A stretch of 64,000 bases of DNA, from the NCBI GenBank assembly GCA_029942545.1, contig GCA_029942545.1_4114.1; one strand, 5' to 3'. Shown in pieces: positions 1-64,000 of the stretch. Position numbers and translations under genes: made by a program. The notes under the pieces are model-generated. The model did not search any database. It was not told the origin of the DNA and saw only the letters and a program-made list of their open reading frames with translations. Each line of letters opens with the position of its first letter. The first letter of the stretch is position 1. The stretch is from a phage.

Positions 1-25
1 TCTCCCCGATACTAGGAGAATCAAA

Positions 26-178
26 ATGAAACAATACAACGCTCGGTTTGATGTTACTATCGGCAACGGCAAAGGTCAATTTTCTTTCAGTACTCGTAGG
101 AGTTATACAGAAAACTTCCTGCGTAATTGTGCACTGACAGCCGCACAAATTAAACATTACTTTCAGGCTAAAAAATGA
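26..178 (+). CDS. small hypothetical protein (50 aa)
   Basis: ATG at 26 with AGGAG at 14-18; stop TGA 176-178; below ORF-track cutoff; overlaps next ORF by 4 nt (ATGA). Confidence 0.35.
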   Translation: MKQYNARFDVTIGNGKGQFSFSTRRSYTENFLRNCALTAAQIKHYFQAKK

Positions 179-264
179 AATCATTAGCTTATTACAGTTC
201 GGCCCTGGTCGGTGCATTGATCGCGGCATTGTTAGTAACCTATCTATTCTTTATGGTGATTTAA
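175..264 (+). CDS. small hydrophobic peptide (29 aa), possible membrane peptide
   Basis: ATG 175 overlapping upstream stop; translation MKSLAYYSSALVGALIAALLVTYLFFMVI; stop TAA 262-264. Confidence 0.25.
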   Translation: MKSLAYYSSALVGALIAALLVTYLFFMVI

Positions 265-402
265 ATGAATCCTAACGGTTTAATTTACAGTACTCCTAAA
301 ACGAAAGCAGATAAAGCGAAAGCACGTAAAGCGAAAGTAAAGGAGTACATCAAGCAAGGCATGACGCGAAAGGCGGCGATTCTGAAAGCTAAAAATAAAT
401 GA
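265..402 (+). CDS. small basic hypothetical protein (45 aa)
   Basis: ATG 265 directly after upstream stop; lysine-rich product; stop TGA 400-402. Confidence 0.3.
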   Translation: MNPNGLIYSTPKTKADKAKARKAKVKEYIKQGMTRKAAILKAKNK

Positions 403-605
403 AAAAGTGGTTGACTTCGGTCAGCCATTTTGCTATTATATATTCATTGAGAGATAGCTCACTAGCCCACAGGGTGCAGGAGTGTATCTATTGTATAATG
501 ATTGAGTACAGAAAACTATTTTAAAGTATTTGATAAAAAGTACTTGCATACTATCTCAATAGGCGTATAATGTTTTACATCGCAAGGGGAAACGGTTTCC
601 CCTGG
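401..605 (+). repeat. intergenic cassette R, copy 1 (terminator-like hairpin / promoter-like TTGACT-N17-TATTAT, conserved box AGCCCACAGGGTGCA, second promoter, 5' hairpin)
   Basis: A-run + hairpin TGGTTGAC/GTCAGCCA 408-427 + T-rich tract; box 464-478; near-identical copies at ~2091, 4096, 7238, 9163. Confidence 0.6.
544..571 (+). promoter_or_regulatory. sigma70-type promoter (TTGCAT-N16-TATAAT)
   Basis: -35 544-549, -10 566-571; followed by hairpin 586-602 and RBS AAGGAAA before ATG 623. Confidence 0.55.
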
Positions 606-622
606 TAATAAGGAAACGAATC

Positions 623-964
623 ATGACTATTGCAATTGCTCAATCTAACTTTGAAAACGAAATCATCGCTCAGGTACTGCGTTTAAATGATGGTCGGGCC
701 GAAATCAATTACGGTTTCAATAGTGGTGGATGTGAAAAATATCAGTACTTTATAACTGCTGATGGCGGTGTCCTGGGCATCAATACCGTTATTGTAAACA
801 TTCAGAAAATTAATTTCAATGATCCAGACGATAGCCAGTTTTACATCACGGGCGTAGACGTGAACTATGAGGATGACTCACTAACTGATGATCACACTGG
901 TGAGAAGTTAGAAAGTGCATACGGTGAAGATGATTATCAGTCCGGTCCAGAAGATTTCGAATAA
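623..964 (+). CDS. hypothetical protein (113 aa)
   Basis: ORF track; RBS AAGGAAA 6 nt upstream; own promoter and 5' hairpin. Confidence 0.7.
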   Translation: MTIAIAQSNFENEIIAQVLRLNDGRAEINYGFNSGGCEKYQYFITADGGVLGINTVIVNIQKINFNDPDDSQFYITGVDVNYEDDSLTDDHTGEKLESAYGEDDYQSGPEDFE

Positions 965-978
965 TATTAAAAAATAGT

Positions 979-1006
979 TTGACAATAGTTTTTAGTACTG
1001 TATAAT
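979..1006 (+). promoter_or_regulatory. sigma70-type early promoter (TTGACA-N16-TATAAT)
   Basis: -35 979-984, -10 1001-1006; AGTACTG in spacer; conserved TTTACAT downstream. Confidence 0.6.
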
Positions 1007-1018
1007 AGTTTACATGAA

Positions 1019-1038
1019 GGGGAGAAATGATTCTCCCC
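1019..1038 (+). other. conserved 5'-UTR hairpin (GGGGAGAA-ATGA-TTCTCCCC)
   Basis: perfect 8-bp inverted repeat just downstream of -10; recurs with compensatory changes before many early genes. Confidence 0.55.
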
Positions 1039-1056
1039 ACTAAGAGGAAAAACAAA

Positions 1057-1269
1057 ATGGCTAATATCCGCACTGTACTGAAAAATGCAAAACAAGTTTT
1101 ATTTTCTGATCATGAAAATTTCAACAAGGATATCACAGGTGTTCGGAATATCAAAGATGTAAAAAGTGTTATGGGTATCTATTGCAATATGAAACGTGTT
1201 GGCACGTTCGGCGATAAAGTACTATACCAGGCAGGGGATTACAATTTTACACTGACTATCATTAACTAA
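1057..1269 (+). CDS. hypothetical protein (70 aa)
   Basis: track ORF 1027 starts inside the hairpin loop; ATG 1057 has RBS AAGAGG upstream, so start moved. Confidence 0.6.
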   Translation: MANIRTVLKNAKQVLFSDHENFNKDITGVRNIKDVKSVMGIYCNMKRVGTFGDKVLYQAGDYNFTLTIIN

Positions 1270-1288
1270 AAATATTATCACAGTACTA

Positions 1289-1317
1289 TTGACAACGTTT
1301 GATAGTACTGGCATAAT
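1289..1317 (+). promoter_or_regulatory. sigma70-type promoter (TTGACA-N17-CATAAT)
   Basis: -35 1289-1294, -10 1312-1317. Confidence 0.55.
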
Positions 1318-1360
1318 AACTTTTATCAAGACAACGCATATTAATTTAAGGAATACTAAA

Positions 1361-1540
1361 ATGGCTATTATCGCAAAAACTGAAATCATCGGCCTGGATT
1401 CTATCATCATGACGTTTGAAGATCAAAAAGGGATGTATGTAGTTTCCTATGGTGATTATGTTCGGGAGTATGAAACGGTAGACGAAGCCTTTGAAAGTTA
1501 CATTCGCCAGGTGAATAAAGCATACGACGACTACCGCTAA
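1361..1540 (+). CDS. hypothetical protein (59 aa)
   Basis: in-frame ATG 1361 preceded by AAGGAA; track start 1289 lies in the promoter (non-ATG codon). Confidence 0.55.
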   Translation: MAIIAKTEIIGLDSIIMTFEDQKGMYVVSYGDYVREYETVDEAFESYIRQVNKAYDDYR

Positions 1541-1567
1541 AATATATTACCAGTACTATTAAATCTA

Positions 1568-1595
1568 TTGACAATGATTGATAGTACTGTATAAT
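1568..1595 (+). promoter_or_regulatory. sigma70-type promoter (TTGACA-N16-TATAAT)
   Basis: -35 1568-1573, -10 1590-1595. Confidence 0.6.
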
Positions 1596-1639
1596 AAGTT
1601 TTATAAACAGTAGTTAACTTAACCTAAGAGAGAAACAAA

Positions 1640-1783
1640 ATGATCGCACTGGATTCATTCATCGACGCAGTACTGGCAAAAACTGGCGAGGATCTGACCG
1701 CAGAACAATACGCGATGATCGAGCAATGCCAGCAAAACGGTAAATCGGTGAAAGATACTGTTAAGATTATCCGCAAGATGTAA
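1640..1783 (+). CDS. small hypothetical protein (47 aa)
   Basis: ATG 1640 with AGAGAGAAA upstream; stop TAA 1781-1783; followed by hairpin terminator. Confidence 0.45.
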   Translation: MIALDSFIDAVLAKTGEDLTAEQYAMIEQCQQNGKSVKDTVKIIRKM

Positions 1784-1790
1784 GAATATA

Positions 1791-1820
1791 GCCCACTGGT
1801 TAACGCTGGTGGGCTTTAAT
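1791..1820 (+). terminator. putative intrinsic terminator
   Basis: GCCCAC...GTGGGC stem followed by TTTAATCATTT. Confidence 0.45.
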
Positions 1821-1888
1821 CATTTACCCTATACAATGCCAGTACTAAACCGTTTAACTCGTTAGAATGCATTACAGGACGTTTAACA

Positions 1889-2086
1889 ATGATTAGCATG
1901 AAATCAGTACAAAAACAAATTGATACATTATCAAAAATTAAACGTAAACAGTACTCATTAGAATATACAATCAATGGTAACTATCATCTAATGAAAGAAA
2001 ATAATTTTATAGTCATTGATGAATCATTGCAGATCATTAGTATAGTACTGAAAGCATTAATCAATGACAGAAAAAAGTTAAAATAA
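1889..2086 (+). CDS. hypothetical protein (65 aa)
   Basis: ORF track; weak RBS. Confidence 0.4.
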   Translation: MISMKSVQKQIDTLSKIKRKQYSLEYTINGNYHLMKENNFIVIDESLQIISIVLKALINDRKKLK

Positions 2087-2090
2087 TCTA

Positions 2091-2234
2091 TTGACAAATT
2101 ATGCCAGTACTGGCATAATACTTACATCAAGACGAGAACGTCACTAACCCATAGGGTGCACAAATGTAGCTGTCTAATATTGATCAAAAAATGATCTGAT
2201 CAATACTTGATCAATTTGCGTAAAGTAGTATAAT
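2091..2234 (+). repeat. intergenic cassette R, copy 2 (variant: promoter TTGACA-N17-CATAAT, box AACCCATAGGGTGCA, GATC cluster, second promoter TTGATC-N16-TATAAT)
   Basis: box 2146-2160; four GATC within 2182-2212; second promoter 2207-2234. Confidence 0.5.
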
Positions 2235-2417
2235 TCTATGCAGTTGGTTAGACGAAAGGTTATGATTAGTAGTGGAAGTGTATAAAAATTTTCATGGTGT
2301 GGTGATCCGCACATATGGGGATGAATATGTCGTGTCGTATGGATTGGAAAAAGTAAGAACAAGTAATATACTTGTCGCGTTACAGTACTATAGTATTTTT
2401 ATAATGAGGTTAAAATA

Positions 2418-2675
2418 ATGGCTGTAGGATTCACGAAAGATGGGGCCGAGCAAGACGAGATTAACGCAGTGATTCAGGCCGCTGTTAACCACGCTAGAAC
2501 GCAAATTAACGCACAAATAGAATCACTGATACATTGCCTCGACTGCGGCGATAAAATCCCTGAGAATCGCCGCCAGGCAGTTAAGGGGTGTAAGTACTGC
2601 ATCACTTGCCAGGCTGATCATGATAGCATATTCAAACGCAATCCCCGTAATTGTTGGCATAGATCTATGAGATAA
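2418..2675 (+). CDS. DksA/TraR-family C4 zinc-finger protein
   Basis: CLDCGDKIPENRRQAVKGCKYCITCQ matches the TraR pattern Cx2C-N17-Cx2C with conserved IPExRR; RBS GAGG. Confidence 0.75.
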   Translation: MAVGFTKDGAEQDEINAVIQAAVNHARTQINAQIESLIHCLDCGDKIPENRRQAVKGCKYCITCQADHDSIFKRNPRNCWHRSMR

Positions 2676-2681
2676 AAAGTA

Positions 2682-2709
2682 TTGACAGTGCTGTTAGTTA
2701 GTGTATAAT
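2682..2709 (+). promoter_or_regulatory. sigma70-type promoter (TTGACA-N16-TATAAT)
   Basis: -35 2682-2687, -10 2704-2709. Confidence 0.55.
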
Positions 2710-2738
2710 ATTTTATATCTTAACTGAGGATTGAAATC

Positions 2739-3095
2739 ATGGGTATACAACATATCACGCGTACTACTGACAATGGTGAAATCACTGGTTATCAAGTACA
2801 AGGCAAAGTAGCACAATTGCAGTACTGGTTTGTTAAACGTGGCATTGTCGCACCAGATCTTGATTATGATCGTGTAGCGTTTATTGATTCTCTTTATGTT
2901 GATCCCGATAATCGCGGTAACGGTGAAGGTACTGAATTAATGAATGCCTTTATTGATGCCGCCGATGATTCAGATTGTATCATCTTAGAATGCGATACGG
3001 GAGAAGATAACGCATTTAATCTTAAAGAATGGTATGAAAGTTTTGGTTTTGAAGTACTGATGGACTGCGAATATCCTATAATGATTTTATCCTAG
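2739..3095 (+). CDS. GNAT-like N-acetyltransferase (small)
   Basis: LYVDPDNRGNGEGTELMNAFI fits GNAT motif A (R-x-x-G-x-G after a beta strand); RBS GAGGA. Confidence 0.55.
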   Translation: MGIQHITRTTDNGEITGYQVQGKVAQLQYWFVKRGIVAPDLDYDRVAFIDSLYVDPDNRGNGEGTELMNAFIDAADDSDCIILECDTGEDNAFNLKEWYESFGFEVLMDCEYPIMILS

Positions 3096-3098
3096 TAC

Positions 3099-3126
3099 TT
3101 GCAATTAGTTTTAAGTACTGTATAAT
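3099..3126 (+). promoter_or_regulatory. sigma70-type promoter (TTGCAA-N16-TATAAT)
   Basis: -35 3099-3104, -10 3121-3126; hairpin 3139-3157 follows. Confidence 0.55.
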
Positions 3127-3174
3127 AGTTTACATGAAGGGGAGAATAGTTCTCCCCACTACAAGGAAAGACAA

Positions 3175-3363
3175 ATGCAAAACTTATCAAGTATTTTAGT
3201 ACAAGATGATTTCGGTAATCCTGGAAGTGCTATCATTGTTCGGGGCAATAAGGCAACGTTTGTTATTGCTGGTGGACCTGTACAGCGTAGCATTAAAAAC
3301 AATGCAGTTACAATCAATAATGTTCGCTATCGCTTAGATAAAGAATTGATTCATAAACTTTAA
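3175..3363 (+). CDS. hypothetical protein (62 aa)
   Basis: ORF track; promoter + GGGGAGAA hairpin + RBS AAGGAAAG upstream. Confidence 0.6.
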   Translation: MQNLSSILVQDDFGNPGSAIIVRGNKATFVIAGGPVQRSIKNNAVTINNVRYRLDKELIHKL

Positions 3364-3371
3364 AAAAGTAT

Positions 3372-3399
3372 TTGACAAAGCATTATAGTACTGTATAAT
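3372..3399 (+). promoter_or_regulatory. sigma70-type promoter (TTGACA-N16-TATAAT)
   Basis: -35 3372-3377, -10 3394-3399; hairpin 3412-3431. Confidence 0.6.
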
Positions 3400-3448
3400 A
3401 GTTTACATGAAGGGGAGAAATGATTCTCCCCACTAAGAGGAAAGAAAC

Positions 3449-3661
3449 ATGCAAGGTCAACTAATCGTTCGTAAATGGTCTGATACTAACGAAAAACCGT
3501 GGGATGTTCAATATATCGGACCGGACGGTGTTTCACGTTATCAACCTGGCGTAACGCATAGTACTGAGCAATATGCCGCCGCTCACCGTGAACGCCTGTT
3601 AGAATCTATGAAACAGGGATTCTGTGAAAAATTCATTCAAGATCATTGGCTGAAAGATTAA
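3449..3661 (+). CDS. hypothetical protein (70 aa)
   Basis: ORF track; RBS AAGAGGAAAG. Confidence 0.6.
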   Translation: MQGQLIVRKWSDTNEKPWDVQYIGPDGVSRYQPGVTHSTEQYAAAHRERLLESMKQGFCEKFIQDHWLKD

Positions 3662-3678
3662 TAGAAGGAGTACAGCTT

Positions 3679-3771
3679 ATGCAAATGAATCCGATGATTA
3701 TTGTTTTAGCTGTACTTATGAACATTCATGCAATAGTAGAAGTATTAACGCAATCAGGAGTAATAAAATGA
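3679..3771 (+). CDS. small hydrophobic peptide (30 aa)
   Basis: RBS AGAAGGAG 8 nt upstream of ATG 3679; below track cutoff. Confidence 0.3.
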   Translation: MQMNPMIIVLAVLMNIHAIVEVLTQSGVIK

Positions 3772-3941
3772 TCCAAGTAGAATTATCAGTACTGAAAGAT
3801 CTGTTTTATCGGTTAGGTACTAATGGCGAGTATCCTAAAAGTGATACCGCAAAACTTTTTGTATCACTCGACTTATGGCAACGCGAACAATTAGTAATGT
3901 CCTGGCGTAAAGGTAAAGCAGATAGCGAGGTGAAAGCATGA
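3768..3941 (+). CDS. small hypothetical protein (57 aa)
   Basis: ATGA overlap with upstream ORF; contains RLGTNGEY, reminiscent of the family A motif. Confidence 0.4.
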   Translation: MIQVELSVLKDLFYRLGTNGEYPKSDTAKLFVSLDLWQREQLVMSWRKGKADSEVKA

Positions 3942-4087
3942 AAGAATTCTTATTCGAAGTAGTGTTTCAAGGTGTCGGTAGCAACCAACTGATTCGCTCA
4001 AGTGGTTACAATGTTAACCAGGCATGGAATAACATTAAACAAATGTACCCGAACGCTATCACCTATCGCAACCCGAAACAAGTTTAA
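3938..4087 (+). CDS. small hypothetical protein (49 aa)
   Basis: ATGA overlap; stop TAA 4085-4087; followed by cassette R copy 3. Confidence 0.4.
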   Translation: MKEFLFEVVFQGVGSNQLIRSSGYNVNQAWNNIKQMYPNAITYRNPKQV

Positions 4088-4095
4088 AAATAATT

Positions 4096-4263
4096 GAAAA
4101 AGGGATTGACTCCGGTCAGTCCCTTTGCTATTATATACGCATAGAAACAAATCAGCCCACAGGGTGCATAAATGTATCTATTATATGCTGGTGGCTAGTA
4201 CTATCAAGTACTGAAAACTATTTTATAAAAAGTACTTGCAAAGTATCACGATAAGCGTATAAT
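4096..4263 (+). repeat. intergenic cassette R, copy 3
   Basis: hairpin GGGATTGAC-TCCG-GTCAGTCCC 4102-4123 + T-rich; box AGCCCACAGGGTGCA 4154-4168; promoter TTGCAA-N16-TATAAT 4236-4263. Confidence 0.6.
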
Positions 4264-4351
4264 GTTTTACATCAGGACGGGGAACGAAATAAGTAACCCC
4301 GTTAAGTAGTCCAGGAGTAAGACATACGAAAACCTCCCCTGATAAAATAGT

Positions 4352-4379
4352 TTGACAATAGAAATTAAACGAGTATAAT
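4352..4379 (+). promoter_or_regulatory. sigma70-type promoter (TTGACA-N16-TATAAT)
   Basis: -35 4352-4357, -10 4374-4379. Confidence 0.55.
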
Positions 4380-4409
4380 ACTTACATCAACCACAAAGAG
4401 GAATACAAA

Positions 4410-4610
4410 ATGAAACATTTTACTTTCGGTGTAGTAGGCTTTACAGTATCCAGCGGCGTTTATAAATCAGAACGCGGTGCTAAAAATGCAGCAAGTCGGG
4501 CGTATGGTTCACAGCGTGACTTACAGGTCGGTTATATTAGTAACATTAATAACATGTTTATTCCTGTTGCACAGCGTAAAGCGGGTAACATGAAATGGGA
4601 AACAATTTGA
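4410..4610 (+). CDS. hypothetical protein (66 aa)
   Basis: ORF track; RBS AAGAGGAA. Confidence 0.6.
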   Translation: MKHFTFGVVGFTVSSGVYKSERGAKNAASRAYGSQRDLQVGYISNINNMFIPVAQRKAGNMKWETI

Positions 4611-4619
4611 TAAAATAGT

Positions 4620-4647
4620 TTGACAATAGTTTTTAGTACTGTATAAT
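4620..4647 (+). promoter_or_regulatory. sigma70-type promoter (TTGACA-N16-TATAAT)
   Basis: near-identical to promoter 979-1006. Confidence 0.6.
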
Positions 4648-4677
4648 AGTTTACATCTTAATTAATAAGGAAACATC

Positions 4678-4812
4678 ATGAAAGCAGCAAACAACACTAA
4701 AAAAGCAACCAATCCCCTGGCTGGCTGGAAGTTAGATTTATCCGATGAAGTGGTTTGCACAAATCGTAATGTAGTTGAAGCTGAAAAGAAATTACGAAAA
4801 GAAAACAAATAA
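4678..4812 (+). CDS. small hypothetical protein (44 aa)
   Basis: RBS TAAGGAAA before ATG 4678; promoter upstream; the overlapping minus-strand track ORF 4662-4988 is rejected. Confidence 0.4.
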   Translation: MKAANNTKKATNPLAGWKLDLSDEVVCTNRNVVEAEKKLRKENK

Positions 4813-4815
4813 GTA

Positions 4816-4843
4816 TTGACAAAGTATCTTAGTACTGTATAAT
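4816..4843 (+). promoter_or_regulatory. sigma70-type promoter (TTGACA-N16-TATAAT)
   Basis: -35 4816-4821, -10 4838-4843; hairpin GAGGGGAA/TTCCCCTC 4858-4876. Confidence 0.6.
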
Positions 4844-4899
4844 AGTTTACATCAAGTGAGGGGAATGGTTCCCCTCCTAACAAAAAGAGAGAAATTAAA

Positions 4900-5223
4900 A
4901 TGACTATGTTCCTTACCCAGAAAGTAGAAATGAAAATTGTAACTTCCTTTGACATTAAAGTTAATCGGTGGACTGATAGCCACGGCAATACTTACCACTC
5001 ATGCTACGTGTCTGCATTGATTGGTGACCGCTGGGAAGACCTGGGACATGAAACCTTTACTTACGGTTACGGTACACAAGGCGAATACACGGGCTTGGAG
5101 ATCATTAAAGAAACCGTTATAGGTTTCAACCCGAAAGAGAAAGTACTACACAGAATTGAGAAAGAGATCAACAAAGAAATTACAGTTCGATACTACGATG
5201 TAAAACGTAAGAAAGACATGTAA
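4900..5223 (+). CDS. hypothetical protein (107 aa)
   Basis: ORF track; RBS AAGAGAGAAA. Confidence 0.6.
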   Translation: MTMFLTQKVEMKIVTSFDIKVNRWTDSHGNTYHSCYVSALIGDRWEDLGHETFTYGYGTQGEYTGLEIIKETVIGFNPKEKVLHRIEKEINKEITVRYYDVKRKKDM

Positions 5224-5245
5224 TAGAATCCATTTAAAGTACTAT

Positions 5246-5274
5246 TTGACATTGCCCAGATAGTACTTTATAAT
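5246..5274 (+). promoter_or_regulatory. sigma70-type promoter (TTGACA-N17-TATAAT)
   Basis: -35 5246-5251, -10 5269-5274. Confidence 0.55.
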
Positions 5275-5322
5275 AGACTCTAACTTGTAGTACTAATTAA
5301 CTTAACTAATAGGATGTACACC

Positions 5323-5718
5323 ATGATTACTAAATTCTTCGCTACCCGTGAACAAGCTCGCATCGTTGCCCGTGAAGAAGGTGAAACATTTAAAGACATG
5401 GGCAAAGATGCACCGAAAGGACAACGCTGGGCGGTACAGTTCAAAGAGATCTCTGATATTGTGAATTCACCTGAGCCTGTACTTACAGCAGCAGAACTAA
5501 AGCAAGCTCAAGAACTGGCTGAAGTACTGAACGCTCAAGATGACTTTTTGAAAGGTTCTGATATTGAAGTTACAGTTAACGCAAATGCATGGACTCACGC
5601 GGATCACCTGGCAAACCTTAAGCGTCCAAGTGAACTGATTCGTAACCAGAAAGAGATCCGTCATGACCGTAAAGGAAACCGTGTAACAGTATACAGTAAA
5701 CGCCGCCAGGTTATCTAA
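5323..5718 (+). CDS. hypothetical protein (131 aa)
   Basis: AGGA 5311-5314 is 8 nt upstream of ATG 5323; track ATG 5314 sits too close to the RBS; alternative start 5314. Confidence 0.6.
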   Translation: MITKFFATREQARIVAREEGETFKDMGKDAPKGQRWAVQFKEISDIVNSPEPVLTAAELKQAQELAEVLNAQDDFLKGSDIEVTVNANAWTHADHLANLKRPSELIRNQKEIRHDRKGNRVTVYSKRRQVI

Positions 5719-5741
5719 TAACTTTGCAGTACTAACAACAC

Positions 5742-5766
5742 GGCGGGAACTATTCCCGCCTTTTTT
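5742..5766 (+). terminator. intrinsic terminator
   Basis: GGCGGGAA-CTA-TTCCCGCC followed by TTTTTT. Confidence 0.8.
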
Positions 5767-5780
5767 ATAGGATAAACAAA

Positions 5781-6035
5781 ATGATTAAGGTTCAACTATC
5801 AAACGATAATGTATTACGGGTACACTATAAAGCCCCACAGAGAATCATCACAAAGGCCGTACAGCTTGCTAATGAGTTTATTAATGGTAGTCTATTGCCT
5901 AGGAAGTTAAGCAACGGGAAACTACGTGTTATCGATGTAGACACTAACAATAGAATAGTGATCGAGAGTACTGGAAAAATTAATCTATATGAACACCAAC
6001 AATACAATAAAAAAATAAAACTAATATCACGTTGA
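5781..6035 (+). CDS. hypothetical protein (84 aa)
   Basis: ORF track; weak RBS. Confidence 0.45.
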   Translation: MIKVQLSNDNVLRVHYKAPQRIITKAVQLANEFINGSLLPRKLSNGKLRVIDVDTNNRIVIESTGKINLYEHQQYNKKIKLISR

Positions 6036-6060
6036 CAGTACTCAAATGTTTTAGTATTAT
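6032..6060 (+). promoter_or_regulatory. sigma70-type promoter (TTGACA-N17-TATTAT)
   Basis: -35 6032-6037, -10 6055-6060. Confidence 0.55.
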
Positions 6061-6093
6061 GTATCTATACCAACACAGAGAGAGAGAAACAAA

Positions 6094-6312
6094 ATGAAAT
6101 TATCTAAAATCGAAAAGAAAACTATTGATGAAGCAGTGAAGCACGGTTATACCTTTCGTAATGATTCACACTTCACTAGTTTTCAACAGGGAAACCGTAC
6201 CATCAAAAAACTCATTGATAAAGGTTTACTCACTAAGGTTGATAACGGGAACGGTGTAGAATATCAACCGACAGAAGACGCATTATCACTAAAGAAATAT
6301 TCTATTATCTAA
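6094..6312 (+). CDS. hypothetical protein (72 aa)
   Basis: ORF track; leader duplicated before the next gene. Confidence 0.55.
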   Translation: MKLSKIEKKTIDEAVKHGYTFRNDSHFTSFQQGNRTIKKLIDKGLLTKVDNGNGVEYQPTEDALSLKKYSII

Positions 6313-6341
6313 TTGACAGTACTCAAATGTTTTAGTACTAT
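6313..6341 (+). promoter_or_regulatory. sigma70-type promoter (TTGACA-N17-TACTAT), duplicate of 6032-6060
   Basis: same 17-nt spacer GTACTCAAATGTTTTAG as the upstream promoter. Confidence 0.5.
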
Positions 6342-6369
6342 GAATGCATACCAACACGGGGAAAACAAA

Positions 6370-6597
6370 ATGATTACTTTAGAAAAACGTATCAAAGAGA
6401 CTACCACGCTGGTGGAACTGTTAACCGTTCTTAAATGCCGGGTAACTCCATTCAGTACACCGGACTTTATCAACATGGTGGACGTTAACGGTCGCTATCG
6501 TATTGCGGTCGAACAAGGTACGGCAAAAGTATTCAGTACTAAAAATACGCGTGAAGTATTCCACGCAGTTCAAGTAAAAAAAAGTAGTTGCCATTGA
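6370..6597 (+). CDS. hypothetical protein (75 aa)
   Basis: ATG 6370 with leader CGGGGAAAACAAA; track start 6313 lies inside the promoter. Confidence 0.55.
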   Translation: MITLEKRIKETTTLVELLTVLKCRVTPFSTPDFINMVDVNGRYRIAVEQGTAKVFSTKNTREVFHAVQVKKSSCH

Positions 6598-6644
6598 TAG
6601 TAAAGTACTGTAATATAGTTTCATTAACTCAAGGAGTCAACACA

Positions 6645-7229
6645 ATGCGTAACTATACTAAATTCATCCGTTCACTTCATGCAATGGAAACCAACAAAGA
6701 GATCCTTTCAGCTTGTCGGTTAGCTGGACTGGAGATCGTCGGTGCGGGTTCTTCCCGTATTGTATTCGCTTTAAATGATCGGTTAGTGATTAAGGTCGCG
6801 AATTGTGATGCGGGTGTAGAACAAAATGAAACTGAATGTAAGGTATGGAATTTTTTAGATTATGACCGTCCGCACCTTAAACAGTTCTTTGCTAAAGTGC
6901 ATATGCATTTATGCGATCCTGATAATCTGTTTATTGTTATGGATCGTTTGAGTACTGCAAGCAAAGGCAGTGTAAAGCATGTAAACGCGTGCAATGAGTT
7001 AAAGTACAATATTAAACGTAACACTATTGAACGCCATCACCATTTCGCTGATGCTCTCAATCACGTTGATGATACATTATCCACACTAACGATAAGAGAT
7101 ATCAGAAAACAGAATATCGGCCAGGATCGCAACGGCTTGATTAAAGTACTTGATTACGGTTTAACCCGCAATATCTGGAATCAGTACTATAAAAAACGTG
7201 ATGTTAATGCGATAACTATAACACGATAA
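6645..7229 (+). CDS. protein-kinase-like protein (putative Ser/Thr kinase)
   Basis: Gly-rich loop IVGAGSSRIVF, VIKV lysine, catalytic-loop-like RDIRKQNIG, DYG in place of DFG; RBS AAGGAG before ATG 6645. Confidence 0.55.
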   Translation: MRNYTKFIRSLHAMETNKEILSACRLAGLEIVGAGSSRIVFALNDRLVIKVANCDAGVEQNETECKVWNFLDYDRPHLKQFFAKVHMHLCDPDNLFIVMDRLSTASKGSVKHVNACNELKYNIKRNTIERHHHFADALNHVDDTLSTLTIRDIRKQNIGQDRNGLIKVLDYGLTRNIWNQYYKKRDVNAITITR

Positions 7230-7237
7230 AAAAGATT

Positions 7238-7398
7238 AAAAAAGGGATTGACTCCAGTCAGTCCCTTTGCTATTATATATTCATTGAGAGATAACTCACT
7301 GACCCATAGGGTGCGGAAGTGTATCTATTATATAAGTATTCAGTACTGAAAACTATTTGATAAAAAGTACTTGCAAACTATCTCAATGAGCGTATAAT
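7238..7398 (+). repeat. intergenic cassette R, copy 4
   Basis: hairpin GGGATTGAC-TCCA-GTCAGTCCC 7244-7265; box ACCCATAGGGTGC 7302-7314; promoter TTGCAA-N16-TATAAT 7371-7398. Confidence 0.6.
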
Positions 7399-7453
7399 GT
7401 TTTATATCGAGAGGGGGAAATGGTTCTCCCTGGTACTAAAAGGAATCAAGACG

Positions 7454-7675
7454 ATGACTACTATGACCTGCGTTCACGCTTCAAATCTTCTGAATGATGC
7501 AGCATTTAAAGCAGGTGAAGAATATCAATGCTATCGGGATGAAAATAAAAAAGTTTTCGTCGTTGATGCTAACGGTTTCCATATTGAATTACAATCCGGC
7601 TTCACTGGTGTTGATGGTAAATCAGTATGGGGCGTACAGGATGATAACGGTACATATCATTTTAAACGTAATTAA
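7454..7675 (+). CDS. hypothetical protein (73 aa)
   Basis: ATG 7454 preceded by AAAGGAA; track start 7397 is upstream, before the leader hairpin. Confidence 0.55.
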   Translation: MTTMTCVHASNLLNDAAFKAGEEYQCYRDENKKVFVVDANGFHIELQSGFTGVDGKSVWGVQDDNGTYHFKRN

Positions 7676-7678
7676 GTA

Positions 7679-7706
7679 TTGACAAAGTATATCAGTACTG
7701 TATAAT
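7679..7706 (+). promoter_or_regulatory. sigma70-type promoter (TTGACA-N16-TATAAT)
   Basis: -35 7679-7684, -10 7701-7706; hairpin 7719-7737. Confidence 0.6.
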
Positions 7707-7759
7707 AGTTTACATCAAGGGGAGAATAGCTCTCCCCACCAATAAAAGGAAACAAAATT

Positions 7760-8032
7760 ATGTCCAGCTACTCCGCTACTATGATTATTAAAGATATGAA
7801 CGGTAATCCTACTTCTGCTGGTGGATCATTTGGTAACATTAACTTAGATGGTCGGTTATCAATTGAATCAGCCATCAATGCCGCGAAAGAAGTTTTTAAG
7901 AATGAATGTACTGTAAGCAAGCTGGATTATATGGGCTTCGCTATCGAGAAAACTAATCGTTTTGTGGACTACAAAAAACCACTGATGATTGATACTAACC
8001 TGAAAGCAAACGAAGTGGAATACTTATTATGA
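7760..8032 (+). CDS. hypothetical protein (90 aa)
   Basis: ORF track; RBS AAAGGAAA. Confidence 0.6.
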   Translation: MSSYSATMIIKDMNGNPTSAGGSFGNINLDGRLSIESAINAAKEVFKNECTVSKLDYMGFAIEKTNRFVDYKKPLMIDTNLKANEVEYLL

Positions 8033-8220
8033 CAGTAGAAGAAGTTAAAAAAGTACTGGCAGTACTACGCTATCATAATCATTGTAAGGTGAAGAATGAT
8101 CCTGATTATCTTGATTCATCGCTGGAAGAGGATACACTACAAGCAATAAGCCATATGCAAAAAATGCTTAAGCGTATGACCGAAAAGAACAGGCCGGACT
8201 ATATCGGAAATAAAATTTAA
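8029..8220 (+). CDS. hypothetical protein (63 aa)
   Basis: ATGA overlap with upstream gene. Confidence 0.5.
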   Translation: MTVEEVKKVLAVLRYHNHCKVKNDPDYLDSSLEEDTLQAISHMQKMLKRMTEKNRPDYIGNKI

Positions 8221-8227
8221 AAAGTAC

Positions 8228-8255
8228 TTGCATTGTAAGTAAAACAAAGTATAAT
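8228..8255 (+). promoter_or_regulatory. sigma70-type promoter (TTGCAT-N16-TATAAT)
   Basis: -35 8228-8233, -10 8250-8255. Confidence 0.55.
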
Positions 8256-8303
8256 GTTTTGCATAGGGGGAGATATCCTCCCCCACTAATAAGGAGTACT
8301 AAA

Positions 8304-8528
8304 ATGGCTAACTTTGATGAACTGATGCGGGAAGTAGCTACCCTGGCAGAAGAGAAGAAATCATTTGATTCTATCTATAACACCGCTTACAGTGATTCAG
8401 TACTGGCATGTACTCAGGATCAAAAAGATGAACTGATCGCCACCTATCATGAAGCATGGAAGTACTACCGCCAATGGGAGAAAGAAGAAAGCGAGTCTAC
8501 CATCAACGGCATCAATAATCTAATCTAA
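8304..8528 (+). CDS. hypothetical protein (74 aa)
   Basis: ATG 8304 with RBS AAGGAG; track start 8259 falls in the leader hairpin. Confidence 0.55.
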   Translation: MANFDELMREVATLAEEKKSFDSIYNTAYSDSVLACTQDQKDELIATYHEAWKYYRQWEKEESESTINGINNLI

Positions 8529-8602
8529 AGTTTTATTTCAGTACTATTGACAATGCGTGATAGTACTGATGTGATAACTTTACTAACTAAAGGGGAAACA
8601 TA

Positions 8603-8860
8603 ATGGAACAGTTTAAAACGTATCGGGTAAATCCAATCGCTACAGCCTACGTAGAAGACCATAAAACATTACCAGTACAGACACCAATCAAAGGCCGTAT
8701 CTATCGTGCTATGCAGTGGAATAACGCCTATAATGGCTATAAAGCGGTAGCGGCTGCAATGTACTTAGGGGATGGCGAATGGTTTGATCCAAATAATCCT
8801 GGTGCACTCGATAGTACTGAACAAATGACATGGGCCGACTATATCGAAGATATTTCATAA
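8603..8860 (+). CDS. hypothetical protein (85 aa)
   Basis: ORF track; RBS AAGGGGAAA. Confidence 0.6.
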   Translation: MEQFKTYRVNPIATAYVEDHKTLPVQTPIKGRIYRAMQWNNAYNGYKAVAAAMYLGDGEWFDPNNPGALDSTEQMTWADYIEDIS

Positions 8861-8867
8861 AAACTAT

Positions 8868-8895
8868 TTGACAGTACTACAAGATAATGTATAAT
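8868..8895 (+). promoter_or_regulatory. sigma70-type promoter (TTGACA-N16-TATAAT)
   Basis: -35 8868-8873, -10 8890-8895. Confidence 0.55.
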
Positions 8896-8948
8896 GTTTT
8901 ACATAGAGCGGGGGAATAGTTCTCCCGCACCTTTAGGAGTAAAACATT

Positions 8949-9149
8949 ATGTCAATCGCTAACGAATTGGTTGCAGTACTGAATGAAGCAAAAGCCAACT
9001 GCATCGATGTACAGATCAAAGAGCTTGGCAATGGCTTGATCGGCTGTACTTGTACAGTGCAAACGGCTACCGATTATCGGGAAGTGGAATCACTCGAATC
9101 ACTGGTACGGTATATTAAAATCCTGGTAGAAGATTGGAGAATCATCTAA
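8949..9149 (+). CDS. hypothetical protein (66 aa)
   Basis: ORF track; RBS TAGGAG. Confidence 0.55.
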   Translation: MSIANELVAVLNEAKANCIDVQIKELGNGLIGCTCTVQTATDYREVESLESLVRYIKILVEDWRII

Positions 9150-9162
9150 CAAAAAAGAATAA

Positions 9163-9352
9163 AAAAAAGGGATTGACTCCGGTCAGTCCCTTTGCTATTA
9201 TATACGCATAGACAAAAACTAGCCCACAGGGTGCAGAGAAGTATCTATAAGATAGTTAATAACGGTGAGTAACTATCTGCTGGTGGATGTAATGCCAGTA
9301 CTCAAAACTATTTCAAAAAAGTATTGACAAAGTATATCAGTACTGAGATAAT
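9163..9352 (+). repeat. intergenic cassette R, copy 5
   Basis: hairpin GGGATTGAC-TCCG-GTCAGTCCC 9169-9190; box AGCCCACAGGGTGCA 9221-9235; promoter TTGACA-N17-GATAAT 9324-9352. Confidence 0.6.
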
Positions 9353-9406
9353 GTATCTCGTAGGGCGGCAATAGTGCAGCCCACCTCCAAAAGAGCGAGA
9401 TATAAA

Positions 9407-9622
9407 ATGGCGTTAACCAAACAAGAAATTATCGACCGTATCAAAGAGTCAACTGGCTGGTATGTTGGGGACCGTTTAATTGTTAAAGTTCTCGATTATT
9501 CAAATAATCCTCTTGCACCGGAACCAGTGGCATACAAATTATCCTGGATATCTGCGTTTAGCGGTAAGCGTGAAAGATGTGTGTACTATCCGAACACAGT
9601 CGGGCTACAGTTCTGTAAATAA
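9407..9622 (+). CDS. hypothetical protein (71 aa)
   Basis: ATG 9407 after leader; track start 9374 lies in the leader hairpin. Confidence 0.55.
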   Translation: MALTKQEIIDRIKESTGWYVGDRLIVKVLDYSNNPLAPEPVAYKLSWISAFSGKRERCVYYPNTVGLQFCK

Positions 9623-9640
9623 ATTTTAATAGAAAAAGTA

Positions 9641-9669
9641 TTGACAAAGTATATCAGTACTGCAATAAT
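9641..9669 (+). promoter_or_regulatory. sigma70-type promoter (TTGACA-N17-AATAAT), duplicate of 9324-9352
   Basis: promoter and leader (GTAGGGCGGCAAT...) duplicated for two consecutive genes. Confidence 0.5.
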
Positions 9670-9722
9670 GTATCTCGTAGGGCGGCAATGGTGCGACGGC
9701 CCACAAAGTTAGGAGATTCACC

Positions 9723-10049
9723 ATGAGTACTTCAATCGCTATCGTTAAAGCTTTCATCCGTACCAATTTCGACCGCATTACTGTTGATGGTAATGATCGG
9801 GAAGTAGAATACTCTTTCATTGTTGCACAAACCGCAAACGGTGCACGCTATATCTTAAACGATAGTGAAGCTAACCACTACTTCTATAATAAAGGATTAC
9901 ACTACATCCCTAGCGAAGTAGTCTACAGTAAGATGAATAAGCTGGTAGACAAGATTAACGCTAAAGGTACTATCGATTTACAGTACTGGACCGAAACCGA
10001 TCCAGAATACGGATCACATCGTTACCTGAATCCAGGAATTAAAATGTAA
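9723..10049 (+). CDS. hypothetical protein (108 aa)
   Basis: ORF track; RBS AGGAG. Confidence 0.6.
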   Translation: MSTSIAIVKAFIRTNFDRITVDGNDREVEYSFIVAQTANGARYILNDSEANHYFYNKGLHYIPSEVVYSKMNKLVDKINAKGTIDLQYWTETDPEYGSHRYLNPGIKM

Positions 10050-10056
10050 AAAGTAC

Positions 10057-10084
10057 TTGCATTGTACTTAGAATCAAGTATAAT
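10057..10084 (+). promoter_or_regulatory. sigma70-type promoter (TTGCAT-N16-TATAAT)
   Basis: -35 10057-10062, -10 10079-10084; leader hairpin follows. Confidence 0.55.
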
Positions 10085-10138
10085 GTTTTACATAGAGAGG
10101 GGGAAATGGTTCTCCCTCCTAAATTAAGGAGTTTTATC

Positions 10139-10540
10139 ATGACCTTCTCAATCACTTCCTTCGCTGACGTTTTAGTACTGGCTCGGACTTTTGGTAAAGA
10201 TGCACTGGAGTACGCTGTAAGTAATGGTACTCTCCAACCGGAACAATGCCGCATCATTGGAAACTGCAAACGTTGGGCGGTATCCAATACTATTGCACTA
10301 GAAAACTTCAACGATGGTAACAATGAGTATTCAGTTGATGCAGTATTCGAAGCCGTTGATCTTGGCGGTATCTATAACACTAACCTAAATGATGTGCGTA
10401 TCGTTCGCACGGGGTTCGGTGCTTATGATGTATCTATCCGTGAAGCTATGAACACCGGATACATTAGTAAGGACTTACTTGCTCACATCATGCAGCTATG
10501 GACGGAACGTAACGAAGCACGCACTATCTTAGGACTATAA
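10139..10540 (+). CDS. hypothetical protein (133 aa)
   Basis: ATG 10139 with RBS AAGGAG; track start 10106 is inside the leader hairpin. Confidence 0.6.
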   Translation: MTFSITSFADVLVLARTFGKDALEYAVSNGTLQPEQCRIIGNCKRWAVSNTIALENFNDGNNEYSVDAVFEAVDLGGIYNTNLNDVRIVRTGFGAYDVSIREAMNTGYISKDLLAHIMQLWTERNEARTILGL

Positions 10541-10564
10541 GCATTACACATCACCAAACATCAT

Positions 10565-10584
10565 AGGCCGCTCTCTAGCGGCCT
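10565..10584 (+). terminator. hairpin, possible terminator or 3' stabiliser
   Basis: AGGCCGCT-CTCT-AGCGGCCT perfect 8-bp stem; weak U tract. Confidence 0.4.
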
Positions 10585-10608
10585 TAACTATATCAGGAGG
10601 GCATACAT

Positions 10609-10818
10609 ATGTTCTATACAGTATACAGCGTTCTAGGTACGATTGCTGGCGTACATGATAATGTCAGTGATGCTATGCGTACAGTACTGCAACAGGTTCC
10701 ACTAAAGCCTAAGACCATTAAGCAGATGACAGCACGACTAACCAGGGCGACGGCTGGCGTGGAAGTATGGCAGGACTATGGGGATACACAGATAATCGTA
10801 AGCGTAACGAAGGATTAA
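10609..10818 (+). CDS. hypothetical protein (69 aa)
   Basis: ORF track; RBS AGGAGG. Confidence 0.55.
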   Translation: MFYTVYSVLGTIAGVHDNVSDAMRTVLQQVPLKPKTIKQMTARLTRATAGVEVWQDYGDTQIIVSVTKD

Positions 10819-11067
10819 TGCGTAAAAGGATTTAGTACTGATTCAGAAAAAAGTCAAGGCGTTTTTAAAATTATGCGTTAAAAAAATGCATAGGTAATCC
10901 CTTGACTTTTTTGAAATAAAAGGGATTGGACTATGGCAAAATGCGTAGGGGGCTAAAGGGCGGGTAACCTTAGCGACTTCGATAAAGGGGTATTACGAAT
11001 AAAATGTTATTGACTTTTTATATGAATCGTATAAAATATGATCGATAATAATTTTAAGGGAGTCCCT
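10817..11067 (+). promoter_or_regulatory. non-coding junction with iteron-like ATGCGT(A/T) repeats and a 13-bp inverted repeat
   Basis: ATGCGTA at 10818, 10941, 11068 and ATGCGTT at 10873; AAAAAAGTCAAGG 10847-10859 is the reverse complement of 10900-10912. Confidence 0.4.
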
Positions 11068-11265
11068 ATGCGTATTTTAACTAAAGAACAGCACCACGAA
11101 AGACTTATCAATAACATGGCTATGATAATGTATAAGTCCCATGACCGTGGTATTGCCTATAAGCGTGAATTAATTATGGCACTATTCATTGGAACTAACT
11201 TTCAGGAAAGGTATGTCAACGATTGGATTTGGTATTTAATTGAAGATATAACGAGTAAACTATGA
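11068..11265 (+). CDS. family A small paralog (LGTNYQ-motif protein)
   Basis: motif FIGTNFQERYV; RBS AAGGGA; first member of the tandem array. Confidence 0.65.
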   Translation: MRILTKEQHHERLINNMAMIMYKSHDRGIAYKRELIMALFIGTNFQERYVNDWIWYLIEDITSKL

Positions 11266-11462
11266 AAATGCGTATTTTAAATAAAGAAGAATATCAATCA
11301 CTGTTACGTAAAAACTTCACAAAGATTTATAATACAGACACACACGTAGAACGAATGGAGTTATACCTTTTGATTACATTGGGAACAAACTATCAGGGTA
11401 GATGGGTGTGGCAATATATGGATACATTGAAAAATAAAATATTGTCCACGAGGAAACAATGA
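11262..11462 (+). CDS. family A small paralog
   Basis: motif LGTNYQGRWV; ATGA overlap. Confidence 0.65.
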   Translation: MKMRILNKEEYQSLLRKNFTKIYNTDTHVERMELYLLITLGTNYQGRWVWQYMDTLKNKILSTRKQ

Positions 11463-11668
11463 AAACTATAACACGAACCCAATCATACGGTCTTATCTTG
11501 AAATACATGGACTTAATGGTGGATATCAGCAAAGACCTGCCTAAAACTGAAATTGAAGTTGCAAGAGCAGAGATCCGCATGTTGGCTGTACTGAACACAA
11601 ACCATCAGGAAGATTATGTTGAAGAATGGATTCGATTTTTAATTCAAGATATAAAGAGTAAATTATGA
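11459..11668 (+). CDS. family A small paralog
   Basis: motif LNTNHQEDYV; ATGA overlap. Confidence 0.65.
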   Translation: MKTITRTQSYGLILKYMDLMVDISKDLPKTEIEVARAEIRMLAVLNTNHQEDYVEEWIRFLIQDIKSKL

Positions 11669-11880
11669 TTATTATAGAAAACTCATATCAATATACTGAA
11701 CGCATCGCTGCCAGACAACTTGAAATCCTCATAATATACGAAGAGACTTCTGATTTAAACTTAGCCGAGGTATTGGAAAATGAAATACTTTTGGGTGCAT
11801 TCTTGGGAACAGACTATCAGGAGTATTATGAGGAAAAGTATTTGTCATCTCTTGAGAAATACATCAGGAGCAAATTATGA
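11665..11880 (+). CDS. family A small paralog
   Basis: motif LGTDYQEYYE; ATGA overlap. Confidence 0.65.
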   Translation: MIIIENSYQYTERIAARQLEILIIYEETSDLNLAEVLENEILLGAFLGTDYQEYYEEKYLSSLEKYIRSKL

Positions 11881-12089
11881 TTATATTAACACCTGAAGAA
11901 TATAAGAAACGTTTTAATTCTGTCCAGACTGAAATATTACTTATATACCTTTCAAATGCAGACCTTAACTTATCAAGGGCAATGGAGAAGGATTTACTTA
12001 TGGGTGCATTTTTGGATACAGACTTTCAGGTGTATTATGTAGGGGAATACTTAATTGCACTCCAGAATTACATTAGGAGTAAACTATGA
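11877..12089 (+). CDS. family A small paralog
   Basis: motif LDTDFQVYYV; ATGA overlap. Confidence 0.65.
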   Translation: MIILTPEEYKKRFNSVQTEILLIYLSNADLNLSRAMEKDLLMGAFLDTDFQVYYVGEYLIALQNYIRSKL

Positions 12090-12304
12090 AACATTTAAGT
12101 AATATTGAGAAGATGAGAATTATCATTGATGCATTAAACAAATACGATACCCTTTTACAAATAAAAGGTTTAACTCGATTGGAACACAAGATAAACACCA
12201 CCGATGTACGCATGTTGGCTGTACTGGGGACGAACTTTCAGGAAGAGTATGTTGTTGCACACATAGTTGCCCTCACTGATCTAATAAGGGACAAATGTAA
12301 ATGA
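12086..12304 (+). CDS. family A small paralog
   Basis: motif LGTNFQEEYV; ATGA overlap. Confidence 0.65.
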   Translation: MKHLSNIEKMRIIIDALNKYDTLLQIKGLTRLEHKINTTDVRMLAVLGTNFQEEYVVAHIVALTDLIRDKCK

Positions 12305-12558
12305 AACACTTAACTGATGATGAATTTGAAACTATAATTCGTAAACTAACCCCCATCACAAGGATAGTCTACGGTGACCCCAGCCTTACATGGAACCAAA
12401 TGCGAGCTAAAGTTAATGAGCTATGGTTGCTGTACTTTATGGGGACTCAATATCAAGATAAGTTTTGCACAGAATATATCGAACAATTAACGAATGTTAT
12501 ACAGGATAAACTAGATGATTATTTGCTCACAAAACATGAAGACTTTATCAGGAGTTGA
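12301..12558 (+). CDS. family A small paralog
   Basis: motif MGTQYQDKF; ATGA overlap. Confidence 0.65.
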   Translation: MKHLTDDEFETIIRKLTPITRIVYGDPSLTWNQMRAKVNELWLLYFMGTQYQDKFCTEYIEQLTNVIQDKLDDYLLTKHEDFIRS

Positions 12559-12787
12559 GTATCAAACTGCCCTATTCTCTTTAATCCATACCCTTAGAAA
12601 AAACAATGCCTTACATGGTGCACCTGAAGTGGATGTTATCAACGGTGAACTTTATCTTATGAAATTCATTGGAACAAACTATCAAGATCTGTTCATTCAA
12701 CGATACTTATCCGCATTAAGAAACCAAATCCAATATAAAACCATCAAGGCCAAAAAAGAATGGAATAAACAATGCGACACAGACTAA
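12536..12787 (+). CDS. family A small paralog
   Basis: motif IGTNYQDLF; start uncertain (12515 or 12536), overlaps upstream gene. Confidence 0.55.
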   Translation: MKTLSGVEYQTALFSLIHTLRKNNALHGAPEVDVINGELYLMKFIGTNYQDLFIQRYLSALRNQIQYKTIKAKKEWNKQCDTD

Positions 12788-13020
12788 ATCACAAAATGTA
12801 TTGTAAACTATTGCAGACACTGGCACAGAAACACTATGACACGGTATCTGAAATATTACCCTATGATATCATGCGTTTACTTCACTGTGAGGCCGAGATG
12901 CTTGTACTGATGACAGGCACTGATAAAACAGCAATCGCCAGATCGATAGAGCAATATATTGATGCACACTGCCAACACATGAGAACCGAAATCTGGAGGA
13001 AAGAGAATGATAATTCTTAA
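12772..13020 (+). CDS. family A small paralog (divergent)
   Basis: same size and position in array; motif degenerate (MTGTDKTAIA). Confidence 0.55.
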   Translation: MRHRLNHKMYCKLLQTLAQKHYDTVSEILPYDIMRLLHCEAEMLVLMTGTDKTAIARSIEQYIDAHCQHMRTEIWRKENDNS

Positions 13021-13222
13021 TGAGTATCAGTATCATTGGAGGTTACAAACTATCAAATCAAAAGTGTATAGTATTGTGTTAAACAAATCTATTGCACAAG
13101 AGGACAAATGTGTTATAATAGCTGAAATGAAGTTGGGTGTATTCGTAGGGACAAACTATCAAAACATCTACACTGACGTATTATTAAGTTCCTTACGTAA
13201 CAAGGTGGTATCCAAAATATGA
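13007..13222 (+). CDS. family A small paralog
   Basis: motif VGTNYQNIY. Confidence 0.65.
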   Translation: MIILNEYQYHWRLQTIKSKVYSIVLNKSIAQEDKCVIIAEMKLGVFVGTNYQNIYTDVLLSSLRNKVVSKI

Positions 13223-13437
13223 GAAATTTACAAGGCTTTGAATACATCAGACTCCTGAAAACATGTGGAAGGAGAAGGAGAATGATATCAAGCGATAAGA
13301 GCATCCAAGCTAACCTTAAGCACGCACTAGTAACTGAACTCTATGTAGGTGCACTCTTAGGCACAAACTATCAACAAATGTATGTAGAACTATGGATTGA
13401 CGCTCTACAGAAAGAGGTTAAAAGTAAATGCAAATGA
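13219..13437 (+). CDS. family A small paralog
   Basis: motif LGTNYQQMYV; ATGA overlap. Confidence 0.65.
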   Translation: MRNLQGFEYIRLLKTCGRRRRMISSDKSIQANLKHALVTELYVGALLGTNYQQMYVELWIDALQKEVKSKCK

Positions 13438-13646
13438 TTAATTTAAGTAAAGACGAATTTTATGTTATACTGGCGAAAACTTATCCAGCACGTAAGGCCG
13501 TTTATGATAGTCACATTATTGAACCCTCAAAGAAGTTGATTTTAGTAAATGAGATAAAGATGCTTTCAGTCTTAGGAACAAACTATCAAGAGAATGCTGT
13601 ACTGATGTTAATTGATGCCCTCCAGCGAGAGGTTAAACGTAAATGA
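13428..13646 (+). CDS. family A small paralog
   Basis: motif LGTNYQENAV. Confidence 0.65.
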   Translation: MQMINLSKDEFYVILAKTYPARKAVYDSHIIEPSKKLILVNEIKMLSVLGTNYQENAVLMLIDALQREVKRK

Positions 13647-13873
13647 AAATGATTAATTTAACTTACCATGAATATCAAAAACGTTTAAATGCATCCAGAG
13701 ATATAAGGATTCAAATATTCAATAACAAAAGATTGAAGCCTGATATCAGGAAAATCAAAATCATAGAAGCCGTGTTGTGCAACTTCCTAGGGACTAACTA
13801 TCAGGAAGGTAAGGTAGAAAACTATCTTATAGAACTCATGAATAGTATTGAAAATAAATGTAAGGGTAATTAA
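13643..13873 (+). CDS. family A small paralog
   Basis: motif LGTNYQEGKV; ATGA overlap. Confidence 0.65.
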   Translation: MKMINLTYHEYQKRLNASRDIRIQIFNNKRLKPDIRKIKIIEAVLCNFLGTNYQEGKVENYLIELMNSIENKCKGN

Positions 13874-13874
13874 C

Positions 13875-14114
13875 ATGAAAATGATTAAATTATCTCAAGC
13901 AAAATATAAAGAACGCCTGGTGAAAATTGCACCTGGACTTAATGAAATCCATCACGGAGAAGTCATTAAACACGGAAATAAGATGATTAAGAAACTTGAG
14001 TTAAAGGTGGGTGCATTCATAGGAACAAACTATCAGGAGTATTATGTAGATGAATACATAATCGCACTTAAGAGATACATTGGAAGAAAACTATATCTAC
14101 AAACTAAAGAATAG
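13875..14114 (+). CDS. family A small paralog
   Basis: motif IGTNYQEYYV; ATG 13875 chosen by homology (MKMIKL); track start 13848 is upstream. Confidence 0.6.
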   Translation: MKMIKLSQAKYKERLVKIAPGLNEIHHGEVIKHGNKMIKKLELKVGAFIGTNYQEYYVDEYIIALKRYIGRKLYLQTKE

Positions 14115-14137
14115 TATTGAAAATAAATGTGAGGTTG

Positions 14138-14407
14138 ATGAACATGCAAATGATCAATTTAAGTAAAGATGAATATACCGAGCGTATGACAAAAATTACG
14201 CACAAACGTAATACAATCTATCACAACCCAGAAATTCAACACAGTAAGAAAATGATTATGATGCGTGAGTTAAAGATGGGTGTATTCTTAGGAACAAACT
14301 ATCAAGATACAGAAGTAAATCGCTTAATCGCGGAGTTACTACTGGAAATCAGAGGTAAGCTGTACTTTCATCAAATGACCCAACCACTGAGGTGTACTAA
14401 GAAATGA
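14138..14407 (+). CDS. family A small paralog
   Basis: motif LGTNYQDTEV; GAGGT RBS 8 nt before ATG 14138 (alternative 14144); track start 14117 is TTG. Confidence 0.6.
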   Translation: MNMQMINLSKDEYTERMTKITHKRNTIYHNPEIQHSKKMIMMRELKMGVFLGTNYQDTEVNRLIAELLLEIRGKLYFHQMTQPLRCTKK

Positions 14408-14619
14408 TCAACATCACATTGCAAGAAAGATTCATCCGAATCAACTATGCAATTACCAAATTAGATGCTACTATAGGATTCCAAAGTCTACCATACAAAA
14501 CCAGATTGTTATTAGAGTGTGAAGCTAAGTTGGGTGTACTGTTAGGGACGCAACACCAACAACGATATGTGGAAATCTGGATTGACCTTTTAACCCAAAA
14601 TATATATGAGAGAATGTAA
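14404..14619 (+). CDS. family A small paralog
   Basis: motif LGTQHQQRYV; ATGA overlap. Confidence 0.65.
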   Translation: MINITLQERFIRINYAITKLDATIGFQSLPYKTRLLLECEAKLGVLLGTQHQQRYVEIWIDLLTQNIYERM

Positions 14620-14850
14620 ATGCAAAATGAAATGATATACTTAACGAATGAAGAATTTCAAGAGAAGATGTTAAAAACCAAAAACATTACTCTTAAGTTC
14701 GTTCCAAATCAATCAATATCTGAAGTATCTGCAAATGTATTGTTTCAGAAGCTACCATACGTTCTTGGAACTGATAAACAAGAATTTATGGTTCAAAATA
14801 TGATTGAACATCTTATAATGAGTATTAAGGAAAAAGTTAATGCAAAATGA
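14620..14850 (+). CDS. family A small paralog
   Basis: motif LGTDKQEFMV. Confidence 0.65.
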   Translation: MQNEMIYLTNEEFQEKMLKTKNITLKFVPNQSISEVSANVLFQKLPYVLGTDKQEFMVQNMIEHLIMSIKEKVNAK

Positions 14851-15094
14851 AATGATATACTTAACCTATAATGAATACGTCGAGAGATTAGTTCGTGCCA
14901 AGAGATATACCAATAAACGTCCAATTGACCTAAACCAAACCCCAGCAGAAAGGAGTGCAGAAGTATTATTCCAATCACTACCATATCTTCTGGGAACTGA
15001 TAGACAAGAGGAATATGTTGCACGTATGATTAGATATCTTAAAATCACTATTAAGGAAAAAGTAAATGCAAATGAAATACTTAACAGACGATGA
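14840..15094 (+). CDS. family A small paralog
   Basis: motif LGTDRQEEYV; N-terminus MQNEMIYLT duplicated from the previous gene. Confidence 0.65.
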   Translation: MQNEMIYLTYNEYVERLVRAKRYTNKRPIDLNQTPAERSAEVLFQSLPYLLGTDRQEEYVARMIRYLKITIKEKVNANEILNRR

Positions 15095-15317
15095 GTTAAA
15101 AGAACGACTAATTAAATCAAGAAAACATACAAATCAACTTCCAAACGACACAAACAAGTCTCCAGCGGAAAGGAGTGCAGAAGTTTTATACATTCAACTC
15201 ATGTACTTTCTTGGCACTGACAGACAAGAGTATTACATTGAAAGTATGCTTCGATATCTTAAATTCTCTATAAAGGAAAAGATACATGATCAAGTATTTA
15301 AAAATCCTAACAGTTAA
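15066..15317 (+). CDS. family A small paralog
   Basis: motif LGTDRQEYYI. Confidence 0.65.
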   Translation: MQMKYLTDDELKERLIKSRKHTNQLPNDTNKSPAERSAEVLYIQLMYFLGTDRQEYYIESMLRYLKFSIKEKIHDQVFKNPNS

Positions 15318-15528
15318 TGAATATCATAAGATTGTAATGAAAACTAATAGTGATTACGCTAAAAAATCAAACCCAAAGTACATACTGGAACACACATTTG
15401 AAGAACGTCAATTAGCTTTAGTTGAAGCAAAACTTCTTGCACTATTAGGAACAAACTATCAGGAAGAATACAATAGAAAACTAATATACCTTTTAACTAA
15501 ACATATAAGAAAAAGAAAAAATGCATGA
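15286..15528 (+). CDS. family A small paralog
   Basis: motif LGTNYQEEYN. Confidence 0.65.
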   Translation: MIKYLKILTVNEYHKIVMKTNSDYAKKSNPKYILEHTFEERQLALVEAKLLALLGTNYQEEYNRKLIYLLTKHIRKRKNA

Positions 15529-15755
15529 AACACTTGACAGATGATGAACATGGGCTTATAGTAATGGATGTAATCAACATCGAATACAAAAAGTTGATAC
15601 GCTATCGTTGTTATGAAGATAAGCAACTCGTTCTAGCAGAACAGAAGTTGTTTCGACTCTTAAACACAAACTTCCAAGCACAATACGAAGAATCGTATAT
15701 GTACCTTTTGGCGAGGAAAGCAAAAAGAGATTATGAAAATTTTAAGCAAAGGTGA
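15525..15755 (+). CDS. family A small paralog
   Basis: motif LNTNFQAQYE; ATGA overlap. Confidence 0.65.
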   Translation: MKHLTDDEHGLIVMDVINIEYKKLIRYRCYEDKQLVLAEQKLFRLLNTNFQAQYEESYMYLLARKAKRDYENFKQR

Positions 15756-15954
15756 TTCAGTAATATTACTTATAGAGAGTTCAAGTAAATTCTTAAACAT
15801 AACACTGTCTGATATAGATGAAGATGATAAAGAAGTACTGAGAGCAGATTTAAGAGTACTGTTACATATCGGAACAAACCTACAAGAAGAATATGTAGAG
15901 TGCTACATCAATGAACTTAAAGAATCAGTACTGAGAAAATGCAAATGCAAATGA
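15733..15954 (+). CDS. family A small paralog
   Basis: motif IGTNLQEEYV. Confidence 0.65.
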   Translation: MKILSKGDSVILLIESSSKFLNITLSDIDEDDKEVLRADLRVLLHIGTNLQEEYVECYINELKESVLRKCKCK

Positions 15955-16172
15955 AAATCATTACCGATGTAGAATACCTAACAATCATAAATGGACTGTT
16001 TTTGAAGCTCTTCGTCATTAACACATCAGATATACCAGATATGGATAAAATTATTAAGAGAAATGAAGTCTATGTTCTAGCTACCCTTGGAACGAACTAT
16101 CAAGAACACGACATTAAAGATTATATTAATACACTTAAACGAGCTATTGAACTAAAATGCCAAAACCACTAG
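15939..16172 (+). CDS. family A small paralog
   Basis: motif LGTNYQEHDI. Confidence 0.65.
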   Translation: MQMQMKIITDVEYLTIINGLFLKLFVINTSDIPDMDKIIKRNEVYVLATLGTNYQEHDIKDYINTLKRAIELKCQNH

Positions 16173-16372
16173 GAACAGCAGAATACATTGAACTCATGGG
16201 ATTACACTTCTCATCCTTTCAGAAACTTATGCGAGAATCAAAGAATGATTTAGAATATACCATCAGAGGTTCCGATTTAAGAATGCTTCTCACCCTAGAC
16301 ACAGATTCCCAAGAGCGATTTGTCAATGAGCATATTAGAGCACTTTTAATGGAAATTAAAAGTAAACTATGA
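16157..16372 (+). CDS. family A small paralog
   Basis: motif LDTDSQERFV. Confidence 0.65.
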   Translation: MPKPLGTAEYIELMGLHFSSFQKLMRESKNDLEYTIRGSDLRMLLTLDTDSQERFVNEHIRALLMEIKSKL

Positions 16373-16584
16373 AGATAATATCAAACCAAGAGTACTTGGC
16401 ACTATTCAGGAAGAATAATCACAAATATATGGCACTTGATTCAAGAACTGATATAAGTGAACTTGAAAAAAATCTTTTGCGTTCAGATATGATAGTACTG
16501 ACACTCTTAGGAACACAGCATCAAGAGAGAACTGTTAATTCATACATAGGTATTCTTATACAGATAGTACAGGAAAAGATATGA
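16369..16584 (+). CDS. family A small paralog
   Basis: motif LGTQHQERTV; ATGA overlap. Confidence 0.65.
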   Translation: MKIISNQEYLALFRKNNHKYMALDSRTDISELEKNLLRSDMIVLTLLGTQHQERTVNSYIGILIQIVQEKI

Positions 16585-16802
16585 GAATCATAACACAACA
16601 AGATATTCTTAAGTTCACAAGGGTTCATGCATCTGAATTTGATGCTATATTATCAAAAAGTTACAACAACCCTTATACAGAAGATGTACACTACAATGAA
16701 TTATGGATGTATATACTTTTAGGTACAAATAAGCAAGAGCAAGCCGTACAGAAGTATTTGACAGCTTTACGTGATGCTACAGCTAATGGAGTATGTGTTT
16801 AA
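16581..16802 (+). CDS. family A small paralog
   Basis: motif LGTNKQEQAV; ATGA overlap. Confidence 0.65.
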   Translation: MRIITQQDILKFTRVHASEFDAILSKSYNNPYTEDVHYNELWMYILLGTNKQEQAVQKYLTALRDATANGVCV

Positions 16803-16803
16803 T

Positions 16804-17046
16804 ATGAAAGTACTGACAGAACTAGAAATGTATCATAGATTTAATAAGTACTATCATTTACTTAAACCTATACAGAGGATTAAGTGTCCCTTTGTAGTGA
16901 AACAGGTATTAATTTATGAGCATAAGTTATTTGTATCATTAGGTACGAATGAACAAGAGTATTATTTGAAGTTGTACTTGATTACATTAATAGATTTAAT
17001 TCACTATAAAACCAAACAAGCTAATAAAGAGAAATATGAAAACTAA
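16804..17046 (+). CDS. family A small paralog
   Basis: motif LGTNEQEYYL; ATG 16804 directly after upstream stop; track start 16771 is upstream. Confidence 0.6.
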   Translation: MKVLTELEMYHRFNKYYHLLKPIQRIKCPFVVKQVLIYEHKLFVSLGTNEQEYYLKLYLITLIDLIHYKTKQANKEKYEN

Positions 17047-17377
17047 TATTCAACTCAATGTATACAGTTCAGAAGAACATACATATATAAAATGCAGTCT
17101 ATGTAAAGATGTAATGGACTACAAGGGTAAGCCATTCACAATTACTTATGATTCTTATGTTAATGATTTATATATATCATTTCTTAATTACGAAAAGAAA
17201 ATATACAAGCACGTTGATATTAAAGATTTAAGTACTTTATCAGCAGAGGAATACTTTCAGGAATCGTTAGTATGGGATTTGGAGTTTCCTATGCCATTAG
17301 TACACAAAATGGTGGTCCTAATGAAAGAAGCTAAACCGGAGTTTAATGGTTATGAAGAACACATTATTGAGTACTGA
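17036..17377 (+). CDS. family B paralog (FQxS-motif protein)
   Basis: motif SAEEYFQESLVWD; first member of the array. Confidence 0.65.
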   Translation: MKTNIQLNVYSSEEHTYIKCSLCKDVMDYKGKPFTITYDSYVNDLYISFLNYEKKIYKHVDIKDLSTLSAEEYFQESLVWDLEFPMPLVHKMVVLMKEAKPEFNGYEEHIIEY

Positions 17378-17388
17378 TACAAATTATC

Positions 17389-17417
17389 TTGACAGTACGG
17401 TAAGGTAGTGCTATAGT
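17389..17417 (+). promoter_or_regulatory. sigma70-type promoter (TTGACA-N17-TATAGT)
   Basis: -35 17389-17394, -10 17412-17417. Confidence 0.55.
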
Positions 17418-17457
17418 ACTTTCACATTTAATGTACGTTCAATAAAGGGTAGATATT

Positions 17458-17703
17458 ATGTTAAATTTTTTAAATTTCCTTATCGTCTTGTGTATTGTTC
17501 TTGGAATTGCACCGTTTGTATTAGCGTATCTGGATTCAGATGAAATGCAGAAGATGAATTGCACAAAGACAGGACAGAGTAGAGAAGAGACGGTTATGAT
17601 GCCTGTAACGGTTATTGTGAATAACATACCAATTACGAACATGATTCCTACCCTAACGACAACGTACCAGTACTCTTGTGCAGACGGAGAGAGGTGGAGA
17701 TGA
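17458..17703 (+). CDS. small membrane protein (81 aa)
   Basis: hydrophobic N-terminus LNFLNFLIVLCIVLGIAPFVLAYL; own promoter. Confidence 0.55.
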   Translation: MLNFLNFLIVLCIVLGIAPFVLAYLDSDEMQKMNCTKTGQSREETVMMPVTVIVNNIPITNMIPTLTTTYQYSCADGERWR

Positions 17704-18020
17704 AATTTAATATAGCAAAAACATCTAATGTATGTATATTTGGTTATGCTGATGAGTTAGGTGATCTTGACATTCTATTGTACAAAAAGGATGGTGTTAT
17801 GCATTTCAAGTACCAGGATGAAGAGGCAGACAATTATCCTTTACCTAATTTAGTACAAATGCAGGAAGAGGAATTATTCCAGTACAGCTTAGTATATGAC
17901 ATTGATATTTGCACGATGCCAGTACTAATTAATATTCAAAAAGTGATGCTCGATGTGTTTGATAGGCTAATACAAGGCACACAAGGAAGAACCATATATG
18001 TCAATGTACAAGACAATTAA
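17700..18020 (+). CDS. family B paralog
   Basis: motif QEEELFQYSLVYD; ATG 17700 overlaps upstream stop (ATGA); track start 17676 is upstream. Confidence 0.6.
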   Translation: MKFNIAKTSNVCIFGYADELGDLDILLYKKDGVMHFKYQDEEADNYPLPNLVQMQEEELFQYSLVYDIDICTMPVLINIQKVMLDVFDRLIQGTQGRTIYVNVQDN

Positions 18021-18213
18021 TCAAGAATGGAAGACCCAAAAGTACAGGGAATTCAGTACTAGTTTAACAAAAGATGAATTGAATTTAAAAAGAACAGAGT
18101 TTGATATGTTTATTTTTCTTGGAACACGTTCACAGGAACAATACATTCATTATTATATAAGTTCATTGCGAACGGAGATCGTATGCAAAACACAGGGTAT
18201 TATAAAAAAGTAA
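17998..18213 (+). CDS. family A small paralog (interspersed in family B array)
   Basis: motif FLGTRSQEQYI. Confidence 0.6.
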   Translation: MSMYKTINQEWKTQKYREFSTSLTKDELNLKRTEFDMFIFLGTRSQEQYIHYYISSLRTEIVCKTQGIIKK

Positions 18214-18449
18214 ACCAATATTTGTACGCATCGAAGTACAGGGATTTTTGTTTAAAGGGTGGTGATGAAGATTTTTCTTTGCGATTATCAGAATTTAATC
18301 TGTTATTTTATCTTGGTACATCGGAACAAGAAGAAATGGCACAGAAATTTATCAAGCACCTTGAACAAAAAATTCATATGCAAATTTTGATGCTTAAGGT
18401 ACATAATGAGATAAACAAATATGAACCCAACAATAGTACAGGATCTTAA
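18183..18449 (+). CDS. family A small paralog (interspersed)
   Basis: motif YLGTSEQEEMA. Confidence 0.6.
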   Translation: MQNTGYYKKVNQYLYASKYRDFCLKGGDEDFSLRLSEFNLLFYLGTSEQEEMAQKFIKHLEQKIHMQILMLKVHNEINKYEPNNSTGS

Positions 18450-18810
18450 ACAAGTAATATTCCTTTTGAATACAAGAAGTGAAATGTATACAGAGTTTAA
18501 AGAGATTAATGCATTTTATCAGAATTTTGTAATTCAAGAGTTCAGTGATTTAATTACAGATGCATTATTTGAATTATCGGAAAAATACAAAGGAACAGAG
18601 TTCAGTGTTAAAAATGTATTACGTTCTTTATCAACGCGTATAATAAAATTAGATCATTTTACATTTGACAATAAAGATTTATTCAGTCACAATCCAAGTA
18701 CAGCTTTATATTTTATTCCTGATTCAGACAAAAATCATCCTATTCATTACGGATGGATTTTGTCGTACATAGTACAAGGAAAGGAGTATCCTATTAAATG
18801 GAACGATTAG
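18421..18810 (+). CDS. hypothetical protein (129 aa)
   Basis: ORF track; no family motif. Confidence 0.5.
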   Translation: MNPTIVQDLKQVIFLLNTRSEMYTEFKEINAFYQNFVIQEFSDLITDALFELSEKYKGTEFSVKNVLRSLSTRIIKLDHFTFDNKDLFSHNPSTALYFIPDSDKNHPIHYGWILSYIVQGKEYPIKWND

Positions 18811-18958
18811 GGCGATTAGATTATTACACAATTAATACAAATTATTTGTTGCGTAATATAAAATCCGATTACAAAATATGGATAAAGAACAGAGATAGTA
18901 TGTGTTATGAATTTTATTTAGATTATGCCATCAAACGCTTTTTAAGAGAAGAACATTA

Positions 18959-19150
18959 ATGCACACCACGCACACAGAGCACAAAAATACAAAAACGATA
19001 AATGTTTTAAATGATTCTTTATTGGTGAGTATAAATTTATATTATAAAATTCATTTAAATGGTGGTATTGAAAATTTTAGTTATTATTTGAGTACAATAT
19101 CGCAAGAGCATTTAATATACCAAGATCATTTATTGCACCCGAATCCATAA
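18959..19150 (+). CDS. hypothetical protein (63 aa)
   Basis: ORF track; no RBS seen. Confidence 0.35.
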   Translation: MHTTHTEHKNTKTINVLNDSLLVSINLYYKIHLNGGIENFSYYLSTISQEHLIYQDHLLHPNP

Positions 19151-19158
19151 GGCAAATT

Positions 19159-19710
19159 ATGAATGATATAGAATTATTAGCACACAAGATTAGTACAATA
19201 ATGCTTATCCTCAATAACAACCATCCTATATCGAAGATAGATGGAATCCTGAGTCAGAGGACAGGTGGTAGTTTATATTTGACATTAACAGAGGTTATCG
19301 CAAGGAATTACATTGATATTGAAATCGAGAACAGTGATGCATCAGGAAAGGTTAATGTAGGTGCAGGTGCATTAATCAGTTCAAATCCAGTATCAGCATC
19401 CCCATTAACCAAAGGTGTTAGTACAGGATTCGAAGGGTATTTGTGGTACAATACCAATGATGATTATTTTATATATCAGAAGTCAAATACCAATTACGAT
19501 GAAGATAAGTTTTATTTTATAAACCCCAACGATGAAGCTGAAGTATTTCAAAAATCATTAATTTTAACCCATCATCAGATGTTATATCTAATGTTATTCA
19601 GTACAATGCATTTGAATCCATTAATTAAAGGTTTAAAATTTTATATTCAATTGAAATTAGTCCATGTAGTTTATGATTTATTAATGCAAGGATATAGTTA
19701 TGAAGTATAA
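19159..19710 (+). CDS. family B paralog
   Basis: motif DEAEVFQKSLILT. Confidence 0.65.
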   Translation: MNDIELLAHKISTIMLILNNNHPISKIDGILSQRTGGSLYLTLTEVIARNYIDIEIENSDASGKVNVGAGALISSNPVSASPLTKGVSTGFEGYLWYNTNDDYFIYQKSNTNYDEDKFYFINPNDEAEVFQKSLILTHHQMLYLMLFSTMHLNPLIKGLKFYIQLKLVHVVYDLLMQGYSYEV

Positions 19711-20011
19711 AATGCTGTATACCCCAGATATGATTTATGTTGAATTAGAAGATGATGACGATGGGTGGAATTTGATTTATTCAAGAAGTTCAGGTTGGTA
19801 CATGGCACATTTAAATGATTCGATAGTTACAGATTATTTTTTAGATTTCAATACATTATCCGATGAAGAATTGTTCCAACAGCAATTAGTGATTGACACG
19901 GGTGGTTATGATGTCTTATTATTAAAAAAGATACAGAAAGCTGTTATTGATTTTAAGCCCATGATATGGCAAAGGAAATATTATGACCTCGAAGTACCGT
20001 ACCAGCAATGA
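19700..20011 (+). CDS. family B paralog
   Basis: motif DEELFQQQLVID. Confidence 0.65.
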   Translation: MKYKMLYTPDMIYVELEDDDDGWNLIYSRSSGWYMAHLNDSIVTDYFLDFNTLSDEELFQQQLVIDTGGYDVLLLKKIQKAVIDFKPMIWQRKYYDLEVPYQQ

Positions 20012-20549
20012 AATTCAGTACACCTACGCTAATGCAATCCTTATGGGACAAAAGTTAGCTTGTATTGTTGCAGCCTTATATAATGCCCAGAAATATCACA
20101 AGCGTCATTTCCACAAATGTATTGGTATTATTCCATCGAAGTACAATACATATATTGCGTGCACGAGTCATTTTGATAAACGATTCAATACACCTGATAC
20201 CCCAAATGCCAGTAGTGTTATTGGTCTTTTGGATTTCGCACCTGGTGCTGTTATTGGAAAGAATGATTTAGAGTACACATGGTATAATAAAAATGCCCCG
20301 TTAGTAATGGTAAAATATGATACAGAAACGAATAAAACAATAGAGTACAATACATATAAATCAGAGGAAGAATTTTTCCAAGGTTCATTGCTTGTGCCAG
20401 TGCGTTTGTTGTTTTATAATGTCCTTATTAGTACAGTACACAATAGTCCATTACACAAGAATCACAAAATTAATTTCAATTTTTGTGCTTATGCGATTGA
20501 TGGTGTGTATGAGTGTTTAATGGAGGTATTGAGTTATGAAGCTGAATAA
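19983..20549 (+). CDS. family B paralog
   Basis: motif SEEEFFQGSLLVP. Confidence 0.65.
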   Translation: MTSKYRTSNEIQYTYANAILMGQKLACIVAALYNAQKYHKRHFHKCIGIIPSKYNTYIACTSHFDKRFNTPDTPNASSVIGLLDFAPGAVIGKNDLEYTWYNKNAPLVMVKYDTETNKTIEYNTYKSEEEFFQGSLLVPVRLLFYNVLISTVHNSPLHKNHKINFNFCAYAIDGVYECLMEVLSYEAE

Positions 20550-20877
20550 TACATTTGATATTAATAAGTTAAGAGAATGGTTTTATAGTATTGAAATTGA
20601 AGCCATCCCGTATCATAGATATGAACAATATAATTTAACCAGTATTGATATCAGTGAGTTGTACGCGTATTATCAAAGTGCATTAGAGATGCATAAGTTA
20701 TTTTTGAGTACAGATTTTGTTCTAAATTACAATTTTGAGGAATTTAATAATTATAATTTAGTACAGAAATATGTAGTAGCAAAGTATATGTACCTTCAAG
20801 GAATTACAAGTAATTTGGAATTCAATACAGTCCTTGCTTTAGTTGAGGTAATTTTATGCAGTACATGTATGATTTAG
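20536..20877 (+). CDS. hypothetical protein (113 aa)
   Basis: ORF track; in array but no clear motif. Confidence 0.5.
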   Translation: MKLNNTFDINKLREWFYSIEIEAIPYHRYEQYNLTSIDISELYAYYQSALEMHKLFLSTDFVLNYNFEEFNNYNLVQKYVVAKYMYLQGITSNLEFNTVLALVEVILCSTCMI

Positions 20878-21362
20878 AGTTCAGCTTAGATGCTGCATTT
20901 AAATATGTTCACAAGATAGAAACAATATACAGTACATTATGTGCAATAAAATCAGTAACAGAAGAGCTTGATGTTGGTGAAAAATATCAGGTATGGAATA
21001 ATACATTTCTAAACAAAGAACGTTGCTCTACGGGGTTTAATATTTTAACATTTAATCCCAGCAATTGTTACCCAGAGAAGCATGAACGTTATCCGAATGA
21101 CGACATGTGGTTTGATTACACAAAAGATGGTGATATGTCATCCCTTGTAGTTCCTGATGATTTTAATGCCGAAGATTTAACGGAAGAGTGGTGGTTTCAA
21201 CAGAATTTAGTACACGATGATATTGATTTATTTTTTTATGTAGTATTTAAAATGCTTTACCACAACAATATATTAAAAGATAGTGTGTTTTTTTCATGTC
21301 TATATATTGATGATTTGTACAATGAAATCCAAATCAACATACCCAGAACGCCTGTATCGTAA
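20856..21362 (+). CDS. family B paralog
   Basis: motif TEEWWFQQNLVHD. Confidence 0.65.
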   Translation: MQYMYDLEFSLDAAFKYVHKIETIYSTLCAIKSVTEELDVGEKYQVWNNTFLNKERCSTGFNILTFNPSNCYPEKHERYPNDDMWFDYTKDGDMSSLVVPDDFNAEDLTEEWWFQQNLVHDDIDLFFYVVFKMLYHNNILKDSVFFSCLYIDDLYNEIQINIPRTPVS

Positions 21363-21387
21363 GATATGGGCTTTTTTCGTTTTGGTA

Positions 21388-21416
21388 TTGACAAAGAAGT
21401 GCAAAGCTGTTATCAT
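21388..21416 (+). promoter_or_regulatory. internal sigma70-type promoter (TTGACA-N17-TATCAT)
   Basis: -35 21388-21393, -10 21411-21416; followed by RBS AAGGAG and a GTG start. Confidence 0.5.
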
Positions 21417-21444
21417 GTGTAATCATTTTAAAGGAGAACATATA

Positions 21445-21957
21445 GTGAGTTTCATAATCCCTAGTACATACGAAGATGCATCAAGTGCAGTTCATAAGAT
21501 TCATTATATTTTTAATTTAATTATTAGATCTGCAAAAATTAAAATGTATGCACCTCTTGTGGAATACGATAAAAATGAGGAAATTTTTGTTAGCACAGAC
21601 CAAATTATTTTTCCATATTTCAATGAAGATAGATTGTGGTTCATGCATTTAGCTGCATTACAAAAATATAAAATGTCAATTCGTAATAATTTGGATATAC
21701 CGTTATATCATCCTGATATTGGAGAGGATGAATATTTTCAGTACAGTACAGTACACCGCCATGAAGATATCTTTGTTGCTATGCTTATTGCTAAATTGAA
21801 TACCGTTGATTTGGAGCAGTACAAATACAATAATAAATCATGTAAGATCATAATCCCTGCATTCATAGCTCTTTATGATTATGTGGTGCATAACAAAAAA
21901 GATGATACATATGCTTTCAATGAAGAGTATTTGAATTTTTTTAAGGAGAACATATGA
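21445..21957 (+). CDS. family B paralog (GTG start)
   Basis: motif GEDEYFQYSTVHR; GTG 21445 is 8 nt after AAGGAG; track start 21283 lies upstream of the promoter. Confidence 0.6.
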   Translation: MSFIIPSTYEDASSAVHKIHYIFNLIIRSAKIKMYAPLVEYDKNEEIFVSTDQIIFPYFNEDRLWFMHLAALQKYKMSIRNNLDIPLYHPDIGEDEYFQYSTVHRHEDIFVAMLIAKLNTVDLEQYKYNNKSCKIIIPAFIALYDYVVHNKKDDTYAFNEEYLNFFKENI

Positions 21958-22481
21958 GCAGTGAAGTGCTGAAATCAATGACATTCAATGAAATTGGTAC
22001 ATTTAAAGATAAGATCATTGATTGCATTGAATACATGATTTGTAGTAATATCGAAAGTATCGAGATATTTAACAAGACAAATCGCTCTTACCATATGATG
22101 TACATTGCAAACAATAATGGTATCATTCCATTTATTTCGGATAGTACAATATGGTACGCATGTGATACGAAAAAAACCACAATAGGTTTACATTCATTTG
22201 AGACACATTATGATCTAATTATTCCTGAACATTGTATGCAAGAAGAAGAATATTTTCAAATGCAATGTATACATTCACCATTAGTGTTGTTTAGTTTATA
22301 TATTATACCTTATATCACCAAATGTGTTCATGAGAATAAAGCTCCGTGGAATCATGAATTTGTATCGTTGAAGTTATTGTATAATGTATTAGTAGAATAT
22401 TATGATTACAGGCACAATGGTACAATCAGTGATGTATGGGATTTTGAATCGCTAAGGGTGAAAACATACACAGGTGAATGA
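21954..22481 (+). CDS. family B paralog
   Basis: motif QEEEYFQMQCIHS; RBS AAGGAG. Confidence 0.65.
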   Translation: MSSEVLKSMTFNEIGTFKDKIIDCIEYMICSNIESIEIFNKTNRSYHMMYIANNNGIIPFISDSTIWYACDTKKTTIGLHSFETHYDLIIPEHCMQEEEYFQMQCIHSPLVLFSLYIIPYITKCVHENKAPWNHEFVSLKLLYNVLVEYYDYRHNGTISDVWDFESLRVKTYTGE

Positions 22482-22482
22482 T

Positions 22483-23097
22483 ATGACCAGAATTAAAATG
22501 TATGATTTGATGCTGTACAGTAAAATTGCCATTCCAGTGCTTAATAAAGTGCTGGATGCATTCATTGCCAAATACCCTGAGAATTCAGTGTTATGTATTC
22601 CATTTAGTGTTCCAGATAAAGATGATATATTCCAAGTGAATGTCAGTACACGTGGTATTACATTGCAGCAGAAATATATGGATACGGAATATTATGGAAT
22701 AAAGTTGGATTCAGTACAGGGTTCTAAATCAGCCTATGATTTTTTTGTTCCTAATAACATCGAGTCATGGGAAACAAACATTTCAAAGAAAGATGAAAAT
22801 GATGTTCCTATTAGTGGTGTGTTCAACAATAAAGTTTTTTATTATTACGAAACCGACAAATTCCCTGAAGAGTTATATTACAATTCAGAAATGAATGAAG
22901 ATGTAGATGCATTCATGTTTCAATTATCGTTAGTACATGATATCATTGATGTTCAAGAGTTAAGAGCAGAAATCAATTTAGCTAAAGAGTTATCGGACAT
23001 GCTCCCACCGTTTAGTATGCTTTTTTGTGAAGGAGGTTATTTTTCAAAAGAAGTGTTTGAACATTTCGTAGATGTTGTAAAAGGGTTGGATATATAG
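22483..23097 (+). CDS. family B paralog
   Basis: motif VDAFMFQLSLVHD; ATG 22483 with AGGTGA RBS; track start 22474 is GTG (alternative). Confidence 0.6.
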   Translation: MTRIKMYDLMLYSKIAIPVLNKVLDAFIAKYPENSVLCIPFSVPDKDDIFQVNVSTRGITLQQKYMDTEYYGIKLDSVQGSKSAYDFFVPNNIESWETNISKKDENDVPISGVFNNKVFYYYETDKFPEELYYNSEMNEDVDAFMFQLSLVHDIIDVQELRAEINLAKELSDMLPPFSMLFCEGGYFSKEVFEHFVDVVKGLDI

Positions 23098-23098
23098 T

Positions 23099-23293
23099 AT
23101 GCTTATAATTGATATTAAACAAAAATACCGTAAGTTTGATTGGTTCACCGATAGTTTCCAGCTTGAATTATTACATATGAATATCAGTGAAACATTATGT
23201 GCAGAAACACAAGATGAATTTGATGATAGAGTGATGAACATAGTAATGCTTTCTTGCTTTAAACATTTTGGTTATTTTTTCGGACAGAATTGA
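23099..23293 (+). CDS. hypothetical protein (64 aa)
   Basis: ORF track; degenerate FQLELL. Confidence 0.45.
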   Translation: MLIIDIKQKYRKFDWFTDSFQLELLHMNISETLCAETQDEFDDRVMNIVMLSCFKHFGYFFGQN

Positions 23294-23301
23294 GGTAAAA
23301 A

Positions 23302-23817
23302 ATGCATCAACACAAGCATCATTCATATGATTTTGCAATTAACATTATGAAGTTCATTCGAGCGTTGGAGGATGGGAAGCTTAGTCATAAGTACAGGAAA
23401 GAGGGTAACAATTGGTTCAGAAATGATTCCGAGTTCAGTTGTCATAAAATCGTGTATAGTAATCAGTACAGTGCCAATTACCTACAAGATGTAGTGATGT
23501 GTTTTGAATACGTGTTGCAGTTCAGGGGTTCAATCCAAGATGAGTTGATGGAGAACATGTACATCCGATACCTTCCAATGCTCAAAGATGAAAATGTATT
23601 ATTAAATTCAATATACCAACGAGTTCGTGAAATTGAGTGCAGGGATATATTAGATACAGAAGAATCGTATTTCCAGCAATCCCTGATTTATTCACCTGAT
23701 TTATTACAGGTACATAATTTGTTTAATACATTACGTCAGAACATCAGTACAGACATATTTTTGTCATTATCGGATTATGATACATTTGTCAAAGATTTAG
23801 AGGAAATAGGTTTATGA
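23302..23817 (+). CDS. family B paralog
   Basis: motif TEESYFQQSLIYS. Confidence 0.65.
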   Translation: MHQHKHHSYDFAINIMKFIRALEDGKLSHKYRKEGNNWFRNDSEFSCHKIVYSNQYSANYLQDVVMCFEYVLQFRGSIQDELMENMYIRYLPMLKDENVLLNSIYQRVREIECRDILDTEESYFQQSLIYSPDLLQVHNLFNTLRQNISTDIFLSLSDYDTFVKDLEEIGL

Positions 23818-24155
23818 GTCGATTTTCGGTTTGTGTGGTAAACATAAAAAGTGATGGTAGTTTAATTGAATTAGATGTATATGATGATGATAATGCATAT
23901 GGTATTAAAGTACAGGACAATGATGTGCAGTTCAGTTCAAGAACAAATTTTGAAAATCCAGTCCAAGTTCCTAATTTCATAGAAGATGAAGCAGCACGTT
24001 TCCAATACGAAACGGCATATGACAATGTACATATGCATATTATTATGCAACAAAGTTTAGTTCAATTAGTTCCTTTGTTCAGACAAAATATATATGTACA
24101 TGAATTGTCGATCAATGACGTTCGCAGTTCCGTATTGTTCGATACAAATATGTAA
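23814..24155 (+). CDS. family B paralog
   Basis: motif EAARFQYETAYD; ATGA overlap. Confidence 0.6.
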   Translation: MSRFSVCVVNIKSDGSLIELDVYDDDNAYGIKVQDNDVQFSSRTNFENPVQVPNFIEDEAARFQYETAYDNVHMHIIMQQSLVQLVPLFRQNIYVHELSINDVRSSVLFDTNM

Positions 24156-24165
24156 GGAAAGTACA

Positions 24166-24708
24166 ATGAGTTTATTAGATACATTAGAAAAAGACAGAAG
24201 TGCAATTAAGCGTTTAAAAGAGCAAGTACAAAAGATTGTATACAACGTTGATAAGTTTGAGGTTCCCGGAAGATTTGGTGATATTTCCCATACGGAGATC
24301 AAATCCCTTAAGTCAGATTTGTTGATTAAAAATAAAAATGGGTTGATTTTAGTTTTGAGTTCAGATATGATGGGGGCAACACATAGTTATAATGCCGTAT
24401 CGGTGCGTTCAGAGTGTGAAGGTATATATCTATCACAGGGTTTCAATAGCGAGACACAGGTTTGTTTTTGTGATGCAGTACATGACCCTATGAAGTTCAC
24501 GAGAAGTGAAGCCCAAGCGTTATTAGAGCTATCAGACGAGAGTTTGTTTCAGTACAGTACAATGTATGACAATGATAAGCTTCGTTGTATGTACGCTGTA
24601 AAGCATTATACACAGGAGTTTTCTGGATTTGCATACCTTTTAGTTAGAACCAATACCAGATATATTGATATGTTAGAAGATTACATCGATAAAGTTGTTA
24701 ATGTATGA
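24166..24708 (+). CDS. family B paralog
   Basis: motif SDESLFQYSTMYD; ATG 24166 after RBS TAAGGAAA; track start 24094 is upstream. Confidence 0.6.
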   Translation: MSLLDTLEKDRSAIKRLKEQVQKIVYNVDKFEVPGRFGDISHTEIKSLKSDLLIKNKNGLILVLSSDMMGATHSYNAVSVRSECEGIYLSQGFNSETQVCFCDAVHDPMKFTRSEAQALLELSDESLFQYSTMYDNDKLRCMYAVKHYTQEFSGFAYLLVRTNTRYIDMLEDYIDKVVNV

Positions 24709-24723
24709 TTATGTGATGGGATA

Positions 24724-24891
24724 ATGCTGATGAAAGAGTTATTTGAAGATCAGTTCAATACATATGTGGATAATATTCTTTATTCCAGCCGTGCTAGTCA
24801 ACGAGGAAATCGTGCTTACAATATAGATTACCTATTAGTGGTGCTGAGTTCACAGTACACCTACGCTGTACAGAGGACATATTATGAATAA
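24724..24891 (+). CDS. small hypothetical protein (55 aa)
   Basis: ATG 24724 to TAA 24889-24891; fills a gap; below track cutoff. Confidence 0.3.
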   Translation: MLMKELFEDQFNTYVDNILYSSRASQRGNRAYNIDYLLVVLSSQYTYAVQRTYYE

Positions 24892-25087
24892 TTTTAGAGA
24901 TGTTGCTAAGGAGAAGTTCAAGTGCAGTTTAGATTTTGGGTTAAATGATTTTCTGACATGCACAATGTACAGGAATGATGATTATGAGCAATCCGTAATT
25001 TCGTTGCACAGATATTTCGAAATAATTTACGCAAGATATCTTAGAAGGTTAGAGGGAATAGGGGATTGGAATTATGATTACGTTTGA
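24884..25087 (+). CDS. hypothetical protein (67 aa)
   Basis: ORF track. Confidence 0.45.
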   Translation: MNNFRDVAKEKFKCSLDFGLNDFLTCTMYRNDDYEQSVISLHRYFEIIYARYLRRLEGIGDWNYDYV

Positions 25088-25298
25088 AGAGCCGGAAGTG
25101 GCATATTGCTTTAGTGTGAAAGGTTTTGAATTCATGATGGATTCTATTTTGAAGGATACATATTTGGTTCAGATTGCAGTTGCAGATAATACAGATAATG
25201 CATTACAGCGAGTATTGAATATATACGAGAGGACGAGTCGAAGGCTTTGTGCAATGAAAAGGATTGAAGAAATCAAGGTTTCTAGGCTGAATAAATAG
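25074..25298 (+). CDS. hypothetical protein (74 aa)
   Basis: ORF track. Confidence 0.45.
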   Translation: MITFEEPEVAYCFSVKGFEFMMDSILKDTYLVQIAVADNTDNALQRVLNIYERTSRRLCAMKRIEEIKVSRLNK

Positions 25299-25504
25299 AG
25301 ACGTTTCATTTTGACAGGCCGCAGGGGGGGGTCAAAAAAATTTCCGCTGAAAAACATGCTAAGGTATATGTTTAATATAAAGTTTTATATTGTGTTTTTC
25401 AGAGTACAGTTCATGTTTCCTTAAACAAAAAAATACCCCGCCGCTGCTACGTGCTCCTTATATTGGAGTTTACCTTATTAATTACAGTAGAGATTACAAT
25501 TGAA

Positions 25505-25888
25505 ATGAAGATGCAAATAAAATATAATGAATTTTGTGCAAGGACATTCATGTACACAGGTGAAATGGCGACGCATTGTAATTTGTTTAAAGGTGACTTA
25601 AACTACGCTAGGGACAAGATTTTAAAGTACTGGAATGCTAACTTTTATTTGATGGATTTTAGTACTGGGTTTCATGGGATATCTATCGAGATGCCGGACT
25701 ATACAGTACTTGATGATGCTGCACTGTTTCAGGAGGCATTAGTATTTGATAAGAAGTACATCTGTACATTAGAAGAGATGATTGAATTACAGCGTAGAAT
25801 TAAATGTATTCACAGGGAATGTATAGATATCTGGTGCAGTACTGGTGAAGATGATTTTTGTAATCATTTCAATCTAGGGGAAGAGTGA
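25505..25888 (+). CDS. family B paralog
   Basis: motif MPDYTVLDDAALFQEALVFDKKYICT; ATG 25505 (MKMQIKY); track start 25451 is upstream. Confidence 0.6.
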   Translation: MKMQIKYNEFCARTFMYTGEMATHCNLFKGDLNYARDKILKYWNANFYLMDFSTGFHGISIEMPDYTVLDDAALFQEALVFDKKYICTLEEMIELQRRIKCIHRECIDIWCSTGEDDFCNHFNLGEE

Positions 25889-26112
25889 TGGAATTTGATT
25901 TTTTAATATCAGTACATACGGTCAAGGGTGCACCTCAGTACCTTTGTAATTTAAACAAAGGTGATTTGATTATGGATACAGATACAGAGGTTGTATACAG
26001 TTCTAATGTTCTGTGCAAGGAATTTCAGAATTCGAAAATGCTTGAGTTATTGTGCATTGCTGATTGTAATATTCTGTACAAATTCAGTACTAATCTGAAG
26101 GAGATTTTATGA
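25888..26112 (+). CDS. truncated family B-related protein
   Basis: N-terminus MEFDFLISVH...CNLNKGDL near-identical to gene 26477 but lacks the FQxS half. Confidence 0.5.
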   Translation: MEFDFLISVHTVKGAPQYLCNLNKGDLIMDTDTEVVYSSNVLCKEFQNSKMLELLCIADCNILYKFSTNLKEIL

Positions 26113-26477
26113 AAAAAGAAATTAGAATCCAATTCGGTATGAGGAAAAAAGAGGTCATCTGTACACTGAATCATGCGGACGTGGAAATGGGTGGTGCATT
26201 ACAAAAATTCTCACATTTTGTTCTTGTACTATATGAAAATGGGTCTTTTAAAATCTTCACATATGATGATTCAAAAAATTACCGTAATGATTTTGTAAAT
26301 CTTACAGTACTGTCAGAAGAGGAATTCTTTCAGGAAAGTACTGTCTGGAATTTACAAGGAGCACCAATTGAATACGTCCGTGCTACACAGGTAGAGATGA
26401 TCAAAACAATGCAGAACTATCCAGAAGATTATATGACTAAGTTTCCTGAATCTTTTAATGTAGAGGTTGAGTACTGA
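26109..26477 (+). CDS. family B paralog
   Basis: motif SEEEFFQESTVWN. Confidence 0.65.
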   Translation: MKKEIRIQFGMRKKEVICTLNHADVEMGGALQKFSHFVLVLYENGSFKIFTYDDSKNYRNDFVNLTVLSEEEFFQESTVWNLQGAPIEYVRATQVEMIKTMQNYPEDYMTKFPESFNVEVEY

Positions 26478-26833
26478 TGGAATTTGATTTTTTAATATCA
26501 GTACATTCTTTTAAGCACAGTTTTCAGTACTTTTGTAATTTAAACAAAGGTGATTTAATGCACAGTGCGAATGAGTATATTCATTTTACTGATGGTAAAT
26601 TCTCATTTATTGATTACAGTTCATTAGATTTTCCATACACTGATATGCCGGACTATACATTGATGGATGCTGGTGAACTATTTCAAGCTGAATTAGTATT
26701 TGACAAGAAGTACATCTGTACATTTGAAGAAGTAATTACTATACAAAATGAAATGAAGGTGTATGCATCGTTGAATAAACCTAATGAATGTATTAATCAA
26801 GAATACAAATTCAATATAGGAATTCCAAAATGA
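26477..26833 (+). CDS. family B paralog
   Basis: motif MPDYTLMDAGELFQAELVFDKKYICT. Confidence 0.65.
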   Translation: MEFDFLISVHSFKHSFQYFCNLNKGDLMHSANEYIHFTDGKFSFIDYSSLDFPYTDMPDYTLMDAGELFQAELVFDKKYICTFEEVITIQNEMKVYASLNKPNECINQEYKFNIGIPK

Positions 26834-27189
26834 CATATGATTATTCTATGTACTATTATAAGTTGCCTAAAGGATGGGACTTGTGCTGTAATCTTATTAA
26901 GGGAGACTCGGAACATGAGTTGAGTTTATATATGCACTACAAAGATTCTTGTTTTAAATTTATTCATGTATTACATGATGGCTATGACTATGAATCTGAG
27001 AGTCTTATAGATTATACAGTACTGGACGATGGTGAACTATTTCAGGAAGCATTAGTGTTTGATAAGAATAAGTACTCCTGTACATTTGAAGAAATGGTTT
27101 CTTTGCAAAACGAAATGAAGAGATTTGAAAAAGAAAACGTATTTAATCCATCCCCATCAAGAACGAATAATTATTATTTCAATATATGA
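26830..27189 (+). CDS. family B paralog
   Basis: motif DYTVLDDGELFQEALVFDKNKYSCT. Confidence 0.65.
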   Translation: MTYDYSMYYYKLPKGWDLCCNLIKGDSEHELSLYMHYKDSCFKFIHVLHDGYDYESESLIDYTVLDDGELFQEALVFDKNKYSCTFEEMVSLQNEMKRFEKENVFNPSPSRTNNYYFNI

Positions 27190-27198
27190 GATTATAAA

Positions 27199-27693
27199 AT
27201 GACATTACAGAGTTCATTGGAAAAAGCAAAGAAGATTCATGAGTACATGAATATGGCAAAAGAAGGTTCAGTTTACGGTGTTTTCAAAGACACAAGTACT
27301 CAATATTATGTGCCGGATAACCTCCTTTATAATGACTGCTCAGATACAGAAACGTGCGTACTGGATACAGAAACATGCATACTAGATACCGACCCTAATG
27401 ATTATGAATGTTTCATTGATATGCATAATGAGTACATGGTCTATATTAATGATGCAGATATTACCATATACAGTACTGACAGCGATTCCGATGACATTAT
27501 AATTCCGAGTGAAGTACTAGAAGGTCCGTGGGATAGTGAAGAGTATTACTTCCAACAAAGTACTGTATACGATGATGAAGTACTTGATGTTATTATAATT
27601 ATGTGGTACTTTAAAAGTATTGGTTCTGGGAACTTCTATTTCGATTACAAATACGTAAAGAAAACTGTAGATAACGGTATTAACAGGGGTTGA
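27199..27693 (+). CDS. family B paralog (MSLxxALE subfamily)
   Basis: motif SEEYYFQQSTVYDDEVLDVIIIMWYFKSIG. Confidence 0.7.
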   Translation: MTLQSSLEKAKKIHEYMNMAKEGSVYGVFKDTSTQYYVPDNLLYNDCSDTETCVLDTETCILDTDPNDYECFIDMHNEYMVYINDADITIYSTDSDSDDIIIPSEVLEGPWDSEEYYFQQSTVYDDEVLDVIIIMWYFKSIGSGNFYFDYKYVKKTVDNGINRG

Positions 27694-27694
27694 A

Positions 27695-28165
27695 ATGAGT
27701 TTAGAAAGAGCATTAGAGATTGCGAAGTTAATTGATTTATGCAGCAAAGAAATTGTAGCAAATTGTCTCAATGGATATCTATTCAAGGAAGGTAAATCTT
27801 ATTGTCGAATGAGATACGATGACAGTAGTGAGTACATTCACATGTACGATGAAAACTTAGATTCTTCTGAAACAACACTCAATGGGTGTGATGTTAATTT
27901 GGAAGATAATTACATGTACTTCTGTCGTGATGCTGATATTTTAATACAAGATTCTGACATTCTAACTGGTGGTGAAGAGAAACATCTTCCGTATTCAGTA
28001 CTGGATAATAACTGGGGTAGTGAAGATTACTATTTCCAGCAGAGTACTATATATAATGAAGATATACTTGACAAACTTGTTATTTCTTGGTACTTTCATA
28101 ACACGGATTATAGTAGCTTCTACATAGACTTGGATCTACTAAGAGTACTTAAAGAGGATATATGA
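27695..28165 (+). CDS. family B paralog (MSLxxALE subfamily)
   Basis: motif SEDYYFQQSTIYNEDIL. Confidence 0.7.
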   Translation: MSLERALEIAKLIDLCSKEIVANCLNGYLFKEGKSYCRMRYDDSSEYIHMYDENLDSSETTLNGCDVNLEDNYMYFCRDADILIQDSDILTGGEEKHLPYSVLDNNWGSEDYYFQQSTIYNEDILDKLVISWYFHNTDYSSFYIDLDLLRVLKEDI

Positions 28166-28602
28166 GTTTAGAAAAAGCACTAGAACTAGCCAACAAAATA
28201 CATCAGTACCATGATAAAATAAAAAGTGGGTTCTATGCTGATAAAGTACATGCATATGGGAATGAATATTACCTCACTGGAGTAAAGAGATACTCTAATG
28301 ATATTTTACTTATGGGTCATGATAAAGACAATAATATACAGTACTCTTCATGTAGTCAATATACTAGTTTTATGGTATATATTCCTGGTACTAAGATTAC
28401 TTTTGACACATCAAATACACCTGTTGACTTCGGAGTACTTGATGGCCCGTGGGGTACTGAAGAGTATTACTTCCAACAGAGTCTCATTTTTAACCAAGAA
28501 ATGCTTGATTCCTTGGTTGTGTTGTGGTACTTTAAGGAATTGAATTTTGAACCATTCTTTCTTGACTGGGGATCATGTGAGTATTTAATTTCAGGGGAAT
28601 AA
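28162..28602 (+). CDS. family B paralog (MSLxxALE subfamily)
   Basis: motif TEEYYFQQSLIFNQEML. Confidence 0.7.
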   Translation: MSLEKALELANKIHQYHDKIKSGFYADKVHAYGNEYYLTGVKRYSNDILLMGHDKDNNIQYSSCSQYTSFMVYIPGTKITFDTSNTPVDFGVLDGPWGTEEYYFQQSLIFNQEMLDSLVVLWYFKELNFEPFFLDWGSCEYLISGE

Positions 28603-28604
28603 TA

Positions 28605-29093
28605 ATGTCATTACAAAGTGCGTTGAAAGAAGCAAAGAAGATTCATGAGTACATGATTATGGTACAGGAAGGTTCAGTACCAGGTGTATACAAAACATCA
28701 GATACGGAATTCTTCGTTAAGGATAGAGATGATTATGACGATTCAGAGGTATGTGCAGAAACATTAGTACTGCACACTGATACTGGTGACAGTGATAACT
28801 GTGAATATCATATGTACAATCAGTACATTAGTTATTGCCGTAATGAAGATATTACCATCTACAACACAGATAGTGATGCTGATGACACTATCATTCCTTA
28901 TTCAGTACTGGAAGGTCAGTGGGATAGTGAAGAATATTACTTCCAGAATAGTACTATCTACAATGAAGAAGAACTGGATGTTATTGTGATTATGTGGTAT
29001 TTCAAAAGTATTGACTCCAGTAGTTTCTATTTTGATTATGAATATGTAGAGAATACAGTAGGAGAAGGTAATGTCATTACAAAGTGCTCTTGA
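28605..29093 (+). CDS. family B paralog (MSLxxALE subfamily)
   Basis: motif SEEYYFQNSTIYNEEEL. Confidence 0.7.
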   Translation: MSLQSALKEAKKIHEYMIMVQEGSVPGVYKTSDTEFFVKDRDDYDDSEVCAETLVLHTDTGDSDNCEYHMYNQYISYCRNEDITIYNTDSDADDTIIPYSVLEGQWDSEEYYFQNSTIYNEEELDVIVIMWYFKSIDSSSFYFDYEYVENTVGEGNVITKCS

Positions 29094-29523
29094 AAAAGCA
29101 AAAGAACTACATGGATACTTTGAAGATATAAAGGCCGGAAAGTTCAAAGAAGTGTACAAAGCCGAGAACGGTAACTACTACAAAGATGAAATGTATAATA
29201 ACTCCGTTGGTGTAAGGGTTATTCTTGGGTTGAATTCCAATAGTCCTATATCGTTTTCTGAATACAATAGAGATGCAGAATTTATTAGTTATGTTGAAAA
29301 TGGTAGCATTCGTTTTATTAATAGACAAAAACCATTAATTTTGAATTATGAAGTACTGGATGGTCAGTGGGATAGTGAAGAGTATTACTTCCAAAACAGT
29401 ACTGTATATGATGATGAAGTACTTGAAGCATTAGTTATTATGTGGTACTTCAAGAGTATTAGCTTCCCTCGATTTTATTTGGATTTCGAAGATCTTCGTA
29501 AAGATCCAGAAGGTATAGAATGA
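29071..29523 (+). CDS. family B paralog (MSLxxALE subfamily)
   Basis: motif SEEYYFQNSTVYDDEVL. Confidence 0.7.
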   Translation: MSLQSALEKAKELHGYFEDIKAGKFKEVYKAENGNYYKDEMYNNSVGVRVILGLNSNSPISFSEYNRDAEFISYVENGSIRFINRQKPLILNYEVLDGQWDSEEYYFQNSTVYDDEVLEALVIMWYFKSISFPRFYLDFEDLRKDPEGIE

Positions 29524-29834
29524 AAAACTTATTCAGTGTTCAGTACGTTCCTGGTGAAATTGGTTTATTGTATCTATTTGACCATGATAATTCATTATTA
29601 CTAGTAGTGAAGAAATGCCAAGCTAGTTCGTTTGTTGAATACATTCACGATAGTGAATACATTCCTGATTTCCTAGAGTGTGATTATCACGATGAACATG
29701 AATCATTTATTTTTCAGGAATCACTAGTATGGGATAAATCGATCAACTTCTTTACGTTAATTGAATTACAAAAGCAGGTGAAGTATTATTGGGATTACTT
29801 AATTACACAGGATTACATTGAGATTGAAACATAA
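29520..29834 (+). CDS. family B paralog
   Basis: motif HESFIFQESLVWD. Confidence 0.65.
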   Translation: MKNLFSVQYVPGEIGLLYLFDHDNSLLLVVKKCQASSFVEYIHDSEYIPDFLECDYHDEHESFIFQESLVWDKSINFFTLIELQKQVKYYWDYLITQDYIEIET

Positions 29835-30142
29835 TGACAAAAAATGAATTTGATTCACTTTGTACGGTTTATAATTCATTGACAGAAATACCTGACTTTA
29901 TTAATTACGTTTCAGCTTTAAATCAAATTATGAATAGTTTTGAACAATCGTTTGAAGAGAAATATGCAGGTAGAAAAGTTCTATGTCATATGTCAATGTA
30001 CTTGGGAGATGGTGAGCCTTACACTACCAGTACTACATGTGAAATAAAAAAATATAATATATTATTGGGCACGATAGAATTCACAGTATCCAATGGTGGT
30101 AGTTATATGTACTTTAGAGATGGAGTGGTTGAATTATTATGA
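29834..30142 (+). CDS. hypothetical protein (102 aa)
   Basis: ORF track; no family motif. Confidence 0.5.
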   Translation: MTKNEFDSLCTVYNSLTEIPDFINYVSALNQIMNSFEQSFEEKYAGRKVLCHMSMYLGDGEPYTTSTTCEIKKYNILLGTIEFTVSNGGSYMYFRDGVVELL

Positions 30143-30588
30143 GTTACGAAAGTGCAATCAAGAAAGCAAATGATATTCTAAAAGTTGTTCAGTTCTTCAA
30201 AGAAAATCCTGAATACTTAGCTGATGAAAACCATGATCACGATGAGAGATTGAGACGAAAAATTGTCGCTTTATTTGACACTAATGCGGATAATTATAGT
30301 CTAATTGAGTTAGCATACGATTATATTTCATTGAACCGAAACGGACATTTAGTTAATATAGAAAGACATGCGAGTGAAGAATCTTTTAAAATTTCAGACA
30401 TTTTATCCCTGAGTACTGAAGAAGGGTACTTCCAGGGTAGTACTGTTTATGAACAAGGGACACTTGACAATCTATGCACATTCAGTGTAATATATCAGAA
30501 ATCAGTACTGGATGTATTTTATCTTGACACTGCTGAACTGGATACACTAATCAATTTTGTTACTACTGAAGAGGCCACATTTGAGTGA
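30139..30588 (+). CDS. family B paralog
   Basis: motif TEEGYFQGSTVYE. Confidence 0.65.
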   Translation: MSYESAIKKANDILKVVQFFKENPEYLADENHDHDERLRRKIVALFDTNADNYSLIELAYDYISLNRNGHLVNIERHASEESFKISDILSLSTEEGYFQGSTVYEQGTLDNLCTFSVIYQKSVLDVFYLDTAELDTLINFVTTEEATFE

Positions 30589-31121
30589 TGAAAGTTAACA
30601 TCAATGACTTTGATGCATTACAAGATTTATCAAAAAAGATTCGTATCATCGTACCAGTACTCAAAAAATGTAGTACTGGTTTAATTGATCCTAGTACTGT
30701 TGTTAATGAGAAGTACAATTTTCATCGTGTATTACAGGGTACAGGTGCATTTCAGAAGTGTGATGTACGTGAGAAACACGTAATTGATACCTCATTGTTT
30801 TCTATTGGTGCACCTGTGTCGAATAATTCTATTTTCCTGGATAACGCAGGAAATATTCAACAATTAACATTTAAGAAAAGGAAAAAGAACAATAACATTG
30901 GTGTGTACGCGATGAAGTGGGGTCAACCTGATTTGAAGCGTGAAATTCACATCCCTAAGTACAATTACAATGCATTTGACGAACAGTGTTTTCAACTATC
31001 GTGTACTGACCCTGACTATGCAATCATTCAGTTCTATATGGAATTGCAGATAGCATTTAACAGTAATTTATATATTAACTTGTTGGCAATGAACATCGAT
31101 GAAGTATTCAAAAACATTTAA
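30588..31121 (+). CDS. family B paralog
   Basis: motif FDEQCFQLSCTDP; ATG 30588 overlaps upstream stop; track start 30585 is GTG. Confidence 0.6.
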   Translation: MKVNINDFDALQDLSKKIRIIVPVLKKCSTGLIDPSTVVNEKYNFHRVLQGTGAFQKCDVREKHVIDTSLFSIGAPVSNNSIFLDNAGNIQQLTFKKRKKNNNIGVYAMKWGQPDLKREIHIPKYNYNAFDEQCFQLSCTDPDYAIIQFYMELQIAFNSNLYINLLAMNIDEVFKNI

Positions 31122-31317
31122 TCGAATTGAATACATGAGAACTGTGAGTGCAGTGTGGGATATATGGTTCACTACTAAACCAAAAATGGATTACCATGAC
31201 TTTAAGCTCTTGTTCTTCGTTGGCTCTAACAAACAGGATGTTGCAATGAAGGGTTATATTCAGCACTTACAGGAACTAATTCAGAAGAGGGTTAATGAAA
31301 ATAATAGACCAAGATGA
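31099..31317 (+). CDS. family A small paralog (interspersed)
   Basis: motif FFVGSNKQDVAMKGYI. Confidence 0.6.
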   Translation: MKYSKTFNRIEYMRTVSAVWDIWFTTKPKMDYHDFKLLFFVGSNKQDVAMKGYIQHLQELIQKRVNENNRPR

Positions 31318-31486
31318 TATTGCTAAACTATTCAATATATATTCTACTAGAATGATGCAAACAGACTCATATAGTACTGAATTCAAAGAGTTGAAAGTAT
31401 TGATGTACTTGGGAACCCAATATCAGGAACAAGTTATTTTGGAATATATTAATTCGTTGAAGAAGGATATCCGTTATGTACGATGA
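31295..31486 (+). CDS. family A small paralog (interspersed)
   Basis: motif YLGTQYQEQVI. Confidence 0.6.
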   Translation: MKIIDQDDIAKLFNIYSTRMMQTDSYSTEFKELKVLMYLGTQYQEQVILEYINSLKKDIRYVR

Positions 31487-32036
31487 TTTAGATCTTGCGT
31501 TTGAACGTATGGTAATTTTAATGCAATGTGCAGAAATGCATGAAACAATCCGTCGCACCAAAGGGATTGAATATACAAGTAAACTATTCTCATACGAAAG
31601 TCGTCGAGGGATGGATCATTTTTACTGCACTGATTGTTCAAAGTTTTCAGTACTGAAATATTATCATCCTACTGTTTCCAATAATAGTTTAATATCCACA
31701 TATGACGGTGATCTGTTTAGTGTAATGTATGACACATTACATCCATCAATTTCAATCTATAAAGATTGCGATAGTAGTTTATCGTATATAATTGAAGATT
31801 ACTTATCTCCTAATACTGAAGAGAATATTTTTCAGAACAGTGTGTTGCATGATGAATTAAGTATAAAATGCATCTATATGTTCAATAAGTTAAAAGAGTA
31901 CGCCGATAATAATTACTTCATTGATGATTTAGCGGTATTGTCTGTTTCCGTTTTTAATACAAATGATATTGATATGAAATACTATAATGAGATTTGTAAA
32001 GTACATCATATGTATAAGGAACTATTATGTCAATAA
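31476..32036 (+). CDS. family B paralog
   Basis: motif TEENIFQNSVLHD. Confidence 0.65.
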   Translation: MYDDLDLAFERMVILMQCAEMHETIRRTKGIEYTSKLFSYESRRGMDHFYCTDCSKFSVLKYYHPTVSNNSLISTYDGDLFSVMYDTLHPSISIYKDCDSSLSYIIEDYLSPNTEENIFQNSVLHDELSIKCIYMFNKLKEYADNNYFIDDLAVLSVSVFNTNDIDMKYYNEICKVHHMYKELLCQ

Positions 32037-32629
32037 ATGCAAATAAATGTTGTAGTGCAGATGTGCATTTGTTTTTTAAGAAATTAGCAAATGATATTAT
32101 ATATATGCAGGAAATGATTTATCACAAACGAGCGGATTTAGAAAAAGCATTAGTACAGTTCTCATTTATGCTTGATGGTGATATATTTCTAGAGAGTGAT
32201 GCATTGCGAATAGTATTAGACAAAAATGCTAAAAGATTTTTATTTCATATAGATAATAAATTATGTTCCTCCGTATGTCGTACTTTTTATAATCGTGATT
32301 CGGACTTATATCAATTCCTTTATTCTAAAGGTGCAGTAGAAGCATCATATGGTGATGGTTATGCCCTAGGAAAGAGTATTCCATTTATGAAATCATTTAA
32401 AATAGAACACATCAGTACTGATGAAGATGCAATGTTCACAAATGATATAACTATGGGACGTGAAGATGCAATGCGATATATTACAAATTCTATGTATACA
32501 TTCTTTCAACGAACAGAATTTGATAATGTATATATATCAAATGTAAATATTTTCAATGACCTGTGTCAGTACTTGAGAAGTGTTTGTAATTTCGATGAAA
32601 GCTATTGTAAGCTATATACTGAGGTATAA
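32027..32629 (+). CDS. hypothetical protein (200 aa), possibly divergent family B
   Basis: ORF track; only a weak TFFQRTEF. Confidence 0.5.
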   Translation: MSINANKCCSADVHLFFKKLANDIIYMQEMIYHKRADLEKALVQFSFMLDGDIFLESDALRIVLDKNAKRFLFHIDNKLCSSVCRTFYNRDSDLYQFLYSKGAVEASYGDGYALGKSIPFMKSFKIEHISTDEDAMFTNDITMGREDAMRYITNSMYTFFQRTEFDNVYISNVNIFNDLCQYLRSVCNFDESYCKLYTEV

Positions 32630-32634
32630 AACAA

Positions 32635-32997
32635 ATGAACACATTAAGTATTACATACTATACAACTAAAAAATTAGTTACTTGTTTAATATCTTTGAAG
32701 ACAAACCATGATGATATGTTTGATATGGCTGCATATGAATTAGAATTATCAGAAGATGGCTTCAAGAGCTATGAAGTATATAGCTATGTCCGTGAAGATG
32801 TAATTGACACTACACTAATGCAAGAGGATGAGTTATTCCAAGAAAGTTTAGTATGGGATAATAAGTACGATTGTAACTTTGATTTCTTATGTTTAATCCA
32901 GAAAGAAATGAAAAGAATCTTTGATAATTATCCAATCAAACGTTTCAGTACTGCACCTGAGCAATATAAAAGGATTATATTCACCTATGAAGATTGA
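32635..32997 (+). CDS. family B paralog
   Basis: motif QEDELFQESLVWD. Confidence 0.65.
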   Translation: MNTLSITYYTTKKLVTCLISLKTNHDDMFDMAAYELELSEDGFKSYEVYSYVREDVIDTTLMQEDELFQESLVWDNKYDCNFDFLCLIQKEMKRIFDNYPIKRFSTAPEQYKRIIFTYED

Positions 32998-33364
32998 ATT
33001 TGAAGTTATTACATATAGTATAGGTGATGGTATCCGTTGCTATGTACAAGCAAGGCATATGGTTCCTGATGATAAACTGTCACCCAAAAGCTTCTGTATC
33101 ACACAAGATCTCTTAGATATCAACGGAGAGTACAAGTACATATATTATCTTACTAAGGGTTATTGTAGTACACGCGGTTTTAATATTGTAGCTGTTTCTA
33201 GAGATGAAATTGATGATTTAACTGAGTACGGGGAAGAAGAGATGTTCCAGTACAGTACTGTTTTTAATGAACTGGATGTGTTTCTGTTACGAAAAATACA
33301 ACACATTATGCAAGAATGTTTGCATCATAAGAGAGGTATGGTATGCGACGTGAATCTGAATTAG
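32987..33364 (+). CDS. family B paralog
   Basis: motif GEEEMFQYSTVFN; ATG 32987; track start 32921 is TTG. Confidence 0.6.
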   Translation: MKIEFEVITYSIGDGIRCYVQARHMVPDDKLSPKSFCITQDLLDINGEYKYIYYLTKGYCSTRGFNIVAVSRDEIDDLTEYGEEEMFQYSTVFNELDVFLLRKIQHIMQECLHHKRGMVCDVNLN

Positions 33365-33684
33365 TTAAAGTAATGTACGCTACTCATATTAAACTACTAC
33401 TTGTTAAATTTGATTATAATAAAAAACATAATGATTTCTATACTTTAATTCGTGATGAAAATACATTCTCCTTGCGATGCAACAATATACCCTTGAAGAT
33501 AAATGATTTTACTTCACTTGACGAGGGGGAATTATTTCAAGAATCATTAGTTTTTAATAGTAATATAAAAATTGATATAGAAGTTATTAAAAAATACCAG
33601 ATTCTATTGAACAAAATTATGAATTGTTATCCATGTGAAATAGGTGGTCATATGCAGTTCAAATCAAAAATGTATGAATTATGA
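33343..33684 (+). CDS. family B paralog
   Basis: motif DEGELFQESLVFN. Confidence 0.65.
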   Translation: MRRESELVKVMYATHIKLLLVKFDYNKKHNDFYTLIRDENTFSLRCNNIPLKINDFTSLDEGELFQESLVFNSNIKIDIEVIKKYQILLNKIMNCYPCEIGGHMQFKSKMYEL

Positions 33685-33691
33685 GGTTTAT

Positions 33692-34228
33692 ATGTTAGAT
33701 AAAAAAATGAACTCTGGAACCCAATATAATCATCTTAAGTTGGATACATTCGAATCAGCTATCAGTACAGCACAAGATATAATTGATATTATCAAGTTCA
33801 TTAAAGAAGATAAGTTCAAATGTTTGAAAATACTAAATCGTTCAATGTACCGTGATAAAAATATTCATGTATCAGTACGTAGACCGAAAGATCAAGAAAG
33901 TGGGAGAGATTTCTATAACAACAGTGAGCAGTTCGAATGTGAATATGATCCAGAATTTAGAGGTGGTTTCATGTGTTACAGTATGAAGGATACCTCACAC
34001 ATTGAGATACGTTCATCGAAAGGTGGCATACGTACATTAGAGTTTATTGATATAGTTTTAAATCAGGAATACTACTTTCAACTATCATTATTGTTTCCTG
34101 CATACGATTTAGGAGTTCTATTCATGTATAAGTACTTTCATGAGCACTGGAATGAAGACTTCTATCTGGACTTAGAAGATTACCAATTAGTTTGGAAAGA
34201 AATGGTAGAACTTCGCAACCCATCTTGA
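33692..34228 (+). CDS. family B paralog
   Basis: motif NQEYYFQLSLLFP; ATG 33692 after GAGG; track start 33644 is upstream. Confidence 0.6.
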   Translation: MLDKKMNSGTQYNHLKLDTFESAISTAQDIIDIIKFIKEDKFKCLKILNRSMYRDKNIHVSVRRPKDQESGRDFYNNSEQFECEYDPEFRGGFMCYSMKDTSHIEIRSSKGGIRTLEFIDIVLNQEYYFQLSLLFPAYDLGVLFMYKYFHEHWNEDFYLDLEDYQLVWKEMVELRNPS

Positions 34229-34254
34229 CACCCTCCGATTCTTTGTGATATAAT
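34225..34254 (+). promoter_or_regulatory. internal sigma70-type promoter with extended -10 (TTGACA ... TGnTATAAT)
   Basis: -35 34225-34230, TG 34246-34247, -10 34249-34254. Confidence 0.6.
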
Positions 34255-34287
34255 CTCTTTATATTAATTGTAAAGGGTTATATCACA

Positions 34288-34764
34288 ATGTCCAAAGACC
34301 TATCATTTAGCAATGCACAAAAAATAGCAAAAGACATTATCAGGGTTTATAAATTCCTTACAAATGTTACTGAAGATTTTTCCGTAGGCAAACATACAGT
34401 CAAAAAACGAAATGGATACCTTTCCTTTATGGATGGGTTACTCTATAGTTCAGATGAATCAACTTGTAGTATTAGAGTGCTTGATGAAGTACCAAGTGGT
34501 GATTTTATTTCATACCATTTCCCAAGTTCAGATAATTTCAAATACTACAATCATCATCTTATAAATGAAGGATTTGATACGGCTGAAATTAACACTGAAG
34601 AAGAGTTCTTCCAGTACAGTACTGTGTATCCAGAGAGGATTGTTTTCAGTTCAGTGATTTACACTGCCCTTAAAAATGAACTAAATTCAGATAGTGATCA
34701 TTTCTACTTGGACCTGAACAATCTCGATTGTATTATTGAGTACCTGGAGAAAAATGGTTTATGA
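34288..34764 (+). CDS. family B paralog
   Basis: motif TEEEFFQYSTVYP. Confidence 0.65.
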   Translation: MSKDLSFSNAQKIAKDIIRVYKFLTNVTEDFSVGKHTVKKRNGYLSFMDGLLYSSDESTCSIRVLDEVPSGDFISYHFPSSDNFKYYNHHLINEGFDTAEINTEEEFFQYSTVYPERIVFSSVIYTALKNELNSDSDHFYLDLNNLDCIIEYLEKNGL

Positions 34765-35255
34765 TTACTACAGAATATGATTACGATGGTGTTTTAGAAT
34801 TTGCAGAAAATATCTATCGCATTGCAAAGGAGTTCAGAAGTCCTGACCCATTTGGTGGTATGTTCGAATACGATGAGTTTAGTTCATCCAAAGGAAGACT
34901 TGCGTTTACTAATGAAAGAGGTAATCAAATCTATGCCGAGTACTTTGATGACAATGACTTTCATTACAAAGCCGGATACATTTCATATTGCCCTGGGTCT
35001 GATTTGAAGATTAATATTGACAATTATAGAGAAGCAGTATTTGTTAAGTATGATGATTTAGTGTTCATGTCAGAGGAAATGTACTTTCAGGGTTCTTGTA
35101 TTCATGATGTAAAAGTACTTAATGCTATGTTATTTTATGGTGCACTACTTCATCATTACAAATACAAACAACGATTCTTTTTAGATTTAGTAGTATACTA
35201 TAAATGCGTGGATTATTTGAATGAAAAATACGACAACAATTCAGTACATGACTGA
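34761..35255 (+). CDS. family B paralog
   Basis: motif SEEMYFQGSCIHD; ATGA overlap. Confidence 0.65.
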   Translation: MITTEYDYDGVLEFAENIYRIAKEFRSPDPFGGMFEYDEFSSSKGRLAFTNERGNQIYAEYFDDNDFHYKAGYISYCPGSDLKINIDNYREAVFVKYDDLVFMSEEMYFQGSCIHDVKVLNAMLFYGALLHHYKYKQRFFLDLVVYYKCVDYLNEKYDNNSVHD

Positions 35256-35583
35256 TGGTACTGAATACTTTGTTTCAAGATATGTAATCAACCACAACCA
35301 TTATGTGACCTATATTCCAGAATACAATCAATTTTATATCCAGATTTATCAATATAATGGAAAGATAAATGATATATATTCAGAAATAAAAATCCCTGAT
35401 TATAGTACTTTATCAGAAGAGGAATTGTTTCAGCAGAGCACTATCAGTACTGAAGATGTGTACGAAATAATGGAATACCAGAAGGTACTTAAACATTTTC
35501 ATGAAGCAAATGATATACAAATCGATATTGTTAAACCGTGGTGTTACAATACATATGAGGTAAATTATGTTAGAAATGATTAA
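35221..35583 (+). CDS. family B paralog
   Basis: motif SEEELFQQSTIST. Confidence 0.65.
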   Translation: MKNTTTIQYMTDGTEYFVSRYVINHNHYVTYIPEYNQFYIQIYQYNGKINDIYSEIKIPDYSTLSEEELFQQSTISTEDVYEIMEYQKVLKHFHEANDIQIDIVKPWCYNTYEVNYVRND

Positions 35584-35980
35584 AATTATGCAACGTTGTG
35601 TTGTTGACCAACACGGGATATATGGATATCGTTTAAGTGCTCCTATTGACAAAAATAAAACAACCTATGTAAGCTATAATGCTGTACAAGGATTTGATAT
35701 ATTCATTAGTACTAATTATCAAATCAAACAAGCTAAAGATGTGTCTATAATGACCCCTGATGAGTTATTTCAGTACAGCTTAGTCTTTCCTACATGTATC
35801 GATTTACAACGTCTAGGAGCGATACAGAAGGTTTTACGCGAACATAAAGTACAACCCAATAAAGTCACACACATTCCAGAAACAATCTTCAAAACCATAG
35901 AAGTAGAAACTCCTGATTATATGTTAAGTGATGATGAGTACTACGAGAAACACTTCCCTGGTAAAGTTTGGAGAGACTAA
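35567..35980 (+). CDS. family B paralog
   Basis: motif TPDELFQYSLVFP. Confidence 0.65.
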   Translation: MLEMIKIMQRCVVDQHGIYGYRLSAPIDKNKTTYVSYNAVQGFDIFISTNYQIKQAKDVSIMTPDELFQYSLVFPTCIDLQRLGAIQKVLREHKVQPNKVTHIPETIFKTIEVETPDYMLSDDEYYEKHFPGKVWRD

Positions 35981-36471
35981 TGAACCGAAAGTACAGAGAA
36001 ACTATGAAGTTCGCTAGGGAGTGTTTAGAAGTGTTTGAGTTCATCAATGCTCATAAAGATTTACTCCATAGATACATTGCAATCAGTGAGACAGATGACC
36101 ATAGGTACATATGTTCTCGAATTCAAGATAAGATATATAAGATTGTGTTCTCGGAAACATACACAGATACATCTAATTCACTATATGATTTTGCACGTAC
36201 TGATTACGTTTCATACAAATCTTGGTCTGATAGTATTAAAATTGTGCACAAGCAAAATACATTTTATTCTTTTCTTACGGACATTTCCGAAGAAAGTTAC
36301 TTTCAAAACAGTTTAATTTATACAGAAAAAGAACTCAAAATGTTATATATTATGTCGTACTTTAAAAAGTACTGCAAATTTAATACATTATCTTTTGAGA
36401 TTTCTGCAATGAAAGTATTCATTAAAAATGTAAAAGAATTAAAGAGGGCTTTTAATGTACATAGAAAATGA
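35980..36471 (+). CDS. family B paralog
   Basis: motif SEESYFQNSLIYT; ATG 35980; track start 35968 is TTG. Confidence 0.6.
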   Translation: MNRKYRETMKFARECLEVFEFINAHKDLLHRYIAISETDDHRYICSRIQDKIYKIVFSETYTDTSNSLYDFARTDYVSYKSWSDSIKIVHKQNTFYSFLTDISEESYFQNSLIYTEKELKMLYIMSYFKKYCKFNTLSFEISAMKVFIKNVKELKRAFNVHRK

Positions 36472-36997
36472 GAATGTAAAATGCATTACTGAAATTTGTA
36501 TAAAATTAATGAAAATTTTCATTAACCCAAAATACAAAAAACGTTCATTACATCATAATATTGATGAGCATTGTACCATTAATATACTAGGTAGTATTCT
36601 TGATGTAAAATATGATGGTAGAATGTTATTTGGCATAAGAGAAGAGAAAATAGATGATGCATTCTTTTCCTGTAAAGATAAATTTGAACCTTCTGATTAT
36701 AAAGTAATTATTCGTGATGATAGCATCTACATTAGTAGTGATTATTCAAATTACTTCGATAAAATATACAATGAAAACGTTGACTACCATTATGAAATGA
36801 TAGATTTACCAGTAACAGACATTGATATGGAGAGAATCAAATTTTCATTATCAGATAATGAGTACTTAGGTATACAAACATATTATTCACTACAAGGAAA
36901 GATTCCACCTGCTATGTATATAAGGATTGAGATTGGTAATGTATTCAATGATAAGGTTATATCTATTGCTGATAAAATATTGAGGGTTGAATTATGA
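36455..36997 (+). CDS. hypothetical protein (180 aa), possibly divergent family B
   Basis: ORF track; motif not recognisable. Confidence 0.5.
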   Translation: MYIENENVKCITEICIKLMKIFINPKYKKRSLHHNIDEHCTINILGSILDVKYDGRMLFGIREEKIDDAFFSCKDKFEPSDYKVIIRDDSIYISSDYSNYFDKIYNENVDYHYEMIDLPVTDIDMERIKFSLSDNEYLGIQTYYSLQGKIPPAMYIRIEIGNVFNDKVISIADKILRVEL

Positions 36998-37557
36998 ATA
37001 TCAATGATTACCAATTTCATAGGCTTGAATTTCGTCATTGTGTTGCATTTGCAAAAACATTGATGTGCATCATTGACACTCTTTCATCCAAACAATTTCG
37101 TAAGGATAATGATTTATTTCTGAAAAAAGGTCGTGTAACATCAACCGATATCGGTATTGAACTATTTGTTGATATCAGTGTTGATACCGGAGACAGTACA
37201 AGGGTTGGTTGTATAGGTCATATTGGTACACATTGCTTCACATGGAATCCAAATACAAGTCAAGTACGAATTGATTATAGAAATTCACGTTGGGTTGATC
37301 TTAGTACTGAATCAGATTTAGAATCAGCTATGTTCCAGCTAAGTTTAATTCACAATCCTAATGAACTTCTTTACATTATTACTTTCAGTTATCTGTTACA
37401 AAACTACGATAATCCATCAGGATTTTTCATAGAATCAGATATAGATGAAATTATGGAAGAGATTCCAAGTTTAAAGAATATTCTCGAAGAAAAAGATTTC
37501 TATGAAGACTTCAGAGATTTATACGACATGCACTTGGAGTTATTTAAGAATGGATAA
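36994..37557 (+). CDS. family B paralog
   Basis: motif ESAMFQLSLIHN; ATGA overlap. Confidence 0.65.
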   Translation: MNINDYQFHRLEFRHCVAFAKTLMCIIDTLSSKQFRKDNDLFLKKGRVTSTDIGIELFVDISVDTGDSTRVGCIGHIGTHCFTWNPNTSQVRIDYRNSRWVDLSTESDLESAMFQLSLIHNPNELLYIITFSYLLQNYDNPSGFFIESDIDEIMEEIPSLKNILEEKDFYEDFRDLYDMHLELFKNG

Positions 37558-38068
37558 AGATGATATTCTAATTAGACTAATTAATAGTTTAATAAAGTTC
37601 TCAAATAATGATGTCGATACATACAAAGTGGGGGATATTGAATTTAAATCATTTGGTATGTACGGTGAGGATAAAACATATTATGCGTCAATGAAATTTC
37701 AAGATTTTCACGAGATGTTAATATCGTTATCATATGAAGATGTTGATCCAAGATGGAGTTCCAGTATTTCACTATCGAGAATGGTAATTCGTAGTAAGCA
37801 TCGTTATATTTCGTCAAAGAATACTCCTAACTTGATTAATATTGTGTTGAATGAAAATACAAATCCCCTATCTAAACATGATATCGTACCGTTAACCGAT
37901 GAAGTTATTTTTCAATTGAGTACCATTTGTGATGAAGATGTGATATCATGTATGAAAATTTATGAGAAGGTTGGGAGTGATATTCCCATGAACTATTACC
38001 TAACTATAGATGGAACGTACCTTCGAGATGAGGTTCTAGCGTACATCGACAGTGTTTTACCAAAATAA
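37550..38068 (+). CDS. family B paralog
   Basis: motif TDEVIFQLSTICD; ATG 37550; track start 37502 is upstream. Confidence 0.6.
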   Translation: MDKDDILIRLINSLIKFSNNDVDTYKVGDIEFKSFGMYGEDKTYYASMKFQDFHEMLISLSYEDVDPRWSSSISLSRMVIRSKHRYISSKNTPNLINIVLNENTNPLSKHDIVPLTDEVIFQLSTICDEDVISCMKIYEKVGSDIPMNYYLTIDGTYLRDEVLAYIDSVLPK

Positions 38069-38089
38069 AGACCCGTATGGGTCTTTTTG
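38066..38089 (+). terminator. intrinsic terminator
   Basis: AAAGACCC-GTAT-GGGTCTTT followed by T5. Confidence 0.8.
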
Positions 38090-38155
38090 TGTTTATGGCT
38101 TTACAAGAGCATTCAGGTGTGTTATACTTGATTTTAACTAGAGTTGGAGGAATCT

Positions 38156-38722
38156 ATGAGTACTGAATTAATTAAAGAAGTCACATTACTTCTGAAGCAT
38201 TGTTTTAAGTTCATTCCTGATACTGGCTCACGCCAGTACATTAAAGTTAATGAGAAATATAACATCAATATCCTTGTATCTGAAACTGCGAGCAGTTATG
38301 CAAACATTGAGTTGGATTCTGAAGAAAAATATACAGTATTACAAATCATAGCAGATGTACAACGTAAACAAGATTATCGTTCTTCATTTTACAACGATCA
38401 TCTGTGTGTTTGCTCAAACTTCAGTGAGAATAAAATTGTGTATAAGAATTTATACACACATGAAGTGATTGATACATATAATTATAAAATTTCATCTGAT
38501 GAATACAATGTTCTAATGTTCAACGCAAACCTTTTGTATGATGCCAGTACTGTACGCTGTTTAGAGTTAGCATATAAAATTCCAAAGATCATGGAAAGAA
38601 AAGATTTGATTCACTTTAAAACTATTTTAAAATACAGTACAAAAGAATTAGAGGATTTAGTACAGGCTCTTAAGAATTTCATTAATGAACATGTACCTGT
38701 TAAATTCGAGGATGCACAATGA
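38156..38722 (+). CDS. hypothetical protein (188 aa), possibly divergent family B
   Basis: RBS GGAGGA before ATG 38156; track start 38144 is TTG; degenerate LMFNANLLYD. Confidence 0.55.
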   Translation: MSTELIKEVTLLLKHCFKFIPDTGSRQYIKVNEKYNINILVSETASSYANIELDSEEKYTVLQIIADVQRKQDYRSSFYNDHLCVCSNFSENKIVYKNLYTHEVIDTYNYKISSDEYNVLMFNANLLYDASTVRCLELAYKIPKIMERKDLIHFKTILKYSTKELEDLVQALKNFINEHVPVKFEDAQ

Positions 38723-39303
38723 ACCATATCAGAACTAAAATTTTGAGACTCATGCATGACATTGCAGAACTTTCAGAGATTCATGACATTACAGAAATTG
38801 TTGAATTTGATGATTATCGACTGAAAATTGAAAACAAATCCAAACATCGTTTTGGATCAGTTCAGTTGGATGTATATAAAACTTATGAATTTTCTAAAAA
38901 AATTAAAAGTTCATGGGATACGATTACTATGTACATTCGCACATCCAGAAATCGTGAACGTATTGGTTCTATTTCTTCTAATATGGTATTTGCGAATGCA
39001 TTACATGAAAAAATGAATAAAATTGTAGAATCTAATTTCAGTGAAGATGATGGATTTATTGGGTTGGATGTTCCACCAGAATTAGACCAAAGTGAAGATA
39101 TTCGAGATGCATTCATTTTCCAGAAATCCTTGTTGGACAATTACAAAGAATTCGAGTACTTAATGCTTTGTTACGATACTGCAAAAATTCTTGATTGTGG
39201 TGAACTAGTTATGTACAATGATTTTATCAATTGCAAGACTGATGTTCTGAATACACTACTTCAAAATATAGAATCTGTTAAGGAAAAATATGAACGCTTA
39301 TAG
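38719..39303 (+). CDS. family B paralog
   Basis: motif RDAFIFQKSLLDN; ATGA overlap. Confidence 0.65.
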   Translation: MNHIRTKILRLMHDIAELSEIHDITEIVEFDDYRLKIENKSKHRFGSVQLDVYKTYEFSKKIKSSWDTITMYIRTSRNRERIGSISSNMVFANALHEKMNKIVESNFSEDDGFIGLDVPPELDQSEDIRDAFIFQKSLLDNYKEFEYLMLCYDTAKILDCGELVMYNDFINCKTDVLNTLLQNIESVKEKYERL

Positions 39304-39868
39304 TTATATGACAGAACGCCATCAGTTATTATATGATATCAGTAAAAAAATGCTATCAATTGTTGGTAGTGCGAAAGAAATTGAAAAACAATATCTCATC
39401 CGTGATGTATCAATTTCATCCAAATGTTGGTCAAATGAATATTACGACCACGGTATTCTTACTATTTCTGGGGCCAGAAATATTTGTATTGTAAAAAATA
39501 AAAGTAAAAGTAATGAAGAGTGTGAGATTAGAACCGATATACAAATTAAGGATGATGGAAGTTTTTCACACCACCCATTCCATATTAGTACTGTTGGTGT
39601 TTTATATAATATTAAAGTACTATTCGGTGATGAAGAGTATGTGTTAAAATCTATCAATCCAGATTCAAGTACAGTTGAAGAAGAACTGTTCCAGATGAGC
39701 ACTGTTATACCTGAAGAGGTTCTTAGTACTATTATTTTTTGTAGTTTAATTTATCATGAATACAAAAAGAACCAGTTCGATTTCCACATGTTAGGAACGT
39801 ACATCTTCAATAATTTGAATGTAGATCGTTTAAAAGCATTAAATGCAGCAATGGATAAGGTTATATAA
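39290..39868 (+). CDS. family B paralog
   Basis: motif VEEELFQMSTVIP. Confidence 0.65.
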   Translation: MNAYSYMTERHQLLYDISKKMLSIVGSAKEIEKQYLIRDVSISSKCWSNEYYDHGILTISGARNICIVKNKSKSNEECEIRTDIQIKDDGSFSHHPFHISTVGVLYNIKVLFGDEEYVLKSINPDSSTVEEELFQMSTVIPEEVLSTIIFCSLIYHEYKKNQFDFHMLGTYIFNNLNVDRLKALNAAMDKVI

Positions 39869-40296
39869 TGACAAGAGATGATTGTTTGTACATATGGGAT
39901 ATAATTGAAACTACACTTTCAAATCCAGAAAATTATAAAACAAAAAAAAGACAACGACACAAAATATGGATAGATTTGTTCGTTGAGGGCATACACGCAG
40001 TGACTATTTGGGATTCACCGAGGGCATCAGCATCTACTCTATTGGACAATGAATGCATTGATTGCATTAATTCCACTTTTCATCTCTACGGTACTACATT
40101 TTTCGGTACATTTCTGGATATTGAAAGTAAAGATGATATTGATTCACTTGCGTTACAATACCAAGTACTGTATAATACTAAATTAATTTACGATTTAGTA
40201 CTAGCTTCTTATGTGTATAAATTAATGATGAAATATAATCATATTTCTGTTTCAGTTTATACTAAGGATATTCTTTCATTAAGAGACAAAACATGA
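39868..40296 (+). CDS. hypothetical protein (142 aa)
   Basis: ORF track; no clear motif. Confidence 0.5.
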   Translation: MTRDDCLYIWDIIETTLSNPENYKTKKRQRHKIWIDLFVEGIHAVTIWDSPRASASTLLDNECIDCINSTFHLYGTTFFGTFLDIESKDDIDSLALQYQVLYNTKLIYDLVLASYVYKLMMKYNHISVSVYTKDILSLRDKT

Positions 40297-40802
40297 GTTT
40301 ATTAAATGCACGCGAATTAGTTGAGATGTATGAGATTTTGTCTTCATATAAAAATTCTCATGGAGATGTGATTCTCGACAAAAAGTTCCATGTCAGTGTT
40401 GAACATATATCAAATATAGATATGATTTCTTTGGTGGAAAGTAATAAGTCAGGTCTTGAACGCGATATCATGCGTTTGATTTATATTCCCAAACCATCAT
40501 ATACTAATGATAGTTCAATTAGTAATGAGACATTCATGTATAGTCCTGGTACGGATTCTACTATAGTATCGCTGTCCAATAAATCAATGGGTACTTTCCA
40601 ATTCATCTATACCAGTACTGATAACATTGAAGAAATTGAATTTCAAAACAATACATTAAGTCCATGTAGTAGTGTTATAACCTTTATGTCATATCTATGG
40701 TCAACTAAAACAAGTGCTGTTGTATATAGTTCAAATTATACACAAGATAGTATTGTTGAATCATATAAAGTTCTAAAGGAATACTATGAAAATAACAAAT
40801 GA
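40293..40802 (+). CDS. family B paralog (divergent)
   Basis: motif EEIEFQNNTLSP; ATGA overlap. Confidence 0.55.
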   Translation: MSLLNARELVEMYEILSSYKNSHGDVILDKKFHVSVEHISNIDMISLVESNKSGLERDIMRLIYIPKPSYTNDSSISNETFMYSPGTDSTIVSLSNKSMGTFQFIYTSTDNIEEIEFQNNTLSPCSSVITFMSYLWSTKTSAVVYSSNYTQDSIVESYKVLKEYYENNK

Positions 40803-41367
40803 TTTTATTAAAAGTGTAGTACACCCTATGCTTAGTATTATGAAAAAAATACAGAATCTACCGGAAGATAACGATTACAAGTTTAATCGTTTTGATTCAG
40901 ATGTGTTTTGTATTGAAATTGAAATTAATAACAATCGCAATTTACATTTAAAATTCAAAGAATCGTCAAGTCCGTACTACAACTTTGATATGAATTTTAA
41001 AATAGATACTGACATTGAAGAAAACGTAATATCAAATCATACTAGCAAAAATGGTTTTATGCATAGAACTACTATGTACAATAATAAAAATAGTATTATA
41101 TCTAAATGGAATCATCAATTCACTAAAATTTGTGAAATTGAATATAGTGATTTTGGTGAAGAGAATTACTTTCAGTTAAGTACAATTCATGAACTTCCAC
41201 CGTATGATTATGTTAAAACATGGTTTGATATTCATAATATAATTGATGATGCAATCAAACTTCCATTTGGTGTGTCAATATCATATACTGCTCCTAAAAC
41301 ATTTGTTTTTACTGAAGATATGATTATGAAAAAGATATGGGCAATTATCCCACTTATGATGGATTAA
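40786..41367 (+). CDS. family B paralog
   Basis: motif GEENYFQLSTIHE. Confidence 0.65.
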   Translation: MKITNDFIKSVVHPMLSIMKKIQNLPEDNDYKFNRFDSDVFCIEIEINNNRNLHLKFKESSSPYYNFDMNFKIDTDIEENVISNHTSKNGFMHRTTMYNNKNSIISKWNHQFTKICEIEYSDFGEENYFQLSTIHELPPYDYVKTWFDIHNIIDDAIKLPFGVSISYTAPKTFVFTEDMIMKKIWAIIPLMMD

Positions 41368-41372
41368 ATTCG

Positions 41373-41398
41373 TACCAGGGGTTGACTCTGGTATTTTT
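41373..41398 (+). terminator. intrinsic terminator
   Basis: TACCAG ... CTGGTA stem followed by T5. Confidence 0.7.
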
Positions 41399-41428
41399 GT
41401 ATGATACATTGTCCTAAAGGAGAATTTT

Positions 41429-41980
41429 ATGAACTACAATCATGATCTTTTTACATTATGTGCATCCAAATGTGTTGATGGATGGACAGATAAAATCAAT
41501 ACCATAATTCATCGATATCTGGTCTTTAGTTCTCGTGCACGAAGTGAGGGGGCTATGGATTTCAAATATACACTATCTATTGATGGTGTAACTATCCATG
41601 CAGACGAAGAACGTCTGAGCATTAATTTGTATGATTCCTGTGTATTTGCTATTCACCAAAAGATGGGGAAAGGATGGGGTTGTAATAACATTAACTCAAA
41701 AGCTATCTTTTGGGTTGGTCACCACCAGACAGTACTTGATCCTTCAATCAAATCTAATCTTTTATCCGATAATATGGTTTATGATTTATTGTACTCCGAA
41801 GAACAACATTTTCAGTTAAGTACATTACATGATCTGGCACAGTACGAGGATTGTTACAAAACATTAGAACTATGCCATTCCCTTGAACTTAAAGATAAAT
41901 TGATACAAGTTTACCCTTCATTCTTTCATGAAGAAGTACAAAGTACACTAGATCATATTTTATATGGATACGATAAATGA
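41429..41980 (+). CDS. family B paralog
   Basis: motif SEEQHFQLSTLHD; RBS AAAGGAG. Confidence 0.65.
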   Translation: MNYNHDLFTLCASKCVDGWTDKINTIIHRYLVFSSRARSEGAMDFKYTLSIDGVTIHADEERLSINLYDSCVFAIHQKMGKGWGCNNINSKAIFWVGHHQTVLDPSIKSNLLSDNMVYDLLYSEEQHFQLSTLHDLAQYEDCYKTLELCHSLELKDKLIQVYPSFFHEEVQSTLDHILYGYDK

Positions 41981-42579
41981 GAAAAAGTTATCAAGAAGCT
42001 ATTGACTTAATTCGTGAAGTTATCAAGGTGGCTCCTGCTGCTATTGAGTTCAAGAAGTCCATATACAAGAAGTATGGTTCAATGTCGAGTATGTGCTTTC
42101 AAAAGAAACGTAGAGCATTCACTACCCAGTACTGGAATGATTCTATCATCCTGAGCAATGAGACTCAGCGTATTTTAACACTAGAATCTGAACCTAATGA
42201 GTACGGGGAAGGGAACATTTGTGTACCTGATTATGATGAAATTAACTTCAACTGCGGTGATTTTGAAACAACATTATTACTTCATGAGGGTTATCCAGAA
42301 GGTGATGTATTAGCTGAGTACAATCCAAAAACTAAAATTCTCAAAAGAGGAATCCAGTTCACTATTAATAACAAAGATGATGTTCAAGCAGCACTGATGC
42401 AACTGAGTACAAGTGAACCTATCACTATTAGTGTAGAAGAGTTATGGGGAATTATTTCAGTACTCAATGAGTGCTACAAAGTAAAATCATTGCGTAAACA
42501 CAGCATTATATTACATACCAATATGGCAAATATAAAATGTAAGCACATTCAAGAAATGGTGGTTCCAGATGGACTTTAA
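41977..42579 (+). CDS. family B paralog (divergent)
   Basis: motif QAALMQLSTSEP; ATGA overlap. Confidence 0.55.
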   Translation: MRKSYQEAIDLIREVIKVAPAAIEFKKSIYKKYGSMSSMCFQKKRRAFTTQYWNDSIILSNETQRILTLESEPNEYGEGNICVPDYDEINFNCGDFETTLLLHEGYPEGDVLAEYNPKTKILKRGIQFTINNKDDVQAALMQLSTSEPITISVEELWGIISVLNECYKVKSLRKHSIILHTNMANIKCKHIQEMVVPDGL

Positions 42580-43153
42580 AGAAATTGAAAGTAAATTAAA
42601 GTACTTCAAAGATATCAAACTTCTTTGGAAAAAGTATAAAGTTGATTACAATTTCAGTGATGATGAGACAATAAAATACATTGAGATTAATATCAAAATC
42701 AAGTTCAAGAATAATAATTATGGTGAAGTAACCTTAAATCATACTGGTATATCACTCAAGGACTATGATGGTACAACACTCGCATATTTTGACTTCACAC
42801 CAGAACCAGGTGAAACACTACTTAGTGAGATAAATTCCTATGACATGGAAGTGTTCGGCGGGAATCCGTTACTGTTCCGACTTTCTGAAGAGTGGAGTGA
42901 AGAGTACTATACTTACAAAGATGGTGTAGTACTTGACATTCATGGAGAAGTTGTGAATGACTTGGAAGAACGTTTGTTCCAAGAATTGTGTGTTTCAAAT
43001 ACTTCATATGCATACAATCATATCCTTGACATGTTTGATTTATATAGTAAAATAGATGCTGAAATGAAGGCACATGGTATTCATTACCTTACAATTAACG
43101 ACTATGCTCAACTCGAAACCGCTGTGAAAGCATTGACTAAAGTACTGAAATAG
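42569..43153 (+). CDS. family B paralog
   Basis: motif LEERLFQELCVSN. Confidence 0.6.
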   Translation: MDFKEIESKLKYFKDIKLLWKKYKVDYNFSDDETIKYIEINIKIKFKNNNYGEVTLNHTGISLKDYDGTTLAYFDFTPEPGETLLSEINSYDMEVFGGNPLLFRLSEEWSEEYYTYKDGVVLDIHGEVVNDLEERLFQELCVSNTSYAYNHILDMFDLYSKIDAEMKAHGIHYLTINDYAQLETAVKALTKVLK

Positions 43154-43162
43154 GAATGAAAT

Positions 43163-43576
43163 ATGAAACTGTATCATGCGAGTACTGTAAAAATTGATAA
43201 CTTTTATATCCCGTATGGTGGTCTTCATATGGGAGGTAAACACAGTGCTTTGGAAGCTGCATTACGCAAGCTGAGAAGCCCACTGAACGTAGTAGACGCA
43301 TGTACAGTATACTTGCATACCTTAGAAGTTGATGTTGATAACGTGCTTCTGTGTGAAGATTTAGGCAGTGATGATGAGTGGCGTTCACTTATTGAGAATT
43401 GCACTGCTCAAGGTTATGATGCTGTTCAGTACAAAAATGACTACGAGCCTGATAATGTTCCTAGCTTTATGATTTGGGATGCATCTAAAGTTCGCATCAT
43501 TGAAGTTGATGCTATGCATATGGATGAAGCTGAAATGATTATCGAAGATTTTCTTGATGAATATGAAGGTGTATAA
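43163..43576 (+). CDS. hypothetical protein (137 aa), non-family insert
   Basis: ORF track; LYHAS...GGLHMGGKHSA; no family motif. Confidence 0.5.
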   Translation: MKLYHASTVKIDNFYIPYGGLHMGGKHSALEAALRKLRSPLNVVDACTVYLHTLEVDVDNVLLCEDLGSDDEWRSLIENCTAQGYDAVQYKNDYEPDNVPSFMIWDASKVRIIEVDAMHMDEAEMIIEDFLDEYEGV

Positions 43577-44112
43577 TGACTGACCCGATGGTAGCACTGG
43601 CACGTACTAAGTTACTATTAAAGATTGGTGAGATTTTTACGGTTCTTCTGTCCAATAATATTGATATTACTGAGCTAGATATTAAGCAACCGTGGGAAGT
43701 GACTATGTTCTCGGCGTTCCACCGATTGTCATATAAAGGTGAAAGTGTTCTTGATTTTAACCCTAAAGCAAAATTCATAGATTATGCTGCGTTGTACAGA
43801 GAGTTGCACCGAAATATTTATTCCGGTTGTATAACCAATAACTTCAAAGAAATTAAAGTTCAAACTGCATCACATGAGTTCAATGATTTACTTTATCCAG
43901 AATTTAATCTAACGGAAGAATTACTCTTTCAGTACTCGTTAATTCTCACAAATCTCGAAACACTAGAGTTCTACAAAGAGTTAGTAGATATTTTTATGAA
44001 TACACGACTTTCAAAAGATATTGTGATATTCTGGTATACAGAGCATGTTACGGAGGAATTGCTTACTGAATTTCTTCTAAATATGACAGCTATAAAGGAG
44101 AAGTTATGTTAG
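43576..44112 (+). CDS. family B paralog
   Basis: motif TEELLFQYSLILT. Confidence 0.65.
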   Translation: MTDPMVALARTKLLLKIGEIFTVLLSNNIDITELDIKQPWEVTMFSAFHRLSYKGESVLDFNPKAKFIDYAALYRELHRNIYSGCITNNFKEIKVQTASHEFNDLLYPEFNLTEELLFQYSLILTNLETLEFYKELVDIFMNTRLSKDIVIFWYTEHVTEELLTEFLLNMTAIKEKLC

Positions 44113-44579
44113 ATATTTTAGGAAACATCGATACTGCAAATTATTTTATCCAGGACGCACTGTTCAATACAGTTCAACAAGGATTAGAAGTTCGTCATAA
44201 CGTTTACCAAGGTGATGGTTATTTCGTTGATATTGTTGAGGCACGAAAGAATACGTTTAATGTTAACATTACAACACTGGGTAGACAGAACATTGCACGA
44301 ATTTTAGTAAGTAAAGATGAAATTGTATTGAGATACAGTGCTAAGTTTATGTTGACTTATAAGAAAAAAACTGATATGTTCAGTACTAATTTATTTGATG
44401 AGCCATTTGACCTTGAAGATATTGAAGCTACTTTCTTTACTCAAAGTACTATGGTAAAATACACTGATGTTCAATTTTCTGCTGATGTAATGTCAGAAAC
44501 ATTACAAATGATCAAGGTATTATTTTATGCATTTGAGCAATTTAGAGAAGAAAGAAACAAGGTTAACAACCACAGATGA
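44106..44579 (+). CDS. family B paralog (divergent)
   Basis: motif EATFFTQSTMVK. Confidence 0.55.
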   Translation: MLDILGNIDTANYFIQDALFNTVQQGLEVRHNVYQGDGYFVDIVEARKNTFNVNITTLGRQNIARILVSKDEIVLRYSAKFMLTYKKKTDMFSTNLFDEPFDLEDIEATFFTQSTMVKYTDVQFSADVMSETLQMIKVLFYAFEQFREERNKVNNHR

Positions 44580-44940
44580 ACTAATAGAGGCGATGACTAA
44601 GGAGTCAAAATACCACAAAGGGATTCGTCTATATTTTATAGATATTGGTTCAATGGAAGGCATATACATTTATGGTTCACAATCTTTATCTTATGATGTA
44701 ATGCCAAAAAAACATGTAAAAATCTTTTTAGGTTCAAATAAAAAAACTTTCTTGACAATTAATGATAAAAACGTTATTATGAATTCGTTGGGTCATGATA
44801 AGGTGGAAATTGATCTAAACACACTGGAGGATATTGATTTTTTTCAATACGAGTGTTTAGGTGTTGACTTACATGGCATTAGTAGCGATATGATAAAATC
44901 ATTAATCAAATATTTCGAAGGTGTTCATAAATGTATCTAA
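44527..44940 (+). CDS. family B paralog (divergent)
   Basis: motif EDIDFFQYECLG; start uncertain (ATG 44527 overlaps upstream gene by 53 nt; alternative ATG 44593). Confidence 0.5.
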   Translation: MHLSNLEKKETRLTTTDELIEAMTKESKYHKGIRLYFIDIGSMEGIYIYGSQSLSYDVMPKKHVKIFLGSNKKTFLTINDKNVIMNSLGHDKVEIDLNTLEDIDFFQYECLGVDLHGISSDMIKSLIKYFEGVHKCI

Positions 44941-45428
44941 CTAAATCAATGAAAAATTCATTTGATAAAATCAAGAGTTGTCTTGATGGGGAAAATATTA
45001 CAAGTGTTACACAAACTGCTGACCAAATTCAAAGCAGTTCAAGTGATTGCACTGTTATTTTTGGTTTACATAGTCTGCGTTTATCAATAGTAAATAATAT
45101 TGACAACACTGCTATTGTAATCACACCATGCAATATTCAAAATGAAAATGGTGTATATCTTCATCACATGGGAACAGTATTTCACATTTTCAATTCAAAC
45201 GAAAACATTGTTAAGGAATACAATACTCTTAATATTGATTCAGGTGAATTATTTCAAATGAGTACTTTGTACTCATGTAATTTTACAGATACTTCATGTA
45301 TTTTGCCATTTTTCTTGGAAATTATTAAGAAAATGGAAAATTTAAAACGTGAATACAATAAAGAAATGGTTCCTGAAGCTATATTAAATATTACTAATGC
45401 TATAGAGAAGTATAATGCAGTGACTTAA
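44931..45428 (+). CDS. family B paralog
   Basis: motif DSGELFQMSTLYS. Confidence 0.65.
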   Translation: MYLTKSMKNSFDKIKSCLDGENITSVTQTADQIQSSSSDCTVIFGLHSLRLSIVNNIDNTAIVITPCNIQNENGVYLHHMGTVFHIFNSNENIVKEYNTLNIDSGELFQMSTLYSCNFTDTSCILPFFLEIIKKMENLKREYNKEMVPEAILNITNAIEKYNAVT

Positions 45429-45470
45429 TAAAAACGCACATGGAGTGCATTAGAAGATCAAGGATAGATC

Positions 45471-45944
45471 ATGGAGATTAAAACTGTTGAAAATGGGAAA
45501 ATTGATGACATTTTAGAGTTGGACGCATTCAAAGTTCATGATATAATGTTTAATGTGAAGGACATTATTCAATGTCTATTTTTGTGTAGCAAGACAATGC
45601 ATGATTTTTTTCACAACCCAAATACTAACGTTTTTATACTAACAATCAGTACTGAAAACTCGTTTATCATGGGTATGCCTATGAGTACAAATGAACAATA
45701 TATTGATTGTGTTATTCGTAATAACGATAGTATTACGCCACAATCTGAAGTACGTAAAAAGAAAAACACCTACACAATCAAAGATGATAAAATTATGATG
45801 TGCTGTAGTAAAGGGTTTATATTAGATAATTTTATTGTAAAAGACAGTTATCACGACTTTAAAGTATCTGAAAATCAATCCAATGTAGTTCTTTATGCGA
45901 GTGACATAGAAAGTCTAACAGTTAAAGATCCCAGTTTGGAGTAA
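45471..45944 (+). CDS. hypothetical protein (157 aa)
   Basis: ORF track; RBS AAGGA. Confidence 0.55.
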   Translation: MEIKTVENGKIDDILELDAFKVHDIMFNVKDIIQCLFLCSKTMHDFFHNPNTNVFILTISTENSFIMGMPMSTNEQYIDCVIRNNDSITPQSEVRKKKNTYTIKDDKIMMCCSKGFILDNFIVKDSYHDFKVSENQSNVVLYASDIESLTVKDPSLE

Positions 45945-45946
45945 GT

Positions 45947-46078
45947 ATGGCTAAGAAAGTAAACAATTTCGTACAGAAACACATGAATGAGTTTAACAAG
46001 CCACAGACACATGTGGATCGTAAAAAAGAAATGAAAAATGGTAAAGTAAAACACAAGTCGAGATTTATTCTCGACTAA
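45947..46078 (+). CDS. small basic protein (43 aa)
   Basis: ATG 45947 two nt after upstream stop; K/R-rich; below track cutoff. Confidence 0.3.
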   Translation: MAKKVNNFVQKHMNEFNKPQTHVDRKKEMKNGKVKHKSRFILD

Positions 46079-46107
46079 TTTTTTGTCTAAATTTATGAGG
46101 ATTGTAT

Positions 46108-46956
46108 ATGTTAGACATTTCAGATTTTCTTAATTTTAAAAAGTATTCAGTACTTGAACATATCAACGAATTTCTGAATTCTACTACACCATTTGGTATC
46201 AGTACATCAGATGCATACGATGGATATACAATCTTCCCATACAATGACTTTCAAATTTCCGTCAAAAAAGGTTTTACAAAAGAAGTTGCAATTCGTGATG
46301 TAGTAATGTATAGCGATTCTTCTATTTCTTACTGTCATGACGTGAACAAGTTTGAATCTCTTGCAACACCTAATTGTTCATACTACAAATCCCATGACAC
46401 GATGATGTATAAAGAACAACATATCAATGGTGTTTCGTTCTATAAAACTAGCAGTGATAAATCATATACATCTAGAGATGATTTTGGAAAATACACATGT
46501 ACTATGCACACGGATAATGAAAAAACAAATTACACTCATTCATTCGAGTCCAAATTCCAAGAGAGTGAAGTTTCAAATATCACTATACAAGAACAGGTTT
46601 CAGAAGGCATTGTATATCGTAGCACTGCATTCTTTCGCATGAAAGATATTGTCACAGGCAGACCAATGATGTACAATATTGATATATACATGAAAGGTGA
46701 TATATCCGAAGTAGTGATTAGTACTGGTTATCGTGAAAAATATACAGTTACAATGGAATCACCAGATGCATCATTAGTTCACCTCTTTAACAATTTATAT
46801 ACATTCCAATTCGAACTTAGTTTCGATCCAAATGAATATCAAATATTTGATATATTAAAAAGTAATATTATTAATAAGTTAGAATATTACTACAAGTTAG
46901 GTGGTAAGATGTGCATAGTTAATACTATGTTACATAACATAAAAGAAACATTATAA
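46108..46956 (+). CDS. hypothetical protein (282 aa)
   Basis: RBS GAGGA before ATG 46108; track start 46102 is TTG. Confidence 0.6.
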   Translation: MLDISDFLNFKKYSVLEHINEFLNSTTPFGISTSDAYDGYTIFPYNDFQISVKKGFTKEVAIRDVVMYSDSSISYCHDVNKFESLATPNCSYYKSHDTMMYKEQHINGVSFYKTSSDKSYTSRDDFGKYTCTMHTDNEKTNYTHSFESKFQESEVSNITIQEQVSEGIVYRSTAFFRMKDIVTGRPMMYNIDIYMKGDISEVVISTGYREKYTVTMESPDASLVHLFNNLYTFQFELSFDPNEYQIFDILKSNIINKLEYYYKLGGKMCIVNTMLHNIKETL

Positions 46957-46972
46957 ATCTGGAGGATTTGGT

Positions 46973-47266
46973 ATGGATACTAAATTCAAAATTATTTTTA
47001 AAACTAAGCCGTATATTCCACATACAGCAGAACGTTTTATACCACATGGTGCTGAGGAAATTATTCACCAAGATGGTACTAAGTTATACCTTGTTCCTTG
47101 TTCTTATGAACGTGCAGTAGAAATGTTACTAATGAATGCTAGACTATGCAAAAACAAGTACATTAGTTACCTATACAATGAACATATTTTAGATTTCAAT
47201 GATGAAAATATGTTCATTCTAGCAATTGAGGATTTTGATAACTGGTACAATATTATTAAAATCTAA
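46973..47266 (+). CDS. hypothetical protein (97 aa)
   Basis: ORF track; RBS GGAGGA. Confidence 0.6.
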   Translation: MDTKFKIIFKTKPYIPHTAERFIPHGAEEIIHQDGTKLYLVPCSYERAVEMLLMNARLCKNKYISYLYNEHILDFNDENMFILAIEDFDNWYNIIKI

Positions 47267-47296
47267 TGAAAATAATGTGAACATATTAGATTCTTG

Positions 47297-47305
47297 TGAT
47301 ATAAT
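47297..47305 (+). promoter_or_regulatory. extended -10 promoter element (TGnTATAAT)
   Basis: TG 47297-47298, TATAAT 47300-47305. Confidence 0.4.
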
Positions 47306-47337
47306 GTTCACATCTTTTTTTGATAACGGAGATATAG

Positions 47338-47724
47338 ATGAATACAAGTTCAATCCTAAAAGCAATTGGTGGTGTTTTACTCATTGAAGTAAAAGGTGAG
47401 CCAAAGCTATGCTGTTTAGAAGATATGAAGAATACAAAACACTTCAGTACTGGTCAGATTTTCAATGCCATTCGTATTCTAAATGACAAATCCATTGCTG
47501 ATTATGGTAAAGTTTGGCCTGTATATCAAAATGCTGATGGTGATATCAGTACTGATTGGAAAACAATTGAGGCGGTACGACAAAGTTGTGAGAGTGATTG
47601 GGACTTCATTGTTGAAGTTTGTGATCAACTACAAGAAGATGTTCCAGAAATTGTCGAACGAAAAGAAGTCCTAGCACGACTTGAAAAATTCCGTCACGGA
47701 ACACTACAGTATGACACAATCTAA
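47338..47724 (+). CDS. hypothetical protein (128 aa)
   Basis: ORF track; RBS GGAGA. Confidence 0.6.
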   Translation: MNTSSILKAIGGVLLIEVKGEPKLCCLEDMKNTKHFSTGQIFNAIRILNDKSIADYGKVWPVYQNADGDISTDWKTIEAVRQSCESDWDFIVEVCDQLQEDVPEIVERKEVLARLEKFRHGTLQYDTI

Positions 47725-47773
47725 TCTGCTTATTAAAAATATCTAATTAACATTATATAAAAGGAATTTAAAA

Positions 47774-48079
47774 ATGGAAGACAATGGAATGAAATTTGAT
47801 ATGTTTGAAGGTGTACCAGAGTTCGATTTCAACAAACTTGAAGAAGGTGAGGAATCAGAACTAGTCAGTGTTACACTTAAAGCAGATTCTAAGAAGAAAT
47901 ATTCATCAGCAGTACGTTCACGTTCACAAGAAGAATACGAAACATTTATTGAAAGTATTCATTATGAAACATTCCATCATGCAGATGGAACTCCATATGA
48001 AGTACGTGTAACAGTACTGAAGCCTGAAGTAAATCCAATGGAAAATCTACGTCCTGTTTACTGCTGGGCAAGTCACTAA
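47774..48079 (+). CDS. hypothetical acidic protein (101 aa)
   Basis: ORF track; RBS AAAGGAA; terminator follows. Confidence 0.6.
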   Translation: MEDNGMKFDMFEGVPEFDFNKLEEGEESELVSVTLKADSKKKYSSAVRSRSQEEYETFIESIHYETFHHADGTPYEVRVTVLKPEVNPMENLRPVYCWASH

Positions 48080-48087
48080 TAAACCAA

Positions 48088-48119
48088 AGGACGGGATTTG
48101 TTATCTCGTCCTTTTTTTT
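48088..48119 (+). terminator. intrinsic terminator
   Basis: AGGACGGGA ... TCTCGTCCT stem followed by T8. Confidence 0.8.
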
Positions 48120-48131
48120 GTCTGGAGATGT

Positions 48132-48986
48132 ATGAAACTTTATCTAATCGTTGACTACAATAAGGATTATGCTGGTAACTTCACCGAAGATTCGGATGGA
48201 TATTGCACATCGACTAATGTCAATGTACGTAGCAGTAGTGCTCATGAACATGAATCTTGTAAAAATCTAAAAGATTTTATCGCATACCGAGCATTTGAAA
48301 AGAACTTCTGCCGCAGTAGATATTCGAAGTTTGAGTACCCGTTAATTGATGTTCCTGATGATTTAATGTTCCAGTTAATGCTAACTGGAGTTCAAGATTA
48401 TGATTACATAGCATATAATCATATTACTAAGAAAATTTATATTGGTACATCATCACATGACACTTCTATGTATGCATCATGCCCAGATGATCGAATGAAT
48501 GATAGAAAATCATACTATAGTGGATCAGTTGGTTTAAATGATTCATTAAATAAAAATATATTCTTTGAGTATGTTTATGATTACCATCATGAGAAAAAAG
48601 AACGTGAAGATTACTGTATAGCAATTGATAGTACTAATGGGTATGAAGACGTGAAAGAAGCACTTATGCCGTACATTATTGAAAAGTACTACAAAGATTT
48701 TCAGTACTGTAGTAATTTTCTAATCAGAAATTCTATTATAATCGGTCGCCAATCTAGTGCATACTCTCAGTACTATAATGATTCACCAGTAGCATCGGCA
48801 AATGAAATGTGTGATATTTTACAAATTCCACGTGAAGATATGGCATTCATTTTTACATCTTTTATTGAAGATGATGAATTGTACGTTAAAAATAAACACC
48901 GTTTAATGCCAAGTAAGATTGAAATTATTAGATGCGTAAGCGTTGATATACTGACAAATTTTACTGAAAAAACAGAATATAACTGA
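48132..48986 (+). CDS. hypothetical protein (284 aa), possible distant family B relative
   Basis: ORF track; RBS GGAGA; weak DDLMFQLMLTG. Confidence 0.6.
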   Translation: MKLYLIVDYNKDYAGNFTEDSDGYCTSTNVNVRSSSAHEHESCKNLKDFIAYRAFEKNFCRSRYSKFEYPLIDVPDDLMFQLMLTGVQDYDYIAYNHITKKIYIGTSSHDTSMYASCPDDRMNDRKSYYSGSVGLNDSLNKNIFFEYVYDYHHEKKEREDYCIAIDSTNGYEDVKEALMPYIIEKYYKDFQYCSNFLIRNSIIIGRQSSAYSQYYNDSPVASANEMCDILQIPREDMAFIFTSFIEDDELYVKNKHRLMPSKIEIIRCVSVDILTNFTEKTEYN

Positions 48987-49015
48987 GACAAAGAATAAGT
49001 TAATGATATAATGTA

Positions 49016-49048
49016 AGGTGACAGCAGATGTTGTTGTCACCTTTTTTT
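49016..49048 (+). terminator. intrinsic terminator (or 5' hairpin of a downstream non-coding transcript)
   Basis: AGGTGACA ... TGTCACCT stem followed by T7; an extended -10 (TGATATAAT 49004-49012) sits just upstream. Confidence 0.7.
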
Positions 49049-49588
49049 AATCCTGAAAGGTTCCCATAAGGAAATGATTAAAAGCCTAATCCACTCGAAA
49101 ATGTAGAGGGTAGATGAGTAGTCCTTTCAGTACGAACAGCAGATGAAACCCGTTAGATGATGGCATAGTTTGAACCACTCACGGCAATGCGGCTGTATAA
49201 AGAACTCCAATAGGATAAAGAGAGTTCCTCGATAGACATATAAGGATCGCACCTTACCAATTATCTAAGGGAGATTTCATAAGAAATATGCGGTCGGAAT
49301 TATACAATATAGTTGCGTCCAAATTTTGTGAAATCAAATACAAGTACTGGTCATATGGTATTTGTATTATGTGTCGGGATGTTTAAGACCGACGACCGTT
49401 GCTACAAGAACCGCGATAGAGAGAAACAGAGCAACCCGCTTTCGTCTCGTAAGAGAATTCGTGATATGAACTATGTGAAGGCCACCAGCGTCAAACTTTT
49501 TTGTTCTTTCCCCTGCGGGGGGATGAAATATGCTCAAGCAAACCCCGTCAATATTAATTAAAAGAAAATAGTACTTGTAGAATTAGAC
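49049..49588 (+). other. GC-elevated non-coding island, candidate structured RNA or foreign insert
   Basis: ~540 bp with no convincing ORF, visibly richer in G+C than flanks; several short stems (e.g. GTCGG ... CCGAC); no tRNA T-loop seen. Confidence 0.35.
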
Positions 49589-50209
49589 ATGCGTAGCATG
49601 GTAATTCTACTGATGTTGATGAAATCAACGTCACGTATATTCATTGATGTTTCCATAGGAATAATGATGGCATTTATTAGAAAACAAAAAACTTTTACCT
49701 ATAAGACTTTGGATTTTGTTGATTGTGAAAACCAATTACAAGATGAAGATAACTTTACAGGATTTGTTGTTATTAAAGAAAAAGGATGCATTTCGTACAT
49801 AAAGGAATTACAGAACGGCATTGAAGTTACTTCAGTCAAATTACTTCCTACACAAAAACCAACAATATTAAAAGCACAGTATGGTAATTATTTCGAGGAA
49901 AGATATAGTAATAATTTAATAAGTGTTAAGGCTTATATTATAAAAGGAGAACTAGAAGGAGAATATAGAAAATACAACCCACAAGGAAAATGTGTTTGGG
50001 TTAAATACTTCAATTCAGGAAATGATGTAACATCTGAAATAATTGAGTTTTTAGGTTTAACATGTACCCCTGAAACTCTTCATGATTACAAATTTAATAC
50101 TGAAGAAGAGTTTAATCTGATGATGCGTTATGGTTCACATTTTAAATTTTTGTATGAATATAACATTGACAGTAGTACTTTTGATAAGATAGTACAGAAC
50201 TGTCTATAA
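49589..50209 (+). CDS. hypothetical protein (206 aa)
   Basis: ORF track; alternative start ATG 49664/49667 after AGGA; C-terminal region weakly repeat-like (GEYRKYNPQGKCVWVKYFNSGN). Confidence 0.5.
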   Translation: MRSMVILLMLMKSTSRIFIDVSIGIMMAFIRKQKTFTYKTLDFVDCENQLQDEDNFTGFVVIKEKGCISYIKELQNGIEVTSVKLLPTQKPTILKAQYGNYFEERYSNNLISVKAYIIKGELEGEYRKYNPQGKCVWVKYFNSGNDVTSEIIEFLGLTCTPETLHDYKFNTEEEFNLMMRYGSHFKFLYEYNIDSSTFDKIVQNCL

Positions 50210-50225
50210 CAAAAGGATTTATAAC

Positions 50226-50747
50226 ATGTCGAAGAAGGATACTTCGAACAAACATTCAGTACACTTCAGTACTGGTAAAGATAACTGGACAACTCCAAAA
50301 GATTTCTTTGAAGAGTTAGATGAGTTATGGGGATTTACGCTTGATGCTGCTTGTGTTGATGAGACTGCATTATGTGAGAATTATTTTACACCAAATGATG
50401 ATTCTCTTTCACAGGATTGGGGAAAGAATATAGTTTGGTTGAACCCTCCATATAGTGATTTGAAAACATGGTTATCTAAAGCAGTAGATGCGTATAATAA
50501 AGGGGCAACTGTATTAATTCTTGTACCATCAAGAACGGATACTATAGCTTTTCAGGATTATGCTGCGAAAGTTTGTGATTGTATTTGTTTTATTAAGGGA
50601 AGGTTACGATTTGGTATCCCAGAAGAACCAGAGAAGAAAACAGATTCAGCACCATTTCCTTCGTGTCTGATAGTACTAGATAAGTACTTAACCACTGCTA
50701 AAATCAATTATCTTAAATCTCTTGGATTGGTGATGAAGAATTTATGA
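50226..50747 (+). CDS. phage-type DNA N6-adenine methyltransferase
   Basis: WTTP ... FTLDAAC ... NYFT ... WLNPPYS, with NPPY catalytic motif; typical small phage MTase size. Confidence 0.75.
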   Translation: MSKKDTSNKHSVHFSTGKDNWTTPKDFFEELDELWGFTLDAACVDETALCENYFTPNDDSLSQDWGKNIVWLNPPYSDLKTWLSKAVDAYNKGATVLILVPSRTDTIAFQDYAAKVCDCICFIKGRLRFGIPEEPEKKTDSAPFPSCLIVLDKYLTTAKINYLKSLGLVMKNL

Positions 50748-51277
50748 AAGAAACATGTATATTATCATTTATGAGATGTAACCCAGTCCACAATGGTCAT
50801 GGTTTAGTTTTTGAAAAGGCCAAAACATTACAAGAACAGTACAATGCAGATTTGAAAATATATCTAAGCACCAGTACTGATAATATAAAAAACCCGCTTC
50901 CTCCTGAATTAAAGATGTATTACACTGAGGGTTTCTATCCTTCGGTTCAAGAAAACATTTATACTGAAGATAATCTTTTTGATATAATGCGTGAATTAGA
51001 TGGAAAATATTTAGATGTATTTTTTATATGTGGTTCAGACCGTATTGATTCTTTTCAGAAAACACTTGACAGTTACAATGGGAAGTTGTATAATTTTTGT
51101 AATATAAAAGCAATTCAAGCAGGTATTGACCGCCAATCAAGTCAATATAGCTCAACACAAATGCGTAACTTCGCAAAAAATGAAGATTTTGATAGTTTTC
51201 GTGAGTTTTTACCTGGAAATGACGAGGACTTAAAAATACAATTATTTGAAGACGTTATAAAATACATGAGGAAATAA
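50744..51277 (+). CDS. cytidylyltransferase-like nucleotidyltransferase (possible NMN adenylyltransferase)
   Basis: N-terminal FMRCNPVHNGH (HxGH class) and C-terminal SSTQMR (ISSTxIR-like); ATGA overlap with the methyltransferase. Confidence 0.6.
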   Translation: MKETCILSFMRCNPVHNGHGLVFEKAKTLQEQYNADLKIYLSTSTDNIKNPLPPELKMYYTEGFYPSVQENIYTEDNLFDIMRELDGKYLDVFFICGSDRIDSFQKTLDSYNGKLYNFCNIKAIQAGIDRQSSQYSSTQMRNFAKNEDFDSFREFLPGNDEDLKIQLFEDVIKYMRK

Positions 51278-51279
51278 TT

Positions 51280-51573
51280 ATGTCAGTACTGTTCAAAACC
51301 AATCCAGTACTTTGGGATCAAAATGAGCAATCAGGATTTCGTTCCATCCATGTTGAATACAAAGGTAATACTGTAGTTGCAATTATTGCTAACAAAACTC
51401 TAGGAAACTGGACTGCACAGGTTGTTCCTATGGGATATTCTTACACATCTGATGAGGTTCAATTCCTGGCTGAACTATATCGTCAAGTGCCGTTTATCAT
51501 TAATGTACTAGAAGGTAATGATACATTATCACATGCAGATGTGATTAATTTTCTTGGAAACTTGCATGTGTGA
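51280..51573 (+). CDS. hypothetical protein (97 aa)
   Basis: ORF track; RBS GAGGAAA. Confidence 0.55.
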   Translation: MSVLFKTNPVLWDQNEQSGFRSIHVEYKGNTVVAIIANKTLGNWTAQVVPMGYSYTSDEVQFLAELYRQVPFIINVLEGNDTLSHADVINFLGNLHV

Positions 51574-51853
51574 TGAAATAAATCTTACAGGATATTTTTT
51601 ACAAGAATCAATGATTAAATTTAGTGATAAATTTTCAGTACTGGATGGTATCGAAATGTGGCATGTAAAACCACTGTTCCACACTTTCAGTAAAGAGCAC
51701 AAAATGTTATTGACTGAAGCGAGTAAATCAAATAACATATGTGAAATCAAAATTGGTGTAAATGTCTATAAAGGGATGGTTATCTTTTTTGACAATAACA
51801 GCAACTACTTTTATATTGTTAAGGAGCATTACGTTGACAAATACAAATACTAA
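51566..51853 (+). CDS. hypothetical protein (95 aa)
   Basis: first in-frame ATG 51566; track start 51554 is TTG. Confidence 0.5.
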   Translation: MCDEINLTGYFLQESMIKFSDKFSVLDGIEMWHVKPLFHTFSKEHKMLLTEASKSNNICEIKIGVNVYKGMVIFFDNNSNYFYIVKEHYVDKYKY

Positions 51854-52448
51854 TACATACTTCCGTTATCTTCGCTTAGGTCTTTCCCTACGTCCGATCC
51901 GTGGAAAGTGCGATTCACTCGCTGACCTTGACTATGCATATGCATTACATCATGAAGGTGTACAGTATGTATTGGGTGATTATGGTGAATTTGAAGAAAC
52001 AAATGACAGTACTGGAATTAATGCTGGTGTAGAAAATCTTAACAACATTGCTAACAGTTCTCGCCATGACATTGTGTTACAGATTCAAAACTTTATTGAG
52101 CAACACACAGGCAAACGTGTTTGGTGCTATGTCGGTACTGATGCACAAATGTCAATTTCATTCGGTAACGATGAAGGATATGTTGCACAGCTTATTATGG
52201 ATTTTGAATCTGAAGAGAAGTTTTTAGAATTCAAAGAAAAGATTATTCAGTCACTTGTTGATATGGGTATCCCCGAAGATAAAATGCCAGAAGTCCAAAA
52301 CATTGATGAATTTGTTTTGATTCCATCTGATGAGAAATATGATGCAATGTTTACTGCTCTTAATATTCCAGGAGTTATTGTGGAGTACTTTGATGATGGT
52401 GATGATAGTATCTATATCGATCTAGATGACGATGACGACGATGAATAA
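51834..52448 (+). CDS. hypothetical acidic-tailed protein (204 aa), TTG start
   Basis: AAGGAG 51821-51826 is 7 nt before TTG 51834; C-terminal DDGDDSIYIDLDDDDDDE; track start 51762 overlaps upstream gene. Confidence 0.5.
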   Translation: MTNTNTNTYFRYLRLGLSLRPIRGKCDSLADLDYAYALHHEGVQYVLGDYGEFEETNDSTGINAGVENLNNIANSSRHDIVLQIQNFIEQHTGKRVWCYVGTDAQMSISFGNDEGYVAQLIMDFESEEKFLEFKEKIIQSLVDMGIPEDKMPEVQNIDEFVLIPSDEKYDAMFTALNIPGVIVEYFDDGDDSIYIDLDDDDDDE

Positions 52449-52453
52449 TGTAC

Positions 52454-52482
52454 ATAGCCCGACATAAGTTCGGGCTATTTTT
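52454..52482 (+). terminator. intrinsic terminator
   Basis: ATAGCCCGA-CATAAGT-TCGGGCTAT followed by T5. Confidence 0.8.
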
Positions 52483-52494
52483 GTAAGGGGATAT

Positions 52495-52770
52495 ATGAAT
52501 TATAAAGTTCTACAATATACATACAGTGTTTTGTTTGATTTACATCACAATGGAAGATATCTCAATACAATACGAGAAAACACATTCACTCATACTATCT
52601 GGATTAATCACTTAATAATGATACGTGAATATTTTGTTAATAGTGAGATAATCATTCGTGGTAAAAAACAGAAGATAGAACAAGTTAATAGTTTTGGTGG
52701 TAAATTAGTACTATCATTTATAGATAGTAATACTAATGAAAGATATAGTATAGATTTGGTGGACATATGA
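52495..52770 (+). CDS. family C small paralog
   Basis: N-terminal MNYKVLQYTYSVLFDL; tandem with similar ORFs. Confidence 0.55.
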   Translation: MNYKVLQYTYSVLFDLHHNGRYLNTIRENTFTHTIWINHLIMIREYFVNSEIIIRGKKQKIEQVNSFGGKLVLSFIDSNTNERYSIDLVDI

Positions 52771-53033
52771 ATTATAAAGATTTCCTACTAACATACAAGA
52801 TTATTCGAGATTTAGCACACGACAATGATAGCCCTAGTCTAGAAGACACATGCACTGAAATGATTCATACGATTCGTGGTAAGATTAAAAAAAAATTCAG
52901 TACTGTTATTATTGGTGATGACCATGCAGAATTTTCTGATATAATCATTAGACGTGATGGTAAAGTTGAGGTTCAGTACTACACTGATTTTGGATTTACC
53001 AGTATTCCGTTGGAGATATTCCCTTGGGATTAA
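52767..53033 (+). CDS. family C small paralog
   Basis: MNYKDFLLTYKIIRDL; ATGA overlap. Confidence 0.55.
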   Translation: MNYKDFLLTYKIIRDLAHDNDSPSLEDTCTEMIHTIRGKIKKKFSTVIIGDDHAEFSDIIIRRDGKVEVQYYTDFGFTSIPLEIFPWD

Positions 53034-53335
53034 ATTTAAATGATATACAATTCACTTATAAGATCCTATATGATTTGTATGATGTATACCTTGTTAGTAA
53101 CAACATAGGTTCACATAACCGATCCAAAGAACAACCATTTATTGATTTATATATTGAGTACTTAGATTCAGTAGGTGAATATATAAAAAAGAATTACAGT
53201 ACTTTTATCGATGGAAATGATAAATTCGATTTCTATGGTGTGCAATCATATAATGGTATAATCCATGTTCAATTTCAGGAAATAACCGATAGGGGATTTA
53301 TCGAGATTAAAGTTGTGAAGTTGGTGAATTTATAA
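53024..53335 (+). CDS. family C small paralog (TTG start?)
   Basis: NLNDIQFTYKILYDLYD; no in-frame ATG near the 5' end. Confidence 0.45.
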   Translation: MGLNLNDIQFTYKILYDLYDVYLVSNNIGSHNRSKEQPFIDLYIEYLDSVGEYIKKNYSTFIDGNDKFDFYGVQSYNGIIHVQFQEITDRGFIEIKVVKLVNL

Positions 53336-53345
53336 GAGGTTACAT

Positions 53346-53657
53346 ATGTTATTAAATGATATACAATTCACATACAAATTTTTGTATATCCAATACGCTA
53401 CGGTTGATGCTGGCGAATATCTCTACAGTGAAATCTATCGTTCGGTATGGATAAAGTTTTTGGATGAATTACATGAATATTACCATGATTTGTGTATAGT
53501 TCGTGATAATAAAATATACAAATTCCGCGATATTGTTAGTCATAGCGGTAAGCTACGATTGGAATTAAGTACTGATAGTGATGTTGATTGGATTGGTGTA
53601 AATTTACTGGAGTTGGAGAATGAAAAACAACTTAAAGGAAATACAAGTATTTTATAA
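53346..53657 (+). CDS. family C small paralog
   Basis: MLLNDIQFTYKFLYIQY. Confidence 0.55.
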   Translation: MLLNDIQFTYKFLYIQYATVDAGEYLYSEIYRSVWIKFLDELHEYYHDLCIVRDNKIYKFRDIVSHSGKLRLELSTDSDVDWIGVNLLELENEKQLKGNTSIL

Positions 53658-53904
53658 ATTCTTATACTTATCATATGTAAAAGATGAGTACTATGAAAGT
53701 GTGTATTATTTTTTATGGCAACATTACCGTACTATAGTAAGAGATTTATATATAGGAAAATCTATCATATCCAATGGTGAAAAATGTACCTGTACGGATG
53801 TAGTTAGTTTTAATGGTTCTTTAACACTGTGTTTCAGATGCGATAATAATAGTGGGTCATTTTCATTAAACGTATATCAGTTAGAAGGAATAAATTTTGA
53901 ATAA
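53620..53904 (+). CDS. family C small paralog
   Basis: LKEIQVFYKFLYLSY. Confidence 0.5.
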   Translation: MKNNLKEIQVFYKFLYLSYVKDEYYESVYYFLWQHYRTIVRDLYIGKSIISNGEKCTCTDVVSFNGSLTLCFRCDNNSGSFSLNVYQLEGINFE

Positions 53905-54097
53905 ATGTCCATATTGTAACAGTACTCAATTAGCTCGTTTCCGTTTAGATTCAGACTGGGCGACTGGTGCTGGTGATTTCTTCCCTATTAATGATGATGC
54001 GGAATACACCGAAGAACAGCACAAAGATTTTGATAAATCATGGCGACCTGACATTGAGTGCATTTATTGCCTTAATTGTGAGCGTGTTCATGACTAA
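53897..54097 (+). CDS. zinc-ribbon protein (66 aa), TTG start
   Basis: CPYCNS ... CIYCLNC; AGGAA 7 nt before TTG 53897. Confidence 0.45.
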   Translation: MNKCPYCNSTQLARFRLDSDWATGAGDFFPINDDAEYTEEQHKDFDKSWRPDIECIYCLNCERVHD

Positions 54098-54353
54098 AGC
54101 TGAACTAATAGTTCATACATATAAAATGATATCAAGTACTGAGTTATCATATAGTGCAGATAATCCAGTACTGGATTATTTTGTTGAATTATTGAAAGAG
54201 CATTATATTGGTAAATCACTGAATATTAATAATATTAATTTCACTATAACGGATGTGGGACCAGGAAAAAACGTACTAATTGTATGTATTACTTCAACTG
54301 GTAACCCATTATACCCAATATCAGTAATTTTTGAGGTATTAGGTGATTTATGA
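54090..54353 (+). CDS. hypothetical protein (87 aa)
   Basis: ATG 54090 overlapping upstream stop; track start 53967 overlaps the previous gene. Confidence 0.45.
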   Translation: MTKAELIVHTYKMISSTELSYSADNPVLDYFVELLKEHYIGKSLNINNINFTITDVGPGKNVLIVCITSTGNPLYPISVIFEVLGDL

Positions 54354-54640
54354 ATATCATATTAATACAAAAAACATATACTCTACTGATGAAAGAATAT
54401 ACTAATACTTATGATGAAAAGTGCAGTGCAAATCATAATATGTATGAATTCATTACTCAAGAGTACAGGGATTATATATATGCTGTGTCAGTGGGTAGAT
54501 ATTTCAGTACTAGAAAATACCCAAAACTTCAAATAGTTGATGTTTCTTTTTATTTCAATGGTCATATTACTATTCATAGTTTAGACCAAGATTCAACAAC
54601 GTACTTAAACTTTTCATTTGATGAGGTAATATTTTTATGA
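54350..54640 (+). CDS. family C-like small paralog
   Basis: MNIILIQKTYTLLMKEY; ATGA overlap. Confidence 0.5.
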   Translation: MNIILIQKTYTLLMKEYTNTYDEKCSANHNMYEFITQEYRDYIYAVSVGRYFSTRKYPKLQIVDVSFYFNGHITIHSLDQDSTTYLNFSFDEVIFL

Positions 54641-54813
54641 GAACAGTATTTTTTATCTGGAGTCTTTTATCATTGGCAGTACTGACAGTATGTGGGATTT
54701 GTTTCCTTTCATCAATTAATACTTGGTATATCAATTTACTATTTCCATTTGTCGGTGTTGGTTTAGGGTTTACTTTGCATAGTGTATGTAAGGATTACAA
54801 TGAGAACAAATGA
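54637..54813 (+). CDS. small membrane protein (58 aa, two predicted TM helices)
   Basis: ATGA overlap; FFIWSLLSLAVLTVCGICFL and LLFPFVGVGLGFTL; below track cutoff. Confidence 0.4.
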   Translation: MRTVFFIWSLLSLAVLTVCGICFLSSINTWYINLLFPFVGVGLGFTLHSVCKDYNENK

Positions 54814-55078
54814 AGTACTTATTGCTGAAACAATGAAGATGATTTACAATATCACGTCAGCACAGAATATGCCCTATCCAACTAAGTCTTTATTGAGGAC
54901 TGTGTATCTGGGGATAGTACAGGAGTACTACAAATCCAAGCACAGAAGCATTATTAGTGTTTATCGTGATTATGAAAGGATTCGTATTTTATTCTGGAAC
55001 AAGAATCGAGTACGTTCTGAATGTGACCTAGTGGACTTTAAATTAGAGAATCTTTATTGCTATAAACAGGGACAATAG
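54800..55078 (+). CDS. hypothetical protein (92 aa)
   Basis: ATG 54800 after TAAGGA; track start 54782 is GTG. Confidence 0.5.
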   Translation: MRTNEVLIAETMKMIYNITSAQNMPYPTKSLLRTVYLGIVQEYYKSKHRSIISVYRDYERIRILFWNKNRVRSECDLVDFKLENLYCYKQGQ

Positions 55079-55136
55079 TTTAATTCATGATATAATAATG
55101 GGTAAGGAACAATAATTAACACAAGGAGTGTGTGAA

Positions 55137-55865
55137 ATGCTTGACCGTATCCGTTTCGCTACAGAGATGGCGAATGAATTAAACATGGCAAATTTCCAAA
55201 TGTTAACATCAGTAATGGCTGAACATGCATGTGCTTATTCTGTAAGTGGTGTGCAGTGTGGTCAGGAGAATATGTTAGCAGATGTTTATAGTGAAGTGCA
55301 AAGTAAGCAATATAGTGTAAAGACATATAAGGATAAGTTTGTTAGTCTTTATATGAACGAAGATATTGCCGAAGACCGTAAATTCACTGATTTTATTATT
55401 GAACGACGAGTATCAGGTGTATCTAATCCTAATGCATCAAGCGAGGAAGTTTTTGCAGAAGTACTGAAAGATATATACGAAAATGAATTAAAAAGTAAGA
55501 ATCATTACAATGTACGTGAAACTAACACAGTGCTCTTGGGATATGATGAAGACGAAGAATACTATTATTTTCGTATGACTGAAGTTCCTTTTGAATACAA
55601 ATCTCCATATACAACTACAGTGAAAGAATTTACTGAAAAAAGTAAAAACTTCATGAAGCATGAAGGAAATCGTTGTAGTATAAATGGTTATGACGAAAAT
55701 GGCATTCACATTTATGAATGGGTTCACCCAAATTGTCAGACATACACTCGTTGCTTGAAAAAACGTTATAATTTAGAAGAGCATGAATCATTCTATTTTA
55801 AAGTTAAGAAGCAAGGTTATACTCGCCCCGCCGATTCTGAATTGATGGGTATGATATATTTCTAA
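55137..55865 (+). CDS. hypothetical protein (242 aa)
   Basis: RBS AAGGAG 55123-55128 before ATG 55137; track start 55128 is GTG. Confidence 0.6.
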   Translation: MLDRIRFATEMANELNMANFQMLTSVMAEHACAYSVSGVQCGQENMLADVYSEVQSKQYSVKTYKDKFVSLYMNEDIAEDRKFTDFIIERRVSGVSNPNASSEEVFAEVLKDIYENELKSKNHYNVRETNTVLLGYDEDEEYYYFRMTEVPFEYKSPYTTTVKEFTEKSKNFMKHEGNRCSINGYDENGIHIYEWVHPNCQTYTRCLKKRYNLEEHESFYFKVKKQGYTRPADSELMGMIYF

Positions 55866-55875
55866 GGAAACTTCT

Positions 55876-56157
55876 ATGGATTTTTATCTACACACATGGA
55901 CATACGAACAATATATTACATTATATCTTGAAATTATTAACACAGAACCTAGGTGTGGTTGTAGGTTCGCAGATATCATAAAAGAGTATGCTGACGAGTT
56001 CGAGTTTGTGTATCTTGGGTCTGATATATTTGTAAAAAGTGTAGGTAAAACCGGACGAATCACTGATATAGATTACGACACTGTTAGTGTGAATTTCTAT
56101 GTTGATTTTCCTGATGCTGGCGTTGATGGTGTATATTGTCTTTATGAAATAATTTAA
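55876..56157 (+). CDS. hypothetical protein (93 aa)
   Basis: ORF track; RBS AAGGAAA; terminator follows. Confidence 0.55.
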   Translation: MDFYLHTWTYEQYITLYLEIINTEPRCGCRFADIIKEYADEFEFVYLGSDIFVKSVGKTGRITDIDYDTVSVNFYVDFPDAGVDGVYCLYEII

Positions 56158-56164
56158 ATTCTTA

Positions 56165-56188
56165 GGCCAGCGTTTGCTGGTCTTTTTT
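56165..56188 (+). terminator. intrinsic terminator
   Basis: GGCCAGC-GTTT-GCTGGTC followed by T6. Confidence 0.75.
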
Positions 56189-56201
56189 CGCAGGTACAAA
56201 G

Positions 56202-56504
56202 ATGTTCAGTATAGATTTAATTAACAGTACTATCAAAATGTTGGCTGATTTGGTGAGACAATCCAATGGAACTTTATATCCATCAATGTATAAAATGTTT
56301 GACCGATACATCAAGGATTGTAACATATCATTATATGGACTTGCTGTTGATATAGACGATTACTATGGAATTAATACTTCATATAAAACAGGAATTTTAA
56401 TTGGTATTAATATAAAGATGGGGTATTTACCTTATTACTGTATAGGATTACCAGATAATACTTTTGTAGAATATCCAGCCAGTACTATTAAATTAAGAGG
56501 ATAA
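56202..56504 (+). CDS. hypothetical protein (100 aa)
   Basis: ORF track. Confidence 0.5.
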   Translation: MFSIDLINSTIKMLADLVRQSNGTLYPSMYKMFDRYIKDCNISLYGLAVDIDDYYGINTSYKTGILIGINIKMGYLPYYCIGLPDNTFVEYPASTIKLRG

Positions 56505-56511
56505 AACTAAA

Positions 56512-57090
56512 ATGAATGTATTAGAATTAAGTACTAAGCTGATTAGTATGCGTAATGAGTGGTACGATTGGTTTTATAATGGTACTGATATGGATTTTTC
56601 AAAATATCCATTTATGGAATCAGGATGTGATGCAAGATACCGCTGGTTGAGCAAAGATTGTTCTGGTTTACATATTCTAGTTGACGATAGTGGTCAGGGA
56701 ATTATAAAAGATTTACTTCAAGTTGAACAACTCGTCCATGATAATTGGTGTGATAACGATCCATACCTTGGAAATATGATTTATGTAAGTGAAGATGATT
56801 GCATATTCGTTATCCAGCGTCATGGTAATTCTATGTTTTATGTAGCAGATAGCAGTACTCCAGAAGGTGCAGCAGCCGATGGACTTATGCCTAAGATTGA
56901 TATATTGGAATTTGGATTACCTGAGCACTTCCAGATTAGTACTTTATACGATATTCCACCACTTGAGTTCTTTGAAGAATTTAAATTGTACTACAATGAT
57001 CTTCAAAAATTGAGTACTGATCGACGCATTGAAATAACTGTTAAGTACATGGACGGAACGAAATTAACTGATACGGGGATAGAATTTTGA
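56512..57090 (+). CDS. family B paralog (outlying copy)
   Basis: motif LPEHFQISTLYD; RBS AAGAGG. Confidence 0.6.
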   Translation: MNVLELSTKLISMRNEWYDWFYNGTDMDFSKYPFMESGCDARYRWLSKDCSGLHILVDDSGQGIIKDLLQVEQLVHDNWCDNDPYLGNMIYVSEDDCIFVIQRHGNSMFYVADSSTPEGAAADGLMPKIDILEFGLPEHFQISTLYDIPPLEFFEEFKLYYNDLQKLSTDRRIEITVKYMDGTKLTDTGIEF

Positions 57091-57776
57091 TTAAAGATTT
57101 AGATAGAATTTTATATGTACTAAGGGGTGTAATTACATTACATCCACAAATCAATCGAATTGAAAGTACATTTCAGTTGGAGTCAAGAGAAACTCCATAT
57201 TCACATATATCAAATGTAGTTGGTTCACTCAGTACTGAAGACTCGTCTTACGATATTTGTGTATGTGAAGTACAACCAAGTTCGGATCTTGGATTTGCTA
57301 TTTTTGATAAAGATCAAAATCTCATTAGTATGTTTCAGTGCAATAATCCTTTTTGGAAAACATGCCTGTATCCAGAGTGGGCTATGCTTGATCCAACCAA
57401 GAGTACCATTAAAGTTTATGACTCTAAAAATGATGAAGTCGTTATTGATTTGGATGAGTCAATGTCAGAGGAAGAACACTTTCAGCTAATGATGATGCGT
57501 GCTATGCCGGAATACAATGCAATGATTAACACTGTGCAATACATTAAGGATACCATGCCAGCGTTGCGTACACATGAGTTTTGTCATCCGGTATTGTATG
57601 AACATCTAGATTTAGACTTCAGTACTATTAAATTTAAAGATAGTGTTAAAAAATATATTCAAGAGAATGTTAAATTTGATTTTATTAGTACTATGAACAA
57701 TAATCCAAAAACTAATTTTAGGCATCAGTACAATGAATCTTTGTCTAATGGACGTGATACCAGTTGGTGGAAATAA
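57087..57776 (+). CDS. family B paralog (outlying copy, TTG start?)
   Basis: motif SEEEHFQLMMMRA; only start candidate is TTG 57087 overlapping upstream stop. Confidence 0.5.
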   Translation: MIKDLDRILYVLRGVITLHPQINRIESTFQLESRETPYSHISNVVGSLSTEDSSYDICVCEVQPSSDLGFAIFDKDQNLISMFQCNNPFWKTCLYPEWAMLDPTKSTIKVYDSKNDEVVIDLDESMSEEEHFQLMMMRAMPEYNAMINTVQYIKDTMPALRTHEFCHPVLYEHLDLDFSTIKFKDSVKKYIQENVKFDFISTMNNNPKTNFRHQYNESLSNGRDTSWWK

Positions 57777-57777
57777 T

Positions 57778-58041
57778 ATGAATATTCAAGATAGATTACA
57801 ATTACTGTACACACTTGAACAGGCTGCTTATGATCTTGTTCGAAAAATCTCAGATGAACTACCTAAAGGAACTAAAGTTCGTGTACGTGAGATGAATTAT
57901 TTTTCTGGAGTAATTGAAGAACAAGTACTAACAGTGAATAAAGTAACATACTATGAATCTGAGTTGTCTATTCAGTGTGAATCTGATGATGGATTAATAT
58001 CATATTATGGAACTGATGTAGATATAGAGGTAATAAAATGA
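57778..58041 (+). CDS. family D small paralog (GK-x-V-R motif)
   Basis: LPKGTKVRVREMNYFSG; ATG 57778; track start 57733 is upstream. Confidence 0.5.
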   Translation: MNIQDRLQLLYTLEQAAYDLVRKISDELPKGTKVRVREMNYFSGVIEEQVLTVNKVTYYESELSIQCESDDGLISYYGTDVDIEVIK

Positions 58042-59180
58042 CCCTTTTGCAAATATATGAAGATTTAATGCACTTATGTAATACAAACGATGCATTCTTT
58101 TATGTGGATCATAAAAGTCCTGCTGGTGGCACGTATCGTGTATTCAGTTATCGTCTAGCATCATACACTGATTTCATGCAACCAAATGCGTTGGAAACCC
58201 GTGGCTCTATGTGGGAAATTGATGAAGAAGGTGAAATGATACGTTGTGCAGCACGTACAATGAAAAAGTTCTTCAATGCTTACGAGAATCCTGCTACAAT
58301 GTTCCCTGCTAACACCACATGCGATGACATTGCGGTAGTGATGCCTAAGTTGGATGGTTCGATTATCAGTACTTACCGTGATAATGATGGTGAGATTCGT
58401 TGTAAATCACATACTGCATTGTATTCTGACCATGCGATTAACAGTACTCGACTTATTAACGAGAACCAGAATTTGTATCAGTACATCGACGAAGCGGAAC
58501 GTTTAGGTTACACAGTTAATATGGAGTATACAAGCCCAGAGTACCGAATTGTATTACCATATCAGGTAGAACAACTGTTTGTACTGAACGTTCGTCATCG
58601 TGTGAGTGGTGAGTTGCTATGTGGTAAAGCACTACGTGATAAGTTTCCATGTCTTGCACAGTACAGTACTAATATGACTGGAAAAGATATTCATCACACT
58701 TTTCCGGTACGAAATACCTTCCGTGAAAGCGTGGAGGAAGTTCATAAAATGCTTGATATTGAGGGTTTTGTGTGCATCCTAAATAATGGGACAATGTGTA
58801 AAATAAAGACTGACTGGTACAGTTCATTACATCTTACAAAAGATAGTATTATTATTGATTCTCATTTATATGAAGCAGTATTAAATGGTTCAAGTGATGA
58901 TTTAAAACAATTGTTCAGTACTGATGAATATGCTATGCAAAAGATATTAAGAATGGAACAATTGGTATTTTCGTGCTATAATGCATTACAAGATGAAGTA
59001 GAAAGCTTCGTCAAGGAACACAAGCACTTGGAGCGAAAGGAATTCGCAATGAAGGTTCAGGAGTGTTTAACTAATGAACTGAATCGTCAGGGCTTGGCCT
59101 TTGCAATGTATAACAATAAGAAAGTTGATTACAAAGAGACTCTTATAAAATACATGAAAATTGTACTAAAGGATTTTTAG
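58038..59180 (+). CDS. rnlA: RNA ligase 1 (T4 RnlA-like)
   Basis: 380 aa; N-terminus and nucleotidyltransferase lysine motif VMPKLDGS align with T4 Rnl1 as recalled (from memory, no search); conserved C-terminal WYSSLH-like region. Confidence 0.85.
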   Translation: MTLLQIYEDLMHLCNTNDAFFYVDHKSPAGGTYRVFSYRLASYTDFMQPNALETRGSMWEIDEEGEMIRCAARTMKKFFNAYENPATMFPANTTCDDIAVVMPKLDGSIISTYRDNDGEIRCKSHTALYSDHAINSTRLINENQNLYQYIDEAERLGYTVNMEYTSPEYRIVLPYQVEQLFVLNVRHRVSGELLCGKALRDKFPCLAQYSTNMTGKDIHHTFPVRNTFRESVEEVHKMLDIEGFVCILNNGTMCKIKTDWYSSLHLTKDSIIIDSHLYEAVLNGSSDDLKQLFSTDEYAMQKILRMEQLVFSCYNALQDEVESFVKEHKHLERKEFAMKVQECLTNELNRQGLAFAMYNNKKVDYKETLIKYMKIVLKDF

Positions 59181-59210
59181 TACTATCTAGCCTAAGCACA
59201 AGGAGAAGTG

Positions 59211-59465
59211 ATGGCTAAACCTAAGTATAAAAATGACGGTTCCCTTTCTCCGACTGAGTTCAGGAAAATACAAGAAGAAATCGATGAATTACAGCACAAA
59301 CGCTCAATGAAAGGTGTGAAGATAAGTAAGAAACGAATCGAGAATACCTTCGGATGTAGTAGTACTGAATACAAGAAGAAAAGGAAACCAAAAGGTGTTA
59401 AGCCGAGAATACATGATGTAACTCGCTATACATCGAAACGTGAAAATAAATTTGACCCACTATAA
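59211..59465 (+). CDS. small basic protein (84 aa)
   Basis: RBS AAGGAG before ATG 59211; K/R-rich. Confidence 0.55.
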   Translation: MAKPKYKNDGSLSPTEFRKIQEEIDELQHKRSMKGVKISKKRIENTFGCSSTEYKKKRKPKGVKPRIHDVTRYTSKRENKFDPL

Positions 59466-59474
59466 GGAGTTCAT

Positions 59475-59711
59475 ATGAAAGTTGAAGTTCAGCATAGTAT
59501 TGTTCAGGATATGTCAGTAGTTAAATTTCTTTCCTTGAAAGATTATTTCAGATGTATCAAGTTCCTAGAAGAATCTCAATTACAGTGGACCCCATTAAAG
59601 TACAGTTCATCCAATGATACTGCTAGTATTCGTTGTGATGAATCTGTACTTGTGAAAATCTCCAAGCGATTTGGAGTTGGGAAATATAATGATAAACAAT
59701 GCACAAAGTAA
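59475..59711 (+). CDS. hypothetical protein (78 aa)
   Basis: ORF track; RBS AAGGAG. Confidence 0.55.
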   Translation: MKVEVQHSIVQDMSVVKFLSLKDYFRCIKFLEESQLQWTPLKYSSSNDTASIRCDESVLVKISKRFGVGKYNDKQCTK

Positions 59712-60000
59712 TTTACTATATATAAAGTCAGTAGAAGCTGAAATTAAAAATTCAGTACAAACTATCGTCGATGAAATGATTGACAAATACAAGAGCAATC
59801 TTATTGGGAAGAAAGTCAGATGTTGGGATTACACATTTAAACACTGGTACGATTCCGAGATTGTGAAAGTTGATGTGAATACTGATAGTAATGGTCTAAT
59901 TAATGGTATTGCGTATATTGGTGTTTTAATACGAAAGGGAACACCACAGGAATGGCTCACCTATCATAATATAGAGCATGTTAAATTTTTAGAGGATTAA
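59689..60000 (+). CDS. family D small paralog
   Basis: LIGKKVRCWDYTFKHWYD; ATG 59689. Confidence 0.5.
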   Translation: MINNAQSNLLYIKSVEAEIKNSVQTIVDEMIDKYKSNLIGKKVRCWDYTFKHWYDSEIVKVDVNTDSNGLINGIAYIGVLIRKGTPQEWLTYHNIEHVKFLED

Positions 60001-60003
60001 AGG

Positions 60004-60936
60004 ATGCCAACTATCACACTAACAGTTGGATTGCCTGGGTGTGGTAAAACTACATGGGCAGTGCAAGAGATTAAAAAAGCCAAATCCAAGACTATCAACA
60101 TCAACCGTGATGATATTCGTGAATCTATGGCTGGGTCACATGATGCTTACAAATTCAACGATGCTAATGAGCAGTACGTAGATAATTTACAGTTCAGTGC
60201 AGCAAATTCAGCAGCAGAGAATGGTTGGAACATCATAGTATCCGATACAAACCTTAAACCACATTTCCGTAATCTCTGGAAAGTATGGGCTACAGATAAT
60301 GGTTATGATTACAAAGAAAAGAACTTCTATGATGATTTTGTACCTAATGAAGACCGTGGTGCAGATGTTCATGAATTCTTTAAGATTAAAGAGTTCGTAA
60401 AACTTTGTAAGAAATATAACCTCCAGCGTGAGCGTTCAGTACCAGATGATATCATTGACAAAATGGCAGATACGTACTATTATAGTAAAGCATTACACAT
60501 TGGTTACTATGGTAATTCACGCGAAGCTGCTATCATCGTTGATATCGATGGAACTCTTGCTCATAAATGGGGTCGTAATCCTTACGATGAAAGTACTGTT
60601 CTTCAGGATACACCTGATGAAGAAGTTATTTTGTCTATTATCGCTGAAGCAGTTTTTCATAAACGCAAGATTATCGTCATGAGTGGGCGTACTGAAGGGT
60701 GTCGTGCGGATACCGAACAGTGGCTTAAGAATTGGGGTGTTCCTTACGATGCATTGTTTATGCGAGATATCGATGATAAACGTCCTGATGATGTTGTAAA
60801 ATTCGACCTGTACATGAAAAATGTGGTTGATCATTACGATGTTAAAAAGGTATATGATGACCGCGATCAAGTTGTATTCATGTGGCGTAAGCTACTTGGG
60901 TTGAAAGTTTTCCAAGTGGCTGAAGGAAATTTCTAA
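60004..60936 (+). CDS. pnk: polynucleotide 5'-kinase / 3'-phosphatase (T4 Pnk-like)
   Basis: N-terminal P-loop GLPGCGKTT; C-terminal phosphatase motif VDIDGTLA (DxDGT); 310 aa; directly downstream of RNA ligase. Confidence 0.85.
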   Translation: MPTITLTVGLPGCGKTTWAVQEIKKAKSKTININRDDIRESMAGSHDAYKFNDANEQYVDNLQFSAANSAAENGWNIIVSDTNLKPHFRNLWKVWATDNGYDYKEKNFYDDFVPNEDRGADVHEFFKIKEFVKLCKKYNLQRERSVPDDIIDKMADTYYYSKALHIGYYGNSREAAIIVDIDGTLAHKWGRNPYDESTVLQDTPDEEVILSIIAEAVFHKRKIIVMSGRTEGCRADTEQWLKNWGVPYDALFMRDIDDKRPDDVVKFDLYMKNVVDHYDVKKVYDDRDQVVFMWRKLLGLKVFQVAEGNF

Positions 60937-60940
60937 TACA

Positions 60941-60967
60941 AAAGGGATCATATATTGGTCCCTTTTT
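60941..60967 (+). terminator. intrinsic terminator
   Basis: AAAGGGATCA-TATAT-TGGTCCCTTT with T-rich tail. Confidence 0.75.
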
Positions 60968-61003
60968 CTTTTAAGGTACATTATAGTGAATGTAACAACA
61001 CAG

Positions 61004-61162
61004 ATGTTATTACAAAAAGACTACTTAGAAAATATAGAACGATACTATAGATTGTCTTTGTATGAAAATAAGCATAAAAATTATAGTTTTGATAAACTAC
61101 TAAATTCCAGTACTGATGATTATCTATTTTCATCAATGTTTTATGTGAGAGGTTTATTATAA
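61004..61162 (+). CDS. small hypothetical protein (52 aa)
   Basis: ATG 61004; stop overlaps next start (TAATG); below track cutoff. Confidence 0.3.
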   Translation: MLLQKDYLENIERYYRLSLYENKHKNYSFDKLLNSSTDDYLFSSMFYVRGLL

Positions 61163-61422
61163 TGGATAAATTTCACACAGATATAACACAGATAGGTAAT
61201 CTTATCAATAGTCTAATTACTGATTTAGAAGAAAAGTACTTAGGTCGAAATGTATACGTAGAAATGTATGAAACATATGGTGTTATTGATATGATTTATT
61301 ACAGTGCATTGAAGTGTGAAATACGTTTAACAGTATGTTTGTTTGAAAAAAATACATTCAACAGAAGTACTGCAATTCGCCAAGTTGGAGTTGATGATAT
61401 AGAATTATACGAGGAACAATGA
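61162..61422 (+). CDS. family D small paralog
   Basis: LEEKYLGRNVYVEMYETYG. Confidence 0.5.
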   Translation: MDKFHTDITQIGNLINSLITDLEEKYLGRNVYVEMYETYGVIDMIYYSALKCEIRLTVCLFEKNTFNRSTAIRQVGVDDIELYEEQ

Positions 61423-61673
61423 TGTTTGAGCAGGACTTAGAGATATTCAAAAGTCATATTGATTACTTGACTATATTAGAAAATGATTTAACTACAAAGT
61501 ACAAAGGCATTCGTGTTCTGTGCTGGTATGATGATTGGGATTATAAACGTGAACTCACGATTGATCGAATTTATTTCAGTGACGGTGTACTAAATGTACA
61601 TGGTGTAAATGATTTTGGTCATTCATATACATATTCTAATAATGCTAAATTTAAAAGGATCTACAATGAATGA
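61419..61673 (+). CDS. family D small paralog
   Basis: LTTKYKGIRVLCWYDDWDY; ATGA overlap. Confidence 0.5.
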   Translation: MMFEQDLEIFKSHIDYLTILENDLTTKYKGIRVLCWYDDWDYKRELTIDRIYFSDGVLNVHGVNDFGHSYTYSNNAKFKRIYNE

Positions 61674-61968
61674 ATATTATCATAATTTATTCGATTACAT
61701 AAAACTAATAGATGATCTTTCTTTTGAATTTCTCAGTACTGAAAAAGTTCTTGAACCTCTCTATTATGATTGTATTAGTTCACTATGTTTAGATGAAAAA
61801 GAGATATTAGCAAACAACTTACCATCCACGGTCTGTACAATCAATGGTTCCAAGGCTTTAGTGTGCGAGGTTAATTTTCATAAATCACTTAATACAATTG
61901 TTTACAAGTTCGATAACACTTGGGTAAATCATGTAACCAGTAATATTAAATCTGTGAGATTTTTATGA
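61666..61968 (+). CDS. hypothetical protein (100 aa)
   Basis: ATG 61666 (MNEYYHNLF); track start 61609 is upstream. Confidence 0.5.
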   Translation: MNEYYHNLFDYIKLIDDLSFEFLSTEKVLEPLYYDCISSLCLDEKEILANNLPSTVCTINGSKALVCEVNFHKSLNTIVYKFDNTWVNHVTSNIKSVRFL

Positions 61969-62261
61969 ATATAAAAAAATTATTTGAACAAGTAAATTTA
62001 TTGTACTGGTGTTCAGACGGGTCAGATAAAGAAAATAGTGAAGCTTTTTTAGAATTATTCAGAAATGAAATACACATAATTAGAAGATACTTAATTGATA
62101 ATAAAACTGAAGTAAAAGTTAGATACCATAATGGTACTTTAAAGAATGGTGTAATTATTGGATTGATAGTTACACGAATGTCTAATAATATTAAAGTTGC
62201 AGTTAGATTAATGACTGATGATGGTGTCTACACAATAGAAGCTAGTGAGATTATATATTAA
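61965..62261 (+). CDS. family D-like small paralog
   Basis: NKTEVKVRYHNGTLKNGVIIG; ATGA overlap. Confidence 0.5.
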   Translation: MNIKKLFEQVNLLYWCSDGSDKENSEAFLELFRNEIHIIRRYLIDNKTEVKVRYHNGTLKNGVIIGLIVTRMSNNIKVAVRLMTDDGVYTIEASEIIY

Positions 62262-62567
62262 ATGGATATACAAACATTCAATAAACTTAAGTACTATGAT
62301 GATGGTTTTGCATTAATAATTAACGAACTTGATGGAATACCATACGAATATCATAATCAAGTAATGAAGATAATAAAATGTATATGTGAAGAATTAAAAA
62401 GTATATTTAAAAATGAATATGTTTATGATTTAGGTAATAATAGCAAAAAACTATACATAAAGAAATTCTGGGGAACGCATTGCGGTTTGATGGTCGATTT
62501 AGGTTTAAGTTTAGACGATAATTCTGAATCATGTTCATTATATATAGATGAAATGCGAATATCATGA
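62262..62567 (+). CDS. hypothetical protein (101 aa)
   Basis: ORF track. Confidence 0.5.
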   Translation: MDIQTFNKLKYYDDGFALIINELDGIPYEYHNQVMKIIKCICEELKSIFKNEYVYDLGNNSKKLYIKKFWGTHCGLMVDLGLSLDDNSESCSLYIDEMRIS

Positions 62568-62624
62568 GACGTATCAGAATTCGGTGATATAATTTGATTA
62601 CATCACCAATAGGGAGAAGTTGAA

Positions 62625-62951
62625 GTGAATGGTTCGTTTTTAACAATATTAGAAAAGACAACCGAGATGCTTTCTAGCTCGTTAATGCAGATTTTCAGTA
62701 CTAATAATTTATACAATACCCAGGTGTTAGATTCAATTAATAATAACTATGTGGTAAGTATATCTGATGAAATATGTCCATTTAACGCGTATTCAATTTA
62801 TAGTGTAGAAGAGTTTCATATATCCGAGATTCGATGTGGTTTTGGTGCTTGGTTAGTTCTAAATGAACGTTCAGGGTTGTCTTTATACATCGAAGAAGTT
62901 AGTAAATTTATATACAAAGGAGTAGAATATGTTAACCCCAATTATTCTTAG
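62625..62951 (+). CDS. hypothetical protein (108 aa), GTG start
   Basis: AGGGAG 62611-62616 is 8 nt before GTG 62625; the nearby ATG is out of frame. Confidence 0.5.
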   Translation: MNGSFLTILEKTTEMLSSSLMQIFSTNNLYNTQVLDSINNNYVVSISDEICPFNAYSIYSVEEFHISEIRCGFGAWLVLNERSGLSLYIEEVSKFIYKGVEYVNPNYS

Positions 62952-63570
62952 CAGTGCATATGTAATCGGTATTATTATTTCTGGTATGCTTGCATATAAC
63001 TATAACCGAAGTGTTCTAGGTTATGTAGTACTTGGTACAGTACTAAGTCCAGTGATTGCCATTGGTCTTCTTGTTATGCTAGGTGAGAAAAATACAAGCT
63101 TCTTTATTACTAAAGAACTTGATAAAATCACTCCAGCACCAGAAACAGTTATTCCAGAAGTTAAAGAAGAAGTTAAAGAAGAAGTTAAAGAAGTTGAAGT
63201 TCAAATGCAAGTTAAAGTGTATAATACACTTGAAGAAACTGATTCTAAAGTTGTAGTGAATGTAGTTCCAGTCGTTGAAGATGTGAAACCAAAAGCTCCT
63301 AAAGTACAGAAAAATACTAAAACTGCAAAGAAAGCTCGTTACACTAAAGGTAAGAACAAAGGTAAATCTAAGGATGAACCACAACTAGGTGTTCATGACC
63401 ATACTGCACAAATTGCAACGGCAGCGACCGCAGCAGCAATCGTAACATCACCAATCTACAACAATGATGATTACAGTGATTATAGCCGTCACAGCAGTTC
63501 TTCCTCTGATTCTTGTTCCTATGATAGCTCTAGTTCTGATTCAAGTTCATCGTCTGGAAGTTGTGATTAA
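62929..63570 (+). CDS. membrane protein with EVKEEVKEEVKEVEV repeat and Ser-rich C-terminal tail
   Basis: two N-terminal hydrophobic segments; low-complexity repeat; SSSSSDSCSYDSSSSDSSSSSGSCD tail; RBS AAAGGAG. Confidence 0.6.
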   Translation: MLTPIILSSAYVIGIIISGMLAYNYNRSVLGYVVLGTVLSPVIAIGLLVMLGEKNTSFFITKELDKITPAPETVIPEVKEEVKEEVKEVEVQMQVKVYNTLEETDSKVVVNVVPVVEDVKPKAPKVQKNTKTAKKARYTKGKNKGKSKDEPQLGVHDHTAQIATAATAAAIVTSPIYNNDDYSDYSRHSSSSSDSCSYDSSSSDSSSSSGSCD

Positions 63571-63899
63571 TGTCAATGAAACCACTAATTCAACATAATA
63601 TTTTTTATAGGTCATTATTCAAAATTCAAGATGATTTTTATCAGACGTTGAGTAATGATCTTATAGGTAAAACTGTACGATATTCGGAACAATACATCAA
63701 ACGTATGACAAGTGAGTATATTGACCCTGAATACGAATACGACATTGAACACATTAATCCCAATACTAGAATGAAAATCATTGAGATATTTAAGAATGGG
63801 AGAACTATAGGTGCTGAAATTGAGTACTTGAATTGTGATTGTTACATAGATACCGAGTTAAGTTTGGATTATCTTGTTTTAGTGGATGATGAGGAATAA
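63570..63899 (+). CDS. family D small paralog
   Basis: LIGKTVRYSEQY; ATGA overlap. Confidence 0.5.
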   Translation: MSMKPLIQHNIFYRSLFKIQDDFYQTLSNDLIGKTVRYSEQYIKRMTSEYIDPEYEYDIEHINPNTRMKIIEIFKNGRTIGAEIEYLNCDCYIDTELSLDYLVLVDDEE

Positions 63900-63901
63900 T
63901 T

Positions 63902-64000
63902 ATGATAACATTTTTTGCAATATATGGTTTTGTAGCATTTGTTACATTTATAACCAACTTTCTAGTACTTAATTGGGGTTGTTTTAAAGATGAAATCATG
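63902..64000 (+). CDS. hypothetical membrane protein (5' partial, runs past window end)
   Basis: ATG 63902; hydrophobic MITFFAIYGFVAFVTFITNFLVL; no stop inside the window. Confidence 0.4.
   Translation, partial: MITFFAIYGFVAFVTFITNFLVLNWGCFKDEIM

Follow-up and report, generated by a model that had tools for sequence, protein, structure and literature searches.

A probable T4-type RNA repair cassette in an Asteriusvirus jumbo coliphage, with two small genes retained between its enzymes

Results

The DNA analysed here (the window) is a stretch of 64,000 nucleotides from an Asteriusvirus jumbo coliphage of the PBECO4/phAPEC6 type. At 58038..59180 on the + strand it encodes Rnl1, a 380-aa ATP-dependent RNA ligase of the T4 RnlA family, and at 60004..60936, on the same strand, Pnk, a 310-aa bifunctional 5'-kinase/3'-phosphatase; both assignments derive from family matches and catalytic residues. 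An earlier note on this DNA had placed the two enzymes at these positions, 0.8 kb apart with three small ORFs in between, and the two reading frames were found to be exact to the base, with a measured gap of 823 bp containing three ORFs of the same orientation. The first of these, orfA (59211..59465), encodes 84 aa from its ATG, is preceded by an AAGGAG ribosome-binding site and specifies a very basic product (pI 10.1). It is followed by orfB (59475..59711; 78 aa), also with an AAGGAG site, a conserved and lineage-restricted member of the cassette, and by orfC (59689..60000; 103 aa from its ATG), which encodes an acidic protein, overlaps the end of orfB by 23 nt and sits between orfB and Pnk in a slot of highly variable content. 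Further upstream lies p245 (55128..55865, + strand; 245 aa), a conserved gene linked to the others by synteny only.

The ATG of Rnl1 overlaps the stop codon of the upstream ORF (ATGA) and has a GAGG 7 nt upstream. Directly after the Pnk stop codon there is a terminator-like hairpin with a U-tract, of the intrinsic type (60940..60966, + strand), with an 11-bp stem and a folding energy of -14.4 kcal/mol (z = -3.8). As the G17 record carries an annotated terminator at the matching position, the end of the transcription unit is probably marked by this hairpin. A resembling hairpin was found upstream, at 56164-56183 (z = -3.5); therefore, the region 56202-60936 may constitute a single transcription unit, and p245 would belong to the preceding one if the 56164 hairpin acts as a terminator. 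Matches to sigma-70-like promoters were not enriched (42 observed vs 52 expected). Neither tRNA genes nor genes related to nucleases, which could have hinted at a target, are present in the window, and no Rfam families were found in its 54-64 kb portion.

The earlier note had described the ligase as Rnl1-type, an identity that stands above curated family thresholds: the protein scored 293.2 bits against the NCBIfam equivalog TIGR02308 (cutoff 242.25) and matched Pfam RNA_lig_T4_1 (1e-15), PHROG 562 (3.5e-109) and, strongly, the solved structure of T4 Rnl1, 2c5u (1.1e-56). It comprises an adenylyltransferase domain (residues ~55-261) followed by a C-terminal helical domain (~268-379), the latter matching Pfam PF20819, T4_Rnl1_C (6.6e-17; residues 268-379, profile positions 1-113 of 122). 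This T4-type domain is conserved and includes invariant positions; in T4 Rnl1 it confers specificity for the tRNA anticodon loop (PMC6379707). The KxDG lysine, for which an active-site alignment had been proposed, is present as K104-L-D106-G107-S108, aligned to T4 K99-E-D-G-S (K104, D106 and G107 corresponding to T4 K99, D101 and G102), and the motif is invariant in 28/28 homologues; K104 is thus the predicted AMP-accepting residue. In the N-terminal subdomain, R55, K77 and F79 align with the ATP-contacting T4 residues R54, K75 and F77 (for the functions of R54 and K75, see PMC6379707), and in motifs III-V, E163, E242, G243, K255 and K257 align with T4 E159, E227, G228, K240 and K242. All these catalytic residues are invariant across the 28 sequences except for F79, whose column holds phenylalanine in 27 and tyrosine in one. 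The gene is under purifying selection, with a dN/dS of 0.06 relative to fEgEco12.

One active-site position departs from T4. The motif Ia lysine, T4 K119, is replaced by H125 in the window Rnl1, and the corresponding column of the 28 sequences contains K in 16, H in nine and N in three; within the part of the alignment to which the window lineage belongs, all 12 sequences have H or N. The adjoining K123 (T4 K117) is invariant in the family alignment. K119 of T4 Rnl1 is said to have been found essential by Wang, Ho, Pei and Shuman in 2003. Because the substitution is clade-wide, H125 is probably tolerated.

Pnk likewise passed the curated family thresholds, in agreement with the bifunctional identity proposed for it: it matched Pfam HAD_PNKP (7.9e-44; 149.7 bits, cutoff 27.6), AAA_33 (2.9e-13) and PHROG 505 (2.8e-96), together with a strong match to the T4 Pnk structure 1ltq (9.2e-41). 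A P-loop kinase domain (residues ~1-160) precedes a HAD 3'-phosphatase domain (~175-310). Both signatures whose presence was to be checked were recovered: the P-loop, of the GxxGxGK[ST] type, reads G9-LPGCGK15-T16, and the DxDGT nucleophile motif reads D180-I-D182-G-T, its aspartates aligning with the T4 catalytic residues. On the kinase side, K15, T16, D36 and R39 align with T4 K15, S16, D35 and R38; on the phosphatase side, D180, D182, R191, S227, R229, D262, K266 and D285-D286 correspond to T4 D165, D167, R176, S211, R213, D254, K258 and D277-D278. Most of these residues are invariant in an alignment of five sequences including T4 and three jumbo-phage Pnks. In the lid, the columns of the T4 ATP-binding arginines R122 and R126 hold K137 and Q141, and a [Y/R/W]xxxR motif (Y138...R142) appears one residue later than T4 R122...R126, just after a clade-specific insertion of ~20 aa. 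The shift of the lid arginine (T4 R126, like K119 a position regarded as essential in T4) was seen throughout the clade, and R142 is invariant in 4/4 jumbo-phage Pnks. With a dN/dS of 0.14, Pnk is also under purifying selection.

The gene order Rnl1-orfA-(X)-orfB-(variable)-Pnk is found in Eneladusvirus, GAP32, Alcyoneusvirus and two metagenomic lineages, and a third metagenomic lineage (L011) keeps the order of the cassette without a detectable orfB. Roughly 70 genomes in all contain the cassette. Among the six distant cassette loci examined, in which Rnl1 identity falls to ~46%, orfA adjoins Rnl1 in every one (in a shortened form in L014) and orfB is present in five. Flanking genes turn over from one of these loci to another, and orfA and orfB persist; neither was ever found apart from Rnl1 and Pnk in the loci examined. 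The conservation of orfB exceeds that of the two enzymes themselves, and the dN/dS of orfA was 0.03. For the orfB product a beta-beta-alpha-beta-beta-alpha fold was predicted with confidence; it gave generic ACT/ferredoxin-like matches only (Z <= 6.4) and no PDB match by sequence. The orfA product is possibly a nucleic-acid-binding protein, since it is basic. No fold or domain ties either protein to RNA. An iterated search linked orfB to a family of ~40 paralogues at 17-45 kb, a link that we attribute to profile drift, as orfB scored 4.2 bits (E = 0.45) against a profile of that family built without it. No similarity was found between orfA, orfB or orfC and T4 alc or pseT.1-3.

Close relatives differ sharply in the slot between orfB and Pnk, which holds from zero to three ORFs depending on the phage. 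Despite flanks of 98-99% identity, orfC is exchanged in G17 for a homologue of 34% identity plus an extra ORF of 84 aa, and Salmonella phage SD-2_S15 has lost it in a clean deletion. At this place phiKp_21 has three unrelated ORFs. No homologue of orfC was found in L004, L005 or L006 and no match in Pfam; its family has just three members, the window gene, G17_2951 and, in L014, an ORF that precedes Rnl1. A visual impression that orfC and neighbouring ORFs of ~90 aa are paralogues sharing a beta-rich 'G-K-x-V' domain was supported neither by BLAST nor by iterated HMM searches. The suggestion that the small ORFs are accessory candidates can be refined: orfA and orfB are the two that different genera selectively retain along with the enzymes. 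In contrast, orfC is swappable cargo in a replacement hotspot and does not belong to the constant portion of the cassette, close relatives having no copy, a substitute or several ORFs in its place.

As for p245, all cassette-bearing relatives examined (L004, L005, L006, L011, L012 and L014; E 1e-79 to 1e-109) have it on the upstream side of Rnl1, and the genes separating the two are not conserved among these relatives. It had no match in Pfam, NCBIfam, PADLOC or the PDB, and its identification as RlaP or DenA was rejected by hhalign.

Discussion

The closest known counterpart of this locus is the rnlA (gp63)/pseT pair of T4, which counters the anticodon nuclease PrrC. The window enzymes belong to the same two families, with 39% identity each; their catalytic residues match those of T4, the C-terminal domain of Rnl1 is present, and the order and orientation rnlA-small genes-pseT are the same. 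In contrast, the genes between the T4 enzymes are alc, pseT.3, pseT.2 and pseT.1, to which orfA, orfB and orfC are unrelated. The enzymes differ in motif Ia of Rnl1, which reads SK in T4 and SH in the window, and in the lid arginine of Pnk, shifted here by one residue after the insertion of ~20 aa.

What the analysis shows is that the proteins belong to these families, that their active sites are conserved and that they are under purifying selection, together with the synteny and phyletic pattern of the cassette. A ligase and an end-healing enzyme are encoded in one genome, and their linkage is conserved across genera. We propose, with a probability of roughly 0.8, that the locus is an RNA repair cassette of the T4 'heal-and-seal' type. 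Its enzymatic activities, tRNA substrate and counter-defence role would be those of the T4 orthologues, for which tRNA repair as a means of countering defence is established (Amitsur et al. 1987, cited in PMC12409363 and PMC11494293, where the T4 mechanism is also described). A tRNA cut by a host anticodon nuclease would be left with a 2',3'-cyclic phosphate on one side of the break and a 5'-OH on the other. In Pnk, the HAD domain, with D180 as nucleophile, would take off the 3' or cyclic phosphate, and the P-loop kinase domain (K15) would phosphorylate the 5'-OH. Rnl1 would then adenylylate itself on K104, pass the AMP to the 5'-phosphate and seal the anticodon loop; the preference for tRNA would come from the C-terminal helical domain of Rnl1. 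The genes would be the last of an early-type transcription unit, with the 60940-60966 terminator closing it. In this phage lineage both enzymes are inherited as a cassette together with orfA and orfB, and unrelated small genes are gained and lost in the slot between orfB and Pnk.

The place of orfA and orfB in this scheme is less clear-cut, and we see an even chance that they are unrelated early genes without a role in RNA repair, kept between the enzymes by inherited gene order. All cassette-bearing phages belong to one lineage, so that the co-conservation of the two genes is confounded with shared ancestry; T4 harbors unrelated genes (alc and the spanin-like pseT.2 and pseT.3) at the equivalent position; and the absence of orfB from L011, the shortened orfA of L014 and the lack of a fold or domain connecting either protein to RNA all fit this view. 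Against it, small neighbours turn over freely at equal evolutionary distances and these two nevertheless persist, always in the company of Rnl1 and Pnk in the loci examined, orfB being better conserved than the enzymes. We regard as rather doubtful the stronger idea that jumbo phages of the RaK2/Asteriusvirus type have a repair system of their own with at least four components, to which orfA, orfB and perhaps p245 are dedicated; for example, orfA would recruit broken tRNA and orfB would link Rnl1 to Pnk, regulate the two or inhibit the host nuclease. If it were true, the slot between orfB and Pnk would be a hotspot exchanging anti-defence cargo genes.

With respect to the substrate, Pnk and Rnl1 might instead heal and seal broken RNA in general, with no particular tie to anticodon nucleases: they could mend phage or host RNAs cut by toxin-antitoxin RNases, by Cas13 collateral cleavage or by colicins, or help to process RNA of the phage itself. 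The end chemistry that they handle is common to many metal-independent RNases, the window shows no specific target, and PMC7824862 makes a case for a specialisation of different ligases for different RNase effectors; still, the conservation of the T4-type C-terminal domain, with its anticodon-loop specificity in T4 (PMC6379707), points to tRNA, and we consider this alternative unlikely. It overlaps heavily with tRNA repair, the substrate being the sole difference between them. T4 gp63 has a dual role, as RNA ligase and as tail-fibre attachment catalyst, so RNA repair need not be the only or the main function of Rnl1. That Rnl1 acts mainly in virion assembly, attaching the elaborate fibres, with RNA repair secondary or absent, is nonetheless improbable: the label 'tail fiber protein attachment catalyst' on PHROG 562 and several GenBank records, like the dual function noted in the T4 record, speaks for it, but the label was transferred from T4, Rnl1 sits in an early-type region of small genes and not among structural genes, its tight and conserved linkage to Pnk ties it to end-healing, and a purely chaperone-like role would need neither the strong purifying selection nor the invariance of the nucleotidyl-transfer residues (nearly so for F79).

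In bacteria, an RNA repair complex is composed of Pnkp1, Rnl and Hen1. The window Pnk matches Pnkp1 (PDB 4xrp/4xru) over its full length (1.7e-31), and in both systems the kinase-phosphatase and the ligase are separate polypeptides encoded together; unlike the bacterial complex, the window has no Hen1-like 2'-O-methyltransferase. The label '2'-O-MTase' carried by the fEgEco12 homologue of window 61965-62261 belongs to a product of 98 aa with no methyltransferase match, and the fEgEco12 label 'transcriptional regulator' was also unsupported. The immediate surroundings of the window cassette yielded no RlaP nucleotidyltransferase, RtcB, 2H or cRec component. A more distant Rnl1 locus (L013) contains RlaP and a second ligase.

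The Rnl1 and Pnk pair is correctly identified, already known and ordinary, since GenBank records of 99.4% identity to the window annotate both genes and repair by Rnl1 and Pnk-HAD in jumbo phages has been surveyed by Iyer, Anantharaman, Krishnan, Burroughs and Aravind (2021; PMC7824862). The window cassette falls exactly in a class of that survey: an ATP-grasp Rnl1 with a kinase-HAD phosphatase fusion in a phage of >300 kb. The phAPEC6 record annotates all five CDS (Rnl1, orfA, orfB, orfC and Pnk) likewise; in the papers on phAPEC6 and fEgEco12, neither the Rnl1 and Pnk genes nor rescue from anticodon nucleases is taken up. The sole new detail is the retention of orfA and orfB, two tiny genes between the enzymes, in several phage genera; neither they nor the p245 neighbour are described in the accessible part of the survey.

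In summary, our work brings a modest gain, defining a conserved core of Rnl1, orfA, orfB and Pnk, with p245 nearby, and a delimited variable slot. It offers experimenters two short conserved genes as candidates in RNA repair and a natural series of phages with zero, one, two or three ORFs between orfB and Pnk that is open to comparison. The pair of enzymes is the textbook phage response to abortive-infection systems that cut tRNA. A widely isolated group of jumbo coliphages thus probably tolerates nucleases leaving cyclic-phosphate and 5'-OH ends, a property already implicit in public annotations and of interest to those working on phage therapy and phage defence.

Identity of the ligase and kinase genes

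The window belongs to an Asteriusvirus jumbo coliphage, and its 5-kb region shares 99.0-99.4% identity with phages BF17, SHEFM2K, phAPEC6 and PBECO4, whose GenBank records already carry the labels 'RNA ligase (1)' and 'polynucleotide kinase'; the module was thus known and annotated before. An earlier note on this DNA had placed Rnl1, a T4 RnlA-family RNA ligase, at 58038-59180 (+ strand, 380 aa) and Pnk, a polynucleotide kinase/HAD phosphatase, at 60004-60936 (+, 310 aa), and these coordinates were exact. The 823 bp gap between these same-strand genes holds three small ORFs: orfA (59211-59465, +, 84 aa) and orfB (59475-59711, +, 78 aa), each with an AAGGAG ribosome-binding site, and orfC (59689-60000, +, 103 aa from its ATG). 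Rnl1 starts at an ATG that overlaps the stop of the ORF before it.

The proposed identities of both enzymes were upheld by Pfam, PHROG and T4 structure matches, and that of Rnl1 also by an NCBIfam equivalog. Rnl1 matched RNA_lig_T4_1 and T4_Rnl1_C in Pfam, PHROG 562 (3.5e-109) and the solved T4 Rnl1 structure (1e-56), and exceeded the TIGR02308 cutoff (293 bits vs 242). Pnk matched HAD_PNKP (150 bits) and AAA_33, PHROG 505 (2.8e-96), T4 Pnk (1ltq, 9e-41) and bacterial Pnkp1 (4xrp, 2e-31). The active-site residues that the earlier note had proposed to check against T4 were all present. In Rnl1 the AMP-accepting lysine is K104, within K-L-D-G-S, and T4 residues R54, K75, F77, G102, E159, E227, G228, K240 and K242 have identical counterparts, invariant in a 28-sequence family alignment except that one sequence has Y for F79. 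Pnk conserves the kinase P-loop (G9...K15-T16), D36 and R39, together with the phosphatase residues D180-x-D182-G-T, R191, R229, D262 and D285-D286.

In the alignment, two positions depart from T4. T4 K119, a motif Ia residue reported to be essential in that phage, corresponds to H125 in the window; this column holds K in 16 sequences, H in nine and N in three, and is H or N in all 12 sequences of the window lineage's part of the alignment. As the neighboring K123 is invariant in the family and Rnl1 is under strong purifying selection (dN/dS = 0.06), H125 is best read as a clade-wide substitution and not as decay. In Pnk, the ATP-lid arginines R122 and R126 of T4 align with K137 and Q141; one residue after these columns, all four jumbo-phage Pnks examined carry [Y/R/W]-x-x-x-R (Y138...R142, with R142 invariant), immediately preceded by a clade-specific insertion of ~20 aa; the R126 arginine may be shifted and not lost.

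Proposed role in RNA repair

Homologues of Rnl1 and Pnk occur in 1,587 and 2,072 phage records, respectively, and a published comparative survey of 224 jumbo phages treats Rnl1 with a kinase-HAD Pnk as a standard way for these phages to repair RNA (PMC7824862). In T4, tRNA-Lys is cut by PrrC; Pnk takes off the cyclic phosphate and adds a phosphate to the 5'-OH, after which Rnl1 seals the break (PMC11494293, PMC12409363). Specificity for the anticodon loop is ascribed to the C-domain of Rnl1 (PMC6379707). Together, these reports make the counter-defence role proposed in the earlier note the accepted reading of both families. As the papers on phAPEC6 and fEgEco12 leave both genes unexamined, this role is predicted from homology for the window phage.

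The gene order and orientation are those of T4 (rnlA, alc, pseT.3, pseT.2, pseT.1, pseT), although the intervening T4 genes lack similarity to orfA, orfB and orfC. Beside the cassette we found neither a Hen1-like methyltransferase nor RlaP, nor any further component of repair; the label 'SAM-dependent 2'-O-MTase domain-containing protein' on the fEgEco12 homologue of window 61965-62261 was unsupported by Pfam and PDB sequence searches. No tRNA genes were found in the window and no Rfam families in 54-64 kb; one relative encodes six tRNAs at other sites of the genome, for Ser, Met, Asn and Thr, with tRNA-Lys not among them.

Genomic surroundings

Two stable hairpins with U-tracts, at 56164-56183 (z = -3.5) and 60940-60966 (z = -3.8), bracket 56202-60936; the latter directly follows the Pnk stop, where a terminator is annotated in G17. 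Just 3' of Pnk, the ORFs 61162-61422 and 61419-61673 each have one clear far-upstream paralogue by HMM search (29834-30142 and 47338-47724, respectively). The window also has large tandem arrays of small paralogous genes: a ~70-aa ORF in about 30 copies (11000-18500), a set of about 40 ORFs, related to one another and 100-200 aa long (17000-45500), and five paralogues (52495-53904). PBECO4 annotates every one of the 110 genes in its matching 50 kb as hypothetical. Among the five genes of a block conserved across genera (49589-52448) are those of a Dam-family DNA adenine methyltransferase (50226-50747, Pfam 5.9e-32) and of a cytidylyltransferase-like protein (50744-51277, PHROG 3041).

A conserved core and a variable slot

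Rnl1 neighborhoods were taken from increasingly distant relatives, six of which bear the cassette: Erwinia phage pEa_SNUABM_49 (L004, Eneladusvirus; Rnl1 59.5% identical to the window), Cronobacter phage GAP32 (L005, 58%), Klebsiella phage phiKp_21 (L014, Alcyoneusvirus; phmmer E 1e-164, the strongest match among the six) and the metagenomic contigs L006, L011 and L012 (46-49%). In all six, an orfA homologue directly follows Rnl1 (shortened in L014), Pnk lies downstream and a ~245-aa gene lies upstream; an orfB homologue sits between the enzymes in five, none being detected in L011. Other genes within ~6 kb were unconserved at these distances. In GAP32, the gene of a 365-aa protein that carries a Pfam Gad2 domain (L005 3438-4535) lies ~1.5 kb upstream of Rnl1; a counterpart was not detected in window 48-64 kb. 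At ~41% Rnl1 identity (L007, L013), both the adjacent Pnk and every companion gene were absent; metagenomic L013 has a different repair-gene combination, in which Rnl1 is accompanied by another RNA ligase (PF09414) and by an RlaP nucleotidyltransferase (307-1281 and 6277-6906).

The small ORFs had been put forward as accessory candidates, a proposal that fits orfA and orfB, co-conserved with the enzymes, but not the variable orfC, which is replaced or deleted. OrfB identity reaches 64-76% in genera whose Rnl1 is just ~58-60% identical; orfB was found by tblastn in 71 phage records, those listed as full genomes all being jumbo phages of 310-386 kb, and when 1.84 billion representative proteins were searched exhaustively with its profile, only three clusters were significant. 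OrfA, present in 62 records, is very basic in all lineages (pI 10.1-10.4) and has a low-confidence predicted fold of three helices; a search for structural and sequence neighbors found none. A helix-turn-helix reading of its conserved NTFGxSST segment was unsupported, and the Alcyoneusvirus homologue lacks this segment. That orfA and orfB are selectively conserved along with the enzymes suggests that they may be accessory to repair, a pattern that common ancestry confounds.

The slot between orfB and Pnk (window 59693-60003; L008 2694-3277; L009 about 2690; L014 5210-5977) is a replacement hotspot, flanked within Asteriusvirus by DNA that is otherwise 98-99% identical, and holds 0, 1, 2 or 3 small ORFs, unrelated or highly diverged, depending on the phage. 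In G17/121Q-type phages a homologue of 34% identity and one additional ORF stand in place of orfC, Salmonella phage SD-2_S15 has orfC cleanly deleted, and in L014 three other small ORFs fill the slot, the sole orfC relative there lying upstream of Rnl1. The label 'transcriptional regulator' given to the orfC homologue of fEgEco12 (window 59689-60000) was unsupported by Pfam and PDB sequence searches. A further small ORF, absent from the window, lies between orfA and orfB in the non-Asteriusvirus loci other than L014; its homology is HMM-significant only in L004 and L005, and for L006, L011 and L012 was assigned by visual inspection. Synonymous divergence from fEgEco12 across 57778-60936 is mosaic (0.71 in the ORF preceding Rnl1, 0.58 in Rnl1 itself, 0.18 in orfA, about 0.05 in both orfB and orfC, 0.17 in Pnk), which implies recombination breakpoints inside the cassette.

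The upstream gene (p245, 55128-55865, PHROG 16105) recurs with E values of 1e-79 to 1e-109 in all six relatives, among which the genes between it and Rnl1 turn over. Its product matched nothing in Pfam, NCBIfam, PADLOC or PDB and is distinct from both RlaP and DenA. Numerous polar positions in it are invariant, and its D49...S60-V-K62...E89 pattern resembles that of a PD-(D/E)xK nuclease, which makes this at most a candidate assignment.

In summary, our analysis adds a minor but testable refinement to an already annotated module: Rnl1, orfA, orfB and Pnk form a conserved core, with a cargo slot of changing content and, upstream, a constant neighbor of 245 aa.
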